64,000 nucleotides of DNA from contig JAZQIZ010000031.1 in assembly GCA_045541395.1 (NCBI GenBank), positions 3,519 through 67,518 of the forward strand, written 5' to 3'. The notes below the pieces were generated by a model, which did not search any database, had not been told where the DNA came from, and was given only the letters and a program-made list of their open reading frames with translations. Position numbers and translations under genes: made by a program. This document shows positions 1-64,000 of the stretch, piece after piece. How positions within the stretch are numbered: position 1 is the stretch's first letter; every line of letters begins with the position of its first letter. The stretch is from Eubacteriales bacterium. Its GTDB lineage: Bacteria; Bacillota; Clostridia; Oscillospirales; UMGS1783.

Positions 1-4
1 GAGA

Positions 5-643
5 ATGGCTATGGCCACCCTGCCTCTATCCTCAGGGTTCTGGATGAGCGACAATCACAGCCTTTACACACAGCTTCGCATTTATAAGGATACTGTAAAG
101 AGAATGTCTTCCCGCGCAATAAAAAGATATCTGACCGTTCGCTCCCATGAAGGCTTTAAGCCTGTATACGGCACTTTAGAGCCTACGGAAAAGATAATTA
201 TGAGCGGCGACAACTGTTGGGATTATTTAGAGGTTGTAAATAAAGATTACATGCTTTACAGCGTAGTGGGAGCGCCTATTGGTATTTCCTGCGATCTGAA
301 GCAGCTGTCTCAATCAACTCTTGATACCATTAGGGAATTTATTGTTTCCTATAAGGAAGACGAGGAGTTCTGGAAAAACAGCGAGTGCCACCTGCTTACG
401 GACACGGAAAGTATGACGGTACTGCAGTTTAACGACAGAAACTTTAAGAAAATTAAGGTTTATACTTACGTTAACTTCCCTCATCAGCACAATATTACCC
501 TTTACCCTGTTTGCGACAAAGAAAAGACCTACACCGTAAACGGGCAAGAGATCTCAGGCTCAGACCTTTGGGAAGAAGGATATAACGTTCCTATAGGCTG
601 GATAAGAACCGCAACCCAAACGGTATTTGAGGTGAAGCAGTGA
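5..643 (+). CDS. hypothetical protein (212 aa as called; start uncertain)
   Basis: Long ORF. Its stop overlaps the GTG start of the next ORF (GTGA at 640-643). The frame is still open at the window edge, so the true start may lie upstream. No family recognised by eye. Confidence 0.5.
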   Translation: MAMATLPLSSGFWMSDNHSLYTQLRIYKDTVKRMSSRAIKRYLTVRSHEGFKPVYGTLEPTEKIIMSGDNCWDYLEVVNKDYMLYSVVGAPIGISCDLKQLSQSTLDTIREFIVSYKEDEEFWKNSECHLLTDTESMTVLQFNDRNFKKIKVYTYVNFPHQHNITLYPVCDKEKTYTVNGQEISGSDLWEEGYNVPIGWIRTATQTVFEVKQ

Positions 644-972
644 AGAAGTATATCACATATATAATAATAGCGGCTATTTATAACCTGCTTCCTGCGGTTT
701 GCTTTATTCCCGCAATAAGATATGATATTGGCTCATTTATAATATTTTTATTTTTGATTTATCCCATAACGGCCCTGGTGTGCGCTCTTGTTCACGCAAT
801 AAAGCACGGATTTTCCTTTTGGATCATTTTATTTACGGCAATTTCGTTTGTTCCCGCAATGTTTATTTATTTTAATTCCTCTGCATGGGTGTATATGATA
901 CCTTATATTATATTAAGCGCTATAGGCAACGGCATAGGCGCGCTAATACATAAAAGGAACTCTTCGATATGA
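640..972 (+). CDS. small multi-pass membrane protein
   Basis: 110 aa with 3-4 hydrophobic helices (IIIAAIYNLLPAVCFIPAI, FIIFLFLIYPITALVCALV, ILFTAISFVPAMFIYF). 4-nt overlap with the upstream ORF. A hairpin terminator spans its stop codon. Confidence 0.55.
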   Translation: MKKYITYIIIAAIYNLLPAVCFIPAIRYDIGSFIIFLFLIYPITALVCALVHAIKHGFSFWIILFTAISFVPAMFIYFNSSAWVYMIPYIILSAIGNGIGALIHKRNSSI

Positions 973-990
973 AGAGTTCCTTTTATATAT
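952..990 (+). terminator. rho-independent terminator
   Basis: Perfect 14-bp stem, aaaaggaactcttc (952-965) with gaagagttcctttt (971-984), followed by a T/A-rich tail. Confidence 0.6.
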
Positions 991-996
991 TTAACA

Positions 997-1025
997 TTGA
1001 CACAAGGCATATTGTATGGTATAAT
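997..1025 (+). promoter_or_regulatory. sigma-A type promoter (TTGACA-17-TGgTATAAT)
   Basis: TTGACA at 997-1002, 17-nt spacer, extended -10 TGgTATAAT ending at 1025. Lies upstream of the lipoprotein gene at 1090. Confidence 0.5.
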
Positions 1026-1089
1026 AAAAACAATGGTAATAATTAATCTATCATCATTTCTAAATTAAACTGATCGAGGGGGGCTTGTA

Positions 1090-1686
1090 ATGAAAAATAT
1101 TTTTCCCGTACTTGTAATTATTGTACTACTTCTGGCAGGATGTTCCTCGGGATATACACATATTCTTCAAAAGCCGACTTCACCGCCTACCGCAGCAGAG
1201 ATATCCGAGTTTGAGAACGCAAAAGCGAGATTTTACGATGAGAGCACCGGCAAGGTAATTACAAACGCCTCTGATATTTTTGACTTCAAAATTCACAAAT
1301 GGGAAGCAGGCAAGCAAAATGGCGAGGAATCAAATACTGTAACTTTAGACATCGGCATTTGGAACAAAAGCGATAAGTTTCTAAAAAACATAGATTTTTC
1401 TTTCAAATGGGATGAAGAAGGTGTTAGAATTATAGGCAACGGAATAACACATGTTAACATTTTCGAGCCTGTAGACCTATATTGCGACAGGCTACCGGCC
1501 GCAAGTAGTTATGCAGTTCAATACAACCTTACACCCACCTATGAGCCGGCAAACAAAGGTCTTGATTCAGAATATTATTTAGACAGATTATCCGATTTAA
1601 CCGTGCTTATTACTGTCGGCAATACCGATTACGAAGTAAATATCGATCTCGGCCCCATAAAATATTTAAATGAAATCACATATTGA
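1090..1686 (+). CDS. lipoprotein, unknown function
   Basis: Signal peptide with lipobox LLAGC (MKNIFPVLVIIVLLLAGCSS). GAGGGGGG ribosome-binding site upstream. Confidence 0.65.
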   Translation: MKNIFPVLVIIVLLLAGCSSGYTHILQKPTSPPTAAEISEFENAKARFYDESTGKVITNASDIFDFKIHKWEAGKQNGEESNTVTLDIGIWNKSDKFLKNIDFSFKWDEEGVRIIGNGITHVNIFEPVDLYCDRLPAASSYAVQYNLTPTYEPANKGLDSEYYLDRLSDLTVLITVGNTDYEVNIDLGPIKYLNEITY

Positions 1687-1704
1687 TTTTATTAAAAAAC
1701 AAAA

Positions 1705-1733
1705 TTGACAAAGAAAAATTAAAGTGATATAAT
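1705..1733 (+). promoter_or_regulatory. sigma-A type promoter of the thrS leader
   Basis: TTGACA at 1705-1710, 17-nt spacer, TGaTATAAT with the -10 at 1728-1733. Confidence 0.55.
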
Positions 1734-1740
1734 TCATTTG

Positions 1741-1976
1741 TTAAAGGCTTTGAGAAAGAAGAGATATTTAAAAGGCACTCAGAGAGGGGCGCATTTGGTG
1801 TGAGCGCTCTGTGTACTCAGGTATCGGTACCACTTTTGAGCAGCTTGGGAAACCAAGACGGGATGCGCCCGTTAAAGCGCACATACAAGCGGCGTTTTTT
1901 TAACGCAAGCAGGGTGGAACCGTGGAATACAAGCAAGTATCCCACCCCTGAAAAAATTCAGGGGTGGGATTTTTAT
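1741..1976 (+). promoter_or_regulatory. T-box leader (Thr specifier) with terminator/antiterminator
   Basis: Stem I elements AGAGAG (1781-1786) and GGTGTGA (1797-1803). T-box core AGGGTGGAACCGTGG at 1911-1925. Terminator stem 1939-1950/1959-1970 followed by TTTT. The GGGTGG of the T-box can pair instead with CCCACCC (1941-1947). Candidate specifier ACC-A at 1829-1831 or 1852-1854; both are Thr codons. Located directly upstream of thrS. Confidence 0.8.
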
Positions 1977-2010
1977 ATTCTCTCCCCAAATAAAAAAGGA
2001 GGAACTTTTT

Positions 2011-3807
2011 ATGTCCGAAGAAAATCTTTACACATTCGAAAACCCCGAATACCGCAAAACTTACTGGCACACCTGCTCCCACATAATGGCGCAGGCCGTT
2101 AAGCGCTTATGGCCTGATGTTAAGCTTGCCATAGGCCCTGCTATTGAGGAAGGCTGGTACTATGATTTTGATGCCCCCTTCTCCTTCGGTGCGGAACAGC
2201 TGACACAGATAGAAGCAGAAATGAAGAAGATATGCAAAGAGCGTATCCGCCTTGAAAGAACCGAGAAAGAAAGAAGCGAAGCTATTGCCTATATGGAAGG
2301 CAAGGAAGAGCCTTACAAGGTAGAGCTTATTAACGACCTGCCCGAAGATGCTGTTATAAGCTTTTATACACAGGGCGAATTTACCGACCTTTGCGCAGGC
2401 CCTCATTTAGACCACACCGGCAGAGTTAAGCATAACGGTTTTAAGCTTACGTCTGCCACCGGCGCATACTGGCGCGGCGATTCCAATAAGAAGATGCTTC
2501 AGCGTATTTACGGCATTGGATTCCCATCCAAGGAAGAACTTGAAGAATACATTCAGCGCCAGGAAGAGGCATTAAAGCGTGACCACAACAAGCTTGGCAG
2601 AGAGCTGGATTACTTTACTACAGTAGATTCTATTGGCCAAGGCTTACCTATTATGCTGCCCAACGGCTCCCGTGCGATTCAGCTTTTACAGCGCTGGATA
2701 GAAGATGAAGAGCAGAAGCGCGGCTATATTCTTACCAAGACCCCCTTAATGGCTAAGCGCGATCTTTACAGGATCTCCGGCCATTGGGATCATTACCTTG
2801 ACGGAATGTTTATTTTAGGCGATCCTTACGATGAAGAGAAGGAATGCTTTGCTCTGCGACCTATGACCTGCCCCTTCCAGTACCAGGTTTATTTAAGCAA
2901 GGCCCGTTCCTACAGAGATCTGCCTTTACGATACGGCGAAACTTCTACCCTTTTCCGCAATGAGGATTCGGGCGAAATGCACGGCCTTATAAGAGTGCGT
3001 CAGTTTACAATTTCCGAAGGGCACCTTGTTTTACGCCCCGATCAGCTTGAAGAAGAATTCAGAGGCTGTTTGGATCTTGCCAACTATTGCCTTGAGACAT
3101 TAGGTCTTAAGGAAGACTGCTCATTCCGTTTCAGCCAGTGGGATCCCGAAAAGGCAGGCGTTAAATATGAGGGTACTGCCGAGCAGTGGGAGCTTGCCCA
3201 GAGCACAATGAAGGAAATCTTAGATAATATAGGCATCAAGTATACTGTTGGTATTGACGAAGCTGCTTTCTACGGTCCCAAGCTTGATATTCAGATAAAG
3301 AACGTTTTCGGCAAGGAAGACACTCTTATTACTATTCAAATAGATATGCTTCTTGCCCAGAAGTTCGGCATGGAATACACCGACTCCGACGGACAGAAGA
3401 AGACACCTTATATTATTCACAGAACCTCTATGGGCTGCTACGAAAGAACCCTTGCGCTGCTTATAGAAAAGTATGCCGGCGCGCTCCCCTTATGGCTTAT
3501 GGGAACACAGGTAAAGGTTATGCCTATTACCGACCGCGCTCATGAATACACCAAGAACCTTGTCCAGCAGCTTAAGGATGCGGGAATCCGCGCCGAAGGC
3601 GATTACCGTTCTGAGAAGCTTGGTTACAAGATAAGAGAAGCTCAGCTTCATAAGATACCCTATATGCTGGTTGTTGGCGACAGGGATATTGAAAACGGCA
3701 CAGTTTCTGTTCGTACCCGTAAGGGGGATGACCTTGGCGCTATGACTCCCGCAGAGTTCTTAGCAAAGGTTGTAATGGAAAACGCAACAAAATCCAAAGA
3801 AGTATAA
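2011..3807 (+). CDS. thrS: threonyl-tRNA synthetase (no N-terminal TGS domain)
   Basis: 598 aa. Starts at the editing-domain motif WHTCSHIMAQAV. Class II core motifs are present (FRNEDSGEMHGLIRVRQFT, HRTSMGCYERT) and so is a C-terminal anticodon-binding domain. GGAGG ribosome-binding site and a Thr T-box upstream. Confidence 0.95.
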   Translation: MSEENLYTFENPEYRKTYWHTCSHIMAQAVKRLWPDVKLAIGPAIEEGWYYDFDAPFSFGAEQLTQIEAEMKKICKERIRLERTEKERSEAIAYMEGKEEPYKVELINDLPEDAVISFYTQGEFTDLCAGPHLDHTGRVKHNGFKLTSATGAYWRGDSNKKMLQRIYGIGFPSKEELEEYIQRQEEALKRDHNKLGRELDYFTTVDSIGQGLPIMLPNGSRAIQLLQRWIEDEEQKRGYILTKTPLMAKRDLYRISGHWDHYLDGMFILGDPYDEEKECFALRPMTCPFQYQVYLSKARSYRDLPLRYGETSTLFRNEDSGEMHGLIRVRQFTISEGHLVLRPDQLEEEFRGCLDLANYCLETLGLKEDCSFRFSQWDPEKAGVKYEGTAEQWELAQSTMKEILDNIGIKYTVGIDEAAFYGPKLDIQIKNVFGKEDTLITIQIDMLLAQKFGMEYTDSDGQKKTPYIIHRTSMGCYERTLALLIEKYAGALPLWLMGTQVKVMPITDRAHEYTKNLVQQLKDAGIRAEGDYRSEKLGYKIREAQLHKIPYMLVVGDRDIENGTVSVRTRKGDDLGAMTPAEFLAKVVMENATKSKEV

Positions 3808-3812
3808 TTACA

Positions 3813-3845
3813 AAGCGGCAGATAAACTCTGCCGCTTCTTTATTT
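3813..3845. terminator. terminator between convergent genes
   Basis: Stem aagcggcag (3813-3821) with ctgccgctt (3829-3837), followed by a T-rich tail. Sits between thrS (+) and the amidohydrolase gene (-). Confidence 0.6.
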
Positions 3846-3849
3846 AGCT

Positions 3850-5442
3850 TTATGCCTTATAAATGGTTTTGCCGCTCTTTATGGTTTCCAGAACCTTTAT
3901 ATCCTTGATTTCCATCGGGTCAATATCAACAGGGTTTTTATCTAAAATAACAAGGTCTTCAACAGCGCCTTCTTTAAGAATACCCTTGGAATCCTCCTCA
4001 AAGTAGGTATAGGCGCCGCCGCGGGTTGCAGCAATAAGGGCATCATATACATCTATACGGTTTTCTTCACCGATAATTATCCCGTTTCTTGTTATTCTGT
4101 TTACAGCACACCAAATGGAATGGAGCATATCGGGCTCGGTAATGGGGCTGTCCTGATGGAAGGAGAACACCATATCCCTTTTCAGGGCCTCTTTAAGGGG
4201 GCTTATACGGTAGCCGCGGCTTCCGAAGTTTTTAATATGGGTATCGCCCCAAAAGAAGCAATGGCCGATAAAGAATGAGGGCATCATACAAACCTTGACC
4301 ATACGGTCAAGCTGAGGGTAGGTAACGGTTTGGGCGTGGATCATAACCGGGCGCATTTCCTTTGCGTCGGGATGCTTTTTGCAAAGCTTTTCCCAGGTTT
4401 TAAGATACTGCTCGCATGCGGCAGAGCCGTTGCAGTGAGCAAGGGGCTGCATTTTGTATTTATAGGCATTAAAAACTCTGTTTTCAACCTGCTCATCGGT
4501 TAAGGTAGGATAGCCACGGTATTCGGCCTCACCTTCATAGGGCTCCAGCATCCAGGCGGTGCGGGCCTGAGGAGAGCCGTCTAAAAACATTTTAACACCG
4601 CCTATTTTTAAGCGGTTTTCATAAGGCTTACCTATACGTTCCTTTTTGCTTTCCCAAAGGGGCTGAAATTCCTCGCCTGCTCCAAGATAAATTACAGTAT
4701 CCAGCAGAAGCTTGTTCTCCTTAGAGAGCTTTTCAAAAACTTCATATCTTTGGGCGGTACTGGCGCTTCCCTCCTGTACGGTACAAAAGCCGTGCTTTGC
4801 ATAATGATCCTGAGAAGCCAAAATTGCTTTTTCCATTTGCTCGGAGGTAAAGTCCTTATTGAAAATTGCGTTAAAGGGCTCTTTTGCATTTTCTTCAAAA
4901 TAACCTGTAAGCTTGCCGTTTTCGTCTCTTTGGGCAACGCCGCCATCGGGGCAAACGTAATCCTCCTTTAAAACTCCCGCTATTTCCATAGCCTTGGTAT
5001 TATAGCCTGCCACGTGGCCTGACTGGTGGGTGCAGCAAATGGGGTTATCAAAGCCTAGGGAGTCTAAAAGCTTAGCGTTAGGGTGTTTTCCCTCTTTCAT
5101 AATTGCAAGGTCGTAGCCGTTGCAGAAAATAGGCTCGCCGTTAAAAAGCTCTCTTTCTTCTCTGAAGGCCTTTATTCTGTTAAGCATATCCTCAAAGCCT
5201 GTGCACCCGAAAAGAGAGCAGGTCTTAACTATATCTCTGCCAACAATAAGCATATGGCTGTGCCCGTCCACAAAGGCCGGCATTAAGGTTTTACCCTTAA
5301 GGTCAACTTCCCTGCAGCCGCATTTAAGGTTACTATAAGAACCCAGAGCAACTATTTTGCCGTTTTCACAAAGAAGCGCCTCTGTGCTTCTTTTGTTTTT
5401 ATCCATTGTAAGAATATTGCCGCCGTAATACAAGGTCTTCAT
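3850..5442 (-). CDS. amidohydrolase family protein (YtcJ-like, metal-dependent)
   Basis: 530 aa. N-terminal metal-ligand motif FVDGHSHM. Overall pattern fits the amidohydrolase_3 family. Last gene of the lipase-glpK operon. Confidence 0.75.
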   Translation of the reverse strand: MKTLYYGGNILTMDKNKRSTEALLCENGKIVALGSYSNLKCGCREVDLKGKTLMPAFVDGHSHMLIVGRDIVKTCSLFGCTGFEDMLNRIKAFREERELFNGEPIFCNGYDLAIMKEGKHPNAKLLDSLGFDNPICCTHQSGHVAGYNTKAMEIAGVLKEDYVCPDGGVAQRDENGKLTGYFEENAKEPFNAIFNKDFTSEQMEKAILASQDHYAKHGFCTVQEGSASTAQRYEVFEKLSKENKLLLDTVIYLGAGEEFQPLWESKKERIGKPYENRLKIGGVKMFLDGSPQARTAWMLEPYEGEAEYRGYPTLTDEQVENRVFNAYKYKMQPLAHCNGSAACEQYLKTWEKLCKKHPDAKEMRPVMIHAQTVTYPQLDRMVKVCMMPSFFIGHCFFWGDTHIKNFGSRGYRISPLKEALKRDMVFSFHQDSPITEPDMLHSIWCAVNRITRNGIIIGEENRIDVYDALIAATRGGAYTYFEEDSKGILKEGAVEDLVILDKNPVDIDPMEIKDIKVLETIKSGKTIYKA

Positions 5443-5454
5443 TTTAATTCTCCT

Positions 5455-6927
5455 TTATTTTGTAAGGGTACGTAAAACAGCATCTGCCCAGCCTAAAAGC
5501 AGCTCTTCGCGCAGAACAGATTCCATTTTGGGAGTAAAGCTAACGCCCTTAGGCTCTTTTAAAATTTGCTCCTCACTGTAAAAGCCAATTGCTCTGCCCG
5601 CAAGAAGAGCCGCGCCAAGGGCGGTGGACTCCGCAAATTCGGGGCGGAAAATGTTTATATTGGAAATGCCGCTTTGGAACTCCATTAAGAAGTTATTGCG
5701 GGAGGCGCCGCCATCTACCTTCAAGGCAGACATTTTAAGACCGGTTGAATCCTCTATTGCTTTTATAAGGTCGTTGGTCTGATAAGCCATAGATTCAACT
5801 GCGGCGCGCACAATATGCTCCTTCTGGGTACCGCGGCTCAAACCGAAGATACCGCCTTTGGCATACATATCCCAATAAGGGGCGCCAAGGCCCGTAAAGG
5901 CGGGAACGAAGTATACTCCGCCGCTGTTTTCCACCTTTAAGGCCAGCTCTTCGCTTTGGGCTGAATTTTCCAAAAAGCCCATTTGATCTCTGAGCCATTG
6001 GATAACAGCGCCGCCGATAAATACGCTTCCCTCTACGCAATAGCTTATGTTATCCTTAAGGCCTATACCTATGGTTGTAAGAAGTCCGGTGTTTTCCTTT
6101 AATGTCTCCCTGCCGGTGTTCATCAGCAAGAAGCAGCCGGTACCGTAAGTATTTTTAGCCTGACCTTTTTTAAAGCAGCGCTGACCGAAAAGGGCGGCCT
6201 GCTGATCGCCTGCAATACCGCAAATGGGTATTTCTGTGCCCTGAATATTATAAGTACCGTAAATTTCGCTTGATGAAACAACCTTAGGAAGGATGCTTTC
6301 GGGGATATCCAGAAGCTTAAGAATATCCTTATCCCAGGTAAGGGTATGAATATTAAAAAGCATTGTACGGGAGGCGTTGGTGTAGTCGGTTATATGTACC
6401 TTGCCGCCTGTCATTTTATAAACAAGCCAGGAATCTACCGTTCCGAAAAGAATATCCCCCTTAAGAGCTTTTTCTTTTACGCCCTCTACGTTATCCAGTA
6501 TCCATTTTATTTTAGTAGCGCTGAAATACGCGTCAATAACAAGGCCTGTTTTTTCGCGGATAAGCTCACCCAGTCCCCTTTCTTTAAGGTCATCACAAAT
6601 AGGGCCGGTACGGCGGCACTGCCATACTATTGCGTTATATACCGGCTCGCCGGTATTTTTATCCCAAAGGATGGTGGTTTCCCTTTGGTTGGTAATGCCG
6701 ATGCCCGCAATTTCCTCAGGGGTTATGCCGCTTTTCAAAATTGCCTCCTGCAAAACTACCATCTGGGAGGTGAATATCTCCATTGGATCATGTTCAACAA
6801 AGCCCGCCTGAGGGTATATTTGCGGATACTCCTGCTGAGCAACAAAAACAGGATGTTGCTCTTTATTAAATACTATTGCGCGGGAGCTTGTGGTGCCCTG
6901 ATCAAGGGCTATTATATATTTTTTCAT
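5455..6927 (-). CDS. glpK: glycerol kinase
   Basis: [17 protein letters not shown]-terminus and FGGY-kinase signatures throughout. I moved the start to the ATG at 6927, which shares 1 nt with the TAA of the upstream hydrolase (TAATG). Confidence 0.95.
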
Positions 6928-7844
6928 TATCTTACCCTCAGCCAATTATTTAAGGTTTCCAGAATATCCTCATAAACCTGCTCTTTTATATCCTCATTCA
7001 GGATCTCGTGGCGTTTGCCTTCAAAAAGGCGGCATACCGTATTTGGATAAATAAGAGACAGGCGGTTTACTGCGCGGTGAAACTGTTTTCTGTTTACAAG
7101 GCAAGGATCCTCACTGCCGGAAATGAACTTTACAGGCAGAAGCTTGTTTTTGCAGACCCAGCCTTTTTTTGCATAGGCACCTTCCATTAATTCAAAGAGG
7201 GCCTTATAGCCTTTTACGGTAAATTTGAAGCCGCAGAGCCTATCCTCCTCATAATCCTTCTGCACCTGCTTCTGACTGCAAAGCCAGCCAAGGCTTCCAT
7301 CATTTGCAAAGCTTTTTTCGTAAGCTCCAATGGAAAGGGAATATAAAAGAGGCGAACGGTAATTATCACCCTTGAATTTTGAAATAAGGGAACAAAGGGC
7401 CTTTGCAACGGGAGCAGCGCTGTTATAAGAGGGGCTGCCTGAAATTATAAGGCCGTTTACGGTATCATCGTAAAGCCTTGTATAGGCTCTTACTGCCAAA
7501 GAGCCCATTGAGTGCCCAAAAAGGAATATGGGCTTACCGGGGTAGCTTTCTCTTGCAAGGGCGTTTATTTGCTTCATATCCGAAAGAAGACCCTCGGAAT
7601 CAAAATAGCCGAGCTCCTCGGAAGATCTTACGCTTTTGCCGTGGCCTCTATGGTCGTTACAAATGCAGGTAAAGCCCCTTTTTGCAAGGTATTCCATAAA
7701 GGAGAAATAGCGTTTACGGTGTTCTGCCATACCATGGTTTATAAGCACTACGCCAACACACTCTTCGGCCTCCACCACCGTAAGCCTTAAAGAAAGGCCG
7801 TCATACCCGGAAACAATACTGAAATCCTTAAGGTTCATTTTCAA
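6927..7844 (-). CDS. alpha/beta hydrolase (lysophospholipase / monoacylglycerol-lipase like)
   Basis: 305 aa. Contains [10 protein letters not shown]...DHRGHGKS and the nucleophile elbow GHSMG. Translationally coupled to glpK. Confidence 0.8.
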
Positions 7845-7897
7845 TTCCTCCTTTTTTCTTCATTATAACTAAAAAAAAGGCTCTTTGCAATAAGAAT

Positions 7898-7934
7898 AAA
7901 ACAAAAACGGGGAAGACCAAAGTCTTCCCCGTTT
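7898..7934 (-). terminator. rho-independent terminator of the SDR gene
   Basis: 13-bp stem aaacggggaagac (7905-7917) with gtcttccccgttt (7922-7934). A T-run follows on the minus strand. Confidence 0.6.
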
Positions 7935-7952
7935 AAACAAAATTCAAATTAA

Positions 7953-8774
7953 TCAGAATTCGATTTCGTCGATAGGAGTCTTAAGATTTTCCCAGCCGGG
8001 AGCAGTACCCATAGGAATGGTTACGCCGCCTTCAGCGAACATAGTCTGACCCTGAATGAAGGATGCAGATTCAGAGCAAAGGAATACAACGCATTCGCCG
8101 ATTTCCTGGGGCTTCTGCCATCTGTGAAGGGGCATGCACTTAGCAGCTTCAGCGTAAGCAGCCTTAACTTCAGCAAGCTTTTCGGGAGTATCATACTTAG
8201 GAGCAGAGGACATATCAACATAACCGGGAGCAAAGCCGTTAACGTTGATGCCATAGGGAGAGAGCTCAAGAGCGATAGATCTGGTCATACGAACAACTGC
8301 AGCTCTGGTAGTAGCATATACGGTGTGACCCCAGAAGGTACCGATAGCATGAACGGAAGCGATATTAACGATAGCGCCCTGGATACCGGCCTTGATCATG
8401 ATCTTAGCAGCAGCCTGAGTCATAAAATAAGTACCGCGGATGTTGATTTCGGAAAGATAGTTGAAATCTTCCTGGGTAACCTTTAAGAAATCGATAGTAG
8501 TGGTAATGCCGGTATTGTTAACCATAGCATCCATAGGACCGAATTCTTCAGCAAACTTATTAAGAGTTGCAACGGATTCATCAACGTTGCGGGTGTTCAT
8601 ATAATAGTAAGCACCCTTCTGGCCTAAAGCTTCGATCTGCTTAAGAGTATCCTTAGCGCCTTCTTCGTTGGAAGTGTAGGTGAAGCCAACATCATAACCA
8701 GCCTTTGCGAATGCAAGAGCAATAGCCTTACCTGTAACGTTGGAAGCACCGGTAACAAATGCAATTTTGGACAT
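7953..8774 (-). CDS. SDR-family oxidoreductase
   Basis: TGASxxxG Rossmann motif (FVTGASNVTGKA), NNTG, and the catalytic Y-x3-R/K region (YATTRAAV). Confidence 0.85.
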   Translation of the reverse strand: MSKIAFVTGASNVTGKAIALAFAKAGYDVGFTYTSNEEGAKDTLKQIEALGQKGAYYYMNTRNVDESVATLNKFAEEFGPMDAMVNNTGITTTIDFLKVTQEDFNYLSEINIRGTYFMTQAAAKIMIKAGIQGAIVNIASVHAIGTFWGHTVYATTRAAVVRMTRSIALELSPYGINVNGFAPGYVDMSSAPKYDTPEKLAEVKAAYAEAAKCMPLHRWQKPQEIGECVVFLCSESASFIQGQTMFAEGGVTIPMGTAPGWENLKTPIDEIEF

Positions 8775-8932
8775 AGCGGTAATCTCCTTTTAAAATTAAT
8801 ATTTCTTTAATTATCTTTATAGTGCAAAGCACATACTTTACCAAATATATTGTACTGTAAATCTCTCCGTTTGGCAATATATTTTTGCAAATTAGTCGGC
8901 GGTTTTTTTAAATATACGAATTTAGTGTAAAT

Positions 8933-9856
8933 TTACAATAATATTTTACCTAAAGCGCCTACGGAATCGGCTATATAGGTAGCTCCTGCCGTTTGCAATT
9001 CCTCTTTTGAGCCGTATCCGTAAAGGACGCCTACACTGTCCAGATCGCATTTTTGAGCGCCGAGGATATCGTGTTCCCGATCTCCAACCATAATGGCGTT
9101 ATCTCTTGGGCAGCCGGTTTCTTTGAACACGTAATCTATTACATCGGCCTTATCAAGTCGGGTCTCGTTCATAAGGGCGCCGCCGATAAAGCTGAAATAC
9201 TTCGAAAGTCCAAAGTGCTCTAAAATTTCCTTTGCAAAGATCTCCGGCTTGGAGGTGGCAACAAAAAGAGTCTTCCCCGCCTTTTTAAGGGCCTTAAGAA
9301 GAGGCTCCATTCCTTCATAAACCGAATTTTCATAAAGGCCCTTTGGCGCAAAATATTCTCTGTAAACAGTTACGGCCTCCATAGCCCTCTCCTCGGAAAA
9401 ACCGTAGTATTTCATAAAAGATTCCTTAAGGGGAGGCCCAATAAACCTATAAAGGTTTTCTCTTTTATCTTCAATGCCGTAACGGTTCAAGGCGTACATA
9501 ACCGAATTGGTTATGCCGAGCCCCGGATCGGTTAAAGTGCCGTCTAAATCAAAAAGTATTACATTGTAGTTTTTCATCGGGGGGATCCTCCTGTAGGTTT
9601 CCGACAAGAAGCTTTTTCCCATTATTATTTCAAGCTTGGTTTGTCTGGACTGCTTTTTTATAAGGGCCTCGGCCCTTAAGGCCTGTGATTTGGTTTCGCA
9701 TTCCCAAAGGGCGCTAACTGCCTTTGGGGGATGGGAGGCGGTATATTTAGCCACGCCCCTTCCCTTTGAAAAATGCTGTTTCATTCTTGATTTATAGGAG
9801 CAGGTAATGCCCGTATACAACGAATTATCACATTCAAGAATATACACGTAATACAT
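8933..9856 (-). CDS. GIY-YIG nuclease domain (YhbQ-like) fused in frame to an HAD phosphatase (Gph/PGP-like)
   Basis: N-terminal YYVYILECDNSLYTGIT...RMKQH...E (GIY-YIG). From residue about 94 a complete HAD-IA protein follows: MKNYNVILFDLDGTLTD, TSKP, MVGDREHDI. The ATG at 9856 overlaps the xth stop (TAATG). An internal AGGAGG plus ATG at 9577 is retained in front of the HAD part. Confidence 0.75.
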   Translation of the reverse strand: MYYVYILECDNSLYTGITCSYKSRMKQHFSKGRGVAKYTASHPPKAVSALWECETKSQALRAEALIKKQSRQTKLEIIMGKSFLSETYRRIPPMKNYNVILFDLDGTLTDPGLGITNSVMYALNRYGIEDKRENLYRFIGPPLKESFMKYYGFSEERAMEAVTVYREYFAPKGLYENSVYEGMEPLLKALKKAGKTLFVATSKPEIFAKEILEHFGLSKYFSFIGGALMNETRLDKADVIDYVFKETGCPRDNAIMVGDREHDILGAQKCDLDSVGVLYGYGSKEELQTAGATYIADSVGALGKILL

Positions 9857-10608
9857 TATTTTAATACCAATTCTACAGGGCAATGATCGGACCCGAAAAT
9901 ATTTGTATGTATCTTAGCATCAAGGATACTTTCCTTAAGGCATTCGGAAACCACAAAGTAATCTATACGCCAGCCTGCGTTCTTTTCCCTTGCCTTGAAG
10001 CGATAGGACCACCAGGAATATACCCCTTCCAAATCGGGATAAAGATAACGGAAGGTATCTACAAAGCCGCTTTCAAGAAGGGCGGTGAACTTCCCTCTTT
10101 CTTCATCGGTGAAGCCTGCGTTTTTACGGTTGGTTTTGGGGTTTTTAAGGTCTATATCATTATGGGCCACGTTCAGGTCCCCGCAGAAAACCACAGGCTT
10201 TGTTTTTTCAAGACATTTAAGGTATTCTAAAAACGCATCCTCCCAATCCATACGATAGGAAAGCCTTTTCAGTTCGTCCTGAGAATTGGGGGTATAGACC
10301 GTAACAAGAAAGAAATCTTCAAATTCGCAGGTTATAACTCTGCCTTCCTTATCGTGCTCCTCCAGACCGATACCGAAGGTTACGTTAAGGGGTTTTATTT
10401 TTGTAAAAACGGCGGTTCCCGAATAACCTTTTTTTAAGGCATAGTTCCAGAATGAATGATACCCTTCAAACTGAAGATCCAATTGACCTTCCTGCATTTT
10501 TGTTTCCTGCAGGCAGAAAACATCGGCGTTCAGTTCTTTAAAAATATCCTTAAAGCCCTTTTGACAGCAGGCTCTTATTCCGTTTACGTTCCAGGACACA
10601 AGCTTCAT
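9856..10608 (-). CDS. xth: exodeoxyribonuclease III (AP endonuclease)
   Basis: [13 protein letters not shown]...CLQETK...[12 protein letters not shown]...SDHCPV. These are canonical ExoIII/EEP motifs. Confidence 0.9.
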
Positions 10609-10657
10609 AATAAAATTCCTTTCAGTTTATATTCTAATTATAACAAAAGCCCCTTGA

Positions 10658-11782
10658 TTAAACAAGAGGCTTATATTTTTTATAAAGAGTATCAACTATA
10701 CTTTGCATTTTATCCCAATTTTGCTCCATACTCAGTACCAGCTTTAACTGATTCCTTGCACGGTCAAGGTTATGATCCGGACGGGAGATCTTAAAATAAG
10801 TGTCACCGTTTAAGTAATCTGCAAGGAAGCGGATACCGCATTCGAAGGTCATCATCTTGGAGGCCATAGGCAAGGTTTTGATCTCAGTTTCGGTTAAAGA
10901 ACCTGCGCAAACCGAAAGAAAGCCTTCGGCATAGGCTTCAAACATTTCAAGGCTTATTTCAACCTTGGAAAGATCGGCCTCATCCTCAGCGGCGGTATTT
11001 GCGCCAAAGCGGATGGAATCGCCAAAATCAAAGCCTATAAAGCCCGGCATAACCGTATCCAGATCTATTACGCAGACGCTCTTGTTTGTAGTACGGTCAA
11101 AAAGCACGTTATTAAGCTTGGTATCATTATGGGTCACTCTTAAAGGAAGCTTACCTTCTCTGTAAAGACTGTTAAAATAGGAGAAATCATTTTCTCTTTC
11201 CTTTACAAACTGCAGTTCCTTTTCAACCAGCCCTTTTCTGCCTGCAATATTTTGTTCCTTTGCATCGTAAAGCTGCTGAAGACGTGCTTCGTTATTATGA
11301 AAATCGGGAATTGTTTCACAAAGAATTTCGGCAGTAAAGCCTTCAAGGTCCTTCGCAAAGCGGCCGAAGGCCTCGGCAGACTCACGAAACATCTGAGGGT
11401 TTTCGGGGAAGTCGTAAGATACACTGTTGGCAACAAACATAAAGGCGCGCCAGTAATCGCCGCTATCATTTAAAAAGTAATACTCGCCTTTTTTTGTGGG
11501 AACCAGAGTTAATATCTCGTTACGGGCATTTACAGGGCAATGCTTGCTTTTAAGGTATCTTGTTACTTTGACCATATTATCCATAAGCCCGTGAACGTTT
11601 TTAAATACGTTATGGTTTATGCGCTGGAGAATATAAGCGGGAACAACCTCGTTTTCCCTTTTTACTGTTACAAGGTAGGTATCGTTAATATGGCCGCTGC
11701 CATAACTGCCGAGGGAAACGAACTCCCCGTCAAATTCAAATAATTCTACTGCCTTTATGGCATCTGACATTCTTTTTTGCAT
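10658..11782 (-). CDS. APH-fold sugar kinase, N-acetylhexosamine 1-kinase (NahK)-like
   Basis: Catalytic loop HNDTKLNNVLFD followed by VIDLDTVMPG, as I remember it for NahK-type kinases. Start moved to the ATG at 11782, which has a GGAGG 5 nt upstream. Confidence 0.6.
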   Translation of the reverse strand: MQKRMSDAIKAVELFEFDGEFVSLGSYGSGHINDTYLVTVKRENEVVPAYILQRINHNVFKNVHGLMDNMVKVTRYLKSKHCPVNARNEILTLVPTKKGEYYFLNDSGDYWRAFMFVANSVSYDFPENPQMFRESAEAFGRFAKDLEGFTAEILCETIPDFHNNEARLQQLYDAKEQNIAGRKGLVEKELQFVKERENDFSYFNSLYREGKLPLRVTHNDTKLNNVLFDRTTNKSVCVIDLDTVMPGFIGFDFGDSIRFGANTAAEDEADLSKVEISLEMFEAYAEGFLSVCAGSLTETEIKTLPMASKMMTFECGIRFLADYLNGDTYFKISRPDHNLDRARNQLKLVLSMEQNWDKMQSIVDTLYKKYKPLV

Positions 11783-11901
11783 TGATTCCTCCGAGCTTTT
11801 TATGCAAATATATTGACACTTTAACAAGGTTAGTTTACAATAAATTGAAGGGTTTGTCTATATATCCCCGTATTTATTATTTATATAAAAGGATTTTTAA
11901 T

Positions 11902-12777
11902 ATGTTTACTGAAACGTTAATTGAAAACGTGTTTAAGATCGACGGTATTTACACTGTGCATTATTTTGATTACACAAAGGATTTTAACTTTGAGGGTGAG
12001 AGCCATGATTTTTGGGAGCTTGTTTTTATAGACAGCGGCTCGGCTCTGGTTACTGCCGAAAACCGATGCTTTGACATTTTAAGCGGTCAGGCTGTTTTTC
12101 ACCGCCCCGGTGAGTTCCACTCCATTAAGGCAAACGGCAATTACGCAGGGGTAGTTATTATAACCTTCTCCACAAAAAGCCCCAACGCCAAATATCTTGA
12201 AGGGCTTTCCTTAAAACTGAACAGTGAGCAAAGAGATTGCATTTCCCGTATTTTAACCGAGGCCTCCAAAACCTTTGCAGGGCCTATGGATATTGTTGAC
12301 CAGAAGGCACTTATTACGCTTTCGGACGCGCCCTTCGGTGCGCTTCAGTTAATAGGTCTTTCCCTGGAGCAGCTTGTTATAAGCATTATACGCACCCTCA
12401 CTCAGAAGGAGAATACCGTTACTTCCGAAGCAAAAACCAAGGATAACGTAATAGTAACAAAAATACAGAAAATGCTGGAGGAGAACCTTTACGGGCAAAT
12501 AAGCCTTGACAGAATAAGCGAAGAGCTTAACTTTTCAAAGTCTTACCTGAAGACCCACTTCAAAGCCGTCACCGGCTACAGCATTTATCAAACCTACATT
12601 CAAATGAAAATTTCCTTATCAAAGAAGCTTTTGGCGGAAGGGAACTGTACTGTTACCCAAATAAGTGATATGCTTTCCTTCAGCTCGGTGCATCATTTCT
12701 CAAAAACCTTCAGCAAGTACGTTGGTATGCCGCCTGTTGTTTACGCACGCTCTGTTAAAGGCCGAGCTCTTCTTTAA
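11902..12777 (+). CDS. AraC-family transcriptional regulator (cupin + HTH)
   Basis: N-terminal cupin-like sensor and a C-terminal AraC HTH (SLDRISEELNFSKSYLKTHFKAVTG...HHFSKTFSKYVGMPP). Start moved to the ATG at 11902. The TTG/ATT-rich upstream extension has no ribosome-binding site. Confidence 0.8.
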   Translation: MFTETLIENVFKIDGIYTVHYFDYTKDFNFEGESHDFWELVFIDSGSALVTAENRCFDILSGQAVFHRPGEFHSIKANGNYAGVVIITFSTKSPNAKYLEGLSLKLNSEQRDCISRILTEASKTFAGPMDIVDQKALITLSDAPFGALQLIGLSLEQLVISIIRTLTQKENTVTSEAKTKDNVIVTKIQKMLEENLYGQISLDRISEELNFSKSYLKTHFKAVTGYSIYQTYIQMKISLSKKLLAEGNCTVTQISDMLSFSSVHHFSKTFSKYVGMPPVVYARSVKGRALL

Positions 12778-13696
12778 CAAAAATACGGTTTGTTAAGGAA
12801 AGGCTTTGGCCGGGCTTTACTTCAAGTACGCCGTAATTACCCTTGCCTTCCTCCAGATAAACAGGAGCATTGGAAATGAAGGTCTGAGGTTCAAGGCCAA
12901 TAAAGCCGCGGTTGGCATTATCATTCCAGATGACCCAATATAAATACTTTTCATCCGCCTTATAGCAAACGGATACGCCTTCTGATATATCGGTTAGAGT
13001 CAGAAGGTTTTCTTTTTTCATATCCCGATTATAAAGCATATCTATCTGCTTTTCAAGGGGAGCTACGCCCTCGTTTAGCATACCTTCTTCAAATGAGCTT
13101 AAAGGCTCGTTTTCAAGGGCAGGATAAAGCTTTTCGTTTAGCTTACACCTTGTGCTTACAGGAACCTTAAGGCGCAGATCCTCCTTTTTTGAGCCTTCAG
13201 AAAATGGGATATTAAATGCAGTATGATAAGAAAGGCCAAAAGGCAAACTGTAGCTTTCTCCGTTTTTTACGGTGAAGGTTTGAGTGAGGCCGTTTTCATT
13301 AAGGGAGTATTCAATATAAAACTCGCATTTTAAGCCAAAGCCTTTTTCTATTGCCTTGTTGTCCTTGGCCGTCACCTTAAGGCGAACAGAAGAATCGGTT
13401 TTACTTTCTACCTGCCAGGGACAGTTATGAAGCACTCCGTGAAGGCAGGCGCCGTCGGGCATATTTACAGGGTAAGAAAATTCCCTGCCCTTATAATTAA
13501 AGCGGGCGCCGCTTATTTTATTTGGAGGGCAAAGAATGGGGATGCCATAGGAGTACGGGTCATTTTTTAATATCTCGGCGCTTTCGGGGGTATGAAGAAT
13601 ATTATAATTCTTAAACCTGAGGCTTATTAAATTTGCGCCCATGTCCGGTAATAATGCGGCGGAATAACCGCCGCCGTTTATTGTTACTGTATTCAT
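12755..13696 (-). CDS. aldose 1-epimerase family protein (LacX-like)
   Basis: 313 aa with the mutarotase-fold pattern (GANLISL, YGIPILCPPN, HGVLHN..PWQVE). The 3' end overlaps the convergent AraC gene by 23 nt. Confidence 0.7.
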   Translation of the reverse strand: MNTVTINGGGYSAALLPDMGANLISLRFKNYNILHTPESAEILKNDPYSYGIPILCPPNKISGARFNYKGREFSYPVNMPDGACLHGVLHNCPWQVESKTDSSVRLKVTAKDNKAIEKGFGLKCEFYIEYSLNENGLTQTFTVKNGESYSLPFGLSYHTAFNIPFSEGSKKEDLRLKVPVSTRCKLNEKLYPALENEPLSSFEEGMLNEGVAPLEKQIDMLYNRDMKKENLLTLTDISEGVSVCYKADEKYLYWVIWNDNANRGFIGLEPQTFISNAPVYLEEGKGNYGVLEVKPGQSLSLTNRIFVKEELGL

Positions 13697-13700
13697 ATTC

Positions 13701-14387
13701 TTAACCCAGCAGGCCTGCGGGAGCAGCCTTTAACATTTTGGGAAATTCGTCGGTTCCGAAAATGGAAACGCCCTGTTCAACACACTTTAACATTTCCTCT
13801 ACGCTATGAGTGCCGCATCTTTTAAGCTTTAAGCTGCCTTCCTTGATTTCCTTTGCAAAGCGCTCAACCACAAAATCATGTTCGGTGTAATACTTAAAGT
13901 AATCGCCTTTGCCTTCCATAATATATTCGCCGAATCTTGTAAGCTCATCGGTAGTGGGGCGCAAGGGGTTTGTAGCGTCATACGGCATAAACACTATAAA
14001 CTTGGTAACTGTATTGGGGTTGGCGTCTTTTGCGGCCTTTACAATATCGGCGATCTCTTCTTTAACGTAAGAATACTCACCGTTACGCATACGTGAAAAG
14101 TTTACCACAACGTCAATATCATCGGCGCCTTTCTTTATAGCGTCTACCGCTTCGAATATTTTAGCCTCCTTGGTACCTGCGCCCTGAGGAAAGCTGATAA
14201 CCGCCGAGATCTTTGCTCTGCCTTCAAAATAAGATTTAACGTATTCTATTTTATCGCCGTTAACGCAAAGAGAACGAAAACCGTAGTCAAGCACCTCGTC
14301 TGCCCATTTCTTTATTTCCTCGTTAGGGAAGATATGGCCTAAGGGAGAATGATCCTGCATTGCGCATAGTTCTTTTAACGTAAGCAT
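13701..14387 (-). CDS. DeoC/LacD-family class I aldolase-like protein
   Basis: The pattern LCVN...ISAVISFPQGAGTKEAKIFEAVDAIKKGADDIDVVVN...TKFIVF matches the deoxyribose-phosphate aldolase core. The N- and C-termini are divergent. Confidence 0.5.
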   Translation of the reverse strand: MLTLKELCAMQDHSPLGHIFPNEEIKKWADEVLDYGFRSLCVNGDKIEYVKSYFEGRAKISAVISFPQGAGTKEAKIFEAVDAIKKGADDIDVVVNFSRMRNGEYSYVKEEIADIVKAAKDANPNTVTKFIVFMPYDATNPLRPTTDELTRFGEYIMEGKGDYFKYYTEHDFVVERFAKEIKEGSLKLKRCGTHSVEEMLKCVEQGVSIFGTDEFPKMLKAAPAGLLG

Positions 14388-14476
14388 AATTAAAGCCTCC
14401 TTTTTTTACTTATATTATATACGGAGCTTTAGTTTTTCTCTTTAGATAAAAGGACTCCTGATTTGCACCAAAGGAT

Positions 14477-14501
14477 AAAAGGCTCCGTAACGGAGCCTTT
14501 T
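14477..14501 (-). terminator. terminator downstream of spoVM
   Basis: Stem aaaaggctccg (14477-14487) with cggagcctttt (14491-14501), immediately after the spoVM stop. Confidence 0.55.
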
Positions 14502-14504
14502 ATA

Positions 14505-14573
14505 TTACATCTTGAATATAGCTTTGAGAATACCGCGCAGACACTTTGGGGATCTAAAAACCAGCACCTTCAT
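14505..14573 (-). CDS. spoVM: stage V sporulation protein M-like peptide (22 aa)
   Basis: MKVLVFRSPKCLRGILKAIFKM resembles B. subtilis SpoVM (MKFYTIKLPKFLGGIVRAMLGSFRKD). AGGAGGT lies 7 nt upstream of the ATG at 14573 and a terminator follows. The track hides it inside a spurious 80-aa ORF. Confidence 0.6.
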   Translation of the reverse strand: MKVLVFRSPKCLRGILKAIFKM

Positions 14574-14584
14574 ATATGTACCTC

Positions 14585-14737
14585 CTAATGCTTTAAGAGG
14601 CAACAGCCCAGAGCCAGAACCAAAAGCGAAAGAACGAATATAACCGCCGAAGAGGGAACTACAGCCGACCCGATAACTCCTATGCTTATGCCTATTACAA
14701 GGCAGCCGCAACCCATACCCTTTCCTTTCATTTTCAT
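14585..14737 (-). CDS. possible 50-aa hydrophobic peptide
   Basis: ATG at 14737, with GAGGTG 9 nt upstream, gives MKMKGKGMGCGCLVIGISIGVIGSAVVPSSAVIFVLSLLVLALGCCLLKH. Its TAG (14585-14587) overlaps the spoVM Shine-Dalgarno. It is below the length cut-off of the ORF track. Confidence 0.35.
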   Translation of the reverse strand: MKMKGKGMGCGCLVIGISIGVIGSAVVPSSAVIFVLSLLVLALGCCLLKH

Positions 14738-14823
14738 TTGCCATCACCTCTACAATATACTATGCATAATGCCCTTATAAGGTTAATATACTTTAGTAAA
14801 ACTTTAAAAAGGGTGTTGATAAT

Positions 14824-16320
14824 ATGAATACGGCAGATTTGGTTTTGAAGGACACTTTATTTGAGGCCTGTGTTGAACATATAAACGAATGCGAAGCGAT
14901 AATCCCCGATTATTACCCTGAAATATTCAGGGTGGTGAGGGCTCAGGCACAGCCGCTCATACAAAAAGCTTCGCTTATTAACGGGCGTATTACCTTACAG
15001 GGGCAGATACTTTACAGCATTTTATATTTGCCCTCCGACGGCAAAGGGCTCTGTTCATTTTCAAAAAAGGAGCCGTTTTCCTGTACTTATAATTCCGACG
15101 CCGAAGGTCTTTATATAGGAACAGCCAAGGCGCAATACGTTGGCTGTAAGCTGATAGCGCCCAGAAAGGCGGTGCTGAAGGCAGTTTTGGGAGTAAGCCT
15201 CAAGGTTGAAGGAAAAAATGAAAAGAAAATAACACCTTTGGCCGACAAAAGCATTATTGCCCTTAACCGGAAAATAAGTATAAGCAGACCTGTTTCCCAG
15301 GGAGAAAAGCTTTTCAAAATAACCGATGAGCAGGAAATAAAGGATAACGTTGGTGCGCCGATCTACACGGACGTAATGCCGATCCTTAAGGAAACGAAGA
15401 TACTTAAGGGTAAGCTTATAATTACGGGCGAGATGCTTATAAAGACCCTTTACGTTAACTGCAACGATGAGATAAAAGAGAGCTTTCAGTCATTTGTTTT
15501 TTCGCAGATCATGGACGTCCAGGGGGCTTCGGAAGGTGATTCGGTGGAGTGTTATATTACGGTTTGCGATATAGAAAGTAAGCTTGCCCACGGGGATAAA
15601 GAGGGGCTATCGGTAATTGAGTATGATATTACCGCCCTTTTGCAGGTGCTTGTTTGCAAGGATGAAGAAACGCAAATTATTGCCGACTGCTTTTGCATTG
15701 ATAACGAGACGGAGCTTAAAAAGGAAAGAGCAGTTTTTATTAAAAATTGCGGGAAGGTTGAAGGCACCGTTAAAATAAGCTCTGCCTTACAGTTTCCCGA
15801 CGGAATAAACTATCCTGTAGATGCAGGCGGGGTAGTTCGAACAGATACCTGCACTCATTCCGGGCGGTTACTCAGGATAACGGGGAGTATTGAGCTGCAG
15901 CTTTTATACTTCAACAGTGAAAATGAGCTTCAAAGCGCCCAGAGGCAAATTCCCTTTGAGGCAGAGTATGCTACGGATGAGCTTAACAATATTACCTGCC
16001 GCCCTTACTGTTTACTTACCGGCTGTACAGTAAGCCCTGTAAGTGAAAACGAAGCAAAGCTGAGCCTTTCTGTTTACACAAGAGGGCTCCTTGAAGAGAA
16101 AATTACAGGAGAATACGTAAGCAGCCTTAAGATACTTACCGAAAGCCCCCGAAAAGGAAAGGCTTTGCCGCCCCTCTCACTTTATTTTGCAAGGAAAAAC
16201 GAGTCTCTTTGGGATATTGCAAAGCAATTTAACGTAAGCCCGCAGCGAATAAAGGATCTTAATAACTGCGGGGATATTCTTGAAACGGACGTAAGCCTGC
16301 TATTACCGCGAATAATGTAA
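14824..16320 (+). CDS. LysM-domain spore-morphogenesis-type protein (SipL/SpoVID-like architecture)
   Basis: 498 aa with a repetitive beta-rich body and a C-terminal LysM (LYFARKNESLWDIAKQFNVSPQRIKDLNN...LLLP). Divergent from spoVM. Confidence 0.55.
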   Translation: MNTADLVLKDTLFEACVEHINECEAIIPDYYPEIFRVVRAQAQPLIQKASLINGRITLQGQILYSILYLPSDGKGLCSFSKKEPFSCTYNSDAEGLYIGTAKAQYVGCKLIAPRKAVLKAVLGVSLKVEGKNEKKITPLADKSIIALNRKISISRPVSQGEKLFKITDEQEIKDNVGAPIYTDVMPILKETKILKGKLIITGEMLIKTLYVNCNDEIKESFQSFVFSQIMDVQGASEGDSVECYITVCDIESKLAHGDKEGLSVIEYDITALLQVLVCKDEETQIIADCFCIDNETELKKERAVFIKNCGKVEGTVKISSALQFPDGINYPVDAGGVVRTDTCTHSGRLLRITGSIELQLLYFNSENELQSAQRQIPFEAEYATDELNNITCRPYCLLTGCTVSPVSENEAKLSLSVYTRGLLEEKITGEYVSSLKILTESPRKGKALPPLSLYFARKNESLWDIAKQFNVSPQRIKDLNNCGDILETDVSLLLPRIM

Positions 16321-16350
16321 AAAAAGCTCCGCCAAAGCGGAGCCTTTTTT
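16321..16350. terminator. bidirectional terminator
   Basis: A-run, then stem gctccgc (16326-16332) with gcggagc (16337-16343), then T-run. Sits between convergent genes. Confidence 0.6.
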
Positions 16351-17356
16351 ATTCAAAAGAATATATTGTAGTGCTTTCGTAGGTTTCCCCTGCCTTCAGA
16401 ACGCAGGAGGGGAAGTTTTTCTTATTGGGAGAATCGGGGAAATGCTGAGTTTCAAGGCAAAATCCCTGATATTGGCCGTAAACACAACCGTTTTTGCCTG
16501 ATTTTGAAGAAAGGCCGTTGCCGGTATAAAGCTGAACGCCGGGTTCGGTGGTATCGCAATACATTGTTATGCCGCTATGGGGAGAATAAGCCTTTACTGC
16601 GCGGCGCATTTCATTATCCGGCCCTAAAACAAAGTTATGGTCATAACCGCCGCCAATAATAAGCTGCGGGTGTTTTCCTTCAATATCCCTGCCTATGGCC
16701 TTGGGGGAAGTGAAATCAAATTCTGTACCCTTAACGCTCATAAAATCCCCGGTAGGAATAAGAAGTTCATCTACGGGAGTAATACTCTCGGCGTTGATCT
16801 CAAGGAGGGTGGAAAGAACATTTTGGCCCGCAAAGCCATTTAAATTAAAGTAGGAATGGTTAGTAAGATTTATTACCGTGTCCTTATCGGAAGCGGCCTT
16901 ATAGTTAAGAGAAAGTGCGTTACCGGAGACGGTAAAGGTAACAAAAACCTTAAGATTTCCCGGGTAGCCTTCTTCACCGTCCTTTGAAAAATAAGACATC
17001 CTAACCGAGTTTTCCGAAAGGATCTCACCTTCCCATATACAGTCCTTAAACCCTTTTTTGCCGCCGTGAAGATGGCCGCGGCCCGCTTCGTTACAGCCAA
17101 CGTTATACTCCCTGCCGTTCAGGCTGAATATACCCTTAGCAATACGGTTTGCATAACGGCCCACAGTAGAGCCTAAATATCCTTCCTCGCTAATATAGGA
17201 ATCAAGAGTATCGTAACCCAATACCACGTCGGTATCCTTAAAAATAAGGTTGGTTATGGCAGCGCCGTAGGTTATAACTGAAACAGAAAGGGAATTTGAA
17301 GTTATTGTATATTTCTCGGCATTGCCGAATTTGGTTATTTGAACAGACATAAGCAC
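16349..17356 (-). CDS. galM: galactose mutarotase (aldose 1-epimerase)
   Basis: GSTVGRYANRIAKGIFSLNGREY...HLHGG...FCLETQHFPDSPN. This is the classical GalM signature. Confidence 0.85.
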   Translation of the reverse strand: MLMSVQITKFGNAEKYTITSNSLSVSVITYGAAITNLIFKDTDVVLGYDTLDSYISEEGYLGSTVGRYANRIAKGIFSLNGREYNVGCNEAGRGHLHGGKKGFKDCIWEGEILSENSVRMSYFSKDGEEGYPGNLKVFVTFTVSGNALSLNYKAASDKDTVINLTNHSYFNLNGFAGQNVLSTLLEINAESITPVDELLIPTGDFMSVKGTEFDFTSPKAIGRDIEGKHPQLIIGGGYDHNFVLGPDNEMRRAVKAYSPHSGITMYCDTTEPGVQLYTGNGLSSKSGKNGCVYGQYQGFCLETQHFPDSPNKKNFPSCVLKAGETYESTTIYSFE

Positions 17357-17445
17357 TCTCCTTTTTTTTCTTTATAATACGCTAAGAAGAAAGGTTTGTC
17401 AATGAACAGTTGCCTTTTCGGGTGAAATTATGTTATTATAATAAT

Positions 17446-18099
17446 ATGAAATACGAAAATATAAAAAAAGCAAAATTTATAGAAAGGCCAAACCGTTTTA
17501 TTGCAGAAATTGAACTGAAAGGAAAGCGGATTTTTGCCCACGTTAAAAATACCGGCCGCTGCAAAGAGTTACTTATACCGGGCTGTGATATCTGGGTGCA
17601 GGAGCATAATGACCCTAAAAGGAAAACGCCCTGCTCTGTAATAACCGTATCAAAAAAGGGGCAGTTATTTAATATTGACAGCCAGGCGCCCAATGCAGTT
17701 TACGCGGAATATTTATTAAAGCAGAACGTGAAATTCAAGCAGGAGGTCAAATGGGGCACTTCTCGGTTTGATTTTAAGACCGACCAAGGTTTTACGGAAA
17801 TAAAGGGAGTTACTCTTGATGAAGAAGGGATAGCCCTTTTCCCTGATGCGCCCACAGAAAGAGGTGCCAGACACCTAAGGGAGCTTACTGACCTTAAAAA
17901 AGAGGGGCTTGAAGCCAAGGTGGTATTTATATTGGCCTACAAAGGGGCAAAATACTTTACCCCAAACAAAAAAAGAGACCCTGAATTTACCCGCGCACTT
18001 AAGGAAGCAGGAGAGGCGGGAGTTGAAATTAAGGCTCTTGAATGCGAAATTACCCCTGAATCATTAGAAATTTCGGGGGAAATACCTGTTTATTATTGA
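17446..18099 (+). CDS. sfsA: sugar fermentation stimulation protein SfsA
   Basis: KFIERPNRFIAEIEL...HVKNTGRCKELL...FPDAPTERGARHL. Start moved to the ATG at 17446. Confidence 0.85.
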   Translation: MKYENIKKAKFIERPNRFIAEIELKGKRIFAHVKNTGRCKELLIPGCDIWVQEHNDPKRKTPCSVITVSKKGQLFNIDSQAPNAVYAEYLLKQNVKFKQEVKWGTSRFDFKTDQGFTEIKGVTLDEEGIALFPDAPTERGARHLRELTDLKKEGLEAKVVFILAYKGAKYFTPNKKRDPEFTRALKEAGEAGVEIKALECEITPESLEISGEIPVYY

Positions 18100-18157
18100 T
18101 TTTCCTTTTGAATAATTATATAATAACTTATTATGAAACAAATTAGGAAGTGATAAA

Positions 18158-19171
18158 ATGAGCAAGCTTTTTATACCTGAAGGCTATAAGCCTGCCCTTT
18201 CTCTTTACGATACCCAGAAGGCTATTGGCCTTATTAAGCGTCTTTTTGCCGACACCCTTAGCGCCGCTTTAAATATAAGCCGCGTTTCCTCTCCCCTTTT
18301 TGTTGAAAGTGATTCCGGCCTTAACGATGACCTTAACGGTGTTGAAAGAGCGGTTGCCTTTGATATTAAGGATACCAACAAGGAAGCTCAGGTAGTTCAT
18401 TCTTTGGCAAAATGGAAGCGCCTTGCGTTAAAAGAATACGATTTTCATATTGGCAAGGGCCTTTACTGCGATATGAACGCTATTCGACGCGATGAGGAGC
18501 TTGATAATATTCATTCCATATACGTTGACCAGTGGGACTGGGAAAAGGCAATAAACAAGGAAGACAGAACCGAGGCGTATTTACGAAAGACGGTTGAGGA
18601 TATTGTTGATTCCATTTACCGCACCGCCGTTACCCTGCGCTCTATTTTCCCTCAGCTTGCCACCACCCCTATGATCCACCGAAACATTACCTTTATTACT
18701 ACCCAGGAATTAGAAGATATGTACCCCGATCTTACTCCCAAGGAAAGGGAGAACGCAATTTGCAAGGAGCACAACACTGTATTTTTAATGCAGATAGGCA
18801 AGGTTTTAAATTCCGGCCAAAAACACGACGGCAGAGCCCCCGACTACGATGACTGGGAATTAAACGGTGACCTTTTATTCTGGAACCACACCTTAGGCCA
18901 GGCGTTTGAAATTTCCTCTATGGGAATAAGAGTAAGCCCTGAATCGTTAGACAGGCAGTTAACTTTGGCAAACTGCGATCACAGAAGAAATTACCCCTTC
19001 CACAAGGCGCTTTTAAAGGGTGAACTTCCCTACTCTATAGGCGGCGGCATTGGCCAGAGCCGTTTATGTATGCTCCTTATGGGCAGCGCACATATAGGCG
19101 AGGTTCAATCCTCCATTTGGGATAACGCAACCTTGGAAGGCTGTAAAAAAGCAGGAATACATATTTTATAA
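18158..19171 (+). CDS. asnA: aspartate-ammonia ligase (asparagine synthetase A)
   Basis: 337 aa. YDTQKAIGLIKRLF...DQWDWEK...GGGIGQSRLCMLLL-type motifs typical of AsnA. Confidence 0.9.
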   Translation: MSKLFIPEGYKPALSLYDTQKAIGLIKRLFADTLSAALNISRVSSPLFVESDSGLNDDLNGVERAVAFDIKDTNKEAQVVHSLAKWKRLALKEYDFHIGKGLYCDMNAIRRDEELDNIHSIYVDQWDWEKAINKEDRTEAYLRKTVEDIVDSIYRTAVTLRSIFPQLATTPMIHRNITFITTQELEDMYPDLTPKERENAICKEHNTVFLMQIGKVLNSGQKHDGRAPDYDDWELNGDLLFWNHTLGQAFEISSMGIRVSPESLDRQLTLANCDHRRNYPFHKALLKGELPYSIGGGIGQSRLCMLLMGSAHIGEVQSSIWDNATLEGCKKAGIHIL

Positions 19172-19172
19172 T

Positions 19173-19206
19173 AAAAAACCTCCCTTAAAACGGGAGGTTT
19201 TTTATA
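19173..19206. terminator. bidirectional terminator
   Basis: Stem aacctccc (19177-19184) with gggaggtt (19192-19199), flanked by an A-run and a T-run. Confidence 0.6.
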
Positions 19207-19208
19207 TA

Positions 19209-20396
19209 TTACAGCGAATTGCGAATTATAAGCTCCAGGTCTGCGGCGGTGGGCACTTTAACATGAGTAAGCCAGATAGGATGGTCAAAGCCTAAGTTTT
19301 TATCAAGATAATCCATTATGGCGGGAATATCATTTTCAGTAACCCCGAAATCTGAAAGACGTTTATTAATACCGCACTGCTCTTTAATTTCGGTTATTAC
19401 AGAGCTTAAAGCCTTGGCCTGTTCATCTACGGAAAGAGCGCCAAGCTCCGGCCTTAAGGCAACGGCAACGTCTGCAAGGCGCTGTTTGCCTTCAGGGTAG
19501 GTCCAGTTTATGATTGCCTCCAAGGTCACAGCCAGGGTTTGGCCGTGTGACATTTTGAAAAGACCGCTTAACTGCTGACCGATAAGGTGGCCGATGGTAG
19601 TATTGGTTAAAAGAAGATTATAACCTGCAAGATTTGATGCGTAAGCCAGATCTGTACGGGCCTCAATATCATCGCCGTTTTTAACCGCCTTAACAAGGGA
19701 TCTGCCAATAAGACGTATGGCATGAAGAGCGGTTGCCTCGGATAAATTGGATGAGGTTGAAAGCATATAGGACTCGAAAGCATGGCAGAAGGCATCTATA
19801 CCCGTATATGCGGTTTGCTCGGGAGGCAGGCCTACTGTCAGAGCAGGATCCACCAGCGACAGATCGGGGATCATACAGGGGCTTGATATACCCGACTTGA
19901 CCTTCTTAACGTGATTGGATATAACCGCGCCCTTGGACATCTCACTTCCCGTGCCGGAAGTGGTTGGAATTGCAACAAGAGGAAGCTTACCGTTGGTTAC
20001 GGCTTTAGGGCAACCTACAGTGCCGTCTTCCATAGTCTGGGCACAGTATTCCCAGCAAAGGCCCTCATTTTTTGCAAGGACTGCAGCGGCCTTTGCAGCA
20101 TCGATACAGCTTCCGCCGCCGAAAGCGATCACAAAGTCACAGCCTTCTTTTTTTATAATCTCAACGCATTTATCGACTTCAGTACAATCGGGGTCGGGGT
20201 TAAAATCAAAGAAGAATACACTTTCGATCCCATTTTCCCTCAAAAGAAGTGATACCCTTTGATGATACTGAGAATCTTTAAAAAACTTATCCATCAAAAC
20301 GCAGGCCTTTTTACCCATATCCTTTACGTAAAGGCCCAGATTATCTATCTCTCCTACGCCAAGATGCGCGTTATAATTAATTTGCAAGTCAGACAT
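19209..20396 (-). CDS. iron-containing alcohol dehydrogenase
   Basis: GGGSCIDAAKA motif and His-rich metal site (HAFESY...H). 395 aa. Confidence 0.85.
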   Translation of the reverse strand: MSDLQINYNAHLGVGEIDNLGLYVKDMGKKACVLMDKFFKDSQYHQRVSLLLRENGIESVFFFDFNPDPDCTEVDKCVEIIKKEGCDFVIAFGGGSCIDAAKAAAVLAKNEGLCWEYCAQTMEDGTVGCPKAVTNGKLPLVAIPTTSGTGSEMSKGAVISNHVKKVKSGISSPCMIPDLSLVDPALTVGLPPEQTAYTGIDAFCHAFESYMLSTSSNLSEATALHAIRLIGRSLVKAVKNGDDIEARTDLAYASNLAGYNLLLTNTTIGHLIGQQLSGLFKMSHGQTLAVTLEAIINWTYPEGKQRLADVAVALRPELGALSVDEQAKALSSVITEIKEQCGINKRLSDFGVTENDIPAIMDYLDKNLGFDHPIWLTHVKVPTAADLELIIRNSL

Positions 20397-20410
20397 TTAA
20401 ATTCCTCCGA

Positions 20411-22552
20411 TCAAACAGGCTTATAAGTAAATATTTTGGCGGTGTATACTTCTTCTATATTTACAGTGAAACCATTTGTCATAAGCTCAAGCCCTGTAAA
20501 TACAGCGGGCTCATTGGTATCAATATCGGTTACAATATAAGAAGCATTAGCATCAAGCCCCGAAAGGTAATAGGTTTGGGTGGTTTCGGTGCTTTCCCCT
20601 CTCTTAAACACCTGAATTATGCCTGTGGAGGTTTTATAATCGTTAAACTGCCAAGCCATCCAGGTATTTTCCGTATCATTAAAGGGAGTAAGGGGATAAT
20701 AGTCCTGAGTAAGAAATGGGGCATAAGCCAGACTTTCATCTATAAACTCTTTTTTATAAGCAACCTGACCTTCATGATTCTGCTCCATGGGAGTGAAGGA
20801 ATAGCCGTTAGAGGTAAAAAGCTCGGAACGGGAAGCGTATTTATCATTAACGTAAATGCCGTGGCCGGAATAGGGCATATAGAAATTAATACCCCAGCTC
20901 TGACACTGAGCAATTATAGGGCCTTTATTGTTATCGTCACGCCAAAGAGCAACCGAGCGCTTGGTGGATTCCAGATCAAGACGCTTGCCGCCGGAGGCAC
21001 AGTTATCTATATAGGTACCGGTATGCTCAAGAATTGCATCGAAATACCTTAGATAGTTGATTATATAGCGGTTTTCAACGTAACCCTTACGGCCCTCTTC
21101 TTCTATAGATTGCCAATATGATTTAAGGGATGCGCCGCCGTTTAAATTACAGTCCTGTCTGTAAATATCAACGCCGTTTTCGGTAATATGATTGCAGATA
21201 TAATCTATGAGCCAATCGGTAGCTTCATCGTTGGACAAATTAAAGCAATGCCAGCCCGAAACGTTCTCGATTATATAATCGGTACCCTTGAATCTGTTAT
21301 AAAAATCTGAGTTGGTAACAAGTCTTTCAGGCTCATACCACAGAATAAGACCCAGACCGTTTTCATGGAGCTTATCTGTAATAGGCTTCAAAGTGCCGTT
21401 AAAACGCTCCTGTGAGGGGGTCCAGCTGCCTGTGTCGGTCCAGGATGTAGAATCGTTGGCCATATCATACCAGCCTGCATCCATTTGCCAATAGGTTATC
21501 CCAAGATCCTTCTGTGCCCACCATTCAATGGCCTTAAGCTGATTTTCGGTGGTGGCCTTTACCGTAAGGGCAGTATAGCCTGCGGTATTGCCGAATATGT
21601 TTGTTTTAATAGGTTCACCGTTGGGCTGAGGCATAGCAATATTATAAACCCATCTTCTCCAAAGGTTTTGGGAGCGCATAAAGTCCTTTTCCCAGAAAAG
21701 GAGAGTGATCAACGGGGAGCGTATCTGCTCACCGGGCTTAAGGTAGGTATTAAGGCTTTCCTGTTTTGCTACTACGCTTACGCCCTGGGCGGTATTTTCA
21801 AAATTAGTTGCCCATTGTCCGGACCAGCCGTTTGAAATAAACACGCCTTCCTTACCCCAAGCAGCCTTTTCATTTTCCCACTGCAGGTTTGCATAGGGAG
21901 CCCAGGTAACAGAGGATTTACCGCCTGAACCTGAAAGCATTTTTTTAGCGCCTTCCTCTAATATCCTTGCTTCCGCCTTAAAAGACTCGGTGGATTCATG
22001 GCTTCCTTCGAAGGTTGTAAGGGTGATATCGCCCTGATTATCCTGTGCGAAGGTGTCTGTAAGGCCGTAAAATTCGGATATTTGTTCAGAATTTTCATTA
22101 CCCGTATTGGAGAGCCACACGGTCCATTCTATAATTGCATACTCTTTATAGAGAGTAGCATATACGGTAACTGTAATGGGGCAACCTTTCTTTACATAGG
22201 TTAAGGTCCAATCGGTTCGAACCTCGGTATCGGCGGTTTCTTCTGCGGTAAGATCCCAATTCTTTATATCCTCAGCAAAGGAGATTTCGCCTATTTTAAA
22301 ATCAAAGGCACTGTCTTTGGTTCCGGCCGCTTTCAGAATATGATTTTTTAAATACTTTTCCGCTTTCCTCAGTTCATTTTTGGTTGTGTTTGTATGAGCA
22401 GAATCCAAAGCATATTCTCTATCCATAAAGAAATACTGAATATCTTCACCCTTATTTGCACTAAGAGCATAAGCGGTTTCTTCCGGTGCGCAGGCACCAA
22501 GGATTCCGACACAAACTGAAACCAATAGGATCATGGCTATAATTTTTTTCAC
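20411..22552 (-). CDS. lipoprotein, GH36-like (clan GH-D) glycoside hydrolase, paralog 1
   Basis: GTG start. Lipobox ILGAC. Catalytic-domain motifs WQMDAGWYD, LILWYEPERL, DIYRQDCNLN, DNCASGGKRLD and LWRDD line up with GH36 DDGW / WVEPE / KWDMN / CSGGGGR / SDNTD. Confidence 0.7.
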   Translation of the reverse strand: MKKIIAMILLVSVCVGILGACAPEETAYALSANKGEDIQYFFMDREYALDSAHTNTTKNELRKAEKYLKNHILKAAGTKDSAFDFKIGEISFAEDIKNWDLTAEETADTEVRTDWTLTYVKKGCPITVTVYATLYKEYAIIEWTVWLSNTGNENSEQISEFYGLTDTFAQDNQGDITLTTFEGSHESTESFKAEARILEEGAKKMLSGSGGKSSVTWAPYANLQWENEKAAWGKEGVFISNGWSGQWATNFENTAQGVSVVAKQESLNTYLKPGEQIRSPLITLLFWEKDFMRSQNLWRRWVYNIAMPQPNGEPIKTNIFGNTAGYTALTVKATTENQLKAIEWWAQKDLGITYWQMDAGWYDMANDSTSWTDTGSWTPSQERFNGTLKPITDKLHENGLGLILWYEPERLVTNSDFYNRFKGTDYIIENVSGWHCFNLSNDEATDWLIDYICNHITENGVDIYRQDCNLNGGASLKSYWQSIEEEGRKGYVENRYIINYLRYFDAILEHTGTYIDNCASGGKRLDLESTKRSVALWRDDNNKGPIIAQCQSWGINFYMPYSGHGIYVNDKYASRSELFTSNGYSFTPMEQNHEGQVAYKKEFIDESLAYAPFLTQDYYPLTPFNDTENTWMAWQFNDYKTSTGIIQVFKRGESTETTQTYYLSGLDANASYIVTDIDTNEPAVFTGLELMTNGFTVNIEEVYTAKIFTYKPV

Positions 22553-22609
22553 TTTTCTTGCCTCCGATTTTGTTTTTTATAATGTACCATATTTTTTTGC
22601 AAAAGGCAA

Positions 22610-22642
22610 TAAAAAAAGTTGCAAAGCATTTGCTTTGCAACT
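22610..22642 (-). terminator. rho-independent terminator between GH paralogs 2 and 1
   Basis: 11-bp stem agttgcaaagc (22617-22627) with gctttgcaact (22632-22642). A T7 run follows on the minus strand. Confidence 0.6.
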
Positions 22643-22654
22643 AATTTTTTAATA

Positions 22655-24820
22655 TTACTTTTCAACAGGAGCGTAATGGAACATCTTGCACTCACGCTGG
22701 CCGATAGCATCGCCGTGAGGCATATTAATTGTAATGCCTTCGGTCATAAGCTTCTTACCGGAAACTTCATAGGTTTCTTCGGTATCAACGTCGGTAATAA
22801 CGTACTTAGTGCCTGCATCAAGGCCGCTAAGCTTGTAGGTATGGGTACCTACGCCGTCACCTGCGCGCTTGAAGGCCTGAACGATACCGGAGGATGTTTC
22901 GGGATCGTTATACTGCCAAGCCATCCAGCAATATTCGGTATTATCCCAAGCAGTAAGAGGATAGTAGTCACCTACTAAGTAGGGAGAATATTCTTTATGC
23001 TCAGCAAGAACCATCTGGCAGCCTGCAATATCTTCATCGTTAAGATGGTCGATCTGGTTGTAAGCAAAGCCTGTATACTGCATCATATTAGAACGGTATA
23101 CGTAAGGATCGTCACTTAAGGTACCCTGACCGGAGTAAGGCATAAAGAAGTTGATGCCCCAGCTCTGGCACTGAGTAAGAGAAGGCTCATAGCACTTATC
23201 GTCTCTCCAAAGAGCAACTGCGCGCTTGGTGCATTCCAGGTCAAGACGCTTGCCGCCGGAAGCGCAGTTATCAATAAAGGTACCTGTGTGTTCGTTAATA
23301 GCATCGAAGAACTTAAGGAAGTTTACAATGTAACGGTTTTCATTATAACCTGTTCTGCCTTCTTCCTCATATTCTTTCCAATATGTCATAAGGGAAGCGC
23401 CGTCGTTCAGGTTGCAGTCCTGTCTGTAAATGTCAACGCCGTTATCATCAATGCACTTGCAGATGTAATCCGTAAGCCACTGAGCAGCTTCGTCATTAGA
23501 GAAGTTGAAGCAGTGCCAGCCTGCAATGTGCTCCATATAATAATCCTTGCCCTTGAATTCATTGAAGATATAAGAGTTAGTAACAAGTCTTTCAGGCTCG
23601 AACCAAAGAATAAGACCCATACCTTCTTCATGGAGCTTATCGGAAATAGGCTTTAAGGTGCCGTTGAAACGCCTGATAGAAGGAGTCCAGGAACCGGTAT
23701 CAACCCAGTCAGTAGAGTCGTTAGCCATATCGTACCAGCCTGCGTCCATTTGCCAGTTATCTACGTTAAGGTCATAGCCTAACCAACGGTCAATAGCTTC
23801 TAACTGATTTTCGGTATCAGCCCAAACAGTAAGGCCGGTTTCAGCTGCGGTGTTACCGTGGGTCATAGTGGGGATAGGTTCACCGTTAGGCTGAGGCATA
23901 GCTACGTTATATACCCATCTTCTCCAAAGGTTCTGAGAACGCATAAAGTCCTTTTCCCAGAAGAGCATAGTAATAAGGGGTGAACGGATAGCATCGCCGG
24001 GGTTAAGATATGTGTTCAATCTTTCCTGGTTTGCAGTAATAGCAATACCCTCACCGGTATTTTCAACTCTGGTTTCCCACTGGCCGGTCCAGCCGTTGGA
24101 AATGAATACGCCTTCCTTGCCCCATTCGGCATCTTCATTAGCCCACTGAAGGTTAAGGTAAGGAGCCCATGTAACAGAGGATTTACCGCCGGTACCGTTA
24201 GTACCCTTAAATTTGCCCTCTTCAATTACCATAGAGTTGGGCTTGAAGGATGCATAGTCTTCATGGCTGCCTTCGTAGAAGGTGCATCTAAACTCGCCAT
24301 CTGCAAATTCTTCGCCGAAGGTATCATTAAGAGCTAAAAGCTCGGTGATCTGGCCGGTCTTTTCATTGCTGATATTGGTAATCCATACGGTCCACTCAAT
24401 AACAGCATATTCTTTATAAAGGGTTGCATAAACGTCAACCTGAAGGGGGTTGCCGTCTTTGGTGTAGGTTAAAGTCCAATCAGTCTTAACTTCATCATCG
24501 CCTGTCTGCTCGGTCTTGAGAGTCCAGTTAGCAATATCCTCAGCAAAGGACTTGCCGTCCAGTAAGAAATCAAAAGCAGAGTCGCCGTTTTTTGCAGCTT
24601 CAAGGATCTTGGTGGTAAGATACTCTTCAGCCTTATCAAGCTCAGCCTGAATGGTGTCAACGTTGGAAGCGTCAAGAGCATATTCTCTGTCCATAAAGAA
24701 ATAAGCATCTTTATCTTCGATCTCATTGGATATCTTTATAAGCTTACCTTCCTGAGAGCAGCCTGCAAAAAGGCTTAAGCACATAATAAGAAGTAAAAGC
24801 GCAGATACTATTCTTTTCAT
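22655..24820 (-). CDS. lipoprotein, GH36-like glycoside hydrolase, paralog 2
   Basis: Lipobox LFAGC. Same motif set (WQMDAGWYD, YRQDCNLN, DNCASGGKRLD, LWRDD). Collinear with paralogs 1 and 3 along the full length. Confidence 0.7.
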   Translation of the reverse strand: MKRIVSALLLLIMCLSLFAGCSQEGKLIKISNEIEDKDAYFFMDREYALDASNVDTIQAELDKAEEYLTTKILEAAKNGDSAFDFLLDGKSFAEDIANWTLKTEQTGDDEVKTDWTLTYTKDGNPLQVDVYATLYKEYAVIEWTVWITNISNEKTGQITELLALNDTFGEEFADGEFRCTFYEGSHEDYASFKPNSMVIEEGKFKGTNGTGGKSSVTWAPYLNLQWANEDAEWGKEGVFISNGWTGQWETRVENTGEGIAITANQERLNTYLNPGDAIRSPLITMLFWEKDFMRSQNLWRRWVYNVAMPQPNGEPIPTMTHGNTAAETGLTVWADTENQLEAIDRWLGYDLNVDNWQMDAGWYDMANDSTDWVDTGSWTPSIRRFNGTLKPISDKLHEEGMGLILWFEPERLVTNSYIFNEFKGKDYYMEHIAGWHCFNFSNDEAAQWLTDYICKCIDDNGVDIYRQDCNLNDGASLMTYWKEYEEEGRTGYNENRYIVNFLKFFDAINEHTGTFIDNCASGGKRLDLECTKRAVALWRDDKCYEPSLTQCQSWGINFFMPYSGQGTLSDDPYVYRSNMMQYTGFAYNQIDHLNDEDIAGCQMVLAEHKEYSPYLVGDYYPLTAWDNTEYCWMAWQYNDPETSSGIVQAFKRAGDGVGTHTYKLSGLDAGTKYVITDVDTEETYEVSGKKLMTEGITINMPHGDAIGQRECKMFHYAPVEK

Positions 24821-24917
24821 TTAGTTACCTCCTATAAATTTAGATTGTATTTTCTAAGCTCGCAGAAGGCTTAAAGCCTTCTGCGGCTTTTATAGATAAA
24901 ACTCTAAGAGGAAATAA

Positions 24918-27083
24918 TTAAGCAACGGGAGCGTAGTGGAAGATCTTTGCGCCGAATTCGTCCTGAATGTTGATCTGAACACCGTCCTGCATAAGCTGCT
25001 GGCCGGTAAGCTCAACAAATTCGCCGGTATCAATATCTTCAACGTGGTAGGTAGTCTTAGCATCAAGACCGTTCAGGTAGAATATTGCGCTGTCCTGATC
25101 GGATTCCATACGCTTGAACATCTGAACAATACCTGTAGAGTCGGAAGCATCGTTATACTGCCAACCCATCCAGGCAGTCTCTTCCTGAGAGAAGGGAGTT
25201 AAGGGATAATAATCCTGAGTGAGATAATGAGCGTAGGTCTTATGCTCCTCAATAACCTGCTTGTGTAAATCAATATTAGCATCATTGATAACAGTCAGTT
25301 TCCAGGGGAAGCCTGTGTAGGTCATCATATTGGAACGGAAGGTATAGGCCATAGTACCGCTCATCTGATCAAGAGAGCCCTGACCGGAGTAAGGCATAAA
25401 GAAGTTGATGCCCCAGCTCTGGCACTGAGTGAGAGTTGCTTCATAGCACTTATCGTCTCTCCAGAGAGCAACTGCGCGCTTGGTGGATTCAAGGTCAAGA
25501 CGCTTACCGCCGGAAGCGCAGTTATCAATAAAGGTGCCTGTATGTTCAACGATAGCGTCGAAATATCTGAGATAGTTGATTATGTAACGGTTTTCAACAT
25601 AACCTCTTCTGCCGTCCTCATCTAATTCCTGCCAGAAGGAGGAGAGAGAAGAGCCGTCGTTAAGGTTGCAGTCCTGTCTGTAAACGTCAACACCGTTTCT
25701 ATCGATGTTATCGCACATATAATCAATAAGCCAATCGGTTGCTTCGTCGCTGGAAAGGTTGAAGCAATGCCAGCCTGTAATAGACTGAATTATAAAATCG
25801 GTATCCTTGAACTGCTTGTGCCAATCGGAATAGGTTACAAGTCTTTCAGGTTCGTACCAAAGAATAAAGTCGATATCGTGTTTATCAAGCTCGTCAGCTA
25901 TAGGTTTAAGAGTGCCGTTGAAACGCTTGTCGGAAGGCTCCCAGGAACCTGTATCCTGCCAAGCGGTGGAGCCGTTGGCCATATCATACCAGCCGGCGTC
26001 CATCTGCCATGCATCGATATCGAAGCCCAGTTCAACCCACTGCTTAATAAAGTCGATCTGGTTTTCGGTGGTTGCCTTTACGGTAAGAGCAGTATCCTGA
26101 GCGGTGTTACCGTGGATCATAGTGGGGATAGGCTCGCCGTCAGGCTGAGGCATAGCTACGTTGTAAACCCATCTTCTCCAAAGGTTCTGAGAACGCATTA
26201 AGTCCTTTTCCCAGAAAAGAAGAGTCATAAGAGGAGAACGGATAGCTTCGCCGGGGTTAAGGTAGGTATCCAGTCTTTCCTGCTTAGCGGTTACTTCAAC
26301 GCCGCCGCCGACATTCTGAACCTTGGTGGACCACTGACCGGACCAGCCGTTGGAAATAAATACGCCTTCCTTGCCCCAGTCGGCATTTTCGTTTGCCCAC
26401 TGAATGTTAACATAAGGAGACCAGGCAACGGAGGATTTACCGCCGGTACCGCCAAGTAATCTGGATTTACCTAAATCAAGAGTCTTGGTTTCAGCTAAGA
26501 AGGAGGTATAATCTTCATGACCGCCTTCGAAGGTGGTTACACGGTATTCTCCGGAAGCTTCTTCACCGAATATATCATAAAGGGCGTTGAATGCATGGAT
26601 CTGACCGGACTTTTCGCTGCCGGTGTTGGAGAGCCATACGGTCCATTCAATAATTGCGAATTCTTTGTAAAGGGTTGCATATACAGTAACTGTAATGGGG
26701 CAACCTTCCTTAACGTAGGTTAAGGTCCAATCGGTTTTGGTTTCGTCATCACCGGTCTGTTCGGTGGTGAGAGTCCAATTTGCAATATCTTCAGAGAAGG
26801 TGACATCGTCGATCATAAAATCGAAAGCAGTTTCACCGTTTTTAGCTGCTTCAAGAATATACTTTGTAAGATATTCTTCAGCCTTCTTAAGTTCTTTTTC
26901 GGTAGTGTCAACACTGTCGGCGTCAACCGCGTATTCTCTGTCCATAAAGAAATAAGCGTCTTTATCTTCAAGAACGTAGTTAAGCTTAATATCGCCGCCC
27001 TTAGCGCTACCTGCGGAGGAACAGCCTGCTATAAGGCTGAGAGCCATTATAAGAACCAGTATAATGCTTACTGTCTTTTTCAT
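24918..27083 (-). CDS. lipoprotein, GH36-like glycoside hydrolase, paralog 3
   Basis: Lipobox LIAGC and the same motif set. Its ATG overlaps the stop of the upstream CBM gene (ATGA at 27080-27083). Confidence 0.7.
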   Translation of the reverse strand: MKKTVSIILVLIMALSLIAGCSSAGSAKGGDIKLNYVLEDKDAYFFMDREYAVDADSVDTTEKELKKAEEYLTKYILEAAKNGETAFDFMIDDVTFSEDIANWTLTTEQTGDDETKTDWTLTYVKEGCPITVTVYATLYKEFAIIEWTVWLSNTGSEKSGQIHAFNALYDIFGEEASGEYRVTTFEGGHEDYTSFLAETKTLDLGKSRLLGGTGGKSSVAWSPYVNIQWANENADWGKEGVFISNGWSGQWSTKVQNVGGGVEVTAKQERLDTYLNPGEAIRSPLMTLLFWEKDLMRSQNLWRRWVYNVAMPQPDGEPIPTMIHGNTAQDTALTVKATTENQIDFIKQWVELGFDIDAWQMDAGWYDMANGSTAWQDTGSWEPSDKRFNGTLKPIADELDKHDIDFILWYEPERLVTYSDWHKQFKDTDFIIQSITGWHCFNLSSDEATDWLIDYMCDNIDRNGVDVYRQDCNLNDGSSLSSFWQELDEDGRRGYVENRYIINYLRYFDAIVEHTGTFIDNCASGGKRLDLESTKRAVALWRDDKCYEATLTQCQSWGINFFMPYSGQGSLDQMSGTMAYTFRSNMMTYTGFPWKLTVINDANIDLHKQVIEEHKTYAHYLTQDYYPLTPFSQEETAWMGWQYNDASDSTGIVQMFKRMESDQDSAIFYLNGLDAKTTYHVEDIDTGEFVELTGQQLMQDGVQINIQDEFGAKIFHYAPVA

Positions 27084-28366
27084 TCTGCTTTACCTCCCTT
27101 TTTCTTCTTAAGTATAACAACTACAACGGCTGCAATAATAACAACTGCTGCTGCAATGCCGCCTATAAGCGCCCAGTTTACAGGGGGCTTTTCGCCAATG
27201 GAAACCTCTTCGCCGGAGGGAACAACTGCCTGAATGGAAGGCAGGATCTCTTCGGGCTCTGTGTTTTCTTCTTCTACTTCTGTGGGAGTAGCACCAACTT
27301 CGCGGATCATAATATCATCGGCAAAGGCCTTCTTGCCGGAAGCAAGAGCGTTTGCAACTATTCTGACCTTAATGGGGGTATTAGGCGCAACGAAACGGAA
27401 GGAAACGGTTTCCCATTCTTCGTTAGTGGAGCATTTGCCTGCACCTAATCTGCCTTCGTTAATATCGATAAACAAGTTTCCTTCGTAATCTGCAGGGCGG
27501 AAGAAGGATGCGTCTACCTGATAGGTCTTACCGCTTTCAAGCTGTAAGTATGCTTCCTGACCTTCCTGGCCGGTGTAATACACGCCTGCGTTTTCGAAGT
27601 TCTGGCCGGTACCAGCGCCGGTAGCCTGAATACCGCCGGTGCCGTCAACGCCAACACCGTCCATAGGCATCCAATAACCGCCGTTCCAGTCAACTCTGAA
27701 CCACCACTTGGAAACAGCCGCACTGTTAAAGCTGCCGTTATCAAGGAGGTTATCGCCTAAAAGCTGAGTTTCAAGGTCTGCAGCAGGGTCACTGCCGTTG
27801 CTTTCAGCCTTATGGTTGCCGGAAAGGCTAATAAGGCTAATATCGTCTACGGTGATCGTCTCATCTGCAGCAAGACCGTTTACAACAAGTCTTATTTTAA
27901 GCTTAGAAGCTTCTGCGGGAGCAGTAAAGGTAAAGGAAACGCCTTCCCAACCGCCTGCGCCGCCTGCGTGAGCAGAACCGAGCGCGCCTTCGTTTACGTC
28001 CATATATACGTCAGCTTCAACGCCTTCGTCATAATGAACCATAAAGGAGAGCTTATACTCCTCGTTAGGTAATGCTGCAAAGCCTGCTTCCTGCCCTTCG
28101 GATACTGTATAGAACAGGCCTGCGTTCTGATCTGCAGTTCCTTCGCCAACGCCGGTTACTGTAAGGCCGCCTGTGCCTTCATAACCGCCGGAGGCTGTGT
28201 GCTGCCAGGTGCCGCCGTTCCAGTCGGCTCTCATCCACCAGCCGGTAAGATTACCGCTGTTGAAATCGCCGTTCTGAAGCAGGCCGCCACCATCTGCACT
28301 AACGCCTACTACCACAAGGGACATAAGCATAAGTGCCGAAAGAATTAATGTTAATACCTTCTTCAT
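27080..28366 (-). CDS. secreted, C-terminally membrane-anchored protein with two CBM4_9-like modules
   Basis: Signal peptide. Two repeats begin LLQNGDFNSGNLTGWW.RADWNGG.W and LLDNGSFNSAAVSKWWFRVDWNGGYW. A C-terminal TM helix is followed by a KKKKGGKAE tail. Confidence 0.65.
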   Translation of the reverse strand: MKKVLTLILSALMLMSLVVVGVSADGGGLLQNGDFNSGNLTGWWMRADWNGGTWQHTASGGYEGTGGLTVTGVGEGTADQNAGLFYTVSEGQEAGFAALPNEEYKLSFMVHYDEGVEADVYMDVNEGALGSAHAGGAGGWEGVSFTFTAPAEASKLKIRLVVNGLAADETITVDDISLISLSGNHKAESNGSDPAADLETQLLGDNLLDNGSFNSAAVSKWWFRVDWNGGYWMPMDGVGVDGTGGIQATGAGTGQNFENAGVYYTGQEGQEAYLQLESGKTYQVDASFFRPADYEGNLFIDINEGRLGAGKCSTNEEWETVSFRFVAPNTPIKVRIVANALASGKKAFADDIMIREVGATPTEVEEENTEPEEILPSIQAVVPSGEEVSIGEKPPVNWALIGGIAAAVVIIAAVVVVILKKKKGGKAE

Positions 28367-28550
28367 TTACTTTTTCCTCTTTTTAATAAATTACATTAGG
28401 TTTGCCTTTGACGGCCCTTGCCGTCACGAATAATCAACTGCTTAAAAAAACAGTTGCTATAAGCCTGAGCCCTCAGGCTCATAACAACTATTTTTTCTTC
28501 AACGAGGGGGCTGGGAAATCCCAGCCCCCATTTAAGGTAGAATTATTAAA

Positions 28551-30452
28551 TTACTTAGAAAGAACAGACTTCTTAGCAACAACAACGCCTACTACAGATG
28601 CGAGCATAAGAGCTACAACTGCGAATACGCTCATATTGTCAGCGGTCTTAGGAGCTTCTTCCTTCTTGTCTTCTTCCTTCTTGTCTTCTTCTACTTCTTC
28701 GTCTTCAACGGGTTCGTCTTCAACGGGTTCATCTTCAACGGGTTCGTCTTCAACGGGTTCGTCTTCGGGATCTTCACCGGGTTCTTCGGGATCTTCGGGA
28801 TCCTGGCCGGGTTCTTCGGGATCTTCGGGATCAACGATTTCGTCTTCAGGAACGTCAACGATGATGTCGCCGAAAGAGGTACCCCAAGAGTTCATAGCTT
28901 CGAGAGCGCCGCCTGCACCGAGAACTGCGGGATACTGGGAAGGATCAATGTTCCAATCCCAAGAGAAAGCTTCTTCACCCTTTTCGCCGTTTTCATCAAC
29001 TTCGTAGATAACTACGTTGTCAATATAGAAACGATCAGCGAATACGGTGTCAGCAGTATCAGCGATAGTGTAAATTCTGTAGCAGTAGCCGTTAATAATG
29101 TTGCCATCGCCAGGAGCGAAGTCTTCGTAAGGCTTATCCATGGTGAGGACAGGAGATTCTACGTGTTCCCAGTTGTTAGACTGGAATACATAGGAGCCCT
29201 TAGCGCCGGGAACCATGCCGTCAGAGAAGTCAAACATAATAGTTTCGCCTGCGGTACCCTTAACGTCAAATTCCATGATATACTGCTTGCCAGCTTCGAT
29301 ATTATAGTTATCGTCAGCATCCTTGCCGGTCCACTGATAGATAGCAGCATAGTTGCCGGGTCTATCTTCAGTTCTGTTACCCTGGAGCCAGATGCACTTT
29401 TCAGGAGCTTCTACTTCGGGATCTTCAGGAGGTTCGGGTTCAACGATTTCTTCGCCTAATTCATAGATAGCAATATCCTTGAGCTGGAAGGTTAAAGCGC
29501 CACTTTCACCGCCGATGGAGTATACACGAGCAGAAACGCCGTTGCCATAGTTAGGATCGGTTTCAGGGATATCTTCCCAAGTAATATTGGCAGTCATAGT
29601 TTCGGAAGTTACAGTTTCCCAAACGCCGGTTTCCTGGAAGGTGTAAGAACCGCCCATGCCAACGGAACCGTCTTTAAAGTCAAACATAATGGACTTGCCA
29701 GCTTCGCCCTTAGCCTGGAAGGACATAACATAGTCTTCACCTAAAACAACGTTAAAGTTGCCGTCAGTCTTGCCGGTCCAGAACATCTGAGCGCCGTAAC
29801 CGTCAGTTGCGTCAAGAGTTACACAGCCGAGGCCGGTAGCACCGTCAGCCCAAGAGCCGAAGGGAGCGGATTCGGGAGTGGTAACGTCCCAAGAGAATAC
29901 AGCAGTTTCAGTAGCTTCGTTAATGATAGTAACTTCGTCGAGGTAGAAGGTTAAAGCACCGTCAGTACCGCCGATGGAGTATACACGAGCAGAAACGCCG
30001 TTTACATAGTTGCCATCAGATTCGGGGATATCTTCATAAGTCAGATCAGACTTAAGACCTGTAAAGGTAGCAGTTTCCCAAACGCCGGTTTCTGCGAAGG
30101 TGTAGGAACCGCCCATGCCAACAGAGCCATCCTTGAAGTCCATCATAATGGACTTGCCAGCTTCGCCCTTAACCTTAACGGATACAGTATAGGTTTCGCC
30201 TAAAACAACGTTAAAGTTGCCATCGGGCTTACCGGTCCAGAACATCTGAGCGCCGTAACCATCAGCAGCATCAAGCTTAACGTAGTCAGCAGTAGTGGTT
30301 GCGCCATCGCCCCAAGAACCATAAGGACCAGCTTCAACAGTTTCGCAAGAAAATGCGAAAACCTGAGTCTGTTCACGAGCAGCAGTAACGATGCCGGTGA
30401 AAAGACCTACCAGCATTACTAATGCCAGTATGAACGCGAGATTCTTTTTCAT
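28551..30452 (-). CDS. cell-surface protein with 3 full copies plus a partial copy of a ~145-aa CBM-like module, an acidic stalk and a C-terminal sorting-type signal
   Basis: Start moved to the ATG at 30452 (AAGGAGGA ribosome-binding site). Signal peptide MKKNLAFILALVMLVGLFTGIVTAA. Repeats contain ...GSW.DGAT...FWTGK.DGNFNV.LGE.Y...KGEAGKSIM.DFKDGSVGMGGSYTF. A D/E/P-rich stalk is followed by APKTADN, a TM helix and KKSVLSK. Confidence 0.7.
   Translation of the reverse strand: MKKNLAFILALVMLVGLFTGIVTAAREQTQVFAFSCETVEAGPYGSWGDGATTTADYVKLDAADGYGAQMFWTGKPDGNFNVVLGETYTVSVKVKGEAGKSIMMDFKDGSVGMGGSYTFAETGVWETATFTGLKSDLTYEDIPESDGNYVNGVSARVYSIGGTDGALTFYLDEVTIINEATETAVFSWDVTTPESAPFGSWADGATGLGCVTLDATDGYGAQMFWTGKTDGNFNVVLGEDYVMSFQAKGEAGKSIMFDFKDGSVGMGGSYTFQETGVWETVTSETMTANITWEDIPETDPNYGNGVSARVYSIGGESGALTFQLKDIAIYELGEEIVEPEPPEDPEVEAPEKCIWLQGNRTEDRPGNYAAIYQWTGKDADDNYNIEAGKQYIMEFDVKGTAGETIMFDFSDGMVPGAKGSYVFQSNNWEHVESPVLTMDKPYEDFAPGDGNIINGYCYRIYTIADTADTVFADRFYIDNVVIYEVDENGEKGEEAFSWDWNIDPSQYPAVLGAGGALEAMNSWGTSFGDIIVDVPEDEIVDPEDPEEPGQDPEDPEEPGEDPEDEPVEDEPVEDEPVEDEPVEDEEVEEDKKEEDKKEEAPKTADNMSVFAVVALMLASVVGVVVAKKSVLSK
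28655..28835 (-). repeat. in-frame tandem DNA repeats encoding the acidic stalk
   Basis: 4 x 15 nt (gtcttcaacgggttc, 28701-28760; one copy has a g>a change). 2 x 15 nt (cttccttcttgtctt, 28658-28687). 2 x 26 nt at 28777-28802 and 28807-28832. Confidence 0.85.
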
Positions 30453-30507
30453 AAAAAATTTCCTCCTTAAATAATTAAAATGAATAAAACGTCCATTTTG
30501 TATAAAT

Positions 30508-30536
30508 ATTATACGCAAACGATTGCGGAAAGTCAA
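30508..30536 (-). promoter_or_regulatory. consensus sigma-A promoter with a LacI-type operator in the spacer
   Basis: Minus strand reads TTGACT (30536-30531), a 17-nt spacer and TATAAT (30513-30508). The spacer holds the near-palindrome CGCAATCGTTTGCG (30514-30527). Confidence 0.65.
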
Positions 30537-30796
30537 TATTTTAAGGCTTTTTTAAAGAATTTACCTTTATTTTTGGTGTTTTCACCAAAAAACTATTAGC
30601 AAAACCAGGTTGAAATGTGTGGTATTGCACAAAGGGTTGAAAGTTATCAAATGGTATACCATACTAATACGTAAAGACACCTGATATTTGCGAAAATTTT
30701 GCGAAAATTTTCGTGGTAATTTACGAAATAATTCACCTGCAAAAGCAATATTTATAAATAAAAAAAGACAACTTATGCTCTGCATTGCCAATAAAA

Positions 30797-30826
30797 AAAG
30801 AAGCCAAGCCGGGCTTGACTTCTTTT
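30797..30826. terminator. terminator after the 294-aa surface protein gene
   Basis: Stem aaagaagccaagcc with ggcttgacttcttt (1 mismatch), flanked by an A-run and a T-run. Confidence 0.55.
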
Positions 30827-30842
30827 TTTATTAGTTGGTTAA

Positions 30843-31727
30843 TTACTTGGAAAGAACGGACTTCTTAACAACAACGATAGCAACAGCGGAGATTGCCATA
30901 AGAGCAACTACAACGCCGATAACCATATTGTCGGAAGTAGCGGGGTTCTTGGTAGCGCCGCCGATAACTTCACCCTTTTCGTCAACGATAACGGTGTTGC
31001 CTTCTTCGTCCTTTTCAACCTTACCGATTACATTACCTTCTTTGTCAACAACAACTTCGTTGCCTTCTTCGTCGGTAGTGATTTCGCCTTCGAGCTGTTC
31101 GCCTTCGCCGTCTTCACCTTCGGGAGTTTCGATGATAACGTCTTCAGTGTATTCATAGATAACGATATCGTCTACAGTAACTTCGGAAGCTGCGAGGGGG
31201 TTGCCGTTGGGGTGAAGGTAGATACGTACGGGATAGCCGTTGAGGATGGACTGATCGCCAGGAGCGAGATCTAATTCATGATCAACGGTAACGGTCATAG
31301 GAGCAGACCAAACGTCTTCCCATTCGCCGGTGGTTTCGAAGGTGTAAGCACCGTTCATACCGATGGAGCCATCCTTGAAGTCATACTGAACTTCTTTGCC
31401 TGCTTCACCCTTAGCTTTGAAGTTAAGGATGTAGGTCTTGCCGTATTCAACAGCATAAACGTTTTCTTCAGCGCCTTCTTCTTTGAGGTTACCGGTCCAC
31501 ATATAATATGCAGCATAGCCGGTATCACCAGCATTGTCAGCAGGTCTGATAATAATATTGTTATCATCAGTAGCAGTAGCGCCGTAAGCCCAAGCGCCCC
31601 ATTCAGCGCCGCCGAGGGAGCTGCAGTCCCAAGAGAATACTGCATCGCCGATGCCGGCAGAAACGATACCGGTGCAAAGGCCGATTACCATTACTAAAGC
31701 GAGTACTAATACAAGACTCTTCTTCAT
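30843..31727 (-). CDS. cell-surface protein with one CBM-like module, a stalk and a C-terminal sorting-type signal
   Basis: Start moved to the ATG at 31727 (AGGAGGA ribosome-binding site). Signal peptide MKKSLVLVLALVMVIGLCTGIVSAG. The module is homologous to those of the 28551-30452 gene (KAKGEAGKEVQYDFKDGSIGMNGAYTF). An E/G-rich stalk is followed by NPATSDN, a TM helix and KKSVLSK. Confidence 0.7.
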   Translation of the reverse strand: MKKSLVLVLALVMVIGLCTGIVSAGIGDAVFSWDCSSLGGAEWGAWAYGATATDDNNIIIRPADNAGDTGYAAYYMWTGNLKEEGAEENVYAVEYGKTYILNFKAKGEAGKEVQYDFKDGSIGMNGAYTFETTGEWEDVWSAPMTVTVDHELDLAPGDQSILNGYPVRIYLHPNGNPLAASEVTVDDIVIYEYTEDVIIETPEGEDGEGEQLEGEITTDEEGNEVVVDKEGNVIGKVEKDEEGNTVIVDEKGEVIGGATKNPATSDNMVIGVVVALMAISAVAIVVVKKSVLSK

Positions 31728-31780
31728 AATAAATTTCCTCCTAAATAATTTTAAAGACAAGTAGTCTATTTTGTATAATC

Positions 31781-31809
31781 ATTATACGCAAACGATTGCT
31801 TAATGTCAA
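31781..31809 (-). promoter_or_regulatory. consensus sigma-A promoter with a LacI-type operator in the spacer
   Basis: Minus strand reads TTGACA (31809-31804), a 17-nt spacer and TATAAT (31786-31781). The spacer holds GCAATCGTTTGCG (31787-31799). Confidence 0.65.
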
Positions 31810-31880
31810 TAAGTTTTATTTTAATTTCCTGAATTTATTTAAATTTTGTTATTTTGTACAAAAGAAAAAAGAAGTGAAGC

Positions 31881-32942
31881 TCACTTCTTTTTTGATTTAT
31901 ACTGATAGTATCTGTAATTACTTTTAAAGAGCAGCTGAGGGGGCACGACGATATTTTTCTCGGGCATTCTTTTCTCACCCAGCCAGAAATACATTGCCAT
32001 AAAGGCCTTTCTTGCCTGTTTATAAAGGTCCTGATAGATGGTGGCGTGAACAATATTGTTTTCAAGCATATAAGCAAGATCGTCAAACATATCGGTGGCA
32101 ACCACCTTTATTTTATCGGCAAGACCCATTTCCGTTAAAAGGCGGCAGATGGAGGTACTGTTGGCGGTGGTGATATAAATACCGTCAACCTCGCAGGTTT
32201 CAAGCACTTCTTTGGTTTCGAAATAGGCGGTATCGGCTTCGTCCAGGGTATCTACCATATGAGTCACTTTTACGCCGTATTTTTTAGAGTGATAGAAGAA
32301 TGCGCGGGCGGTTTTAAAGTGGATATCCGATTTCATATCGCCTGTAACAAGAAGGATATTTTTTCTCGCACCGTGGATCATAAAAGAAAGCATCTGCGCG
32401 GCGGCCTCGGCGGCGGCTTCGGCATTACCGGTACAGGCAAAAAGATGCCTTGCTCTTTCCAGGTAAGAGGTAAGGCCCGCAACGGGGATACCGTTATCCA
32501 TTGTGGCGGTTATTTTGTCCATAATAAGCTTTTCATCGTTAGCGGACATAACTATACCGTCACAGTTTTCTTCTATAAGCTCATCTATAAGACTGCAGTA
32601 TTTTTCTGCAGAGGAGGAGCCTGCTTTAATAACCTTAAGAGATAATACCACCTTATAGTCAAAAAGCCTGTCATGAGCTTCACGGATACCTCTTATAAGC
32701 TCACGGGAGGTATGCTCGATATCACCTGCCAGGATAACGCCTATTTTTATTGCCTTTTTTGTAAGGCGGGAAGCCATACGGTTGGGGGTATAGCCGTATT
32801 CCTTGGCGGTTTTTAGTATGTATGCGCGCTTTTCTTCGTTCATTTTATAATCTTCCTTAAAAGCGCGGCTTACCTCCGAAGCGGAGATATTCATTATTTT
32901 GGCCAATTTTGTAATGGAAATATTATCGTCCAACTTATTCAC
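31881..32942 (-). CDS. LacI-family transcriptional regulator
   Basis: N-terminal HTH (ISITKLAKIMNISASEVSRAF...AKEYGYTPNRMASRL) and a periplasmic-binding-protein-like sugar sensor domain. First gene of the minus-strand glycan locus. Confidence 0.8.
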   Translation of the reverse strand: MNKLDDNISITKLAKIMNISASEVSRAFKEDYKMNEEKRAYILKTAKEYGYTPNRMASRLTKKAIKIGVILAGDIEHTSRELIRGIREAHDRLFDYKVVLSLKVIKAGSSSAEKYCSLIDELIEENCDGIVMSANDEKLIMDKITATMDNGIPVAGLTSYLERARHLFACTGNAEAAAEAAAQMLSFMIHGARKNILLVTGDMKSDIHFKTARAFFYHSKKYGVKVTHMVDTLDEADTAYFETKEVLETCEVDGIYITTANSTSICRLLTEMGLADKIKVVATDMFDDLAYMLENNIVHATIYQDLYKQARKAFMAMYFWLGEKRMPEKNIVVPPQLLFKSNYRYYQYKSKKK

Positions 32943-32989
32943 CTACCTATACAATATAATACATAAAATTTACCAAGAAGTCAAGGATA

Positions 32990-33018
32990 TTGACATATCT
33001 CTCCAAAGGGTTTAAAAT
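32990..33018 (+). promoter_or_regulatory. putative promoter of queH (TTGACA-17-TAAAAT)
   Basis: TTGACA at 32990-32995, 17-nt spacer, TAAAAT at 33013-33018. The -10 ends only 7 nt before the queH ATG. Confidence 0.45.
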
Positions 33019-33025
33019 TATTGCT

Positions 33026-33628
33026 ATGGGTAATGAATATATTAAAAAATTTGACACGCAGTGTATTGAAAGCAAGGGCAAAAAGCTTTTGCTTCATTGC
33101 TGTTGCGCGCCTTGCTCTTCCGCCACATTAGAGGCCCTTTGCGAGCATTTTGAGGTTACGGTGTATTTTTATAACCCCAACATTCAGCCTTACGGCGAAT
33201 TTGAAAAGAGGGCAAACGAGCAGATCCGCTTTATTAAGGAGCATTTTAAAAACAGGATCCGGGTAATAATTGCCCCCTATGAAGGGGAGCGTTTTTCAGA
33301 AATAGCACGAGGGCGGGAGCATTTGCCCGAAAAGAGCGAGCGCTGTTATCTTTGCTACAGGCTGAGAATGGAAAGCTGTGTGAAGTATGCCGGGGAGCAT
33401 GGCTTTGACGCCTTTACCACCTCCCTTTCCATAAGCCCTCACAAAAACGCCCAATGGATAAACGAAATAGGCGAAGAATTAGAGAAAAGCTACGGAATAG
33501 AGTTTATTGCTTCGGATTTTAAAAAGAGAAACGGCTACAAGCGGTCTATTGAATTATCACGGGAATACGGGCTTTACCGACAGGACTGGTGCGGCTGCAT
33601 ATATTCCAAAAAAGAAAAACACGGCTGA
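33026..33628 (+). CDS. queH: epoxyqueuosine reductase QueH (DUF208)
   Basis: LLLHCCCAPCSS, CYLCYRLR and WCGC cysteine motifs characteristic of QueH. Start moved to the only in-frame ATG (33026). Confidence 0.8.
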   Translation: MGNEYIKKFDTQCIESKGKKLLLHCCCAPCSSATLEALCEHFEVTVYFYNPNIQPYGEFEKRANEQIRFIKEHFKNRIRVIIAPYEGERFSEIARGREHLPEKSERCYLCYRLRMESCVKYAGEHGFDAFTTSLSISPHKNAQWINEIGEELEKSYGIEFIASDFKKRNGYKRSIELSREYGLYRQDWCGCIYSKKEKHG

Positions 33629-33646
33629 CGCCGTGTTTTTTATTTA

Positions 33647-35059
33647 TCAGTAACCGACAGCGAGGCCCAGAAGAAGCAGAGCACTTGTTAAAACAAGGTT
33701 CAAAAGCTGGAACTTCCAGGAGTATTTTACCCATTTGCCGTAGCTTACGTTTACAAGGCTTAAGGCTATAAGCAGGGCGGCGTTGGTTGGATAGAAAACG
33801 TTGGAGAAGCCGTCACCAAAGGCAAAAGCCAAAATTGAGAGCTGAGAGGATATGCCGAACATTGTGGCTATAGGGCCAATAAGGGGCATAAGCAGAAAGG
33901 CCTTTGCCGAGCCTGAGCTTATAAAGAAGTTCATAACCAGAACTATCAAATAAATAAACAGGATGATCCCCCATTTAGGCATACTGCCTGCGGCGGTAAC
34001 CGCGTAATGAAGGATGGTATCCAATATTTTAGCTTCGGTTAAAATATACTTAACCGAGCTTGCCATTAAAATAAGGAGCACGGCAGGCAAAATTGCAACG
34101 ATGCCGCTGCCAAATCCCTTCAGAAGGCCTTTAAGGCCGATGCCTGCTTTAAGACAGGAAACAACACCTGCAATAAGGAAGGAGAGGGCAACTATTATCA
34201 TAGTAAGGCTTTGCAATGCGGGAATAACGCCCGAAAGCAAAACGCAAACTATACCCAGACCTAAGATCAAACAGAAAAGAAGCAGGGCCTTATCCATATT
34301 TTTATCGGGGGTAAAGTTTTTCTCTTCGATATTAACGGGGCTTTCGTGTTTTTTGGCGTGATGGCGAACGTAAAGGGTAAGGGCTACGTAGATAAGCACA
34401 AAGCTGAGAATGCGCATAGAAACGCCGGAGAACATAGGCAGGCCTGCTATGCTTTGGGCAACGCCTACGGTAAAGGGGTTAAACACACCGGAGGCAAAGC
34501 CGCAACCGACCGCAAGTAAACTCATACCAAGGCCGGTAAAAATATCCCACCCTAAGGAAACGGCCAGGGAGACAACTATGGGCACCAGAGGAACACATTC
34601 TTCAAAAGAGCCTATAAAGGCACCCATTGCCATAAAGAAGAAAATAACGATATACATAAGCTTATAGCGGGCGTTACCGTATTTAACGGCTATACGCATA
34701 AGCATATATTCCATAAGGCCGCATTTTTCAAGGCAGGTAAACACACCGCCTATAACCAGCAAAAAGGCAATTACGGCAAGAAGAGTGCCGCCGCCTTCGG
34801 CCCCCAACACCAAAAAGGGAGAAAGGAGCCATTTCCAGAAAGGCAGACCGCCCTGAACCTCATTGAAGCCGCCTTCGGGAGAAATGACAAGATTACCGCT
34901 TTCATCCTCTACCCTCACAAACTCGCCGCCGGGCACAAAGAAAGTAAGAGTATATGTAAGCATAGAAAGAAGAGCTATAACCAAAATGGCAGTCAAGAAG
35001 GATCGCACATTAATATTCAAACCTTTTTTCTGTTCCATTATTTCACCTTTTTCGTTCAT
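33647..35059 (-). CDS. YfcC/DcuC-type anaerobic carrier (about 12 TM)
   Basis: 470 aa, highly hydrophobic. The N-terminal region (NVRSFLTAILVIALL...GGLPFWKWLLSPF) resembles YfcC-family transporters. Confidence 0.6.
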   Translation of the reverse strand: MNEKGEIMEQKKGLNINVRSFLTAILVIALLSMLTYTLTFFVPGGEFVRVEDESGNLVISPEGGFNEVQGGLPFWKWLLSPFLVLGAEGGGTLLAVIAFLLVIGGVFTCLEKCGLMEYMLMRIAVKYGNARYKLMYIVIFFFMAMGAFIGSFEECVPLVPIVVSLAVSLGWDIFTGLGMSLLAVGCGFASGVFNPFTVGVAQSIAGLPMFSGVSMRILSFVLIYVALTLYVRHHAKKHESPVNIEEKNFTPDKNMDKALLLFCLILGLGIVCVLLSGVIPALQSLTMIIVALSFLIAGVVSCLKAGIGLKGLLKGFGSGIVAILPAVLLILMASSVKYILTEAKILDTILHYAVTAAGSMPKWGIILFIYLIVLVMNFFISSGSAKAFLLMPLIGPIATMFGISSQLSILAFAFGDGFSNVFYPTNAALLIALSLVNVSYGKWVKYSWKFQLLNLVLTSALLLLGLAVGY

Positions 35060-35227
35060 TTTTTATTAATATACCACAAATAAAAAGTTTAGGCAAGAAA
35101 AATAAAAATTGCCCGGTTTTAATGAATAAAATATTTTAATACTTGCACTAACCGCCCTATTTGCAACCTAAAACCAAGTTTTTTTGAATTAAATTGCAAG
35201 AATTTTATATTTTCTTGCAAGATACTA

Positions 35228-35255
35228 TTGACAAGCTCTGTAAATAGGTTATAAT
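35228..35255 (+). promoter_or_regulatory. sigma-A type promoter (TTGACA-16-TATAAT)
   Basis: TTGACA at 35228-35233 and TATAAT at 35250-35255. AAAGGAGG ribosome-binding site before the ATG at 35287. Confidence 0.5.
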
Positions 35256-35286
35256 AGAACCATAACAAACAAAGGAGGTACGTTTT

Positions 35287-35673
35287 ATGCAGAACAACAC
35301 CAATGATCTTCCGTTATTATTGCTTGACAACAGCAGTATGATGTCTGTGCTGAATCAGGGAGAATTCAAATGTGATAATCTTTCCTTTGAAGATGCTCAG
35401 CATATTCTGGAGATACACGATGAATCTATGACTTTGAAATGCTTTGCCAACCCCGATATTGAACAGGTTATATTCGGTCATCTTGGCGTAACAAAGCGCA
35501 ATTACACCTACAAGCGCATTCGCAATATGCGGGCGGGCCAGCACGCTATAGTTTTTAAATTATACGTTACCCCCTCTGAAACCCAGCCTGTTATTCAGGC
35601 GGATGACGGCGTAGAGGCAAAGAAAATTCAAAACGTTTACGTTTACTGTCAGCACATTGTACGATTAAAATAA
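35287..35673 (+). CDS. small cytoplasmic protein, possibly DUF1874 (STIV B116/YddF-like)
   Basis: 128 aa. The pattern LLLLDNSS...GEFKCDNLSFEDAQHIL...GHLGV...GQHAIVFKL resembles my memory of DUF1874. It has its own promoter and terminator. Confidence 0.35.
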   Translation: MQNNTNDLPLLLLDNSSMMSVLNQGEFKCDNLSFEDAQHILEIHDESMTLKCFANPDIEQVIFGHLGVTKRNYTYKRIRNMRAGQHAIVFKLYVTPSETQPVIQADDGVEAKKIQNVYVYCQHIVRLK

Positions 35674-35700
35674 CCCATACGTTTTCCTTTCCTATATGAA

Positions 35701-35738
35701 AGCAGCAGAGCTTTACCCACTCTGCTGCTTTTGCTTTT
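35701..35738 (+). terminator. rho-independent terminator
   Basis: Stem agcagcagag (35701-35710) with ctctgctgct (35720-35729), followed by TTTTGCTTTT. Confidence 0.55.
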
Positions 35739-35766
35739 ATCTTTCAAAAGGAATTGCTTCCTCGGG

Positions 35767-35802
35767 GCAAAAAGAGAGCCTCGCATATTACTGCGAGGCT
35801 CT
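35767..35802 (-). terminator. rho-independent terminator of the pfl operon
   Basis: 11-bp stem agagcctcgca (35775-35785) with tgcgaggctct (35792-35802). CTTTTTG follows on the minus strand. Confidence 0.6.
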
Positions 35803-35827
35803 TGGGCTAAATCAATTTTGCGGGTTT

Positions 35828-36061
35828 TTACATAGATTCGTGGATGGTTCTGCTAATAACATCATCCTGCTGCTCTTTTGTTAACTTGTTGAAGTTTACG
35901 GCATAGCCGGAAACGCGGATGGTGAGCTGGGGGTATTTTTCGGGATGAGCCTGAGCATCTAAGAGAGTCTCACGGTCAAAAACGTTTACGTTGAGGTGGA
36001 AGCCGCCATCGGAAACGTAGGCATCCAGCATATTAACAAGGTTATCGGTTCTCTGGGACAT
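35828..36061 (-). CDS. glycyl-radical domain protein (C-terminal piece of pyruvate formate-lyase; GrcA-like)
   Basis: 77 aa. ...[39 protein letters not shown] is the PFL glycine-radical loop and C-terminus. It has its own AAAGGAGA Shine-Dalgarno 6 nt before the ATG. Confidence 0.85.
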
Positions 36062-36078
36062 AATATTTCTCCTTTTTA

Positions 36079-38106
36079 TTAGTCTTCCCTGCCTAAAGAA
36101 GCGGGAGTAATAGAGAAGGTGTTGGATATACCGTCTCTGGAATAATCGTAAGGGATCTTTGCAACAGATTCAAGGGAAGCCAAAGCACCGTTGCAGTCTC
36201 TGCCGTGCATGGGGTTAGCACCGGGAGCCAAGGGTTCGCCTGCCTTACGACCGTCGGGTGTGTTGCCGGTATTTTTACCGTAAACAACGTTAGAGGTTAT
36301 AGTAAGGATAGAGGTGGTGGGGATAGAGTTTCTGTAGGTGTAATGAGAGCGGATCTTTTTCATAAATCTCTTTACAATATCTACAGCGATCTCATCTACT
36401 CTATCGTCATTATTGCCGTATTTAGGATACTCGCCTTCGATGTTATAGTCTACAACGATACCGTCCTCATTACGAACGGGGTAAACGGTTGCATACTTAA
36501 TAGCGGAAAGTGAGTCAGCCGCGCAGGAAAGACCTGCAATACCTGTAGCAAAGAAGCGGCGAACTTCGCTGTCATGGAGGGCCATTTCAATTGCTTCGTA
36601 GCTGTATTTATCATGCATATAATGGATGGTATTGAGGGTATTAACGTAAAGGCCTGCAAGCCATTCCATTATATTATCAAACTTAGCCATAACCTCGTTA
36701 TAATCAAGCTTATCATTGGAAACGATGGCCTGATATTCGGGGGAAACCTGTAAGGGTTTGCCGCTCGGATCCTTAACGATCTCATCCTTACCGCCGTTGA
36801 TAGCGTAAAGGAGAGCCTTTGCAAGGTTTGCTCTTGCGCCGAAGAACTGCATATCCTTACCTATTCTCATACAGCTTACGCAGCAGGCAATGCCGTAATC
36901 GTCACCCATTTCGGGACGCATAAGCTCATCACTTTCATACTGGATAGAGGAGGTTTTAATAGATATTTCTGCGCAGAACTTCTTGAAGGCTGCAGGGAGC
37001 TTCTTGGACCATAAAACCGTAAGGTTGGGCTCGGGAGCGGGGCCTAAGTTTACGAGGGTGTGGAGAGTACGGAAGGAGTTCTTGGTAACAAGAGTTCTGC
37101 CGTCAACACCCATACCGCCGATCGCTTCGGTTACCCAGGTAGGGTCACCGGAGAAGAGGGCGTTATATTCCTTGGTTCTCATAAACTTAACTATTCTCAG
37201 CTTCATAATGAAGTGATCCATAAGTTCCTGAGCTTCCTCTTCGGTGATAACACCGTTTTCAAGGTCTCTCTCAATGTAAATATCAAGGAAGGTGGAGGTT
37301 CTGCCGATAGACATAGCCGCGCCGTTCTGATCCTTTATAGCTCCTAAATAGCCAAAGTAAAGGAACTGAATAGCTTCCTTGGCGTTTTTAGCAGGCTTGG
37401 AGATATCATAACCGTAAGCTGCAGCCATTTCCTTTAAGCCTTTAAGAGCCTTGATCTGCTCGGCAAGCTCTTCACGGTCACGGATCTTATCGGCAAACAT
37501 TTCGCCGCCAAGCTGCAATTTATCTTCTTCCTTTTTCCGAATAAGGTAATCAACACCGTAAAGGGCAACTCTTCTGTAGTCGCCGATGATTCTGCCGCGG
37601 CCGTAGGCATCGGGCAGGCCGGTAAGAATATGAGACTTTCTTGCAAGGCGCATTTCGGGAGTGTATACGTCAAACACGCCGTCATTATGAGTCTTTCTGT
37701 ATTTGGTGAAGATCTCGGTTACCTTAGGGCTGATCTCAAATCCGTACATATTAAGAGCGCCGGTAGACATTTTAATACCGCCGAAGGGCTGCAAAGAACG
37801 CTTAAAGGGAGCGTCTGTCTGAACGCCGACGATTTTTTCAAGGGATTTATCAAGGTAGCCGGGGCCGTGGCTTGTTAGGGTGGATATTATTTCGGTATCC
37901 GCATCAAGCACGCCGCCTGCTTCTCTTTCTTTTTTGGTAAGGTCACAAACCATATCCCAGAGCTTTTTGGTGGCTTCGGTAGCGCCTGCAAGGAAGCTGC
38001 CGTCACCCTCATAAGGAGTATAGTTTTTCTGAATAAAATCTCTTACTTCTACTTCATCATTGCTCCACTTACCGGGAGTGAAGCCTTCCCATTCGTTGTA
38101 CCACAT
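36079..38106 (-). CDS. pflB: pyruvate formate-lyase, large catalytic piece lacking the glycyl-radical domain
   Basis: 675 aa, collinear with PflB from the N-terminus ([14 protein letters not shown]) through the active-site [12 protein letters not shown] to ...[10 protein letters not shown]. It ends in TAA-TAA. Confidence 0.9.
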
Positions 38107-38136
38107 ATATCGTTTCTCCTATCTTTTAAAGGGATA

Positions 38137-38451
38137 TTAACCCTTATGTTCTTCTAATTTTGCATCCAGCCAAAATTCAAAGATCTCTTCAGGCTGATAG
38201 CCTGTTGCTTTTGCGAAGGGCACGCCGTTATCCGTAAGAAGCACTGTAGGCACTCTGTCAACCTCAAAATGCTCCAACAGCTCCATATTTTCGGGGGCCG
38301 CTTCTATATGTTTTAAAACAAAGTCGGTTCTTTTCTTGGCAATGGCGCCTAAGAGGTTCATCATGGAAATGCAGTTTGCACAGCCCTGGCCGCTTACCTC
38401 CACAACGCAGATGCCCGAAAGCTCCTGTTTGTAATTTTCCAAAGTTATCAT
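38137..38451 (-). CDS. thioredoxin-fold protein with CxxC (GCANC)
   Basis: 104 aa. VEVSGQGCANCISM...VDRVPTVLL pattern of the thioredoxin fold. Its ATG overlaps the pflA stop (ATGA). Confidence 0.65.
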   Translation of the reverse strand: MITLENYKQELSGICVVEVSGQGCANCISMMNLLGAIAKKRTDFVLKHIEAAPENMELLEHFEVDRVPTVLLTDNGVPFAKATGYQPEEIFEFWLDAKLEEHKG

Positions 38452-39182
38452 TTTATTATACCCAAAATCTCCTTTGCCCTGTATACTTCTTCCTTGGTTG
38501 GAGTGGGAATACCCTTAAGGGGATATTCCATACCAAGCTTTTCGTATTTCACCTGACCGAGGGTATGATAAGGCAAAAGCTCTATTTTTTCAACGCAGCT
38601 GAGGGACGCCGCAAATTCTGCAATAGAACGCAGATGCTCCTCACTGTCGGTAATTCCGGGGACAAGCACGTGACGAAGCCACATTTTCTTGCCTGCAGAG
38701 TTAAGAAGCCTTGCAAATTCCAGAATATTTTCATTGCCTTCGCCTGTAAGCCACTTATGCTGCACGGGATCCATATGCTTTATATCCAAAAGAAACAGAT
38801 CGGTATTGGCTATAAGCGTTTCATAGTTATGCAGTTCTTCCGGCTTAAAGCCACCGCCTGAGGTATCAAGGCAGGTATGAACCTTATTTTTTTTGAGTAT
38901 CCTGAATAACTCAGCTACTGCTTTTGCCTGCAGAAGGGGTTCCCCTCCCGAAACGGTAACACCGCCGCTTGCAATATAATTTTTATAACGCAGGACCTGC
39001 ACCGAAACCTCTTTGGGAGTAAGCTTTCTTCCCTCTTCCATATTCCAGGTATCGGGATTGTGGCAGTATTTGCATCTTAACGGACAGCCCTTTAAAAATA
39101 CCACAAAACGGATACCGGGCCCGTCCACCGTGCCGAAGGTTTCAAAAGAATGAATTTTAAGTTTTAAAATTTCCTCCGCCAC
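38448..39182 (-). CDS. pflA: pyruvate formate-lyase activating enzyme (radical SAM)
   Basis: FGTVDGPGIRFVVFLKGCPLRCKYCHNPDTW (CxxxCxxC) and GGVTVSGGEPLLQ. Confidence 0.9.
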   Translation of the reverse strand: MAEEILKLKIHSFETFGTVDGPGIRFVVFLKGCPLRCKYCHNPDTWNMEEGRKLTPKEVSVQVLRYKNYIASGGVTVSGGEPLLQAKAVAELFRILKKNKVHTCLDTSGGGFKPEELHNYETLIANTDLFLLDIKHMDPVQHKWLTGEGNENILEFARLLNSAGKKMWLRHVLVPGITDSEEHLRSIAEFAASLSCVEKIELLPYHTLGQVKYEKLGMEYPLKGIPTPTKEEVYRAKEILGIIK

Positions 39183-39247
39183 TGTCCCTCACCTCTCATT
39201 ATATTTTATCATCTTTTGGGTTTTTCGTCAACCAAAAAGCCGAATAA

Positions 39248-39973
39248 TTAATGACGAATTATACGAAGTTCTTTGTTATATTTAACAATATATCTTGCCA
39301 GTTCCTTGTAGTCCTTTATATTGGCAGGGAGCCACATACCCGAACGGCAGGCGGTATTAAAGGCGTGAGCGTCACTGCCGCCTGTAAGGGCTTTGCCCCT
39401 ATGCCTTTTTGCGGCCTTTAAAGCGGCAGCGTTATGGTTATATTCTTCGCCTGAACCGTTATATACTTCATAGCCGTCAAGAAGGCGGGCGGGCATCATT
39501 TCAAGGTAATCCCGCATTGGGTGAGCCTGAATAAGAGGCAGATCCTCTTCTTTTGTGATCCTTCTGAGCTTATTTAAGGAGTAGGTATGGATCATAGGGT
39601 ATTTTAAAAGAAACTCCTCGTCGGCACCCCAGATAAGATAATCCTCCGCACCGTCCTGCAAACAAAGCTCCACTCCGGGAAATACGGTTATGCCAATTCT
39701 GTCTCCCTCGGTCTTAGCGGCTCTGTAGCCTGCCTCATAGCGGTACACGAATTCTTCCCAGCTTATATTAAGGCGGTTCCAATCGCCGCCTTCGGGGGCG
39801 CAAAGGCGCTCGAAAGTGAATTTATTCATATGGTCGGTTATAAAAAGGCCGCCGTACTGAGACTGATAATAAAATCTGACCATCTGCTCCGCAGGGATCT
39901 GGGCGCAGCAGCTGACCTGATTGGTATGAACGTGAAGATCAAAGGGTGTACAGCCCTTTTCATCCAATAACAT
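39248..39973 (-). CDS. PHP-domain metal-dependent phosphoesterase
   Basis: FDLHVHT motif at the N-terminus. Start moved to the ATG at 39973 (GGGGAGG ribosome-binding site). The upstream 87 codons of the track ORF have no support. Confidence 0.65.
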   Translation of the reverse strand: MLLDEKGCTPFDLHVHTNQVSCCAQIPAEQMVRFYYQSQYGGLFITDHMNKFTFERLCAPEGGDWNRLNISWEEFVYRYEAGYRAAKTEGDRIGITVFPGVELCLQDGAEDYLIWGADEEFLLKYPMIHTYSLNKLRRITKEEDLPLIQAHPMRDYLEMMPARLLDGYEVYNGSGEEYNHNAAALKAAKRHRGKALTGGSDAHAFNTACRSGMWLPANIKDYKELARYIVKYNKELRIIRH

Positions 39974-40154
39974 AAAAACGCCTCCCCTGTACGTTAATAT
40001 ATCCTGTTCAGGACATACAGTATACCATAAGCGGGCGCTACTGTCAACGGAGCGCAGAGGCGGTAAAATTATAATTTTATTAACAATTTTAATGTTTACA
40101 ATTACATTTTTTGGAGATATAATAATTGAAGAATAAAGAAGGAGGCGCTTAAAA

Positions 40155-41045
40155 ATGGGCAGAAGAATGTTACTTATAATTAACCCTAAGGCCGGTACGC
40201 AGGGTTCTTCCCGCGGGATATTTTCTATGGCCAACGTCTTTTGCGCGGCAGGGTTAGAGCTTACCTTAAGGGTGACCCAGGCTAAAGACGATGCTTTTCA
40301 CACCGTTAAAAACACCGGCGCCGAATTTGACTATATTGTTTGTTCCGGCGGAGACGGTACTTTAAACGAGGTTATTTCGGGGCTTATGACTTTAGAAAAG
40401 CAACCTCTTTTAGGCTATATACCCAGCGGCTCCACCAACGATTTTGCTTCCAATTTAGGTCTTATAAAAAATGATTACAAGGGCGGCGCAAAAAGGATAG
40501 TAAAGGGTGCACCTAAAGCTATAGATATCGGCGCAATTGAAAACAGATATTTCAGCTACGTGGCCTCTTTCGGAGCTTTTACCTCTATTACCTACACCAC
40601 TCCTCAGACCTACAAGAACGTTTTGGGAAGAATGGCGTATTTTCTTGCGGCGCCTAAGGATATTGCATCTATCCGACCTTACAAGCTGAAGGTTACCGAC
40701 AAAAACGGCAACGTAACCGAAGGCGAATATATTTTCGGCTGCGTAGCCAACACCCTTTCCATGGCGGGAATACTTAACCTTGACGGACTTAAGGTCAATT
40801 TAGACGACGGGGTATTTGAATGTTTGCTTGTGAAAGTGCCTCATAACGCTTTGGAGCTTAACGAGATAGTTACGGCCCTTGTGACACAGGATTTTAACTG
40901 CCCTTATTTTGACATTATAAAAAGTTCTGTCTTTGATTTTGAATTTGAAGAAAGCGTTAACTGGACTATCGACGGGGAGCACGGAGCATTTGGGGAAAAG
41001 GTAAGTATCAAGGCCCTTAACAAGGCAATAAAAATAGTAATATAA
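40155..41045 (+). CDS. diacylglycerol/lipid kinase (YegS/DagK family)
   Basis: LLIINPKAG...VCSGGDGTLNEV...GSTNDFA motifs. Confidence 0.85.
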   Translation: MGRRMLLIINPKAGTQGSSRGIFSMANVFCAAGLELTLRVTQAKDDAFHTVKNTGAEFDYIVCSGGDGTLNEVISGLMTLEKQPLLGYIPSGSTNDFASNLGLIKNDYKGGAKRIVKGAPKAIDIGAIENRYFSYVASFGAFTSITYTTPQTYKNVLGRMAYFLAAPKDIASIRPYKLKVTDKNGNVTEGEYIFGCVANTLSMAGILNLDGLKVNLDDGVFECLLVKVPHNALELNEIVTALVTQDFNCPYFDIIKSSVFDFEFEESVNWTIDGEHGAFGEKVSIKALNKAIKIVI

Positions 41046-41060
41046 AAACAGCAGGAAAAG

Positions 41061-41318
41061 TTACCTGCTGTTTTTATTTGAGTAGGGGTTTTTATTTTCC
41101 CTGTATTCCTCCTCTTTGGTGGGCTTTGGCAAAGAGGAAAAGAAGGTTATTACAATAAGCCTTACTGCAATATAGGCTACCCATGCCCCGAGGGCAATGA
41201 AGGTCCATTTAAGAGGGATATGAAAAACGAAGTGGAGGGTAAGCAAAACAAGGGCAAAAACAAGGCCCCACAAATTAAGAGCAAGATTTAAAAGAAGGTT
41301 TTTTAAGAAATTTTTCAT
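41061..41318 (-). CDS. small membrane protein
   Basis: 85 aa with two hydrophobic helices and a charged C-terminal tail. Confidence 0.45.
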   Translation of the reverse strand: MKNFLKNLLLNLALNLWGLVFALVLLTLHFVFHIPLKWTFIALGAWVAYIAVRLIVITFFSSLPKPTKEEEYRENKNPYSNKNSR

Positions 41319-41401
41319 TTTACCGCTCCTTACTGTTACTTAGGCTATAATACCATTATTTTATTATTATTTCAACAATAAAGAAATTAGGCCCAAGCGT
41401 A

Positions 41402-41429
41402 TTGACTTTGGTTTGTAATTTGCTATAAT
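41402..41429 (+). promoter_or_regulatory. sigma-A type promoter (TTGACT-16-TGcTATAAT)
   Basis: TTGACT at 41402-41407 and an extended -10 ending at 41429. AAAGGAGG ribosome-binding site before the ATG at 41453. Confidence 0.5.
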
Positions 41430-41452
41430 CAATTTCAAAGGAGGCGCTTATT

Positions 41453-43606
41453 ATGTATACGGTAAAAACACTTGATACTACGGTTATCTTTAATTATGAA
41501 GACGGAATAGTTTTAAAAAGCATTTTATTAAACGGCACCGAGAGGGCTGTTGAGCATAAAATTGCTTTACCCAAAAAATATATTTGCGATGCTTATAACC
41601 TTGCAATGCCGGACCTTCAGCCTTCCCGTTCGGGGGATATGAAGTTATTTAACTGGGCTTTTCACAGCGCAAGGCAAACCGAAAACGGTTTTGATATTTT
41701 GCTTATAGATAAATATGCAAAATGCCGCTATTTATTTAAGGCCAAAGGCAGAACAGATATTGCAGGGCCTGTTGAAATAAGCGGTGTACTTACAAACACC
41801 GGCCATTATAACGTAAGGGTTGTACCCGAAAACATTTTCTCTGCCCATTTTAAATTTGAAGGGGAATTAAACACCTTCCACGTAATGAAGGAAAGCGGTG
41901 TTGCAGAGAACGTTAAATGGCACCTTGACGAAAAGATCTTCTTCCCCGGCACAGGCATTTATGAAAAGGAGCTTACGGACGAGCATTTTATTTGGACCTC
42001 CACCAATCAGGATTTTAACTCCGGCGGTATGATACCTATTATGTATTTAACTCAGCCTCAGTGCGGCGCTTACCTTGCACTTGAATGGACTTCCTGCAGA
42101 ATATTTGCAAAGAAAACAGAAGAAGGCGCCATTCTTTGGGCTGATCTGAGAGAGGATTTTTCCACAAACCTTAAGCCGGGCAAGGCGTTTTACATACCGC
42201 CTATGTATTTAGGCGCGTATGAAGGGGATCTTGATGACGGCTCCAATATATTTAAGCGCTGGTTTTTCCTTGAAAAGACACCCAAGAGCTTTCTTAACGA
42301 TGAAAACGAGCCCTATACCCAGATGGATATGCAGCTTGATCTGAACGTTGAAGGGCTTGGAGTACAGTCTATTAAATGGGACTACGGCTGGTGGGGTGCC
42401 GATGAGCACAAGATACCCACCCCTAAGGATGACGGCGGCAACTACGATATCTGGAAGTACTACGAGGGCTCCTGGAAACTGAGAAGTCAGGGGATGAAGG
42501 AAGCTTTGGAGCGTATGGGCTGTAAGGATATGGCCGAGTTTGGCAAAAAGCTTAAAGAAGCAGGGCTTCTTAACTGGACCACTTACGTGCTTTTACACGA
42601 CAGCATGCAGGCCCTTTCTTTGGGAGACGAGCTTACTTCTGTTGGCGCCAACGCTCATCCCGAATGGTTTACAGGCCGCCTTATCGGTGACCGTTGCCCT
42701 ACTGCAGACCTTGGTAACGAGGAATGTGTTGAATATTTAAAGCGCAAGCTTTACGAGTACTTTACTGAAAACAACGTTGATACCTGGCGAAGCGATTTTG
42801 AGCCTATTGCCCGTTCCTCCGACAAGGCCAACCGCCACGACCCCAACGGCACCGACGTACAGTATTGGTGCTCTGTAGGCTTTTACGAGCTGGTGGATTA
42901 TCTTATAGAGAACATCCCCGGATTCCGTTACGAAAGCTGTTCTTCAGGCGGCTCTATGAAGGATTACGCCACTATGCACCGCACCTGCGCTTTTAATAAT
43001 GACGATTCTTCCAACTACGCAAGCTTGCGCACCACCTTCTACGATTCCACCTACTGCTTCCCTCCCGCACAGCTGCAGGCGCCCACCAACCCGGATACCT
43101 GCTGCCCCGACAGCGAAAAGTTTTACCAGGGAGTGGGCAACAAGGATCTTGGCTTCAGAGCACTTATTATGGGCGGTGTAATGTTAGGCTCCTGGAGCGG
43201 CGCTATTGACCACAAGGAGTTCCATTACAACCTTAAGGAATACTATAAAGAATACCTTAACCTTCATAACGAGAAGGTTAAGCATCTTATAAGGCACGCC
43301 AACCTTTACCATATACTGCCCCGACCCGACCATATTCACTGGGACGGACTTCAGTACGGTATGGATACGGTTCCAGAAAACAAAATTTGCGGCGCTTCCT
43401 TCTTATTTAAGCCTACAAAGGAAGCGGGGGTTACAAAGCATATTCCTGTTCGAGGCCTTAACCCCGGCATTACCTATTCCTGCGAATTTTACGAACATAA
43501 AGACCAAAGCTTTACCGCCACAGGAAAGGAGCTTTTGGAAAAGGGCTTTGATATTACAATTAACGAAGACTGCGGCAGCGATATTGTATTCTTTGTTGCA
43601 AAATAA
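41453..43606 (+). CDS. cytoplasmic GH36-like glycoside hydrolase
   Basis: No signal peptide. Motifs IKWDYGWWG, TWRSDFEP, ESCSSGGSMKD and AFNNDDSS are in GH36 order. Confidence 0.6.
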   Translation: MYTVKTLDTTVIFNYEDGIVLKSILLNGTERAVEHKIALPKKYICDAYNLAMPDLQPSRSGDMKLFNWAFHSARQTENGFDILLIDKYAKCRYLFKAKGRTDIAGPVEISGVLTNTGHYNVRVVPENIFSAHFKFEGELNTFHVMKESGVAENVKWHLDEKIFFPGTGIYEKELTDEHFIWTSTNQDFNSGGMIPIMYLTQPQCGAYLALEWTSCRIFAKKTEEGAILWADLREDFSTNLKPGKAFYIPPMYLGAYEGDLDDGSNIFKRWFFLEKTPKSFLNDENEPYTQMDMQLDLNVEGLGVQSIKWDYGWWGADEHKIPTPKDDGGNYDIWKYYEGSWKLRSQGMKEALERMGCKDMAEFGKKLKEAGLLNWTTYVLLHDSMQALSLGDELTSVGANAHPEWFTGRLIGDRCPTADLGNEECVEYLKRKLYEYFTENNVDTWRSDFEPIARSSDKANRHDPNGTDVQYWCSVGFYELVDYLIENIPGFRYESCSSGGSMKDYATMHRTCAFNNDDSSNYASLRTTFYDSTYCFPPAQLQAPTNPDTCCPDSEKFYQGVGNKDLGFRALIMGGVMLGSWSGAIDHKEFHYNLKEYYKEYLNLHNEKVKHLIRHANLYHILPRPDHIHWDGLQYGMDTVPENKICGASFLFKPTKEAGVTKHIPVRGLNPGITYSCEFYEHKDQSFTATGKELLEKGFDITINEDCGSDIVFFVAK

Positions 43607-43617
43607 GGAGAGCTATT

Positions 43618-44370
43618 ATGAAAGTTTATGATGACAGCAAGTATATTAACCCCGATACCCTGCACCTTTTTGCAAACACCAACGAGAAGTTTCTTGAAGG
43701 TGAAATTAAGGGTATTGTTGTAGAACTGCCGGGCCTGGGCGGTGGCTCCTGCCTTGGGGGCCTTATGGATTTTATGGATTATGACACCTATTACACCAAG
43801 GATTTTGCAAAGTGCGGAATAATTGTGGCTTATATGTTCCCCGGGCCCTGGAGCTGGGGCAACAAGGCCGCTATAAGATATACCGATGCGGTTGTAAGAG
43901 CCATAAAAGCAAAGTACAATTTAGGCGAAGATACTCCCCTTGTTGTATGCGGCGGCAGTATGGGCGGCGTTGGCGCTCTTATGTATGCGGCAGATACTAC
44001 CCTTAGGCTTACAGCCTGTGCAGCGGCCTGCCCTTGCATTGACAATATAGACTGTCTTGACTCTAACCCTGCTTTCCCCCGCACCTACCTTAGCGCCGCA
44101 TTTATGTATGATATGGATGCAACCGAGGCGTTAAAAGCCTTTTCGCCCATATACAGAGTTGAGGATATGCCCGATATTCCTTACTTTATTTCCAACGACG
44201 GCGAAGATGAGGTCTTCCCTGAGGCTCAGTGCGATGCATATGTTGAGAAGCTGAGAGAGAAGGGCCTTAACGTTGAGTATAAGCCTCAGCCCGGCCTTAA
44301 ACACGGCGACTTTTACCCTGAGGTTCGCCTCGAGCTTCACAGCTTTATTAAAAATCAGATTTTAAATTAA
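43618..44370 (+). CDS. alpha/beta-hydrolase esterase
   Basis: Nucleophile elbow GGSMGG and a C-terminal LKHGDF region with a candidate His. Sits between the two cytoplasmic GH36-like genes. Confidence 0.65.
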   Translation: MKVYDDSKYINPDTLHLFANTNEKFLEGEIKGIVVELPGLGGGSCLGGLMDFMDYDTYYTKDFAKCGIIVAYMFPGPWSWGNKAAIRYTDAVVRAIKAKYNLGEDTPLVVCGGSMGGVGALMYAADTTLRLTACAAACPCIDNIDCLDSNPAFPRTYLSAAFMYDMDATEALKAFSPIYRVEDMPDIPYFISNDGEDEVFPEAQCDAYVEKLREKGLNVEYKPQPGLKHGDFYPEVRLELHSFIKNQILN

Positions 44371-44480
44371 AATTAAGCCCTTCTTAAAGGAGGGCTTTTT
44401 GCATTAATCTATTGATTTATTTAATTGGATTATGGTACAATAAACTAAATACTGATATATATTTTTAAGGAGATACATAT

Positions 44481-46628
44481 ATGAAGAAATCTGATCACAA
44501 CTTCTTTGATGTGTTTTATCAGCCCGGTGAAAACCCCGTATTCTGCTACCGTACAGGTATGGCTGTATATGAAGAAGCCCTTATAAACGGCTCCTTTGTT
44601 GCTCAGGGTTGGAACGCTGCAGGTTATCCGCTCAACGTACTTACAAACTGCCCTTCCCGTATTGATCCCAAGAGGTTTGCAGAGCCTTATGCTTTCAATC
44701 TTGAAGTAAACGGCGCTTGTATTGACTACGATTTAAAGTTTGTGGATTTTAACACCGAAAAGACAGAAAAGGACATTCACGCGGTAATTACCTTAGAAAG
44801 CAACCTTGCTCCCGTAAGAGTTAAGGTTCATACTCTCCTTGACGGTACCGCTATGTTTACCCGCTTTTTAGAAATTGAAAACATTTCCGATAAGCCTCTT
44901 AACATCAGCCGTATGAGCATTATTGCAGGCGGCATGGAGGTTATGAACAGAACTCCCATGACCTACTCCAACGATATAGAAAAGTTCTATTCCGTAGGTT
45001 ATTTTGATGATGACAGCTGGGGCAGAGAGGGCGACTTTGCTTGGCATGACCTTGCCCCCGATACCCTTTCATTTGAGACCCGCTTTAATCGGGCAAGATA
45101 CCGCCATCCCCTTATGTTTATCCGCAATAACGTTATGGGTACTATGTGGTTTGCCCAGATAGCTTATTCCGGCGGCTGCCGCTTTACCGTTGACTATAAC
45201 GCAAAGAAGGAATCCAACGTTTCCACTCTTGCATTCAAGGCTGAAATTGCCGGTTACAACCCCCTTGTTGTATTAGGCGCAAAAGAAAGCTTTACTACAC
45301 CTGAGGCTCATATGGGCGTTGTTAACGGCGATCTTGATATGGCGGTTAACGAAATGCACGCTCACGCAAGAAAGTCTGTTCTTAACCTGCCTGAGGCTGA
45401 TCCTTCTGCTTGTCTTATTGGCGCAGGTATGGGCGCAGAGCACGATATGGGCGTGGAATGCTCCAAGGCGTTTATTGATCAGTTTAAAGAAATGGGCGCA
45501 GAGATATTTATTATTGACGCAGGCTGGCAGAATCCTCCTCACAGAGAAATGGAATGGCTGCCCTATAACGGTATGAACCACCCTGACCCCGACCGTTACC
45601 CCAACGGCATTTCGGAGCTTTCCGATTATTGCCACGAAAAGGGCATGAAGTTTGCAATGTGGGTTGAAATTGAACGTTTGGGCGAATATTCTCCCGAGTT
45701 CCAATCCCATCCCGAATGGCGTATTAACAACACCTACGGCGAACAGGCTAAGGGCTATATAGATTTCACCAACCCTGAAGCTGCAAAGTGGGCTGAAGAT
45801 GAGCTTGCAAGAATTATTGAAGAGTACAAGTTTGATATGCTGAGAGTTGACTATAACGTTGACCACAGAGATTACCACGCAATGAAGCCTTTGGCTCAGG
45901 GCGGCAAGGAATACGTTGCTTTGAGACATTTTGAGGCTGTTTGCAAAATGTATCAGAACCTTAAGAAGCGCTTCCCCAACGTTCTCTTTGAGAACTGCGC
46001 AGGCGGCGGCGGCAGAACCGACTGGGCTCAGATGAAGGCCTTTAACCATACCTGGGTTTCCGACTGGCAGAAGAACCCCCGCTCCATTACCATTACCAAC
46101 GGTATGACAATGGCACTGCCCCCCGAAAGAGTTGACAGACTCTTTGCAGGTATGGGCTGCCATGAATACGGCAACTTTGATTCACATATGAGAAACACTA
46201 TGTTCGGCCATATGTCAGTTAACGTTGTTGCTCCTGCAATAACCTACGCTAACCCCGAACAGATGAAGTTTATAAAGCACAGCATTCAGCTGTATAAGGA
46301 CTTTATCCGTCCCTTCCTGCCTGAGAGCAAGATATTCCACCCCACCCCCGAAGCTAAGGAGACCTTAAAGCAGGGCTACTCTATGCTGGAGGTTGCCGCA
46401 AAGGATTCTACCCGCGGTATTTACGGCGTATTTACTCTTAGTGAAAGCAAGGACAAGGAAGTTTCCTTCACCTTAAAGGGTGTGGATCTTTCCAAGACCT
46501 ATAAGGTAACCTACGATAACTCCGGTTACAGCTTCACCGCCACCGGCGCTGAGCTTTACAACAAGGGGCTTACAGTAAAGATACCCTCTTCTATGAGCTC
46601 TGAATTAATTACCTACGAAGCTATATAA
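44481..46628 (+). CDS. cytoplasmic GH36-family alpha-galactosidase-like enzyme
   Basis: FIIDAGWQ, MKFAMWVEIERL, LRVDYNVD, LFENCAGGGGRTD and TWVSDWQ align one-to-one with the canonical GH36 motifs DDGWF / WVEPE / KWDMN / CSGGGGRFD / WTSDNTD. Confidence 0.75.
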   Translation: MKKSDHNFFDVFYQPGENPVFCYRTGMAVYEEALINGSFVAQGWNAAGYPLNVLTNCPSRIDPKRFAEPYAFNLEVNGACIDYDLKFVDFNTEKTEKDIHAVITLESNLAPVRVKVHTLLDGTAMFTRFLEIENISDKPLNISRMSIIAGGMEVMNRTPMTYSNDIEKFYSVGYFDDDSWGREGDFAWHDLAPDTLSFETRFNRARYRHPLMFIRNNVMGTMWFAQIAYSGGCRFTVDYNAKKESNVSTLAFKAEIAGYNPLVVLGAKESFTTPEAHMGVVNGDLDMAVNEMHAHARKSVLNLPEADPSACLIGAGMGAEHDMGVECSKAFIDQFKEMGAEIFIIDAGWQNPPHREMEWLPYNGMNHPDPDRYPNGISELSDYCHEKGMKFAMWVEIERLGEYSPEFQSHPEWRINNTYGEQAKGYIDFTNPEAAKWAEDELARIIEEYKFDMLRVDYNVDHRDYHAMKPLAQGGKEYVALRHFEAVCKMYQNLKKRFPNVLFENCAGGGGRTDWAQMKAFNHTWVSDWQKNPRSITITNGMTMALPPERVDRLFAGMGCHEYGNFDSHMRNTMFGHMSVNVVAPAITYANPEQMKFIKHSIQLYKDFIRPFLPESKIFHPTPEAKETLKQGYSMLEVAAKDSTRGIYGVFTLSESKDKEVSFTLKGVDLSKTYKVTYDNSGYSFTATGAELYNKGLTVKIPSSMSSELITYEAI

Positions 46629-46630
46629 TA

Positions 46631-46662
46631 AAAAAAGAGAAGCGAAAGCTTCTCTTTTTTTA
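46631..46662. terminator. bidirectional terminator
   Basis: Stem agagaagc (46637-46644) with gcttctct (46649-46656), between an A-run and a T-run. Confidence 0.6.
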
Positions 46663-46671
46663 TGCGATGGA

Positions 46672-47442
46672 TTATTTTTGGTTATTTGAGGCTATTATTT
46701 CTTTTAAGGTAACCTCCGGATGGCGCCAGCGCTTTTCGGAAAGCTGGGTAGAGGTACAGATATTAAGCTTAGGGCAGGCGTGAATACAGGCATAGCAGGT
46801 TTCGCATTTTGTGCTGAAAACAGGGCCGTCATTCACTGTAATATTACCTGCAGGGCAGACTTTAACACATGTATTACATTTAATGCAGTTGCCCTTTATT
46901 ACAAAGGCTTCGCATTCTTTGCCTTCGTCCTGCTTGGGGATATATTTCATAGCGTTTTCGGAATCCTTCATATCAAGCTCTGAAACGGGCGCAATAAAGC
47001 TTTTGCGCTCTTTTATATCCTCAACAATGCAGTTTAAGGCGTATTCGGTACACTTTACCGAAAGCTTGTTTATCTGATCTTCAATTTCAAAGGCAGGCAG
47101 GTAATTATCCACCATAAGCAGGGTATTAACGTAATTGAAATTCAGGCCTAAAGATTTAGCGAATTCGTTAAAATAGTAATTGCAGGCGCCGTCCTCATTG
47201 CCGTAGGTACCAACGGCGAAAAGGTAGTTTGTATTAAACCTTGCCTTTTTTAAAAAATCTCTTACCATCTTAGGGGCATAGCGGCAATATACGGGGTATA
47301 TAATACCAATAGCATCATCCGTATACTCAGGGGATCTTTTGCATATCTCCTGTGGGATAGAATAAAGCTTGCCGCCTAATTTTTTAGCAACAGCAAGGCA
47401 GTTGCCTGTGGCGGTAAAATAAAATACAGTCATTTTTCTCAC
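46672..47442 (-). CDS. flavodoxin-like plus 2x[4Fe-4S] ferredoxin-domain protein (EFR1-type)
   Basis: N-terminus MTVFYFTATGNCLAVAKKL (flavodoxin-like). C-terminal CIKCNTCVKVCP and CETCYACIHACP clusters. Confidence 0.7.
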   Translation of the reverse strand: MRKMTVFYFTATGNCLAVAKKLGGKLYSIPQEICKRSPEYTDDAIGIIYPVYCRYAPKMVRDFLKKARFNTNYLFAVGTYGNEDGACNYYFNEFAKSLGLNFNYVNTLLMVDNYLPAFEIEDQINKLSVKCTEYALNCIVEDIKERKSFIAPVSELDMKDSENAMKYIPKQDEGKECEAFVIKGNCIKCNTCVKVCPAGNITVNDGPVFSTKCETCYACIHACPKLNICTSTQLSEKRWRHPEVTLKEIIASNNQK

Positions 47443-47523
47443 CTCGGAATAATTTTAGCATAAAAGACGGCTATTTACAATAACATAAAGCCGTGATAAA
47501 ATATTTAAAAAGGAGTTGATAAA

Positions 47524-48237
47524 ATGGCTACTGCTCATATAAATGCGAAGGATGGGGATTTTGCCAAAACTGTTTTAATGCCCGGAGACCCTTTGCGCTC
47601 ACAATTTATTGCGGAAAATTTTCTTAGCGACATTCGCCTTGTTAATAACGTGCGCGGCATACAAGGATATACAGGCCTTTATAAGGGCAAGGAAGTTTCT
47701 GTTATGGCAAGCGGAATGGGTATGCCCTCTATGGGGATATATTCTTACGAGCTTTTTAACTTCTTCTCGGTTGAAAATATAATAAGAGTAGGTTCTGCAG
47801 GTGCCTATTCACCAAAGGCTAAAATAAAAGATATTGTAATAGGAATGGGAGCCTGCACCGATTCCAACTACGCACATCAATACGGCTTACCGGGCGCATT
47901 TGCACCTATTGCGGATTTTGGAATTTTAGAAAAGTGCGTTGCTAAGGCAAAAAAACTGCAGCTTGATTTCCACGTTGGCAATCTTATTTCTTCGGACACT
48001 TTTTACAACGAGCCCGACAGCAGATATCTTGAACTCTGGGGCAAGATGGGTGTGCTTGCAGTGGAAATGGAGGCGGCGGCCCTTTATATGAACGCCGCAA
48101 GGGCAGGTAAAAAGGCTTTGGCTATTTGTACCGTATCCGATCAGCTTGTATTTGACGAGCATCTGACCGCCGGGGAGCGCCAGAGCTCCTTTAACGATAT
48201 GATAACACTTGCACTTGAAACGGCAGTTGAATTATGA
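47524..48237 (+). CDS. deoD: purine nucleoside phosphorylase, DeoD type
   Basis: ATAHINAKDGDFAKTVLMPGDPLR...VEMEAAALY motifs. Confidence 0.9.
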   Translation: MATAHINAKDGDFAKTVLMPGDPLRSQFIAENFLSDIRLVNNVRGIQGYTGLYKGKEVSVMASGMGMPSMGIYSYELFNFFSVENIIRVGSAGAYSPKAKIKDIVIGMGACTDSNYAHQYGLPGAFAPIADFGILEKCVAKAKKLQLDFHVGNLISSDTFYNEPDSRYLELWGKMGVLAVEMEAAALYMNAARAGKKALAICTVSDQLVFDEHLTAGERQSSFNDMITLALETAVEL

Positions 48238-49379
48238 AAAGAGTATTTTTAATTGTATTGGACAGCTTAGGCATAGGCGCTTTGCCCGATGCAAAGGAAT
48301 TTAATGATGAAGGGGCAAACACCTTAAGGAGCATTTCTCAAAGCCCCAATTTTAATATACCCAATTTAGAAAGCCTTGGCTTAGGCAGTATAGCTCAGGT
48401 GGATTACCTTAAGAAGCCTCAGCCGAAGGGGGCTTACGGCAGAATAAAGGAGCAATCGGGCGGCAAGGACACAACGGTTGGCCATTGGGAAATAGCAGGG
48501 CTTATATCTAAAAAGCCCTTGCCTACCTACCCCGAGGGCTTTCCCGAGGAAATAATCAGGGAATTTGAAAGGCGCACCAAAAGAAAGGTTATTTGCAATA
48601 AGCCTTATTCGGGCACGGCGGTTATTGCCGATTACGGCAGGGCGCATTTGGAAACGGGAGCGCTTATTGTTTACACCAGCGCCGACTCGGTTTTTCAGAT
48701 TGCGGCTCACGAAAGCATAGTACCCTTAGAGGAGCTTTATAACTACTGCAAAATTGCAAGAGAGATGCTTGACGTAGGAAGAGTAATAGCCCGCCCCTTT
48801 ACAGGAGAGCACCCTTTTACCCGCACCGCCAACCGCCACGATTTTTCCCTTGCACCCCACGGCAAGACTTTGCTTGACGCCCTGTATGAAAACAAAAAGG
48901 CGGTTATTTCCGTAGGCAAAATAAACGATATTTTCGCCTCAAGAGGAATAACCGAAAGTAACCCGACCCAAAGTAACGATGACGGAATGGCCAAAGCCCT
49001 TTTACTTCTTGAAAGGGATTTTGAGGGCCTTGCCTTTATAAATCTTGTGGACTTTGATTCCAAATACGGCCACCGCAACGATGCCGAAGGCTATGCCCTT
49101 GCCTTAAGCGAATTTGATAAATGGCTTCCCTCTTTTATGTATTCCTTAAAGGAGGAGGACCTGCTTATAATTACGGCGGACCACGGCTGTGACCCTGCAG
49201 ACATAAGCACCGACCATACAAGGGAGTATATTCCCCTTTTATGCTACGGGAAAAATATACGCTCTGTAAATCTTGGCACACTTTCTACGTTTGCGGATAT
49301 TGGGCAGACGGTGGCGGACTATTTGGGAGTTGAATTTAAAGGCGCAGGAGAGAGTTTTAAAGAAAGGATATTAAAATGA
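48234..49379 (+). CDS. deoB: phosphopentomutase
   Basis: MKRVFLIVLDSLGIGALPDA...GHWE...TADHGCDP. 4-nt overlap with deoD. Confidence 0.9.
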   Translation: MKRVFLIVLDSLGIGALPDAKEFNDEGANTLRSISQSPNFNIPNLESLGLGSIAQVDYLKKPQPKGAYGRIKEQSGGKDTTVGHWEIAGLISKKPLPTYPEGFPEEIIREFERRTKRKVICNKPYSGTAVIADYGRAHLETGALIVYTSADSVFQIAAHESIVPLEELYNYCKIAREMLDVGRVIARPFTGEHPFTRTANRHDFSLAPHGKTLLDALYENKKAVISVGKINDIFASRGITESNPTQSNDDGMAKALLLLERDFEGLAFINLVDFDSKYGHRNDAEGYALALSEFDKWLPSFMYSLKEEDLLIITADHGCDPADISTDHTREYIPLLCYGKNIRSVNLGTLSTFADIGQTVADYLGVEFKGAGESFKERILK

Positions 49380-49759
49380 ACGAGCTTATAAGTTTAGCCT
49401 TAAAGGCAAGAGAAAACGCCTACGTACCCTATTCGGGCTACAAGGTAGGCGCCGCACTTAAAGTAAAAAGCGGCAAGGTTTATACCGGCTGTAATATTGA
49501 AAACGCCTCCTTCTCCCCTACGGTTTGCGCTGAAAGGACCGCCATTTTCAAGGCAATAAGCGAAGGCGAAAGGGAATTTGAGGCCATAGCCGTTGTAGGC
49601 GGCAAGGATGAAATAACGGATTTTGCTCCCCCTTGCGGCGTTTGCAGGCAGGTAATGAGCGAATTTTGCTCTCCCGAATTTAAAATTATTCTTTATAACG
49701 GCAAGGAAGAAAGAATCTTTAAGCTGAAGGAAATTTTACCCCTTGCATTTTCCCTTTAA
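49376..49759 (+). CDS. cdd: cytidine deaminase
   Basis: CAERTAIF and PCGVCRQ zinc motifs. 4-nt overlap with deoB. Confidence 0.9.
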   Translation: MNELISLALKARENAYVPYSGYKVGAALKVKSGKVYTGCNIENASFSPTVCAERTAIFKAISEGEREFEAIAVVGGKDEITDFAPPCGVCRQVMSEFCSPEFKIILYNGKEERIFKLKEILPLAFSL

Positions 49760-49761
49760 AA

Positions 49762-49791
49762 AAGGTGTGCGTAAAAACGCACACCTTTTTT
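49762..49791. terminator. bidirectional terminator
   Basis: Stem aaggtgtgcg (49762-49771) with cgcacacctt (49778-49787), followed by a T-run. Confidence 0.6.
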
Positions 49792-52042
49792 ATATTAAGG
49801 GATGAAAATCCAGCACGGTCTCGGCTGCTATAAGCTCATCTTTACTGTTATACACATAGGCAACATCATCTATAATGCCCGTATAACCGTTAGAAAATAT
49901 TTCATGAGCAGCGTATTCACCTGTTGAGACGCCGGTTTCCAAATTATAAATACGGTAAAAAGCGGCTCCGCTTTCATTGATAAATTCTGTAGCAAACTTA
50001 TCATTTACAACAGATAGTTTACTGGGGATTTCATAAGCTTTTCCCGTTTCTACATCATACAGAATATCCTCTTCTTCACCGTTAAATCTAATTTTTCCGT
50101 TCGAAACGTAAGACGATACTTCGTAACCGCTGAAATTATTTATATCAACAATTACTTCTCCCTCTAAAGTGAATATTTTTCCGTCATCTTCAGGGCAGCC
50201 CGTATGGCATATATAGGGGCACTTATTTAATTCTGTACCGTTAACAGAAAATAAGACCATTTGCTCTTCATCCCACTTTGCTTTACAGGCGGGACATTTA
50301 ATTGATTTTTGGGTTTTTAAATCAATTATTTTGCCTTTGGATTTAATAACGTTTCCATACAACGTTATTTTATGCTTGAATTTTTCATCTTCGGGATCTC
50401 CGTCATATTTATAGGTAAATACTTTTTCGTTGGATTTATTTATAACTGCATTGTCGCAATTGCCCCTACCAAACGACCCCTCCTGCATAAAAAATATTTT
50501 ATGCTCATTAACTGTAGCATAGCCGTATTCATTAAAATGAGAAGCGTCATAGTATTCAAGGGGAATAACTACCTTGCCGGTAGTATCTATAAATCCGTAC
50601 ATCCTGCAGGTTTCGAAGTCGCTTAAACGCTCTCCCCAATTCCATACACGGGCATAGCCGTTATGAAATTCACCTAAACCATCAAAGGAATCGGTTTTTA
50701 CCTTTACCTTGCCGGTATTATCTATATAACAGCCATAGCCGTCACATTTTACCGACATAAGCCCCTCGGAAGGCATGCCTACCTCTAAACCTCCGCCTTT
50801 ATAACTGCCTACTACCTTAAGCTCGGTATCAAGCATATCCACACAAAAATACAGTTGGCCTGTTCCTGCGGTCTCGTAAACTACGGCAATATTACCGTCA
50901 AACTCATAAACTCTGTCTACCATACTGTAGGAAACTACCTTGGAGCCGTCAATATTAGTAATAACGGTATCGTTCAGATCCAGACGGACGGAAGCGCTTT
51001 TATCTTCCCACGGTTTATCTTTATACTGTTGCCCTTTATCATAATCCATTGGGTATTGGAGAACATAAAAATCTTTATTGTTTACGGTTAATTGATTTGC
51101 TCTATCGAATACCGACTCCACAACCACCTGCCCTTTCTCATTTACAAGGCCATAGCGTGGCTGCAAGTGCCAACCACTGCCGCGGGGATTTGTTTTACCT
51201 CCCGCAAAGACAAATAGCTCACCGTATTTTTTTGAGGGCTTAAGCTCTTTGTTGTAATAATCAAAATAACGGGACGCCGTAATAATTTCCTTTTTGGGAG
51301 CGGGCTCAAGCTCCTTTATTTCATCAACAGAGAAGCTGTAATTATATTCGTATATGATCTCCGGCTCGGGCTCAGGTTCGGGCTCGGAAGGGGCAACCGA
51401 CTGAGAGGGCTCAGGCTCGGGTTCGGGTTCGGGATCAGCAACTTCTTCAACTACTTCAAGGATAGAAATATCGCTGAGGTAAAAGCTTAAAGCGCCACTT
51501 TCGCCGCCGATAGTGTAAATACGAGCGGAGATACCGTTTATATAGTTAGGATCGGATTCAGGGATATCTTCCCAAGTTAATTCGGAAGTCATAACTTCAG
51601 AAGTAACGGTTTCCCAATCGTTAGTCCGGAAGGTATAGGAACCGCCCATGCCAACGGAGCCGTCTTTAAAGTCAAACAGAATGGACTTGCCGGCTTCGCC
51701 CTTAGCGCGGAAGGTCATAATATAACCCTTACCAAGTTCTACGTTGAATTCGCCGTCGGTCTTGCCGGTCCAGAACACCAGAGCACCGAAACCGTCGTTA
51801 GCGTCTACTTTAAGGAAATCACCTTCAACAGCAGTTGCGCCATTACCCCAAGAACCGTAAGGGCCGCCTTCTACAGTTTCAGCGCTGAAATCAAATACCT
51901 TTTTGAAAGTGATTTCTTCAGGTTCGGGCTCGGAAGGGGCAACCGACTGAGAGGGCTCAGGCGCAGGTTCGGGAGCGGGTTCTTTTTTTGCGCAGGAGGA
52001 CAGAAGCAAAATCAACGCGAGCATTAACGCTATTTTCTTCAT
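49790..52042 (-). CDS. lipoprotein: CBM-like module plus WG-repeat region with CxxC pairs
   Basis: Start moved to the ATG at 52042 (AAGGAGGT ribosome-binding site). Lipobox LLSSC. PE-rich linkers. One module is about 70% identical by eye to those of the 28551-30452 protein. WG-type repeats (YGLVNEKGQVVV, YGFIDTTGKVVIPLEYYDASHFNEYGYATV). Cys pairs CPACKAKW and CPYICHTGC. Confidence 0.7.
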   Translation of the reverse strand: MKKIALMLALILLLSSCAKKEPAPEPAPEPSQSVAPSEPEPEEITFKKVFDFSAETVEGGPYGSWGNGATAVEGDFLKVDANDGFGALVFWTGKTDGEFNVELGKGYIMTFRAKGEAGKSILFDFKDGSVGMGGSYTFRTNDWETVTSEVMTSELTWEDIPESDPNYINGISARIYTIGGESGALSFYLSDISILEVVEEVADPEPEPEPEPSQSVAPSEPEPEPEPEIIYEYNYSFSVDEIKELEPAPKKEIITASRYFDYYNKELKPSKKYGELFVFAGGKTNPRGSGWHLQPRYGLVNEKGQVVVESVFDRANQLTVNNKDFYVLQYPMDYDKGQQYKDKPWEDKSASVRLDLNDTVITNIDGSKVVSYSMVDRVYEFDGNIAVVYETAGTGQLYFCVDMLDTELKVVGSYKGGGLEVGMPSEGLMSVKCDGYGCYIDNTGKVKVKTDSFDGLGEFHNGYARVWNWGERLSDFETCRMYGFIDTTGKVVIPLEYYDASHFNEYGYATVNEHKIFFMQEGSFGRGNCDNAVINKSNEKVFTYKYDGDPEDEKFKHKITLYGNVIKSKGKIIDLKTQKSIKCPACKAKWDEEQMVLFSVNGTELNKCPYICHTGCPEDDGKIFTLEGEVIVDINNFSGYEVSSYVSNGKIRFNGEEEDILYDVETGKAYEIPSKLSVVNDKFATEFINESGAAFYRIYNLETGVSTGEYAAHEIFSNGYTGIIDDVAYVYNSKDELIAAETVLDFHPLI

Positions 52043-52052
52043 ATGAACCTCC

Positions 52053-53036
52053 TTATTCTTCGGCAGCAGCACGGGCATAGCCTTCGTTTACGGCAATCTG
52101 TTTGCCCTGCTCGGAGGCTATCCAGTTAAAAAGAATCCTTTCGGGCGAGTTCTTTTCGGCGGTCTTCTTAATTACCACGTAAAAGTTCTGCGAGAGCTCG
52201 TAGGTGCCGTCTTCTATGGCCTGATTAGAGGGCATTACTCCGTTGTAGGAAAGAATTTTGCTGGTCTCTAAAGTCCAGTCCTCCATTTGGGTAAGGTAAT
52301 AATAAACCGTGTAACCAATGGCTTCATCGGTTCCTTTGTAATTGGCTATAGCCTCCAGAAGGCCGCCCATGGAACCAACAATGTAATCATTGCCCATATA
52401 ATAGTGATCTCCAAAATTGAAGAACATATCAAATAAGGTCTGGGAACCGCTGTCATGGTTTCGCATATAAGGCACAATGGCTTCATCGTTACCGCCGAGA
52501 TCTGCCCAGTTTTTAGTTTCCCCACTAAATATGCCTATAACGTCTTCATAGTTTACGTTTTCAACAGGGTTATCCTTGCCGGTAATAAAAACAAGGGCAT
52601 CCTGAGCAATGGGAATGAATTCAAACTCATTGGCATACTCTGTTTTTACCTCCTCGGCAGGCTCGTAAGCTAAAATAATATCGAAGGTGCCGTCTCTTAA
52701 GCGTTCGTAGTTTGAGGTCGTAGAGCCGTCGAAGGTTAAAAGCTTGGTGGCTTCTTCTCTTGTAAGGCCAAGAGCATTTGCGGTAAGGGCCTCACCTAAG
52801 GGCAGCGCCGCCAATGAGCCGCCCATTTTAGGGTAATTATCCATAGTGAACTCAAACTCTTCATCAACTGTTACCGTTACAGGTTCGGGAGGCAAAGAGG
52901 GCTCTTCCGAAGAGGATGGGGCCGTAACGGAGGGCTTGGGTTCGGGGGTCACGGAAGGCGAGGGTTCTTCCTTTTTGCAGGCGCAAATAGAAAATAAAAG
53001 TATAAGGGAAAGTATAAATGCTAAGAATCTTTTCAT
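52053..53036 (-). CDS. lipoprotein, PstS-like (PBP type 2) substrate-binding protein, paralog A
   Basis: Signal peptide and Cys (LFSICAC). GGSLAALPLGEAL, DALVFITGKDNPV, NWADLGG and RNHDSGSQTLF fit the PstS/PBP_like_2 pattern. There is no pstCAB nearby. Confidence 0.6.
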   Translation of the reverse strand: MKRFLAFILSLILLFSICACKKEEPSPSVTPEPKPSVTAPSSSEEPSLPPEPVTVTVDEEFEFTMDNYPKMGGSLAALPLGEALTANALGLTREEATKLLTFDGSTTSNYERLRDGTFDIILAYEPAEEVKTEYANEFEFIPIAQDALVFITGKDNPVENVNYEDVIGIFSGETKNWADLGGNDEAIVPYMRNHDSGSQTLFDMFFNFGDHYYMGNDYIVGSMGGLLEAIANYKGTDEAIGYTVYYYLTQMEDWTLETSKILSYNGVMPSNQAIEDGTYELSQNFYVVIKKTAEKNSPERILFNWIASEQGKQIAVNEGYARAAAEE

Positions 53037-53057
53037 ATTGGTTTCTCCTGTGAGTAA

Positions 53058-54026
53058 TTATTTGGGAGTTACATATCCTTCGTTCTCGGCAATCTGTTTG
53101 CCTTGCTCAGAGGATATCCAGTTATATAGCACCCTTTCGGGGGAGTTTTTCTCGGCGTCCTTACGGATGACCACGTAAAACTGGTTGGTAAGCTTGTATT
53201 TACCGTTTTCTATGGTTTCAAAGGACGGCATTACACCATCTACCGCAAGAAGCTTGCTGGTTTCAAGGGTTGATGCCTCCATTTTGGTAAGGTAATAATG
53301 GACAGTGTATCCTATGGCCTCATCAGTGCCCTTGTAATCGGCAATGGCCTCAAGAAGCCCCGCCATAGAGCCTACAACGTATTCGTTTTTTATATGCTCT
53401 GTATCATTGAGATCAAAGAATATCTCAAAGAGGGTATGGGAGCCGCTTTCGGGATTTCTGATATATGGAACTACAGCTTTATCTTCTCCCTTGACCTGGC
53501 TCCAGTTAGTTATTTTTCCGTTGAATATATCGCTTATCTCTTCGGAGCTCAATCCATCTACACTGTTGTTTTTGCCGGTAATGAAAACCAGCGCATCCAC
53601 ACCTATTGGGGTAAACTCAAACTCATCGGTATAAGTTACCTCTTCGGCAGGCTCGTAAGCTAAAATAATATCAAAGGTTCCGTCTCTTAAGCGTTCGTAA
53701 TTGGAGGTGGTAGAGCCGTCGAAGGTTAAAAGTTTTGTGGCTTCCTCCCTTGTTAAATCAAGGACGTTGGCAGTAAGCGCCTCACCTAAGGGCAGGGCCG
53801 CTAAGGAGCCTCCCATTTTAGGGTAATTATCCATAGTGAACTCAAACTTTTCATCAACTGTTCCCGTTACAGATTCGGGAGGCAAAGAGGGCTCTTCCGA
53901 AGAGGATGGGGCCGTAACGGAGGGCTTGGGTTCGGGGGTAACAGAAGGCGAGGGTTCTTCCTTTTTGCAGGCGCAAATAGAAAGGACAAGTATTACTGCA
54001 AGTAAAAATATAAGCAACTTTTTCAT
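53058..54026 (-). CDS. lipoprotein, PstS-like substrate-binding protein, paralog B
   Basis: Same architecture as paralog A. The N-terminal ~130 aa are nearly identical to paralog A and the C-terminal half is diverged. Confidence 0.6.
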   Translation of the reverse strand: MKKLLIFLLAVILVLSICACKKEEPSPSVTPEPKPSVTAPSSSEEPSLPPESVTGTVDEKFEFTMDNYPKMGGSLAALPLGEALTANVLDLTREEATKLLTFDGSTTSNYERLRDGTFDIILAYEPAEEVTYTDEFEFTPIGVDALVFITGKNNSVDGLSSEEISDIFNGKITNWSQVKGEDKAVVPYIRNPESGSHTLFEIFFDLNDTEHIKNEYVVGSMAGLLEAIADYKGTDEAIGYTVHYYLTKMEASTLETSKLLAVDGVMPSFETIENGKYKLTNQFYVVIRKDAEKNSPERVLYNWISSEQGKQIAENEGYVTPK

Positions 54027-54037
54027 AAATATCCTCC

Positions 54038-55252
54038 TTAATCCATATGAATTCCTATGCTCATTATTTCATTCAGGTCTGTATCCTTAACGTAGCACAT
54101 ACCGTTTTTGCAGTATGATATGCCGTTGCCGAAGGCTATAAGGTATTCACATTTCGTTATGCTGCCGCAGGAAATGTCGTATATAAAAGAGATATCTTCG
54201 TTACTTTCGTAATCGTAGCCGAACATACGAAATTCGGTATCACCTACCCGCATATAGGTTGAGACGCCGTCAAGCACATGCATTTTTTCAGTTTCCCGTT
54301 CATAAATAAACCCTTTTATCTTGGTTGGGTCATACTCCTCGGATTCCATATACATACCCATAACGTAATCTTCGTCCACACCGTACATCGCGCTTGTATA
54401 GGAAGCAGGAACGGTACATAAAAGCTCACCATCTGCTGATATCATGGAGGTGACACCCTCGCAATCATTATGAACGTAGCCAATGAAAGAGCTTTCGCCT
54501 TTTTTCCACCGTAAATCATTTGAAGGGTAATCCACAGAAACGGTTTTCTTGCAGCCGGGGCAATATATCTCATAAGGGCCTTCTTCCTTGCTATCCTCGT
54601 AGCTTAAGGACATATCCTTCTGCAGGTCCTCATTGTAATATTCGGAAACTCTCTTATTCCCCTCTTTAGCAGGTGTAAGAATTCTTATTACATTTCCCTT
54701 AGCTTCAATATAACCGTAATACTCCAGCACATTACGGCCGTCATCTCTTATAAGTAGAAAAGGAGAATCGTAGAGATCAAGGTATTTATCTTCAATATAC
54801 GCCTCATTCAGGCCTGTAGGGCGCACAAGATAATAAACATAGTTTTCTGTACTGAGAGCTCCACAGAATTCATAAACGGGATCGCAGATGATCTCACCGT
54901 CTAAGGTGCAAAAGCCTACCCGATCTTCCTTGTGACAGTAATTACCCTCCATGCCGCTTGCAAAACGACCGATATAGGGCATAACCGTACCATAATCATC
55001 ACTCGGAATAAACTCGCCTACAAATTCACCGTAATAGCGGGAATAGTTTTCCTGCCGCGCTTCCAGCTTTTTTATTTCATTCACGGAAAATACTATATTT
55101 CCGTTTTGGTCTTCGGTTACGTTCTGGGAAGTGGACGTTACCTGTTCAGGGTCCTGGGAAGTGGATGGGGCCTGTTCAGGCTTATTCCCAACACAGGCGC
55201 AAAGGGAAAGCAATAGCAATACCGCAAGAAAAAGTACTAAAATTTTTTTCAT
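54038..55252 (-). CDS. lipoprotein related to the C-terminal region of the 49790-52042 protein
   Basis: Lipobox-like LSLCAC. FSVNEIKKLE...SRYYGEF parallels FSVDEIKELE...SRYFDYY of the 750-aa protein. CPGCKKT Cys pair. Confidence 0.6.
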   Translation of the reverse strand: MKKILVLFLAVLLLLSLCACVGNKPEQAPSTSQDPEQVTSTSQNVTEDQNGNIVFSVNEIKKLEARQENYSRYYGEFVGEFIPSDDYGTVMPYIGRFASGMEGNYCHKEDRVGFCTLDGEIICDPVYEFCGALSTENYVYYLVRPTGLNEAYIEDKYLDLYDSPFLLIRDDGRNVLEYYGYIEAKGNVIRILTPAKEGNKRVSEYYNEDLQKDMSLSYEDSKEEGPYEIYCPGCKKTVSVDYPSNDLRWKKGESSFIGYVHNDCEGVTSMISADGELLCTVPASYTSAMYGVDEDYVMGMYMESEEYDPTKIKGFIYERETEKMHVLDGVSTYMRVGDTEFRMFGYDYESNEDISFIYDISCGSITKCEYLIAFGNGISYCKNGMCYVKDTDLNEIMSIGIHMD

Positions 55253-55305
55253 TATTACAGCCCCTTTCGGACACTTTTTTGGAGAATATTCCCTTGTTTG
55301 ATTAT

Positions 55306-55334
55306 ATTTTATATGAAAGAAAATTTGCTGTCAA
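55306..55334 (-). promoter_or_regulatory. putative promoter of the four-lipoprotein operon (TTGACA-17-TAAAAT)
   Basis: Minus strand reads TTGACA (55334-55329), a 17-nt spacer and TAAAAT (55311-55306). Confidence 0.45.
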
Positions 55335-55383
55335 CAAAAAAAATTTTATATTTTTACTTTTTTTCTTTAAATATGACAAAGCA

Positions 55384-55416
55384 GTTACAAAACGGTTACA
55401 AAACGGTTACAAATTC
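55384..55416. repeat. three tandem 11-bp direct repeats (GTTACAAAACG x2, GTTACAAATTC)
   Basis: Read directly: 55384-55394, 55395-55405 and 55406-55416. They lie 50-82 nt upstream of the putative -35. Confidence 0.9.
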
Positions 55417-55446
55417 AATTGTATTATTTTGCCAAATGTATTTATG

Positions 55447-55482
55447 TAAAAAAATTACCCTGCCGGTAACAGCGGCAGGGTA
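55447..55482 (-). terminator. rho-independent terminator of the KDG-type operon
   Basis: 10-bp stem taccctgccg (55456-55465) with cggcagggta (55473-55482). A T7 run follows on the minus strand. Confidence 0.6.
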
Positions 55483-55510
55483 AAGCCTTGGGTTTAAAAG
55501 AGGAAATAAA

Positions 55511-56503
55511 TTATTTTACGTTTTGTTTGTATTCGGGATTAAGAAGGGTTTTTAATTCCTTGCCATCTAAGAAATCTACAGCGTTGCGAGCGGCGAACAT
55601 ACCTGCATACATAACCGCATCGTTGGTATTGGCGCCGATATGGGGCTCTAAGATACAGTTTTTAATGCCTAAGAAGGGGCAATCGGGGGAAACGGGCTCT
55701 ACTCTCAGAACGTCAAGGCCTGCGCCTGCGATAGTACCGTTCTTTAAAGCTTCAGCCAGATCCTCTTCAACAATAAGAGCGCCGCGGCCTGTATTAATAA
55801 GGAAAGCGGTATCTTTCATTTTGGAAAGGAACTCTTTATCTACCATATCCCTTGTTTCATCGGTACAGGGGCAATGAAGAGAGATAACGTCGGACTCTTT
55901 AATGAGGGTCTCCATATCAACCGACTTAACGTTATACTGCTTGCCTATTTCTTCGTTGAAGTAAGGGTCGTAAGCAATAACGTGGCAGTCAAAGCCCATA
56001 AGCATTTTTGCCAAAGTCTGAGGAATACCGCCGAAGCCTATAAGGCCAACGGTTTTGTTATAAAGCTGAATACCGTTGCGGGATTCCAGGAAACGGCTCC
56101 AGTCACAATTATGAACCTCTTCGTTACCGGGAACGATGTTTCTCATAAGGCAGAGCATTAAGGTCAAAGCGCATTCTGCAACAGGGCGGTTAAAGGAACC
56201 TGCGGCATTGCATATAGCCACACCGTTTGCATTTGCGGCAGGGTAATCCATTTCGTCGGTGCCAACGCCGAAGCGGGAAAGGAGCTTCAGCTCGGGAGCG
56301 AGGTAATTGATAGTTTCAGCAGGGAGCTTTTCGCCTGCGGAGATAATTACGTTATAACCCTTTAAGCCTTCTTTGAAATCGGCGGTGTTGCGGGTCGCGA
56401 AATCGAGTAATACTGCCTCGTGGCCTGAGTTATTTATAAATTCACACATTGCTTCTCTGATGAAGCGGGGCTGCTGTTTGCCTATTATAGCTACTTTACC
56501 CAT
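55511..56503 (-). CDS. D-isomer-specific 2-hydroxyacid dehydrogenase
   Basis: GLIGFGGIPQTLA (GxGxxG) and INTGRGALIVEEDLAEALKNGTIAGAGLDV. Confidence 0.8.
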   Translation of the reverse strand: MGKVAIIGKQQPRFIREAMCEFINNSGHEAVLLDFATRNTADFKEGLKGYNVIISAGEKLPAETINYLAPELKLLSRFGVGTDEMDYPAANANGVAICNAAGSFNRPVAECALTLMLCLMRNIVPGNEEVHNCDWSRFLESRNGIQLYNKTVGLIGFGGIPQTLAKMLMGFDCHVIAYDPYFNEEIGKQYNVKSVDMETLIKESDVISLHCPCTDETRDMVDKEFLSKMKDTAFLINTGRGALIVEEDLAEALKNGTIAGAGLDVLRVEPVSPDCPFLGIKNCILEPHIGANTNDAVMYAGMFAARNAVDFLDGKELKTLLNPEYKQNVK

Positions 56504-56516
56504 TGTTTATTCCTCC

Positions 56517-57203
56517 TTAGGGGATAATAGGAAGGTCTTTTTTAGCTTCCTGAACCTTTTCAATGAAAGCGGCAACCTGCTTGGTGATCCAGCCGAGACC
56601 TTCTTTTTCGATCATATCAAAATTCATAAAGGTACGGGCACCGCTTACTGCGCAGGCACCTGCCTTAATGAAATCGGCGCAGTTATCAAGGTTGATACCG
56701 CCGGAGGGAATGAGGTTTACGTCGGGGAACACCATTTTAAGGTTGGTCATATACTTAGCGCCGCCAACGCCGCCGGGGAATATTTTAACCATAGTAGCGC
56801 CTGCGCGCATTGCGGTGAATACTTCGGTTGCGGTAAATGCGCCGGAGAAGGTAGGAACGTTGTAACGGTTTGCAACGTCTAAAACGTCCTCAACGATGCA
56901 GGGGTTAACAATAATGCTGCCGCCGTGTAAAATAACTTCTCTTGCAGTTGTTGCATCCAGAACGGTGCCTGCGGCAACCAGCATCTCCTTGCCGAAATGG
57001 GAGGAGATAGCTTCAATGGCGTCTAAAGCATAAGGGGTCGTCATAGTAACCTCAACGGCTCTTGCACCGCCGTCATACATAGCCTGAGCGTATTTGATCC
57101 AATCTGCCTTTTCATGGAGCTTGATGCAGGGCAGAACGCCTGTTTCCTTAATGCGGCGGACGGTATATTCTCTTAAGGTTTCATCACTTCTGTTCATTTT
57201 CAT
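56517..57203 (-). CDS. eda: 2-dehydro-3-deoxyphosphogluconate (KDPG) aldolase family
   Basis: GGARAVEVTMTTP, AAGTVL, VKIFPG and IPSGGINLDN motifs. Confidence 0.75.
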   Translation of the reverse strand: MKMNRSDETLREYTVRRIKETGVLPCIKLHEKADWIKYAQAMYDGGARAVEVTMTTPYALDAIEAISSHFGKEMLVAAGTVLDATTAREVILHGGSIIVNPCIVEDVLDVANRYNVPTFSGAFTATEVFTAMRAGATMVKIFPGGVGGAKYMTNLKMVFPDVNLIPSGGINLDNCADFIKAGACAVSGARTFMNFDMIEKEGLGWITKQVAAFIEKVQEAKKDLPIIP

Positions 57204-57207
57204 ATCC

Positions 57208-57657
57208 TCACTTAATTTTTATTTTAACAATGAGCTTATTAATAAAGCAGGGCTCATCATTTACGGCAACACAGGGCTGATGGGAATCATCAGGCAGGGT
57301 TATCATAAAGTAATTTACGGGCATGGTTAAAACGTCACCCTTGCCTTCAAGAAGGTAAGCGTCGGCCTTTTCATCATAGCTTACTTCCTTAAGGGTGGCT
57401 TTATGGGCATAGCCAATACCCTCAAGGCCTTCGGCAACAAAATGGATATCCACGTAATCTCTGTGAGCTTCAAAGGGGCAATCCTTTAAAAGCTTGGTGT
57501 TGCAGGGACGAACGCGAACTAAAATATCTTCATTAATAACAATATCTTCTTCCTTGGGGTTTTCATCCTTATACTGAGCAAGAAAATCCAGTGCGGTTTT
57601 ATAATCTTCGCCTAAGCCGTAATAAAGATGACGGTTATCTATATGGTCTATAATCAT
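57208..57657 (-). CDS. YhcH/YjgK/YiaL (DUF386) family protein
   Basis: FEAHRDYVDIHFVAEGLEGIGY motif. Start moved to the ATG at 57657 (AGGAGA ribosome-binding site). Confidence 0.7.
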   Translation of the reverse strand: MIIDHIDNRHLYYGLGEDYKTALDFLAQYKDENPKEEDIVINEDILVRVRPCNTKLLKDCPFEAHRDYVDIHFVAEGLEGIGYAHKATLKEVSYDEKADAYLLEGKGDVLTMPVNYFMITLPDDSHQPCVAVNDEPCFINKLIVKIKIK

Positions 57658-57670
57658 TTTAATATCTCCT

Positions 57671-58690
57671 TTATCTCTGAACTCTGCCTGAGCCGCCGCC
57701 TGCAAGCATTGCATTTACTTCGTCTAAGGTAACCAGGTTATAGTCGCCCATAATTGTCTGCTTCAAAGCGGAAGCGGCAACCGCAAATTCACCTGTACGC
57801 TCCAAGGAATAGCCGGAAAGGAGCCCGAAGATCATTGCTGCGCTGAAGGAAGCGCCACCGCCGCCTCTGTCTACAAGATGGATGGTATAGCGGGTGGTCT
57901 CATAAAATTCCTCGCCGTTATAAAGCAGAGCTGCCCAGGTATTTTCCGAAGCATTGGAGCCTTCTCGCAAAGTAGAGGCAATAAACTTAAAGCCAAAGCG
58001 CTCCTTAAGCTCCTTAAAGGCCTGTTCGTATTCTTCGCGGCTATGGTTAAACATACCGTGGCCTACCTTGGCAAACTGAAGGCCCAGCATTTTATCCGCA
58101 TCCTCAAGGCCGCCGATGCAAACGTCAACGTACTCCATTAAAGGAACCATTACCTCTTTGGCCTTTTCTACTGTCCATAATTTAGCTCTGTAGTTAAGGT
58201 CACAGGAAACAGTAACACCGTGTTTCTTTGCACATTTTACAGCTTCCATTGTAAACTCAGCGGCCGCATCGGAAATAGCAGGGGTAATACCTGCAAAATG
58301 GAACCAATCGGCACCTTCAAAGGCAGAGTCAAAATCAAAATCGGAAGCTTTGGCGGTAGATATTGCGGAATTCTTTCTATCATAAATTACAACGGAGGGG
58401 CGTACAGCCGCGCCGTTTTCATAAAAGTTAAGGCCCAGTCTTTCACCGCCGCGGGCAATATAGCTTGTATCTACACCCTGCATTCTTAATTTCTGAATAC
58501 AGATATCGCCTAACTGGTTTTCGGGCAGCTTGGTAATATAAATACTGTTTGCGCCGAAACGGGCAAGTGAGGTTGCAACAATGCTTTCATCGCCGCCGTA
58601 ATAGGCTTCAAAGCTGTCTACCTGCTCAAAGCGCTTGTTACCTGCGGGCATAAAGCGGATCATCATTTCCCCTAAGGTTACTACTTTCAT
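57671..58690 (-). CDS. kdgK: 2-dehydro-3-deoxygluconokinase (PfkB family)
   Basis: MKVVTLGEMMIRFMP N-terminus. PfkB fold with a C-terminal VDRGGGGASFSAA nucleotide site. Confidence 0.75.
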   Translation of the reverse strand: MKVVTLGEMMIRFMPAGNKRFEQVDSFEAYYGGDESIVATSLARFGANSIYITKLPENQLGDICIQKLRMQGVDTSYIARGGERLGLNFYENGAAVRPSVVIYDRKNSAISTAKASDFDFDSAFEGADWFHFAGITPAISDAAAEFTMEAVKCAKKHGVTVSCDLNYRAKLWTVEKAKEVMVPLMEYVDVCIGGLEDADKMLGLQFAKVGHGMFNHSREEYEQAFKELKERFGFKFIASTLREGSNASENTWAALLYNGEEFYETTRYTIHLVDRGGGGASFSAAMIFGLLSGYSLERTGEFAVAASALKQTIMGDYNLVTLDEVNAMLAGGGSGRVQR

Positions 58691-58724
58691 AAGCGTTCTC
58701 CTTTTATTTTAATTAAAATTAATA

Positions 58725-59540
58725 TCAGGTCTTGCCGTAGCCTTCTTTAAAGTAAATACGGCCTGCTTTAACCCAACGGTCCTCTATTTCGATCATTTTT
58801 TTGGTATCCTTTATGTGCAGATACATATTTGCCGCCTTTTCCACTACCTGAGCGCAAACCTTTGCTTCTGCAAGGGAGGAACCAACACAAACGGGGCCGT
58901 GATTTCTTATTAAAACTGCGTTGGCTTCGCCGATAGAATCGGTTACCACCTCGCCTAATTCAACGTGCTTTTCGGAAGGCACGAAGCGGTAAGAAAGAGG
59001 AATTCCGCCGCCCAAAAGCTGACACATTTCTTCCGACATAGGAGGAATGCCACCTTCAATACAGCAGCAGGCCATTGCATAAGGGGAATGGCTGTGCACT
59101 ATTGCGTTTACATCTGCACGGCGGTTCATAATGCCTCTGTGAAGCTCCCTTTCGCTTGTAGGAAGCCTGAAACCGTCTACAATCTTACCGTCCGGCGCCA
59201 TTACTACAAGATCTTCCGGCTTCATTACGTGATAGCCTACCTTGGAGGGGGTAATTAAAATATTGCCGTCATTAAGACGAATACTTACGTTGCCCCAGGT
59301 ACCTATTGTAAGGCCCATTTGCTCAAGCCAAAGGCAGGTATCTATTACCGACTGCCTTGTTTCTTTAGAATCCTCAGGAAGGGCCTTGGCATCCTTTGCG
59401 GGCTCTTCAAATTCTATTTTAATTCCATGGTCTGACGCCCAGTCCTTTGCCGAAGGGGTAAGGATAGTACCCTTAGGCACCACTATTCTGGGGGCAGACG
59501 AAAAATGCTTTATATCTTCTAAGGTTATAAGTTCCGCCAT
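58725..59540 (-). CDS. class II aldolase/adducin-family protein with a ~55-aa N-terminal extension
   Basis: Core motifs GNVSIR...ITPS and HSHSPYA. The extra N-terminus is ELITLEDIKHF...VVPKGTILTPSAKDWASDHGIKIEF. Confidence 0.7.
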   Translation of the reverse strand: MAELITLEDIKHFSSAPRIVVPKGTILTPSAKDWASDHGIKIEFEEPAKDAKALPEDSKETRQSVIDTCLWLEQMGLTIGTWGNVSIRLNDGNILITPSKVGYHVMKPEDLVVMAPDGKIVDGFRLPTSERELHRGIMNRRADVNAIVHSHSPYAMACCCIEGGIPPMSEEMCQLLGGGIPLSYRFVPSEKHVELGEVVTDSIGEANAVLIRNHGPVCVGSSLAEAKVCAQVVEKAANMYLHIKDTKKMIEIEDRWVKAGRIYFKEGYGKT

Positions 59541-59563
59541 TTTTTATCTCCTTTTTTTATTTT

Positions 59564-59581
59564 TGCGTAACCGATTACGCA
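59564..59581. promoter_or_regulatory. LacI-type operator TGCGTAACCGATTACGCA
   Basis: 18-bp near-palindrome (7-bp arms TGCGTAA/TTACGCA). It lies between a minus-strand TTGACA-17-TAGAAT promoter (59640-59612) and the aldolase ribosome-binding site. The LacI gene is divergent. Confidence 0.6.
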
Positions 59582-59709
59582 AAGCGTACAATTACAATAT
59601 AATACTTTGTAATTCTAACACAACGGGGCTCTTATGTCAATACGGCTATTGACTAAATACGGGAGGATAAAGTATAATAAAATCACAGTATTTTACGGAG
59701 TTAAGCAAT

Positions 59710-60750
59710 ATGACAAAAACGGGTAAGGTTACAATTTATGATATAGCCGAAAAATCGGGAGTCTCGGTGGCCACGGTTAACCGGGCATTGAATGACCGCG
59801 ACCGAATAAGCGAAAGCACCAGAAAGAAGGTGCTTTTGGCGGCGCAGGAATTAGGCTATAAGGCAAATAGAGCGGCGCAGTCTCTAAGGCGCAACCCTAT
59901 TCATATAGGGGTACTGCTTTGCTGCCCGGTAAGCAACTGCCTGAATGAAATTAAAAGAGGCATTGTAAGCGGATTTGAGGCCCTTGCCCAGTACAACGTA
60001 TTTTCGGATATACGCTGTATTGTTGGCTGTAATGCTTCGGATAAATATGAAGAAGTAAGCGGCATAATTTCCGAGTTTGAAAGCAAGGGTTACGGCGGAA
60101 TGATACTTTTCCTTTCGGGTGATACCGCCCTTTTTGAAAAGCAGATAACTGCCGCCAGCACCAAAATACCCGTTGCCTCTATTGCCAATGCCACCGCTTC
60201 GGGGCAGATATCCGTTACAGCAGACGGGTACTGTGCAGGCAGGCTTGCGGCGGAGCTTTTAAACCTTGCGGCAAAAAAGAGGCGCACTGCGGTTATTGCA
60301 GGCAACCTAAGAACACCTATTCACGCCTCCAACATTCAGGGCTTTCTTTCCTTTGGGAAGGAGCATAATTTTGCCCTTACGGATATTTACGAGCACGATG
60401 ACGAGCCTAATAAATTTGAAAGGACCGTAAAGGAGGTATTCAATAAAGAGTACGACGGAATATATATTACCTCCTCGGTTGAAAAGACCACCGCCGATAT
60501 TATAAAAGCAGAAGCTAAGGGCAAGGATATTTCTATAGTATGTACCGACCTTTACCCTGAGACCCGCGCACTTTTAAAGGAAGAGATAATAAGCGCCACT
60601 ATTTTTCAGGATCAGTTCAAGCAAGGGAAAACCGTTGTTAAGCGGCTTTATGAATATATTTGCGATAAGACCGGCGAAGGCAACCTGCTGTTGCTTCCGG
60701 GCCTTGTTTTCTCTTCGGATATGGAGAAATACCCGCAGGATGAGCTGTAA
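59710..60750 (+). CDS. LacI-family transcriptional regulator
   Basis: VTIYDIAEKSGVSVATVNRALN...ELGYKANRAAQSL HTH and a sugar-binding domain. TTGACT-18-TATAAT at 59649-59678. Confidence 0.85.
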   Translation: MTKTGKVTIYDIAEKSGVSVATVNRALNDRDRISESTRKKVLLAAQELGYKANRAAQSLRRNPIHIGVLLCCPVSNCLNEIKRGIVSGFEALAQYNVFSDIRCIVGCNASDKYEEVSGIISEFESKGYGGMILFLSGDTALFEKQITAASTKIPVASIANATASGQISVTADGYCAGRLAAELLNLAAKKRRTAVIAGNLRTPIHASNIQGFLSFGKEHNFALTDIYEHDDEPNKFERTVKEVFNKEYDGIYITSSVEKTTADIIKAEAKGKDISIVCTDLYPETRALLKEEIISATIFQDQFKQGKTVVKRLYEYICDKTGEGNLLLLPGLVFSSDMEKYPQDEL

Positions 60751-60751
60751 A

Positions 60752-60785
60752 AATAAAACCTCTCTTAAAAAGAGAGGTTTTTTAT
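60752..60785. terminator. bidirectional terminator
   Basis: Stem aacctctct (60757-60765) with agagaggtt (60771-60779), followed by a T-run. Confidence 0.6.
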
Positions 60786-60979
60786 TATGCTATAGAAATT
60801 ACGTCAAAGCCTAAATCTTCAACGGTCTCCTTTAAAAGGGCTTCGTTTTCAACACCCTCTACGGTGGCGGTTGCGCTTTCCAGGTCTACCTTTACGGTGG
60901 CACCTAAGGCAGTCAGAGCCTTTTCAACTCTTGCAACACAGTTCATGCAATGCATGCCTTCGATTTTTAAAGTTTTCAT
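60785..60979 (-). CDS. copZ: copper chaperone CopZ (HMA domain)
   Basis: 64 aa with GMHCMNCV metal-binding motif. Confidence 0.85.
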   Translation of the reverse strand: MKTLKIEGMHCMNCVARVEKALTALGATVKVDLESATATVEGVENEALLKETVEDLGFDVISIA

Positions 60980-60991
60980 ATGCTTTCTCCT

Positions 60992-63235
60992 TTATTTGAG
61001 TATTTTATATAATCTTAACGCATTGGTTACAACAAAAAGTGAGCTTAGGCTCATTGCGGCGGCGCCTATCATTGGATTTAAAGTTATGCCGATAAAGGAG
61101 AAAACTCCTGCCGCAAGGGGGATACCAAGGGTATTATAAAAGAATGCCCAGAAAAGATTTTGCTTAATATTGCGAATAGTCTTTTTACTGAATCTTACCG
61201 CCCTTGCTACGTCCAGAGGATCATCCTTCATTAAAACGATATCGGCGCTGTCTATGGCAATATCAGTGCCGGCCCCAAGGGCAATGCCTATATGAGCGCG
61301 CATTAAAGCGGGAGCATCGTTTATACCGTCACCTACCATTGCTACCTTCTTGCCGCTTTCCATTAAGGCGGCAATATTCTTTTCCTTATCCTGCGGGAGG
61401 ACCTGAGCAATTACCTGAGAAATACCTAAGGTTTTGGCAATAGCATTGGCGGCGCCTTTGGAATCTCCCGTAAGCATAACGGTTTCTATGCCCATACCCT
61501 TAAGGTCCTCTATTGCCTTCAGGGCGGTTTCCCTTACGGTGTCTGCCACGGCAATAAGCCCTAAGCTTAAGCCTTCACAGCCAAAGAACATAACAGTCTT
61601 ACCCTGAGAGGAAAGCTCCTCTGCCTTTTGGGAAAGGGCGCTGATATCAATATTACATTCTTCCATAAAGGCTTTATTGCCGCCTACAACGGTTTTATTT
61701 AATATTACGCCCCTTACTCCCCTGCCGGATACTGCCTCAAAGGCTTCTACCGGAACAAGCTCCCCTTCAAAGCGATTTGTTACTGCCTTGGAAAGAGGAT
61801 GTTCACTGCCCGCTTCAACCGAAGCGGCAAGCCTTAAAAGGGCGCCTTCTTCAACGCCTGCCGCAGGGAATATATCGGTTACCTGAGGCTTGCCTTTGGT
61901 AAGGGTGCCTGTTTTATCTAAAACCACTGTATCTACGGTATGGAGCCCCTCAAGGGCCTGAGCGCTTTTTATAAGAATGCCGAAGGAAGCGCATTTGCCC
62001 GAAGCCACGGTTATGGCAACGGGTGTTGCAAGGCCTAAAGCGCAGGGGCAGGAAATAACAAGAACGGAAATTGCAAAGGAAAGGGCTTGCTCAAAAGAGG
62101 CGCCTATTATAAGCCATACAATAAAGGTTATAAGGGCAATGCTCATTACCACCGGCACAAACACACCGCTTATTTTATCGGCCAGCCTTGCAATAGGGGC
62201 TTTGGAGGCCGAAGCGTCTTCCATAAGCTTTATTATCTGAGAAAGGGTAGTATCGCCGCCGACCTTAAGAGCTTTGATCTTTAGAAGGCCGCTTTGGTTT
62301 ATGGTAGCGCTTATAACGTTATCGCCAACGGTTTTATCTACAGGAATGCTTTCGCCGGTAATGGCGGCTTCATCTACAGCGCTTGCGCCTTCTGTTACAA
62401 TACCGTCCACAGGTACAGAGGCGCCGGGTTTAACGGTAACAATATCGCCTACTAAAATATTTTCGGCTTCAATTTCCATTTCAATGCCGTTTCTTTCAAC
62501 TACTGCGGTTTTAACCGAAAGGTCCTTAAGCTTATTTATAGCCTGACCTGTTTTGCCTTTGGAACGCTCCTCTAAGGTTTTGCCGACTGTAACAAGGGTT
62601 AGTATCATTGCCGCAGACTCGAAATACAAATTGGAAATATACTTTGCGGTAATTTCGGGAGCGTTGTTGCCAATACCGTAGGCTATCATATAAATAGCGA
62701 AAACCCCGTAAAGCAATGCGGCAAAAGAGCCTACCGCAACAAGGCTGTCCATATTGGGGGACTTATTCCATATAGCCTTAAAGCCAACAATATAAAACTT
62801 ACGGTTTAAATAAATTACAGGCAAGGTAAGAAGAAACTGCGTAAAGGCAAAGGCAACGCCGTTTTTCTCGCCATGCAAAAAGGAAGGCAACGGAGCGCCT
62901 ATCATATGGCCCATAGAAACGTACATTAAAATTACAAGAAAAACAACCGAAAGAATAAGCCTTGTTTTCATATTCCCAAAGGCCTCTTCCTTATTTTCCT
63001 TAGGAGCTTCTTTTTTCTTTTCTGTTATGGGAGTGGCGCCAAATCCTGCCTTTGCAACGGCGGTTATAATTGCTTCTTCCGTAACCAAAGCTTCATCGTA
63101 CTTGCAAAAAAGAACCTTTGCAAGAAGATTTACCTGGGCGCTTTCCATACCCTTTATTCTTCCTACAACTCTCTCAACCGAAGCCGAACAAGCCGCGCAG
63201 CTCATTCCCTCTACATTAAACTTCTGTTCTTTCAC
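60992..63235 (-). CDS. copA: copper-translocating P1B-type ATPase
   Basis: GTG start. N-terminal GMSCAACS HMA domain. CPC (SCPCALGLATP), DKTGTLT and GDGINDAP motifs. Confidence 0.92.
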   Translation of the reverse strand: MKEQKFNVEGMSCAACSASVERVVGRIKGMESAQVNLLAKVLFCKYDEALVTEEAIITAVAKAGFGATPITEKKKEAPKENKEEAFGNMKTRLILSVVFLVILMYVSMGHMIGAPLPSFLHGEKNGVAFAFTQFLLTLPVIYLNRKFYIVGFKAIWNKSPNMDSLVAVGSFAALLYGVFAIYMIAYGIGNNAPEITAKYISNLYFESAAMILTLVTVGKTLEERSKGKTGQAINKLKDLSVKTAVVERNGIEMEIEAENILVGDIVTVKPGASVPVDGIVTEGASAVDEAAITGESIPVDKTVGDNVISATINQSGLLKIKALKVGGDTTLSQIIKLMEDASASKAPIARLADKISGVFVPVVMSIALITFIVWLIIGASFEQALSFAISVLVISCPCALGLATPVAITVASGKCASFGILIKSAQALEGLHTVDTVVLDKTGTLTKGKPQVTDIFPAAGVEEGALLRLAASVEAGSEHPLSKAVTNRFEGELVPVEAFEAVSGRGVRGVILNKTVVGGNKAFMEECNIDISALSQKAEELSSQGKTVMFFGCEGLSLGLIAVADTVRETALKAIEDLKGMGIETVMLTGDSKGAANAIAKTLGISQVIAQVLPQDKEKNIAALMESGKKVAMVGDGINDAPALMRAHIGIALGAGTDIAIDSADIVLMKDDPLDVARAVRFSKKTIRNIKQNLFWAFFYNTLGIPLAAGVFSFIGITLNPMIGAAAMSLSSLFVVTNALRLYKILK

Positions 63236-63319
63236 TTTACCACCTCGAATTTATACCTAATTTAAATACATTTATTGTACCACATATCTATTTTATTTTC
63301 CATAACAAAATAAAATAAA

Positions 63320-63341
63320 AAGACGGAATTTCTTCCGTCTT
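63320..63341 (-). terminator. terminator after the GH127-like gene
   Basis: Stem aagacggaa (63320-63328) with ttccgtctt (63333-63341). T/A-rich tail on the minus strand. Confidence 0.5.
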
Positions 63342-63346
63342 TTATG

Positions 63347-64000
63347 TTATTTATTTTTCAGGTCTGCTTTGGGGAAGTAGGTAATGCGAAGATTTGTACA
63401 GCCATAGGGTACTAAAGTCAGCGGCAGCTTATCGGTTACATACTGGTATTTTCCGTAAGGCTCGGTTGTTTTTTCGGGGTAAAGGGCGGTAAGGTAGGGC
63501 GCCTTATAGCAATGGGTATGAAGCTTTATGGGCGGGTTGCTCCAAACATAACCGTTTGGCTCGGTTTCTTCTATTTCAAAATCCTTTTCGTTTAATGCTT
63601 CGTCTAATGCAATATTCCAACTGAACTGATATCTTCTAAGACCTAACATTATATTATAATCGGTAACATCGGCTTCCTCGTATTTAGGATAAACATTGTA
63701 CCAGCTCCAACCCTCAGTCAAAGGCGTATTGGGTCTGCCCGCGGTTTTTTGCCAATCCTCGGGAATATGATAGGAATAAGTAAGAGGGCCGTATTTTATG
63801 GCAAGGGGGTATTTTGCACCTGCATCGGTATCATCTACGGTAATAACCTCAACGCCTGCCTTAAAGACTATTTTAACGGTATCGCCGCTATTCCACAAAC
63901 GTTTAATTTCGGCATAGCCGCTCATATTTTTATTGGCGGTTACTTTCTCACCGTTTACATATATTTCATAGTCTTTTGCCCACTGAGGAATTCTTAAATT
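63347..64000 (-). CDS. C-terminal part of a GH127-like (DUF1680, beta-L-arabinofuranosidase family) protein; 5' end outside the window
   Basis: The frame stays open upstream of the Met called in the track (NLRIPQWAKDYEIYVNGEKVTANKN-MSGYAEIKRLWNSGDTV...). It ends ...LTLVPYGCTNLRITYFP, a pattern I associate with GH127 C-terminal domains. Confidence 0.55.
   Translation of the reverse strand, partial: NLRIPQWAKDYEIYVNGEKVTANKNMSGYAEIKRLWNSGDTVKIVFKAGVEVITVDDTDAGAKYPLAIKYGPLTYSYHIPEDWQKTAGRPNTPLTEGWSWYNVYPKYEEADVTDYNIMLGLRRYQFSWNIALDEALNEKDFEIEETEPNGYVWSNPPIKLHTHCYKAPYLTALYPEKTTEPYGKYQYVTDKLPLTLVPYGCTNLRITYFPKADLKNK

Follow-up and report, generated by a model that had tools for sequence, protein, structure and literature searches.

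Two adjacent genes of an uncultured Clostridia bacterium encode secreted proteins that end in closely similar tails, and the locus raises the question of whether these tails are sorting signals read by a sortase or simply membrane anchors. The genes were analysed in a 64-kb window (the whole stretch of DNA under study), in which the presence of SipL marks the host as a spore-former. Both genes were confirmed on the minus strand, as were the limits given for them in the initial annotation, and all further features located below lie on the same strand. The larger gene, pA (28551-30452), encodes a 633-aa protein with a signal peptide, three copies of a module, a fragment of a module start, an acidic Pro/Glu/Asp stalk and an APKTADN-TM-KKSVLSK tail; the smaller, pB (30843-31727), encodes 294 aa, in which a signal peptide precedes a single CBM-like module, a Gly/Glu/Val-rich acidic stalk and a NPATSDN-TM-KKSVLSK tail. 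Translation starts at ATG codons at 30452 (pA) and 31727 (pB), each behind an AGGAGG ribosome-binding site, and both N-termini consist of MKK, a hydrophobic stretch and then VTA or VSA. An upstream TTG start giving a longer pA open reading frame was rejected because the TTG falls within the pA promoter.

The repeat structure initially described, with three full copies and one partial copy in pA and a single copy in pB, was borne out by HMM searches (E-values of 1e-67 to 1e-79 for the three full pA modules), except that the length of about 145 aa was an underestimate: the period is about 154 aa and the module about 155 aa. Module 1 of pA (29904-30371, residues 28-183) is 67% identical to module 2 (29445-29909, residues 182-336), 41% to module 3 (28986-29423, residues 344-489) and 36% to the pB module (31137-31649, residues 27-197); module 3, the more diverged copy, is without the leading VFSWD strand. 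It is trailed by the partial copy (28848-28976, residues 493-535), a stretch of about 40 aa (EEAFSWDWN...SWG) that resembles a module start only and in which, in the AF2 model, AFSWD forms a strand while the remainder has pLDDT <50. The strings singled out earlier as markers (FWTGK.DGNFNV, KGEAGKSIM.DFKDGSVGMGGSYTF and VSARVYSIGG) occur in modules 1 and 2, and the family as a whole carries the signature WTGK, KGEAGK..DF.DG and NG..R.Y. An acidic stalk follows the modules in both proteins, as had been noted, and the DNA encoding that of pA (28656-28847) is made up of 15- and 30-nt tandem repeats. The module is extremely rare, with about eight clusters in 1.84 billion representative proteins.

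Sequence and structural comparisons support the module as a divergent CBM_4_9-type beta-sandwich, in line with the CBM-like character first proposed. Pfam CBM_4_9 (PF02018) matched four of 12 module instances (best 2.9e-10), most instances scoring under its gathering score, and whole pA, at 23.1 bits, stayed below the cut-off of 25.9. Alignment by hhalign of the module with the CBM_4_9 domain type of the neighbouring protein pC, which itself scores 39.1 bits on CBM_4_9, gave a probability of 92.9% (E 3.7e-7). The AF2 model of pA module 1 is all-beta (pLDDT 83, pTM 0.81), and its Foldseek matches in the PDB include CBM4, the CBM22-like BiXyn10A CBM1, CBM61, CBM11 and CBM35, with E-values of 1e-5 to 1e-4 and TM-scores around 0.45-0.6; BiXyn10A CBM1 is also the best PDB match by sequence (E 0.014). 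An alternative interpretation is that the modules are adhesin, structural or protein-binding beta-sandwiches that share only the jelly-roll fold, their GH36-like neighbourhood being incidental. Foldseek also retrieved Cry toxin domain III and binary-toxin receptor-binding domains with scores rivalling those of the CBMs, at TM of only about 0.5; P0004, a third module gene of the window, lies in different surroundings (WG repeats and PBP_like_2 lipoproteins); and the hydrolase genes are transcribed separately from pA and pB. We nevertheless consider this improbable because the module has sequence-level ties to CBM_4_9, because in two proteins from other organisms (P0007 and P0008) it is fused to a pC-type CBM_4_9 domain, and because a LacI-type operator and an adjoining sugar-type regulator accompany the module gene and are both kept in a syntenic locus.

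The regulatory signals around pA and pB identify them as separate transcription units, each with its own promoter and terminator and both separate from the GH36-like genes. The pB promoter (31781-31809) is TTGACA-17-TATAAT, with 12 of 12 matches, and that of pA (30508-30536) is TTGACT-17-TATAAT, with 11 of 12; the two carry identical LacI-type operators, GCAATCGTTTGC, at 31788-31799, in the spacer of the pB promoter, and at 30515-30526 for pA. An intrinsic-terminator-like hairpin with a T-run follows pB (30793-30816), and a strong terminator-like hairpin with a 20-bp stem and a T-run follows pA (28439-28492). The LacI-like regulator at 31881-32942, which has a Peripla_BP_4 domain and a weak LacI HTH match, is a candidate for the repressor acting on these operators, and regulator and operators together support sugar control of pA and pB. 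The gene order QueH-regulator-module recurs in the syntenic locus (L002), where operator-like sites precede both the module gene and the pC ortholog; in the window, the region upstream of pC itself yielded no operator.

The GH36-like lipoproteins reported downstream are real and number three. These paralogues (20411-27083, individually 24918-27083, 22655-24820 and 20411-22552) all have lipoboxes, score 49-67 bits on Melibiase and 31-37 bits on Glyco_hydro_36C (cut-off 27 for both), and can be aligned from end to end with the GH36 alpha-galactosidases 2yfn and 2xn0 (E 1e-16). Extracellular GH36 proteins are, to our knowledge, unusual. The stop of pC (27080-28366) overlaps the point where the first GH36-like gene starts; the secreted pC product has a pair of CBM_4_9 domains and, at its C-terminus, a plain transmembrane anchor (NW...KKKKGGKAE). 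The clustering of these genes suggests a functional link between pA, pB and the GH36-like lipoproteins.

The shared tripartite tail reads exactly as first described. In pA (28554-28655), APKTADN (28635-28655) is followed by the 20-aa hydrophobic segment MSVFAVVALMLASVVGVVVA and KKSVLSK; in pB (30846-30947), NPATSDN (30927-30947) is followed by the 20-aa MVIGVVVALMAISAVAIVVV and again KKSVLSK, and the mean Kyte-Doolittle hydropathy of the segment is about 2.9-3.0. A signal peptide, a 20-aa hydrophobic segment and a positively charged end make up the architecture of a sortase-type signal, as had been proposed; of the LPXTG pentapeptide, APKTA and NPATS keep P and T, with L and G absent. The residues P, T, D, N and KK do not vary among the four diverged tails of pA, pB, P0008 (NPATSDN) and P0006 (NPETTDN), proteins whose stalks cannot be aligned and whose modules share only about 35-40% identity. 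The cytoplasmic end is conserved as KK[SR]VLSK, and the P2' Asp is invariant in all five tails. Over 34 codons, the pA and pB tails differ by eight synonymous and 13 non-synonymous changes, with synonymous ones falling on codons for the conserved P, T and S, which indicates purifying selection and not recent gene conversion. All tail-bearing proteins found are members of this one module family, and searches by DNA pattern through 185,579 reference genomes and the JGI metagenome collection yielded no further examples.

Homologues place this motif in a wider context. After a shared ...VGGDPN junction, P0007 continues with NPKTGDT and P0030 with TPNTGGIPNTGDA, versus NPATSDN in P0008, so that these homologues bear NPKTGD or IPNTGD at the position equivalent to the tail. 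Given these motifs and the invariant P, T, D and N, the tail is plausibly best read as a derivative of an NPxTG(D) sortase signal. Models of known signals capture it incompletely. Scanned alone, the pA tail scored 16.8 bits on TIGR01167, above the cut-off of 15.9; the whole pA protein scored 12.8, pB gave no match to this model, and PF00746 reached 11.3 against a cut-off of 20. On NF033846 (Rumino_NPXTG; cut-off 23.5), pB reached 10.1 bits and pA was not matched, and TIGR03063 (srtB_target) matched neither tail. The tail of the homologue P0007, in contrast, passes both TIGR01167 (20.4 bits versus 15.9) and TIGR03063 (19.5 versus 18.15).

These scores also bear on a serious rival reading, in which the tail is a plain, uncleaved membrane anchor, and PxTxDN is either the relic of a sortase signal or a juxtamembrane motif that serves, for instance, helix capping, stalk-membrane geometry or an intramembrane interaction. 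Under this reading, which we regard as possible though somewhat doubtful, pA and pB would stay on the cytoplasmic membrane, as do pC and the GH36-like lipoproteins. TIGR01167 scarcely separates the pA tail from that of pC, which has no motif and yet reaches 14.7 bits, and the model therefore reads mostly the transmembrane segment and charged end. Both pC and its ortholog have such a motif-less anchor at the same locus and, with three lipoproteins beside a membrane-anchored pC, membrane tethering is the local norm. The pC anchor is likewise well conserved between orthologs, so conservation by itself is no proof of processing. The P1' Gly is missing from all four tails of the pA/pB clade, and the conserved KK[SR]VLSK suggests a constraint unrelated to sortase; sortase signals are not known to require a conserved cytoplasmic end of this kind. 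However, a relic should drift, whereas P, T, D and N are invariant next to stalks that cannot be aligned, with synonymous changes at these codons, and the P1' position is limited to small residues (G, A, S and T), as expected of the S1' pocket of a protease. The long acidic, proline-rich stalks argue in the same direction, being typical of the wall-spanning regions of sortase substrates.

The gene content of the window favours the membrane-anchor reading. No sortase was found in any real open reading frame of the 64 kb by a TLxTC-type regular expression, and no Pfam match to the sortase family was obtained among the window ORFs scanned (nearly all of those of at least 150 aa), which confirms what had been annotated; srtB usually adjoins its substrate genes. 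A search of the window for another candidate tail-processing enzyme was also negative, which weighs against a further possibility, namely that PxT[AST]DN and KKSVLSK are read by a non-sortase system (Firmicu-CTERM-, exosortase/archaeosortase- or rhombosortase-like, or a dedicated protease). In its favour, the tripartite architecture is common to every such system, the unusual conservation of the cytoplasmic end hints at one, and the pB motif lies above the cut-off of no curated sortase model. We nevertheless consider it highly improbable because the canonical NPKTGD and IPNTGD of the homologues point to sortase ancestry and because none of the NCBIfam C-terminal sorting-domain models was matched. 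In particular, Firmicu-CTERM (TIGR04145), suggested by the initial annotation, gave no match to six tails at E<=10 or to whole proteins at E<=1; PGF-CTERM (cut-off 24.5) reached 11.9 bits, and GG_III-CTERM matched pC only.

We put at about even the chance that pA and pB are sugar-inducible surface glycan-binding proteins anchored by a sortase through a variant NPxTG(D) tail. In such a scheme, each gene would be driven by its own sigma-70-type promoter, which a LacI-family repressor would block by binding GCAATCGTTTGC between the -35 and -10 boxes. The products would be exported via Sec, with cleavage of the signal peptide, and would expose their divergent CBM_4_9-type modules, three in pA and a single one in pB, on a proline-rich, acidic spacer of sufficient length to span the wall. 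The hydrophobic segment and lysine-rich end would first hold each protein in the membrane, until a sortase, which we infer to be encoded elsewhere in the genome, cut after Thr and joined the protein to peptidoglycan; this sortase would accept a small non-glycine P1' residue (Ala, Ser or Thr) and use the conserved P2' Asp. Together with pC, the modules may then keep a polymeric glycan close to the three GH36-like hydrolases tethered to the membrane. A more specific proposal, which we find rather unlikely, is that in a small, uncultured Clostridia lineage the sortase specificity has moved from NPxTG-D to [N/A]PxT-[A/S/T]-DN, giving a distinct signal subtype with its own, probably class B-like, sortase, dedicated to a rare CBM4/9-derived family for glycan capture that works with extracellular GH36-like lipoproteins on a polymeric substrate.

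Compared with known systems, the module is a beta-sandwich of about 150 aa tied to the CBM4/CBM9/CBM22 superfamily (PF02018) by profile-profile and structural matches, but differs from it in being mostly sub-threshold in Pfam, in its own signature and in its extreme rarity. Like the Gram-positive surface glycan-capture proteins encoded next to glycoside hydrolases, pA and pB are wall- or membrane-tethered CBM-like proteins whose genes sit among those of extracellular hydrolases, with control by a predicted sugar-responsive regulator; unlike them, they lie in a cluster with no transporter, the hydrolases are distant GH36-like lipoproteins, and cooperation with these enzymes is suggested by position only. 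The tail shares with LPXTG proteins (TIGR01167/PF00746) the signal peptide, the Pro/acid-rich wall-spanning stalk, P-x-T, the hydrophobic segment and the Lys-rich end, but its motif has neither Leu nor Gly, whole-protein scores fall below the cut-offs and pB is missed. Thr-Ala and Thr-Ser signals are known from class D, with LPNTA in B. anthracis BasH/BasI and LPDTA and LPDTS in B. subtilis YfkN/YhcR (PMC8225981). The likeness to class D drawn earlier extends to Ala or Ser at P1' and to a spore-forming host, but this assignment was set aside: P4 carries Asn or Ala in place of Leu, the Asp-Asn pair conserved after P1' is foreign to class D signals, and the closest homologues of pA and pB bear NPxTG and not LPxTA.

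The tail more closely resembles class B/NPXTG signals, judging by its NP, its P2' Asp and the motifs of its homologues. It differs from them in its P1' residue (Ala, Ser or Thr) and the invariant Asn that comes after it, in the P4 Ala of pA (APKTA), in scores far under the NF033846 and TIGR03063 cut-offs, in CBM-like passengers as opposed to haem-uptake or pilus proteins, and in a locus with no linked sortase. However, Asn-Pro occupies P4-P3 in pB, P0008 and P0006 (NPATS, NPETT), P1 is Thr, the motif directly precedes a hydrophobic segment of about 20 aa and a basic end, and P0007, with NPKTGDT, passes the class B model. Class B signals include NPQTN, NPKTG, NPKSS and NAKTN, and known substrates tolerate Asn or Ser at P1'; the P2' Asp present in these tails is needed by B. 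anthracis SrtB (PMC11987632). On this comparison, the tail of pA and pB would be a variant, with Ala or Ser for the usual Gly, of an anchoring system that is already known.

Two adjacent minus-strand genes, lying where the initial annotation had placed them, encode the secreted module proteins pA (633 aa, ATG at 30452) and pB (294 aa, ATG at 31727); an AGGAGG ribosome-binding site precedes each ATG, and the beginning of a longer pA open reading frame with a TTG start falls within the pA promoter. Both proteins have signal peptides of the form MKK-hydrophobic-VTA/VSA and an acidic stalk, the DNA of which consists in pA of 15- and 30-nt tandem repeats. A profile made from the repeats delimited three full modules in pA (residues 28–183, 182–336 and 344–489) and one in pB (residues 27–197), with sequence identities to pA module 1 of 67% for module 2, 41% for module 3 and 36% for the pB module; the marker strings quoted earlier for the module were found in pA modules 1 and 2. 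The further 'partial copy' ascribed to pA (residues 493–535) does resemble the start of a module (AFSWD...SWG) but no other part of one. Since module 3 lacks at its front the VFSWD strand that leads modules 1 and 2 and such a segment comes behind it, and since the single module of the homologue P0008 has the same arrangement with a trailing VFSWD-type segment, the pattern suggests not a decayed fourth copy but a fragment that may complete module 3. The idea of a circularly permuted strand was examined by AlphaFold2 pLDDT and strand formation: in a model covering module 3 and the fragment, with a mean pLDDT of only 65.9 overall, AFSWD formed a strand, but residues 158–187 were below 50.

The description of the module as CBM-like is supported at superfamily level by Pfam, profile–profile and structural matches. 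Pfam CBM_4_9 scored 23.1 bits on whole pA, just under its cut-off of 25.9, and was matched by 4 of the 12 individual module instances of the family (best 2.9e-10); when the module profile was aligned with a profile of the CBM_4_9 domain in the neighbouring protein pC, which itself scores 39.1 bits in Pfam, the probability was 92.9 (E 3.7e-7). The AlphaFold2 model of pA module 1 is all-beta (pLDDT 83, pTM 0.81), and its top PDB structure matches (E ~1e-5, TM-scores ~0.5) were CBM4, the CBM22-like BiXyn10A CBM1, which was also the best PDB sequence-profile match (E 0.014), CBM61, CBM11 and CBM35, with the related Cry-toxin domain III also among the best. When 1.84 billion representative proteins were searched exhaustively by HMM, 24 matched at E ≤ 0.001, including 8 at E ≤ 1e-10, three of which are encoded in the window; a search of a 5.8-billion-cluster database with pB found pB itself as the sole match, and a scan of a genome-contig collection yielded no relative. 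Within the CBM4/9 superfamily, the modules form a divergent and very rare branch, with putative ligand binding.

A third module gene, absent from the initial annotation, lies at 49793–52042 (minus strand) and encodes P0004, a 750-aa lipoprotein (lipobox LLSSC) in which a single module (65% identity to pA module 2) precedes WG_beta_rep repeats and which has no C-terminal tail; the module is thus displayed via two different anchors in one genome. Its neighbours, at 52053–55252, encode two lipoproteins of the PBP_like_2 family and a protein of 404 aa without a Pfam family.

The minus-strand gene order is a LacI-like regulator (31881–32942), pB, pA, pC, three paralogous GH36-like lipoproteins and an Fe-alcohol dehydrogenase, with QueH upstream of the regulator in divergent orientation. 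The genes for pB and pA each have a separate terminator and a near-consensus minus-strand promoter (31809–31781, 12/12 matches, for pB; 30536–30508, 11/12 matches, for pA); these promoters are homologous, and in both the −35 and −10 boxes flank one and the same imperfect palindrome, GCAATCGTTTGC, which we take to match the LacI/CcpA-type operator pattern. On the metagenomic contig L002, QueH and the regulator stand in the same order; behind them come a gene for one protein that fuses the module to a pC-type domain and an NPATSDN tail, and then a pC ortholog. Operator-like sites (GCAAACGTTTGC, GCAATCGTTTGC and ACAAACGTTTGC; 9 matches compared with ~1 expected) lie upstream of both genes. This conserved synteny, domain fusion and sugar-type regulation support both a role of the locus in carbohydrate utilisation and a functional connection of the module with the pC-type CBM. 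The sequence TTTGCGAAAAT forms a perfect tandem repeat of 11 nt (30687–30711, 2.3 copies; CGAAAATTTTCGCAAAATTTTCGCAAA on the gene strand) upstream of the pA promoter, at a distance of ~150 nt; it has no counterpart upstream of pB and may be a second regulator-binding site.

The connection of the module proteins with the GH36-like enzymes is drawn from gene adjacency. GH36 alpha-galactosidases match these enzymes along their entire length (E 1e-16), and a beta-L-arabinopyranosidase model matched them in part; the pC stop codon overlaps the start of the first of the GH36-like genes, which suggests translational coupling. Two further GH36/Melibiase-like paralogs without signal peptides lie at 41453–43606 and 44481–46628 (both plus strand), so that the 64 kb hold five GH36-like genes, for three lipoproteins and two probably cytoplasmic enzymes. 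With a rare, divergent module beside three extracellular GH36-like lipoproteins, the locus may hold a new specificity of glycan binding and may employ GH36 enzymes, unusually, outside the cell. Elsewhere in the window, SipL and a GC content of ~44% indicate a spore-forming, Clostridia-like organism, and Rfam found nothing. A pyruvate formate-lyase (minus strand), with an activating enzyme at 38448–39182, is split: a 675-aa open reading frame (36079–38106) stops inside the glycine-radical domain, and a separate 77-aa frame 17 nt downstream (35828–36061, minus strand) has the RVSGY glycyl-radical motif. The split is either natural, the small frame encoding a spare-part subunit, or an interruption caused by a nonsense mutation or by sequencing.

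The C-terminal tails of pA and pB have exactly the sequences first reported (APKTADN and NPATSDN, each followed by a hydrophobic segment and KKSVLSK), and we read them, with about even confidence, as a variant NPxTG-type sortase signal with putative cleavage, Ala, Ser or Thr at P1' (the residue after the presumed scissile Thr) and a conserved Asp-Asn. The motif and basic end are NPATSDN and KKRVLSK in P0008, P0025 and P0026, NPETTDN and KKRSSF in P0006, NPKTGDT and RKKLAK in P0007, and TPNTGGIPNTGDA and RRRKADQ in P0030, the P1' residue being small (G, A, S or T) in every tail. The tails of pA, pB, P0008 and P0006, proteins with unalignable stalks and modules only ~35–40% identical, all retain P, T, D, N and KK. 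P0007, P0030 and P0008 have a common preceding domain and the junction ...VGGDPN, which places canonical xPxTG-D and NPATS-DN at equivalent positions. Between pA and pB, 21 of 34 tail codons differ (8 synonymous and 13 non-synonymous changes), and the synonymous changes fall at conserved Pro, Thr and Ser codons, which argues against recent gene conversion and in favour of purifying selection.

Near-identity was observed between the NPATSDNMVIG DNA of pB (30927–30947) and that of P0026 (L002, ~7750–7785): a single synonymous change separates the first 11 codons, and the passenger domains are only ~30–40% identical. This suggests strong constraint or a tail cassette swapped between genes or lineages. 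In P0006, from another NCBI contig, the stalk is a tandem duplication with PETETEVQTPSN present twice, the end of which (SNPET) overlaps NPETTDN; this stalk appears to have lengthened through duplication of a stretch that took in the front part of the sorting motif.

That the tail is instead a plain, uncleaved membrane anchor is the main rival, to which we give a substantial minority probability; it is serious because plain membrane anchoring is employed in the same locus, by the three GH36-like lipoproteins and by pC. The C-terminus of pC (27080–28366, minus strand), a protein with two CBM_4_9 domains, and that of its ortholog (L002, 8199–9521) share a conserved TM tail that lacks the motif and runs from NW through a hydrophobic segment to KKKKGG[K/E]; this tail matched NCBIfam GG_III-CTERM only weakly (19.4 bits, cut-off 22). 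As initially noted, the window holds no sortase gene, either by a TLxTC-type regular expression or in a Pfam scan of nearly all open reading frames of at least 150 aa. Searched as a degenerate DNA pattern in 185,579 reference genomes, PxT[AST]DNM-19aa-KK gave 15 matches, all by chance and without a TM segment or C-terminus, and NPATSDNM gave 26 in JGI metagenomes, all by chance; every known bearer of a T[AST]DN tail thus belongs to one protein family in a narrow lineage. A tail-like match in L013 was rejected as a spurious 99-aa open reading frame, and a 42-aa tail-only profile found nothing in the protein database, the size of which makes E-values too strict for such a profile. If a sortase does cleave the tail, as under the sortase-signal reading, Thr-Ala/Ser/Thr-Asp-Asn would join the known recognition motifs, with possible use in sortase-mediated ligation chemistry, and the surface proteomes of gut and rumen Clostridia could be predicted better, since motif-based predictors with an obligatory Gly would overlook such proteins.

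Existing models were not decisive on a sortase signal, because TIGR01167 scored the isolated pA tail at 16.8 bits (cut-off 15.9; whole pA, 12.8) and the motif-less pC tail at 14.7, and did not match pB; the P0007 tail, a positive control, passed both TIGR01167 and TIGR03063. The curated NCBIfam model for such tails, NF033846 ('NPXTG-anchored protein'), gave 10.1 bits on pB (cut-off 23.5) and no match on pA. The proposed Firmicu-CTERM likeness was not borne out in the NCBIfam tail scan, with no meaningful match to that model, to PGF-CTERM or to other C-terminal sorting-domain models. On the high-GC ENA scaffold L045 (7157 bp), a very large surface protein of ~2000 aa, interrupted by gaps in the scaffold, ends in a pC-type CBM_4_9 domain, a doubled motif (TPNTGG-IPNTGD) and a TM segment, resembling the 'doubled motif LPXTG anchor' type (NF033073).

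Among known signals, those of class D sortase substrates are LPNTA, LPDTA and LPDTS (PMC8225981), and of the likeness to class D first proposed, the Thr-Ala/Ser junction stands, but the window tails lack Leu and are closer to class B. Class B sortases recognise NPQTN or NPKTG, and Listeria SrtB substrates contain NPKSS or NAKTN (PMC11987632; PMC8225981); Asp at P2' is needed by B. anthracis SrtB (PMC11987632). With class B/NPXTG signals, the window tails share Asn-Pro (in pB), Thr and the P2' Asp. The sorting signal and the CBM4/9 module would extend known systems rather than overturn current understanding.

Follow-up and report, generated by a model that had tools for sequence, protein, structure and literature searches.

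Pyruvate formate-lyase (PFL), an anaerobic enzyme, was the founding member of the glycyl radical enzymes and is the most widespread of them, and to our knowledge it has always been described as a single chain. In the window, the 64,000-nt stretch of DNA analyzed here, PFL is divided between two consecutive genes, one encoding a 675-aa protein with the active-site cysteines and one encoding a 77-aa protein with the radical glycine. This raises the question of whether the two genes encode subunits of one enzyme, a broken PFL with a repair protein beside it, or a single polypeptide whose gene only appears interrupted. The coordinates and motifs that a sequence-only reading had given for the two open reading frames (ORFs) are all present in the sequence, and the features of the locus are as follows.

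39231 to 35775, minus strand: span of four genes (pflA, the gene for a thioredoxin-like protein, and those for the PFL large and small subunits).
39203 to 39231, minus strand: sigma-70-like promoter candidate 5' of pflA (TTGACG, 17 nt, TAAAAT, with a TG extension), a consensus match only.
38448 to 39182, minus strand: pflA, PFL activating enzyme, radical SAM, 244 aa (TIGR02493 308.8 bits, cutoff 231.75; Pfam Radical_SAM and Fer4_12).
38137 to 38451, minus strand: 104-aa protein with a thioredoxin fold and the motif C-A-N-C (Pfam Thioredoxin 4.7e-07).
36079 to 38106, minus strand: PFL large (catalytic) subunit, 675 aa (PFL-like domain, PF02901, 3.3e-208; TIGR01255 1092 bits, cutoff 994.2).
36880 to 36885, minus strand: codons of Cys408-Cys409 (E. 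coli C418/C419) in the motif GIACCVSCM, invariant in 68/68 aligned large subunits.
36062 to 36081, minus strand: junction, with TAA at 36081-36079, TAA at 36078-36076, the Shine-Dalgarno sequence AAAGGAGA at 36075-36068, and a 6-nt spacer to the ATG.
35828 to 36061, minus strand: small (glycyl-radical) subunit of PFL, 77 aa (matches positions 52-106 of the 106 in Gly_radical; NF038360 155.5 bits).
35906 to 35908, minus strand: codon of the predicted radical residue, Gly52 of RVSGYAV, which aligns with Gly734 of E. coli PflB.
35775 to 35802, minus strand: intrinsic terminator candidate 26 nt past the small ORF (an 11-bp stem, 7 of its pairs G-C, followed by a T run).

The four genes appear to form a single operon, in which the start of the thioredoxin-fold gene overlaps the stop of pflA by 4 nt. 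Across the whole region, sigma-70-like matches were no more numerous than in a shuffled control, and Rfam and tRNA scans of the window gave no matches. The gene for the activase lies two genes upstream of the large PFL gene, and this linkage is kept in related split-PFL loci. The thioredoxin-fold gene is kept between pflA and the large-subunit gene in most clade-A operons, and its product has the invariant motifs SGE(S/G)CANC, VPT, and GYQPEEI.

To locate the cut, we aligned both ORFs to E. coli PflB. The large ORF is 65.5% identical to PflB over residues 12-679 and the small ORF 63% identical over residues 682-760 (precursor numbering for the former); when PDB chains are aligned, residues 4-77 of the small protein correspond to PflB 681-759. 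These alignments place the cut after the equivalent of Asp678 and before that of Glu679, so that the radical glycine is on a separate 77-aa polypeptide. The large ORF ends in SLGRED followed by TAA-TAA, and the ATG of the small ORF (36061) lies 17 nt after the first stop, with AAAGGAGA in between. The small ORF, which continues through RVSGYAV to its C-terminal HESM, is the equivalent of PflB 679-759 with the initiator Met as its sole addition. No residue is lost or repeated at the junction relative to either E. coli PflB or fused relatives, as the sequence-only reading had stated. Its assignment of the Cys pair to the large chain and the radical Gly to the small one was also borne out, with Cys408/Cys409 and Gly52 located accordingly. 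The Pfam check it had proposed found the PFL-like domain on the large protein and the Gly_radical model (106 positions) divided: its positions 2-48 match the large protein and its positions 52-106 the small one. The two ORFs are in different frames and are therefore not one ORF broken by one stop.

The same split is kept in many gut bacteria and in some phages. Among the best 80 species-level genome loci, 71 have it, with spacers of 1-327 nt; the metagenome loci L004-L007 have spacers of 295-601 nt, giving an overall range of 1-601 nt in related loci. Complete genomes with the split include CP118866.1 (Amygdalobacter indicium), CP091735.1, and OZ007012.1. The fission is thus not peculiar to this locus, as had been supposed. 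Two sister assemblies (GCA_054296225.1 and GCA_054285345.1), with large proteins 96% and 94% identical to that of the window, were checked for a continuous ORF and show the stop-Shine-Dalgarno-ATG junction instead, with TAA or TGA as the stop codon and spacers of 24 and 26 nt compared with 17 nt here. These comparisons indicate that the two-gene PFL is an old arrangement common to a large clade and is not unique to this genome.

The distribution also bears on whether the interruption is real. The 17-nt spacer is short and the joined sequence is a perfect PFL, as would be expected if the stop were an assembly or sequencing error, or if readthrough or frameshifting produced one polypeptide of ~752 aa. 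However, there are two successive TAA codons and a change of frame, and the exact small protein of the window is present on 15 independent contigs. Stop codon and spacer vary among the sister genomes, the longer spacers of other species contain palindromic repeat insertions, and nearly every small gene in related loci is preceded by its own strong, GGAG-type Shine-Dalgarno sequence. In two genetic-code-4 loci of one phage-like lineage (L091 and L101), the gene order is even reversed, with the small gene before the large one. We regard an artefact or recoding as extremely improbable; readthrough and frameshifting were rejected on the variable spacers, the differing frames, and the reversed gene order.

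A different reading is that the 77-aa protein serves only as a spare part, a GrcA-type autonomous cofactor that repairs a full-length PFL encoded elsewhere, and that the 675-aa gene is a functionless truncated relic. This would agree with the public annotation of the small protein, which names it a GrcA/GrcA3 'autonomous glycyl radical cofactor', with phage-like contigs that carry solitary copies, and with unlinked copies beside rubrerythrin and Fur-family genes. A relic, however, would not be expected to remain 65-85% identical across phyla, to evolve with a dN/dS of 0.005-0.14, or to keep six catalytic residues, the cysteines C418 and C419 and the substrate-binding R176, W333, F432, and R435, all of which the window has and none of which varies among the 68 aligned large subunits. 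Nor would it be expected to stop at one residue in 71 species, or to be the sole form among the 120 nearest relatives, all of which have a large protein of 675-678 aa. For the small gene, dN/dS was 0.008-0.21. These values indicate that both genes are under purifying selection, with no sign of decay, and a pseudogene was rejected on dN/dS and the invariant catalytic residues. The description of the locus as a clean, evolved two-gene PFL, free of frameshift or decay, is upheld by the conserved sister junctions, by dN/dS values far under 1, and by the lack of variation in the catalytic residues. When the large protein was used as query against 50% clusters of protein representatives, split and fused forms were merged, because PFL is highly conserved.

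The details of the small protein also differ from those of a spare part. Like GrcA/YfiD of E. coli (TIGR04365; 6OWR), which is activated by PflA, it is small and stand-alone, with strand beta10 plus the Gly loop and C-terminal helix of PFL, and its residues 18-77 align to YfiD 68-127. However, YfiD has 127 aa and a disordered N-terminal half (~60 residues) needed for docking on damaged full-length PFL (PMC8683613). This half is absent from the 77-aa protein, which has instead a helix equivalent to PflB 681-692 and reaches only 99.9 bits against the GrcA cutoff of 170, over model positions 64-126 only. GrcA overlaps and coexists with intact PflB and acts on a complete, damaged enzyme, whereas here the PFL ends precisely where the small protein starts, the neighboring PFL genetically lacks the domain, and no further PFL is found within the 64-kb window. 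The break had been said to lie where GrcA/YfiD proteins begin. It is near this point but not at it, since the cut is 14-17 residues N-terminal of their structured part (PFL residue 693), and the small subunit therefore has one extra helix. Taken as the whole explanation, repair of a PFL encoded elsewhere is very unlikely.

The small protein aligned end to end with the GrcA3 model (NF038360, 78 positions), its residues 3-77 matching model positions 4-78, and both its length (~78 aa in this family) and its position next to a PFL fit GrcA3. Its score is 2.5 bits below the cutoff of 158, and clade A as a whole scores 153.7-157.4 bits, a near miss that points to a sister clade. Clade-B homologues (Blautia, Atopobiaceae, and Gastranaerophilales) pass at 162.6-171.4 bits and likewise follow a shortened PFL. 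The name GrcA3 implies an optional repair part, whereas our comparisons point to a subunit that is constitutive.

We also compared the pair with other PFL-type enzymes and glycyl radical enzyme heteromers. Single-chain PFL (E. coli PflB; 2PFL, 1H16; TIGR01255), with its ten-stranded barrel, is 63-65% identical over its full length and shares the Cys-Cys pair, the arginines, the RVSGYAV loop, and the PflA partner. It differs in that its chain is uncut at Asp678/Glu679 and has a 5-residue loop (HHEAS in E. coli) that is missing here. The large ORF covers TIGR01255 positions 1-662 of 744, and RVSGY is on the separate 77-aa ORF. Small chains occur in other glycyl radical enzyme heteromers, such as HPAD gamma, BSS beta/gamma, and MASS beta/gamma/delta, but those subunits are Fe-S or rubredoxin-like and the radical glycine is on the large chain (PMC13450708). 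The PFL small chain differs from HPAD gamma and BSS beta/gamma in bearing the glycine itself. An Fe-S accessory subunit would have a Cys-ligated cluster, a HiPIP-like fold, and no radical glycine, whereas the 77-aa protein has no cysteine and carries RVSGYAV.

We modeled the concatenated pair with AlphaFold2, using an alignment assembled in blocks from large-only, small-only, and full-length homologues. The model had a pLDDT of 90.1 (35.9 without alignment) and matched PDB 2PFL (E. coli PFL) with TM 0.96/0.95 and an rmsd of 1.7 A. The junction falls in a coil of 4-5 residues between helices 668-671 and 676-692, and Gly52 is at the tip of the beta-hairpin that strands 722-725 and 728-731 form. 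The large subunit lacks strand beta10 as well as the Gly loop and C-terminal helix. According to the model, the large and small proteins together give the complete PFL fold.

We consider it highly probable that the locus encodes an obligate heteromeric PFL, in which the radical domain forms a subunit of its own and the co-encoded PflA is its activase; what we infer in this reading is that a complex forms, that PflA is the activator, and that the dependence is obligate. The large subunit holds the whole catalytic barrel up to the Asp678 equivalent, including Cys408/Cys409, and is unable to hold a glycyl radical. The 77-aa protein supplies one helix, barrel strand beta10, the Gly52 finger loop, and the C-terminal helix. 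The active enzyme would then be a heteromer, probably (large-small)2, in which PflA takes a hydrogen from Gly52 of the small subunit and the radical moves from there onto the large subunit, to Cys409 and Cys408. Catalysis would then proceed as in single-chain PFL, which converts pyruvate and CoA to acetyl-CoA and formate by means of its glycyl radical.

A two-piece PFL without overlap has been engineered from E. coli proteins, tPFL(1-695) and truncYfiD(61-127) (Andorfer et al. 2021, PMC8683613). Once the radical was installed, this pair was catalytically equal to the wild type (kcat,app 204/s compared with 105/s), but its binding was below detection by ITC and it was poorly activated (PMC8683613). 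The engineered pair is artificial and cut 17 residues more C-terminal, whereas the natural cut precedes the helix before beta10. Because the engineered pair was weak in ITC, tight assembly of the natural pair is assumed here; the natural pair presumably co-evolved for assembly.

The small gene is not always next to a PFL. In 4 or 5 of the 80 loci there is no PFL within 5 kb of it (L079 is at a contig edge and has an uninformative upstream side); the unlinked small genes of L033 and L044 adjoin rubrerythrin and Fur-family genes. One phage lineage encodes both PFL pieces, and most phage copies of the small gene are solitary. The solitary copies of L092-L110 match phrog_1209 and lie between nrdD and nrdG or near thyX-like genes. 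Phage copies share 72-90% identity with the small subunit of the window, and their likely hosts have split PFL. Phage T4 Y06I, phrog_1209, and phrog_21327 are likewise phage-encoded PFL-type glycyl-radical proteins. The unlinked loci and the solitary phage copies suggest that members of the small-protein family can also act in trans as spare parts.

These copies could also mean that the small protein is a diffusible cofactor and not a fixed subunit. PflA would then activate the free small protein, which would dock transiently on the large subunit and be exchanged after damage, with extra chromosomal and phage copies topping up the pool. The proximity of unlinked copies to oxidative-stress genes and of solitary phage copies to nrdD, nrdG, and thyX-like genes is consistent with this, as is the established model in which the glycyl-radical domain of any PFL must exit the barrel to reach the activase (PMC13450708). 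On the other hand, activation of E. coli YfiD required that a PFL variant be present (PMC8683613), and the tight operon linkage and matched conservation fit a stable subunit equally well. We judge a freely exchanging cofactor to be unlikely, though it is by some way the strongest competitor of the obligate heteromer.

The sequence-only reading had ascribed the split to the insertion of a stop, a Shine-Dalgarno sequence, and a start. The evolved two-gene junction is real, and the split could have arisen by such an insertion in place or equally by duplication of the C-terminus followed by truncation. In none of 100 neighbor-joining bootstraps did the split forms make up a clade of their own without the four fused forms. 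This favors secondary re-fusions, subject to the bias of a sample that was picked by small-protein similarity. Clade-B large subunits have an acidic tail that MAFFT aligns with the helix now on the small subunit; the tail might be a vestige of that helix, though the resemblance is too slight for us to assert this.

According to the sequence-only reading, no two-piece PFL is known to have been described. Our searches of the open-access literature turned up no natural split PFL, although an earlier description elsewhere is possible, and there is no mention of one in a 2026 review of glycyl radical enzymes; the term 'GrcA3' had no match in an open-access literature search. The small protein itself, however, is already catalogued by NCBI as a GrcA/GrcA3 'spare part', and what is new here is only its reading as an obligate subunit.

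The heteromeric PFL would have consequences for how the enzyme copes with oxygen. The split may make the oxygen-labile part a cheap, replaceable cartridge, of which only 77 residues need be remade after O2 cleavage at the glycine, a real possibility on which we lean slightly to the side of doubt. More speculatively, and with less confidence, the split heteromer might be the standard PFL of a large clade (gut Bacillota, mollicute-like lineages, Coriobacteriia, and Gastranaerophilales), with the radical domain as an exchangeable, consumable cofactor that has its own cistron, has extra copies by peroxide-stress genes, and is supplied by phages as an auxiliary gene sustaining host fermentation. 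If so, oxygen damage would cost the cell 77 residues, not ~750. That phages carry copies of the small piece suggests that it is a limiting, consumable part.

A conserved natural split PFL is a ready-made system for asking whether the activase acts on the free domain or on the complex, how the domain exits and re-enters the barrel, and how O2 damage is repaired. The natural pair can be seen as evolution's answer to the poorly binding construct engineered by the Drennan laboratory. In gut genomes, entries named 'GrcA/GrcA3 spare part' and 'formate C-acetyltransferase' probably represent, in thousands of cases, one half or the other of a single enzyme. Formate metabolism in the organisms that have split PFL would be scored wrongly by pipelines that tally full-length PFL or treat PFLs of 675 aa as truncated.

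The pyruvate formate-lyase (PFL) of the window is encoded by two genes, one for a large subunit of 675 aa and one for a glycyl-radical small subunit of 77 aa, whose reading frames differ in the window sequence. The coordinates, double stop, Shine-Dalgarno sequence, spacer, and ATG given in the sequence-only reading were all confirmed with the ORF list and the sequence. Its assignment of the Cys pair to the large subunit and of the radical Gly to the small one also held once the codons were located.

Features of the split PFL locus
39248-40234, minus strand: PHP-domain protein, directly upstream of the operon, a position kept in sister genomes
38137-38451, minus strand: thioredoxin-fold gene of the split operon, between pflA and the large subunit
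38106-36079, minus strand: large PFL ORF, 675 aa (ORF list and sequence)
36885-36880, minus strand: Cys408/Cys409 pair of the large subunit (codon coordinates)
36081-36079, minus strand: first stop, TAA (sequence)
36078-36076, minus strand: second TAA (sequence)
36075-36068, minus strand: Shine-Dalgarno AAAGGAGA, 6 bases from the ATG (sequence)
ATG 36061 to 35828, minus strand: small ORF, 77 aa (ORF list and sequence)
35908-35906, minus strand: radical glycine Gly52 of the small subunit (codon coordinates)

There is a promoter-like site 5' of pflA, which encodes the radical-SAM activase, and a strong terminator hairpin 3' of the small gene; these signals flank what looks like a single operon of pflA, the thioredoxin-like gene, and the two subunit genes. 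The window's 328-aa, TTG-start ORF of the PHP-domain protein is probably too long, since it is called at 241 aa in sister genomes. A 128-aa ORF with no Pfam match (35287-35673, plus strand) converges on the operon end, and a DcuC-family anaerobic C4-dicarboxylate carrier (33647-35059, minus strand) lies beyond it. A second PFL was not found within the 64-kb window.

Profile models were shared between the two proteins. The large protein matched Pfam PFL-like (3.3e-208) and positions 2-48 of the 106 in Gly_radical, while the small protein matched positions 52-106. TIGR01255 (formate C-acetyltransferase, NCBIfam; 744 positions) matched the large protein over positions 1-662, scoring 1092 bits where the cutoff is 994.2, and the small protein over positions 665-744. 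In the alignment to E. coli PflB, residues 4-77 of the small protein correspond to 681-759 and the large protein extends up to the residue preceding that part, which places the cut between the equivalents of Asp678 and Glu679. No PFL residues were lost at the junction, as had been judged by eye, and none were duplicated.

All 68 of the aligned large subunits share residues R176, W333, C418, C419, F432, and R435 (E. coli numbering). Pairwise dN/dS lay between 0.005 and 0.14 for the large gene and between 0.008 and 0.21 for the small one. Judged from sequence constraint, both genes are functional. The concatenated large and small proteins were modeled with AlphaFold2 from an alignment that combined large-only, small-only, and full-length homologues. 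The model (mean pLDDT 90.1, pTM 0.91) superimposed on E. coli PFL 2PFL with TM 0.96/0.95 and an rmsd of 1.7 A over 759 columns. The junction was a short coil (672-675) between a short helix (668-671) and a helix (676-692) formed by the N-terminal 17 residues of the small protein, followed by strand 697-702 (beta10), a helix, a hairpin (722-725/728-731) with Gly52 at its tip, and the C-terminal helix. The fold search also matched PDB 1QHM, a stable fragment of E. coli PFL described as a 'large domain'. As modeled, the two chains together make a complete PFL.

The split is real, and it is conserved. An identical 77-aa protein is on record in 15 contigs. Two independent sister assemblies, GCA_054296225.1 and GCA_054285345.1, encode large proteins 96% and 94% identical to that of the window, in the order PHP-domain gene, pflA, thioredoxin-like gene, 675-aa PFL, and 77-aa protein. 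Both retain the junction of stop (TAA or TGA), Shine-Dalgarno, and ATG, with spacers of 24 and 26 nt compared to 17 in the window. The 120 closest relatives of the large protein, at 82-100% identity, were all 675-678 aa long, and those with a name carry 'formate C-acetyltransferase'. A scan for the small protein with one genome per species uncovered at least 584 relatives, of which the best 80 loci were analyzed. In 71 of these 80 the PFL gene stops at the same residue and a small gene with its own start comes next; four had a fused PFL gene, and five had no PFL within 5 kb of the small gene, one of them at a contig edge. The spacer ranged from 1 to 327 nt in these best species-level loci. In metagenome loci L004-L007, which otherwise hardly differ, it measured 295, 419, and 601 nt, with short palindromic, REP-like elements inserted (e.g., L005 5400-6000). 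Almost every small gene was preceded by its own GGAG-type ribosome-binding site. The insertion of a stop, Shine-Dalgarno, and ATG proposed in the sequence-only reading is one of two equally possible routes to the split, the other being a duplicated C-terminus with later truncation.

Taxa in which split PFL was observed include Christensenellaceae and further uncultured Clostridia, Lachnospiraceae (Blautia, Faecalimonas), Oscillospiraceae, Ruminococcus, Acholeplasmatales, Anaeroplasma, Erysipelotrichaceae (Breznakia blatticola DSM 28867), Amygdalobacter indicium, Atopobiaceae, Coriobacteriaceae, Olsenella, and Gastranaerophilales, as well as a few MAGs assigned to proteobacteria or Bacteroidaceae. 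The gene fission first read as local is ancient and widespread. We constructed a neighbor-joining tree of the large subunits (100 bootstraps, biased sampling). All split and four fused forms grouped together, to the exclusion of E. coli PflB and remoter representatives (bootstrap 81). Clade B was supported at 99 and clade A with the fused forms at 74, while the split forms alone, with fused forms excluded, received 0. The fused genes (L047, L069, and L058 with L070) encode full-length PFL of 750-753 aa, laid out as pflA then pflB. They nest inside clade A in every bootstrap and are possibly secondary re-fusions; the simplest reading of this biased sample would be one old fission with re-fusions afterward.

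In clade A, to which the window belongs, the genes run pflA, thioredoxin-like gene, large, small, and the C-terminus of the large protein is SLGK[DE][DE]. In most of its split operons (L001-L061), the gene that separates pflA from the large subunit encodes a thioredoxin-fold protein of ~100 aa with the invariant motifs SGE(S/G)CANC, VPT, and GYQPEEILE-W, which could serve in thiol or radical protection or in activation. This gene was absent from the four fused loci and all clade-B operons. Clade B has the order large, small, pflA, a small subunit of 78-84 aa, and an acidic tail of 10-35 extra residues past the cut site of the large subunit (VFxGDLDxDL), seen in L049, L059, L060, L063, L064, L067, L068, L071, L072, L074-L077, L085, and L086. 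The tails often end in Cys-rich motifs (GCCE, CGCC, CGCCEGTC, CACCEPN, or PDCGCC) that might have a metal site or thiol function. These motifs are found in loci that lack the thioredoxin-like gene. The L064 small subunit likewise ends ...GNSCGC. The large subunit of a Ruminococcus MAG (L062 2461-4580) has an open frame of 811 aa; its alignment falls into two parts, and it has an insertion around residue 600 and a long acidic tail.

Some small genes were unlinked to PFL. One lies directly after a rubrerythrin gene (L033 4436-5234) and another directly before a Fur-family regulator and rubrerythrin (L044 4992-6284), which are oxidative-stress neighborhoods in two different lineages. An IMG/VR scan yielded 20 AT-rich loci, in most of which the small gene was solitary, on phage-like contigs of 4-357 kb (L092, L094-L100, L102-L110). 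These genes were 72-90% identical to the window protein and matched phrog_1209, annotated 'unknown function'. One lies between nrdD and nrdG on a 333-kb contig (L098); another, among PHROG families of unknown function, adjoins phrog_6721 and phrog_2110 proteins (L094). Two loci from different samples, L091 (3495-6273) and L101, use genetic code 4 (three Trp positions in PFL are TGA) and have the order nrdD, nrdG-like, small, large, the reverse of the bacterial order. Their large subunit is 675 aa and ends SLGKEED, the small gene's stop codon overlaps the ribosome-binding site of the large gene, and pflA was absent within the locus. Since the reversed order cannot yield a single chain, the small and large genes are independent units.

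Databases already list the small protein under a spare-part name, as 'GrcA', 'GrcA3', or 'glycine radical domain-containing protein'. Clade-B small proteins pass the 158-bit cutoff of the curated NCBI model NF038360, 'autonomous glycyl radical cofactor GrcA3' (162-171 bits), and the window protein and clade A fall just below it (153.7-157.4 bits). The copy of Candidatus Mycoplasma girerdii has been regarded as a replacement part (PMC5476646). In a glycyl radical enzyme review from June 2026, small subunits are given only for HPAD, BSS, and MASS, and YfiD is the sole kind of spare part named (PMC13450708). No description of a naturally split PFL was found in the searchable open-access literature. 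The genes are catalogued, but an account of them as an obligate two-subunit PFL seems to be lacking there.

In the established PFL mechanism, PflA takes hydrogen from the glycine and the radical then passes to Cys419 and Cys418. Here, PflA would abstract hydrogen from the glycine of the small subunit, and the radical would move to the Cys419 and Cys418 equivalents of the large chain. Since the radical glycine is missing from the large chain, this chain would work only with the small chain bound. The interpretation of the sequence-only reading is supported, and this PFL is very probably a heteromer with an obligate small subunit. A direct precedent is the engineered pair of Andorfer et al. 2021, E. 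coli PFL truncated at 695 with YfiD 61-127, which reached a kcat,app of 204/s compared to 105/s for wild type, but showed poor binding and poor activation (PMC8683613). The natural cut lies 17 residues earlier than in this pair, so the small subunit also brings the helix preceding beta10, which may supply the affinity that the engineered pair lacks. A more tentative suggestion than the heteromer, drawn from the unlinked small genes beside rubrerythrin and Fur-family genes and from the phage copies, is that the split could benefit its hosts through cheap replacement of the oxygen-labile part.

Follow-up and report, generated by a model that had tools for sequence, protein, structure and literature searches.

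PstS-like binding proteins paired with WG-type lipoproteins in uncultured gut and rumen Clostridia

What might two PstS-like binding proteins do when their genes lie between those of two other lipoproteins and no transporter gene adjoins them? The question is raised by a locus on contig JAZQIZ010000031.1 of a Eubacteriales bacterium (assembly GCA_045541395.1), of which a stretch of 64,000 nucleotides, referred to here as the window, was analyzed.

Layout of the locus

Four minus-strand genes, designated A, B, C, and D and separated by gaps of 11, 21, and 10 nt, make up one predicted transcription unit with the following features.

55455-55483, minus strand: terminator-like hairpin of the 2-hydroxyacid dehydrogenase gene that lies upstream, which sets the operon apart (11-bp stem, 7 of its pairs GC, and a T tract)
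55373-55412, minus strand: four 11-bp direct repeats (TTGTAAC-CGTT, TTGTAAC-CGTT, TTGTAAC-TGCT, TTGTCAT), a candidate regulator site
55306-55334, minus strand: sigma-70-type promoter TTGACA-17-TAAAAT, 11 of 12 matches
54038-55252, minus strand: gene A, a 404-aa predicted lipoprotein of the partner family, all-beta, no Pfam match
53058-54026, minus strand: gene B, a 322-aa PstS-fold predicted lipoprotein
52053-53036, minus strand: gene C, a 327-aa paralogue of B
49790-52042, minus strand: gene D, a 750-aa predicted lipoprotein
49767-49784, minus strand: terminator-like hairpin after D, common to the convergent cdd gene

The start of D was placed at the ATG preceded by AAGGAGG, which gives 750 aa; a longer ORF of 762 aa would overlap C. 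An earlier note made from the sequence had read all four products as lipoproteins, and each indeed carries a signal peptide and lipobox at its N-terminus (A, LCAC; B, ICAC; C, ICAC; D, LSSC). The lipobox of D matches the pattern [LVI][ASTVI][GAS]C exactly, and those of A, B, and C, with Cys at the second position, were accepted under a relaxed pattern. Cys20 is nearly invariant both in the family of B and C (binders) and in that of A and D (partners).

The promoter TTGACA and a T-rich tract upstream of it are kept in three related loci (L085, L086, and L087). The direct repeats upstream of A fit TGTWAH-N5-TGTWAH, the WalR/PhoP-type pattern of OmpR-family response regulators, and form the sole site of this type in the 64 kb (0.29 expected). 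Resembling arrays are found in L086, L087, L023, L032, and L037. Among 68 upstream regions, perfect repeat dimers occur in 4, compared with 0.24 expected from shuffles, and dimers with one mismatch in 11, compared with 5.1 ± 2.1 expected, a weak enrichment overall; with perfect dimers in so few regions, the WalR/PhoP-like array was ruled out as a general feature of the family.

The binders and their anion pocket

By HMM search, the two middle proteins proved to be PstS-like, as previously supposed: PBP_like_2 (PF12849) is matched by B with 78.5 bits and by C with 79.9 bits (Pfam cutoff 27). Relative to classical PstS they are divergent, being only 20-23% identical to it and scoring 100.1 (B) and 93.7 bits (C) against TIGR02136, less than half of the NCBIfam curated cutoff of 206.6, in alignments that span only model positions 105-293 and 80-293, respectively. 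The AlphaFold2 model of B (pLDDT 83) has the two-lobe PstS fold, and the top Foldseek matches to it were 4N13 (B. burgdorferi BB0215), 4Q8R and 4GD5 (C. perfringens PBP-1), 9L8J, and 1TWY, with E-values of 3e-17 to 3e-15. Lipoprotein anchoring is a further likeness to PstS of Gram-positive bacteria. C is 74% identical to B in amino acid sequence; in DNA, nucleotides 61-240 are ~95% identical and most of the rest ~55-80%.

Four motifs of B correspond to the pocket: GGS74-L75-A76, GS105-T106-T107, AY124-E125-P, and R190-NPE-S194-G195-S196. In the last of these, R190, S194, G195, and S196 align by phmmer to R125, S129, G130, and T131 of C. perfringens PBP-1, which are phosphate ligands of that protein, as are S11-T12-S13, S41, and S59 of its N-lobe; the corresponding ligands of E. 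coli PstS are T10, F11, S38, and D56 in the N-lobe and R135, S139, G140, and T141 in the C-lobe (PMC5381212). The C-lobe loop, R-x-x-x-S-G-S/T in PstS, is thus kept in both B and C, and its four residues are invariant in the binder-family alignment. Over a wider set of 278 binder domains, conservation is high at S74 (260), T106 (263), E125 (242), R190 (273), G195 (267), and S196 (273); position 194 is Ser in 84% and mostly Ala in the remainder.

The N-lobes of B and C were not aligned to canonical PstS by HMM, by profile-to-PDB comparison, or by hhalign against E. coli PstS. For the last comparison, the E. coli sequence was checked against the residue numbers T10, S38, D56, R135, and S139-T141. 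The mapping of S74/L75/A76, T106, and Y124/E125 is therefore motif-based, drawn from fused relatives that show DGST[A/S]..PL where B has S74-L75-A76, so that the Thr hydroxyl appears to be lost in B. By this mapping, Thr12 and Ser13 of PstS would be Leu and Ala in B and C, and the position of Asp56/Ser59 would be occupied by Tyr (Y124) followed by a Glu (E125) that is invariant in the family. A check of the phosphate-ligand residues, which the earlier note had proposed, thus gives a divided answer: the C-lobe loop is intact, but the key Thr of the N-lobe is, by motif, Leu. A leucine at this universal Thr position could mean loss of anion binding instead of altered specificity.

The partners and the conserved pair

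A and D had been thought to share a homologous region and pairs of cysteines. Both features are present: ~97 aa align with 28% identity (E=1e-8), and A carries CPGC and HNDC and D carries CPAC and CPYICHTGC. The features of the two proteins are as follows.

54872-55090, minus strand: N-terminal module of A, which defines the partner family, FSVNEIKKLE...YSRYY...IPSDDYG..PYIG...GFCTLDGEIICDPVY
54461-54562, minus strand: CPGC...HNDC motif of A (CPGC 231-234, HNDC 261-264), a candidate metal-binding knuckle
51452-51916, minus strand: CBM-like module of D (residues 43-197), sharing 62-65% identity with a tandem pair of modules in ORF 28551-30536
51107-51334, minus strand: partner-family N-terminal module of D, FSVDEIKELE...SRYF...KPSKKYG...GLVNEKGQVVVESVF
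50453-50785, minus strand: WG_beta_rep region of D, its outer limits approximate and read by eye from the sequence; best Pfam stretch, residues 482-512 (50507-50599)
50195-50296, minus strand: Cys cluster of D (CPAC 583-586, CPYICHTGC 608-616)

D is built, in order, of the CBM-like module, a PE-rich linker, the partner N-module, WG repeats, the Cys cluster, and C-terminal beta repeats. WG repeats had been assigned to both proteins. They are clear in D, which matches WG_beta_rep (PF14903; function blank) in three Pfam-significant stretches with 68.6 bits (Pfam cutoff 25.6), but A gave no Pfam match, WG_beta_rep included, at E up to 0.1; repeats in A are therefore not directly confirmed, and A is tied to WG-bearing homologues solely through the N-module in common. 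Many other partners and fusions match PF14903 as well, with A and most partners falling below its detection, and the family differs from WG_beta_rep proteins at large in having its own N-terminal module, a C-terminal motif, and a fixed link to a PstS-like binder. The AlphaFold2 model of A (pLDDT 79) is all-beta and matches beta-propellers weakly (TM 0.27-0.41), with BtuG as the top structural match. The CPGC...HNDC motif occurs in only 8 of 89 partner proteins. It is unlikely that the partner has an enzymatic role, for example as a beta-propeller phytase, because F55, Y87, G88, and G172 alone are invariant and no catalytic-type residues are conserved. Word-indexed searches returned 8 proteins with A alone and 28 with the partner alignment, a narrow yield.

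The CBM-like module of D was likewise borne out in part. Besides its close identity to the modules of ORF 28551-30536, it is 39% identical to ORF 30843-31760 of the window, but D has no match to CBM_4_9 (PF02018; Pfam cutoff 25.9), and the label depends solely on a sub-threshold match of 22.8 bits in ORF 28551-30536; the neighboring ORF 27080-28366 scores 39.1 bits. The module is missing from the D-like proteins (529 and 579 aa) of close relatives.

Of 84 related loci, 76 have enough upstream DNA to be informative, all of them from uncultured Clostridia of the gut or rumen; in about 73 of these, the B-like gene has between one and three A/D-like genes directly upstream on its strand. The four-gene set itself, which the earlier note had treated as the unit, is not conserved, and the copy number of the pair varies even between close relatives. 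No other gene family is conserved across the 84 loci, a 46-locus "family" that emerged from clustering being an artefact of an antisense ORF inside the binder gene. As read from these sequences, the conserved unit is the binder-partner pair and not the four-gene operon. We define the pair by a partner with the N-module ..RFY.E...FIPSDDYG..PF.G...YGFCT.DG.IV.D that is adjacent or fused to a binder with G-S-[T/L]-[A/S]..P, T106, E125, and R...[S/A]GSQ; in the window, A-B and C-D are such pairs by adjacency. The lack of a nearby transporter, remarked on earlier, holds throughout: no permease, ATPase, or phoU gene adjoins the four genes in the window, and no pstCAB or phoU was found up to 8 kb to each side in the 84 loci.

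An exhaustive profile search retrieved 1,833 cluster representatives at E<1e-30. In 100 of the best 150, the PBP domain is followed by a C-terminal extension of 150 aa or more; the partner HMM hits 53 of these extensions directly, 42 of them with E<1e-10, and iteration raises the number to 66. The order is always PBP then partner (52 of 52 fusions with a detected partner N-module), the N-module starts within about 15 residues of the C-terminus of the binder, and PBP_like_2 and WG_beta_rep are found by Pfam within single chains. The fused relatives all come from uncultured organisms; one, P0150, has two PBP domains and a T9SS sorting tail. These natural single-chain fusions argue for physical cooperation between binder and partner. 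The two families have diverged to very different extents: the binder alignment has a mean column identity of 60% and 72 invariant columns, the partner alignment 20% and 4. We count the sub-cutoff TIGR02136 scores and the T9SS-tailed relative as support for B and C probably not being classical transport proteins.

Possible roles of the pair

The surface complex suggested in the earlier note gains real support from gene adjacency and fusions, although the operon that it was drawn from is not the conserved unit. Our preferred explanation, held tentatively and at somewhat less than even chance, is a surface complex that works independently of any transporter and binds a group resembling phosphate. 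The locus would comprise two copies each of a two-component surface module carrying no transporter genes. The first component (B, C) would be a lipoprotein of the Venus-flytrap type that descends from PstS and has its cleft under strong purifying selection; the second (A, D) would be an all-beta lipoprotein that evolves fast, is related to WG repeats, and has a family-specific N-terminal module. Both would hang on long flexible linkers and bind each other on the outer side of the membrane, where the N-terminal module of the partner would probably make the contact; A may pair with B, and C with D. The flytrap would grip a small oxyanion group resembling phosphate, and because one hydroxyl ligand is leucine in the B/C clade, we favor a phosphoester or a substituted phosph(on)ate over free orthophosphate. 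The side turned to the environment would come from the variable partner and in D may include the recently acquired module common to the glycan-utilization locus. Homology, fold, gene pairing, fusions, residue conservation, and the lack of transporter genes in cis are observed; we infer the complex itself, the kind of ligand, and any transfer to uptake or sensing machinery whose genes lie at other loci. Phosphate is not obviously limiting in the rumen or gut, which weakens a scavenging role.

A broader proposal is more doubtful: that PstS-like and WG-type domains make up an unrecognized, widespread class of transporter-independent extracytoplasmic receptors that numbers some 1,800 clusters or more (50% identity), as gene pairs or fusions, in which a remodeled pocket captures or senses a substituted phosph(on)ate-like anion on gut anaerobes and the binder is the obligate partner of a diversifying beta-propeller-like protein. 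Such a pair could reveal a new route by which Gram-positive anaerobes capture an anionic compound at the surface or sense it there, and through it the WG-repeat domain, widespread but functionally blank, would gain a defined partner and a context for the first time. The public labels "phosphate ABC transporter substrate-binding protein" and "substrate-binding domain-containing protein" probably mislead when applied to a large family that extends beyond gut and rumen Clostridia, since the binder has no adjoining permease, is tied to a beta-repeat partner, and has lost the universal Thr in the B/C clade; the ligand and partner role, once worked out, would correct phosphorus-cycling inferences from metagenomes. 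The pair is small, self-contained, and experimentally tractable as two soluble ectodomains.

The combination had been said to fit no known system, and we agree. NCBIfam, PADLOC, and Pfam offer only PBP_like_2, WG_beta_rep, and the sub-cutoff TIGR02136, and the pairing was not found in literature on WG repeats/PF14903, PF12849, or PstS with T9SS; the YARHG paper notes other clostridial PBP_like_2 fusions only. Several systems are partly alike. Gram-positive Isd/Shr surface lipoproteins relay ligand to the binding proteins IsdE/HtsA. In Bacteroides, the lipid-anchored propeller BtuG serves the surface protein BtuB in binding and transport (8BLW, 8PTF), a likeness that may extend to A, although the structural match is weak (TM 0.27-0.31), sequence homology is absent, and the locus of A has no linked transporter. 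Binding proteins also act outside transport in LuxP-LuxQ, TorT-TorS, and P. aeruginosa PstS-CtpL (PMC8050422), but these signal through a membrane sensor, whereas the conserved pair encodes none and the partner is only lipid-anchored.

Among the alternatives is a cell-envelope homeostasis module under a WalR-like regulator, in which the binder would recognize phosphates of wall- or lipoteichoic-acid-type polymers and the partner would bind peptidoglycan or modulate a sensor kinase, by analogy with LpqB-MtrB and YycH/YycI-WalK. LpqB (MtrAB) and YycH/YycI (WalRK) are lipid- or membrane-anchored, beta-rich extracytoplasmic accessory proteins; the pair resembles them in its lipid-anchored proteins on long linkers, in the beta-rich partner, and in the OmpR-family-type repeats upstream of the operon, where four TGTAAC-N5 units fit the WalR consensus; five other loci have similar arrays. 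In one clade, near L004, the genes just downstream encode an OmpR-family two-component system, a Germane lipoprotein, and a CpsB-like phosphatase. We nevertheless consider this role unlikely: no homology to LpqB or YycH/YycI was detected, the conserved unit has no kinase, perfect repeat dimers are infrequent, and the synteny is restricted to that clade, whose two-component system is of a generic OmpR-family kind, with no match above the WalRK or PhoPR cutoffs.

An adhesin or substrate-tethering complex, with the partner and the CBM-like module of D attaching the cell to plant or host polymers and the PstS-like domain as a structural or anion-recognizing subunit, is also improbable. M. tuberculosis PstS-1 and P. 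aeruginosa PstS have been reported as adhesive, and rapid divergence of the partner, variable copy number, the module that D gained in common with the GH36/CBM_4_9 locus, and the surface-sorting tail of P0150 would all suit such a role. The binder cleft is, however, very strongly conserved, as is more usual where the ligand is small and fixed; among D-like proteins, only D of the source genome has the CBM-like module; and no adhesin domains were detected.

That B and C are ordinary PstS paralogues feeding orthophosphate to a PstCAB encoded elsewhere, with A and D as unrelated neighbors, seems to us quite unlikely. The PstS fold, the intact Arg/Ser/Gly/Ser loop, the public annotation of relatives, and the PhoP/WalR-type repeats agree with it, but the TIGR02136 scores, Leu at the universal Thr position, the lack of any pst gene in 84 loci, the near-obligate pairing and frequent covalent fusions with A/D-like proteins, and the T9SS-sorted relative argue against it. 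Very unlikely is a binder cleft that holds the N-terminal segment of the partner as a peptide ligand, in the manner of an intramolecular chaperone or latch: PstS-type clefts are small and the anion-binding loop and Glu are kept, even though the N-module lies close to the C-terminus of the binder in fusions and, in the monomer model of A, residues 54-76 of the module have pLDDT below 50.

Organization of the lipoprotein operon

The four lipoprotein genes, termed A to D, lie on the minus strand of the window together with the elements listed below.

Features of the operon and of the ORFs related to D
54038–55252, minus strand: A, an ORF of 404 aa
53058–54026, minus strand: B, an ORF of 322 aa
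52053–53036, minus strand: C, an ORF of 327 aa
49790–52042, minus strand: D, an ORF of 750 aa counted from the ATG after AAGGAGG
55483–55455, minus strand: terminator of the gene preceding A, upstream of A
55334–55306, minus strand: near-consensus promoter TTGACA-17-TAAAAT, upstream of A
49784–49767, minus strand: hairpin and T tract 3' of D
28551–30536 and 30843–31760, minus strand: ORFs with repeated copies of a D-type module of ~155 aa (39–65% identity)

The intergenic gaps are 11, 21 and 10 nt, and every gene has its own Shine-Dalgarno sequence; an alternative start for D at 52078 gives a 762-aa ORF that overlaps C. Given the short gaps, the upstream terminator and promoter, and the hairpin 3' of D, A–D look like one transcription unit. 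In all four proteins, a low-complexity linker rich in P, E, S and T comes after an N-terminal signal peptide and lipobox. The earlier note, whose description was largely right, had read this region as an operon of four lipoproteins, in keeping with the four ORFs, their gaps of 10–21 nt and the lipobox in each. Its PstS/PBP2-like assignment of the two middle proteins agrees with the Pfam PBP_like_2 matches of B (78.5 bits) and C (79.9 bits), and the Cys motifs that it quoted are found in A and D. The WG repeats that it ascribed to both outer proteins were recovered in D, as a WG_beta_rep match of 68.6 bits in three stretches, but could not be demonstrated directly in A, for which the Pfam search returned no match. 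A region of ~97 residues is common to A and D, at 28% identity (E = 1e-8). B is 74% identical to C, and their genes (52053–54026) form a mosaic in which DNA nt 61–240, encoding the linker and N-terminal region, is ~95% identical and most of the remaining sequence ~55–80%, a pattern pointing to gene conversion or to partial duplication in the recent past.

Residues 43–197 of D form an additional N-terminal module, 62–65% identical to two tandem modules in ORF 28551–30536 and 39% identical to ORF 30843–31760. These ORFs are neighbored by three paralogous GH36 genes (20411–27083), a CBM_4_9 protein (27080–28366) and a LacI-type regulator (31881–32942). D had been said to carry the CBM-like module of this glycan locus; the module is indeed common to both, but the CBM_4_9 match that Pfam gives for those ORFs is sub-threshold. 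It is absent from the D-like proteins in close relatives.

Adjacency and fusion of binder and partner

We refer to the PstS-like family of B and C as binders and to the A/D-like family, whose members share an N-terminal module (N-module), as partners. Homologs of B number in the hundreds, all from uncultured Clostridia. Scanning with a B-family alignment (one genome per species) yielded 80 loci, every one from a gut or rumen metagenome-assembled genome classified as Oscillospiraceae, Acutalibacteraceae, Feifaniaceae, Ruminococcaceae, 'Eubacteriales' or 'Clostridia'. When the ORFs called in 84 loci were searched with A, D and four partners identified beforehand, the B-like gene had one to three A/D-like lipoprotein genes directly 5' on the same strand in ~73 of the 76 loci with enough upstream sequence, with L053 and L068 as clear exceptions. 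All-against-all clustering of the locus ORFs revealed no family common across loci beyond this pair; the next commonest, a Liv-type ABC system in 10 loci, reflects synteny inside one clade. No second PstS-like ORF was found in any of the loci searched. An apparent family of 183-aa ORFs in 46 loci was rejected as an ORF-calling artefact, as these ORFs run antisense within the conserved coding sequence of the binder.

In the three closest relatives the cassette adjoins cdd and deoB, as in the window, and its composition is A-B-D' (L085), A'-A-B-B'-D' (L086), or A, a split A and B, after which the contig stops (L087). From this variation and the adjacency in ~73 of 76 loci, the conserved unit is the pair of partner and binder in variable copy number, not a fixed four-gene operon. 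The operon of four is thus real in the window, but as a set it is not conserved. The combination, which the earlier note could place in no known system, is uncharacterised but not peculiar to the window: the binder–partner pair is widespread and conserved.

Searched exhaustively with the B-family profile in HMMER, a set of 1.84 billion cluster representatives yielded 12,279 matches with E < 1e-3, of which 1,833 had E < 1e-30. Among the best 150 representatives, 100 have an extension of at least 150 aa C-terminal to the binder domain, of which a partner-family HMM matches 53 (42 with E < 1e-10), rising to 66 after iteration. The E-values against these extensions reach 2e-9 in BLASTP with A and D and 5e-46 with the partner HMM, and in three proteins (P0154, P0167 and P0182) Pfam itself places PBP_like_2 and WG_beta_rep on one chain. 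The binder precedes the partner in all 52 fusions with a detected partner N-module, which starts at most ~15 residues past the binder C-terminus. Publicly, these fused relatives are named only 'substrate-binding domain-containing protein' or 'ABC-type phosphate transport system substrate-binding protein'. Two binder domains occur in 7 of the 150 best representatives. One relative, P0150 (712 aa), carries two in tandem and then a T9SS C-terminal sorting domain, with no WG partner in the chain; the sorting domain would imply a binder that Bacteroidota secrete or display at the surface, a location ill suited to an inner-membrane ABC importer. Separately, a second kind of fused partner may be present in 37 of the 103 extensions that flank binder domains in the 150 representatives (e.g., P0191, P0227, P0258 and P0262); most are ~500–700 aa long, lie C-terminal to the binder domain and have no match to the partner HMM or to a Pfam family.

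The evidence best fits a surface module of binder and partner that works independently of a transporter, in which a PstS-derived flytrap with a conserved ligand would dock to a fast-diversifying beta-repeat lipoprotein, both being tethered through lipid anchors and long linkers. On this reading, the binder would be a binding protein of the PstS superfamily, re-deployed outside a transporter and with a WG-type partner. Mainly from the 'Rosetta stone' fusions, in which the two are covalently joined in many relatives, and from gene adjacency, we infer that binder and partner probably act together physically. Two binders, two partners and the A-B and C-D adjacencies suggest two heteromeric pairs in the window, A with B and C with D; the C-D gene order is also that of the fusions. 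A nutritional role in which the module passes its ligand to an uptake system is doubtful at best.

Partner fold and binder cleft

Mean column identity is 20% in the partner family versus 60% in the binder. From N- to C-terminus, partners comprise a lipobox, a linker, the N-module (consensus vF.l.eLPDIG...RFY.E...FIPSDDYG..PF.G...YGFCT.DG.IV.D), mid WG-like repeats and a '...YD..fN.I' motif; of 89 partners, only 8 have the CPxC...HxxC motif seen in A and D. AF2 models A as all-beta (pLDDT 79, but below 50 for residues 54–76, part of the N-module), and Foldseek finds a weak beta-propeller likeness to BtuG, BamB and EUBREC_1955 (TM 0.27–0.41). The partner family gave no sign of a conserved active site. 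An adhesin and an envelope-homeostasis or sensor-accessory module are rival readings of the locus, each of which we regard as unlikely.

The AF2 model of B (pLDDT 83) has as best structural matches the PstS structures 4N13, 4Q8R, 4GD5, 9L8J and 1TWY (E 3e-17 to 3e-15, 20–23% identity). Against the TIGR02136 cutoff of 206.6 bits, B reaches 100 and C 94. Phosphate is bound in C. perfringens PBP-1 by S11, T12, S13, S41, S59, R125, S129, G130 and T131 (PMC5381212). In the C-lobe, the phmmer alignment pairs R125, S129, G130 and T131 with B R190, S194, G195 and S196, which are invariant in the B family; in a wider-family set of 278 domains, conservation of R190, G195 and S196 is at least 96%, and position 194 holds Ser 233 times and Ala 43 times. 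For the N-lobe, neither a PDB profile search nor hhalign against E. coli PstS gave an alignment to canonical PstS, and the register was taken from motifs of the fused relatives, which keep a canonical-looking 'DGST[A/S]..PL' and align full-length to TIGR02136. By this register, B S74, L75 and A76 would correspond to S11, T12 and S13. T106, conserved in 263 of 278 domains, is the likely S41/S38 equivalent, and the D56/S59 position would be Tyr124 in B, followed by Glu125 (conserved in 242 of 278). Leu at position 75 is confined to stand-alone binders (8 of 8 representatives); 111 long representatives (>550 aa) have Thr (101), a gap (9) or Gly (1).

Overall, the cleft is strongly conserved and appears to keep most of an oxyanion site, with an acidic residue beside the position of PstS Asp56, which selects protonated phosphate over sulfate. 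In the clade of the window, a hydrophobic side chain seems to replace one hydroxyl ligand; we read Leu75 as a sign of altered specificity, e.g., for a phosphonate or phosphoester substituent; it may instead mean lost binding. An oxyanion or phosphoryl-type group as ligand is about as likely as not. The PstS fold and C-lobe would suit B and C as ordinary PstS paralogues, which the sub-cutoff TIGR02136 scores and the partner fusions render improbable. A peptide-latch role for the cleft is very improbable.

Upstream repeats and genomic neighbors

Upstream of the operon promoter are four 11-bp direct repeats, TTGTAAC-N4 (55373–55412, minus strand), the sole such site in the window (0.29 expected by chance). 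Their hexamers fit the WalR consensus, TGTWAH-N5-TGTWAH, and nearly match the PhoP box of B. subtilis, TT(A/T/C)ACA, when this is reverse-complemented. Comparable arrays precede the cassette in L086 and L087, and those in L023, L032 and L037 are in opposite orientation beside the -35 element; most loci have none. Perfect repeat dimers occur in 4 of 68 regions versus 0.24 expected from shuffles, and dimers with one mismatch in 11 of 68 versus 5.1 ± 2.1. Enrichment over all upstream regions is modest. The array is a possible regulatory lead, not a result.

In one clade (L004, 9019–13917, and six similar loci), genes for a CpsB-like PHP phosphatase, a Germane-domain lipoprotein and an S9 peptidase lie 3' of the cassette, as does a two-component system of histidine kinase and OmpR-family response regulator, whose best matches in NCBIfam are VanR/VanS-like and all below cutoff. 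In the window, a deoD-like PNP, deoB (phosphopentomutase) and cdd (47524–49759, plus strand) converge on the operon end; cdd-deoB synteny is kept in L085 and L086, with a further PNP_UDP_1 gene upstream of the cassette. Upstream of the operon, 55511–60750 encodes a 2-hydroxyacid dehydrogenase, KDPG aldolase, DUF386/YhcH, PfkB kinase, class II aldolase and LacI-type regulator, and looks like a sugar-acid (KDG-type) catabolic cluster; in close relatives, its position is occupied by other genes (DnaE, PFK, PNP_UDP_1).
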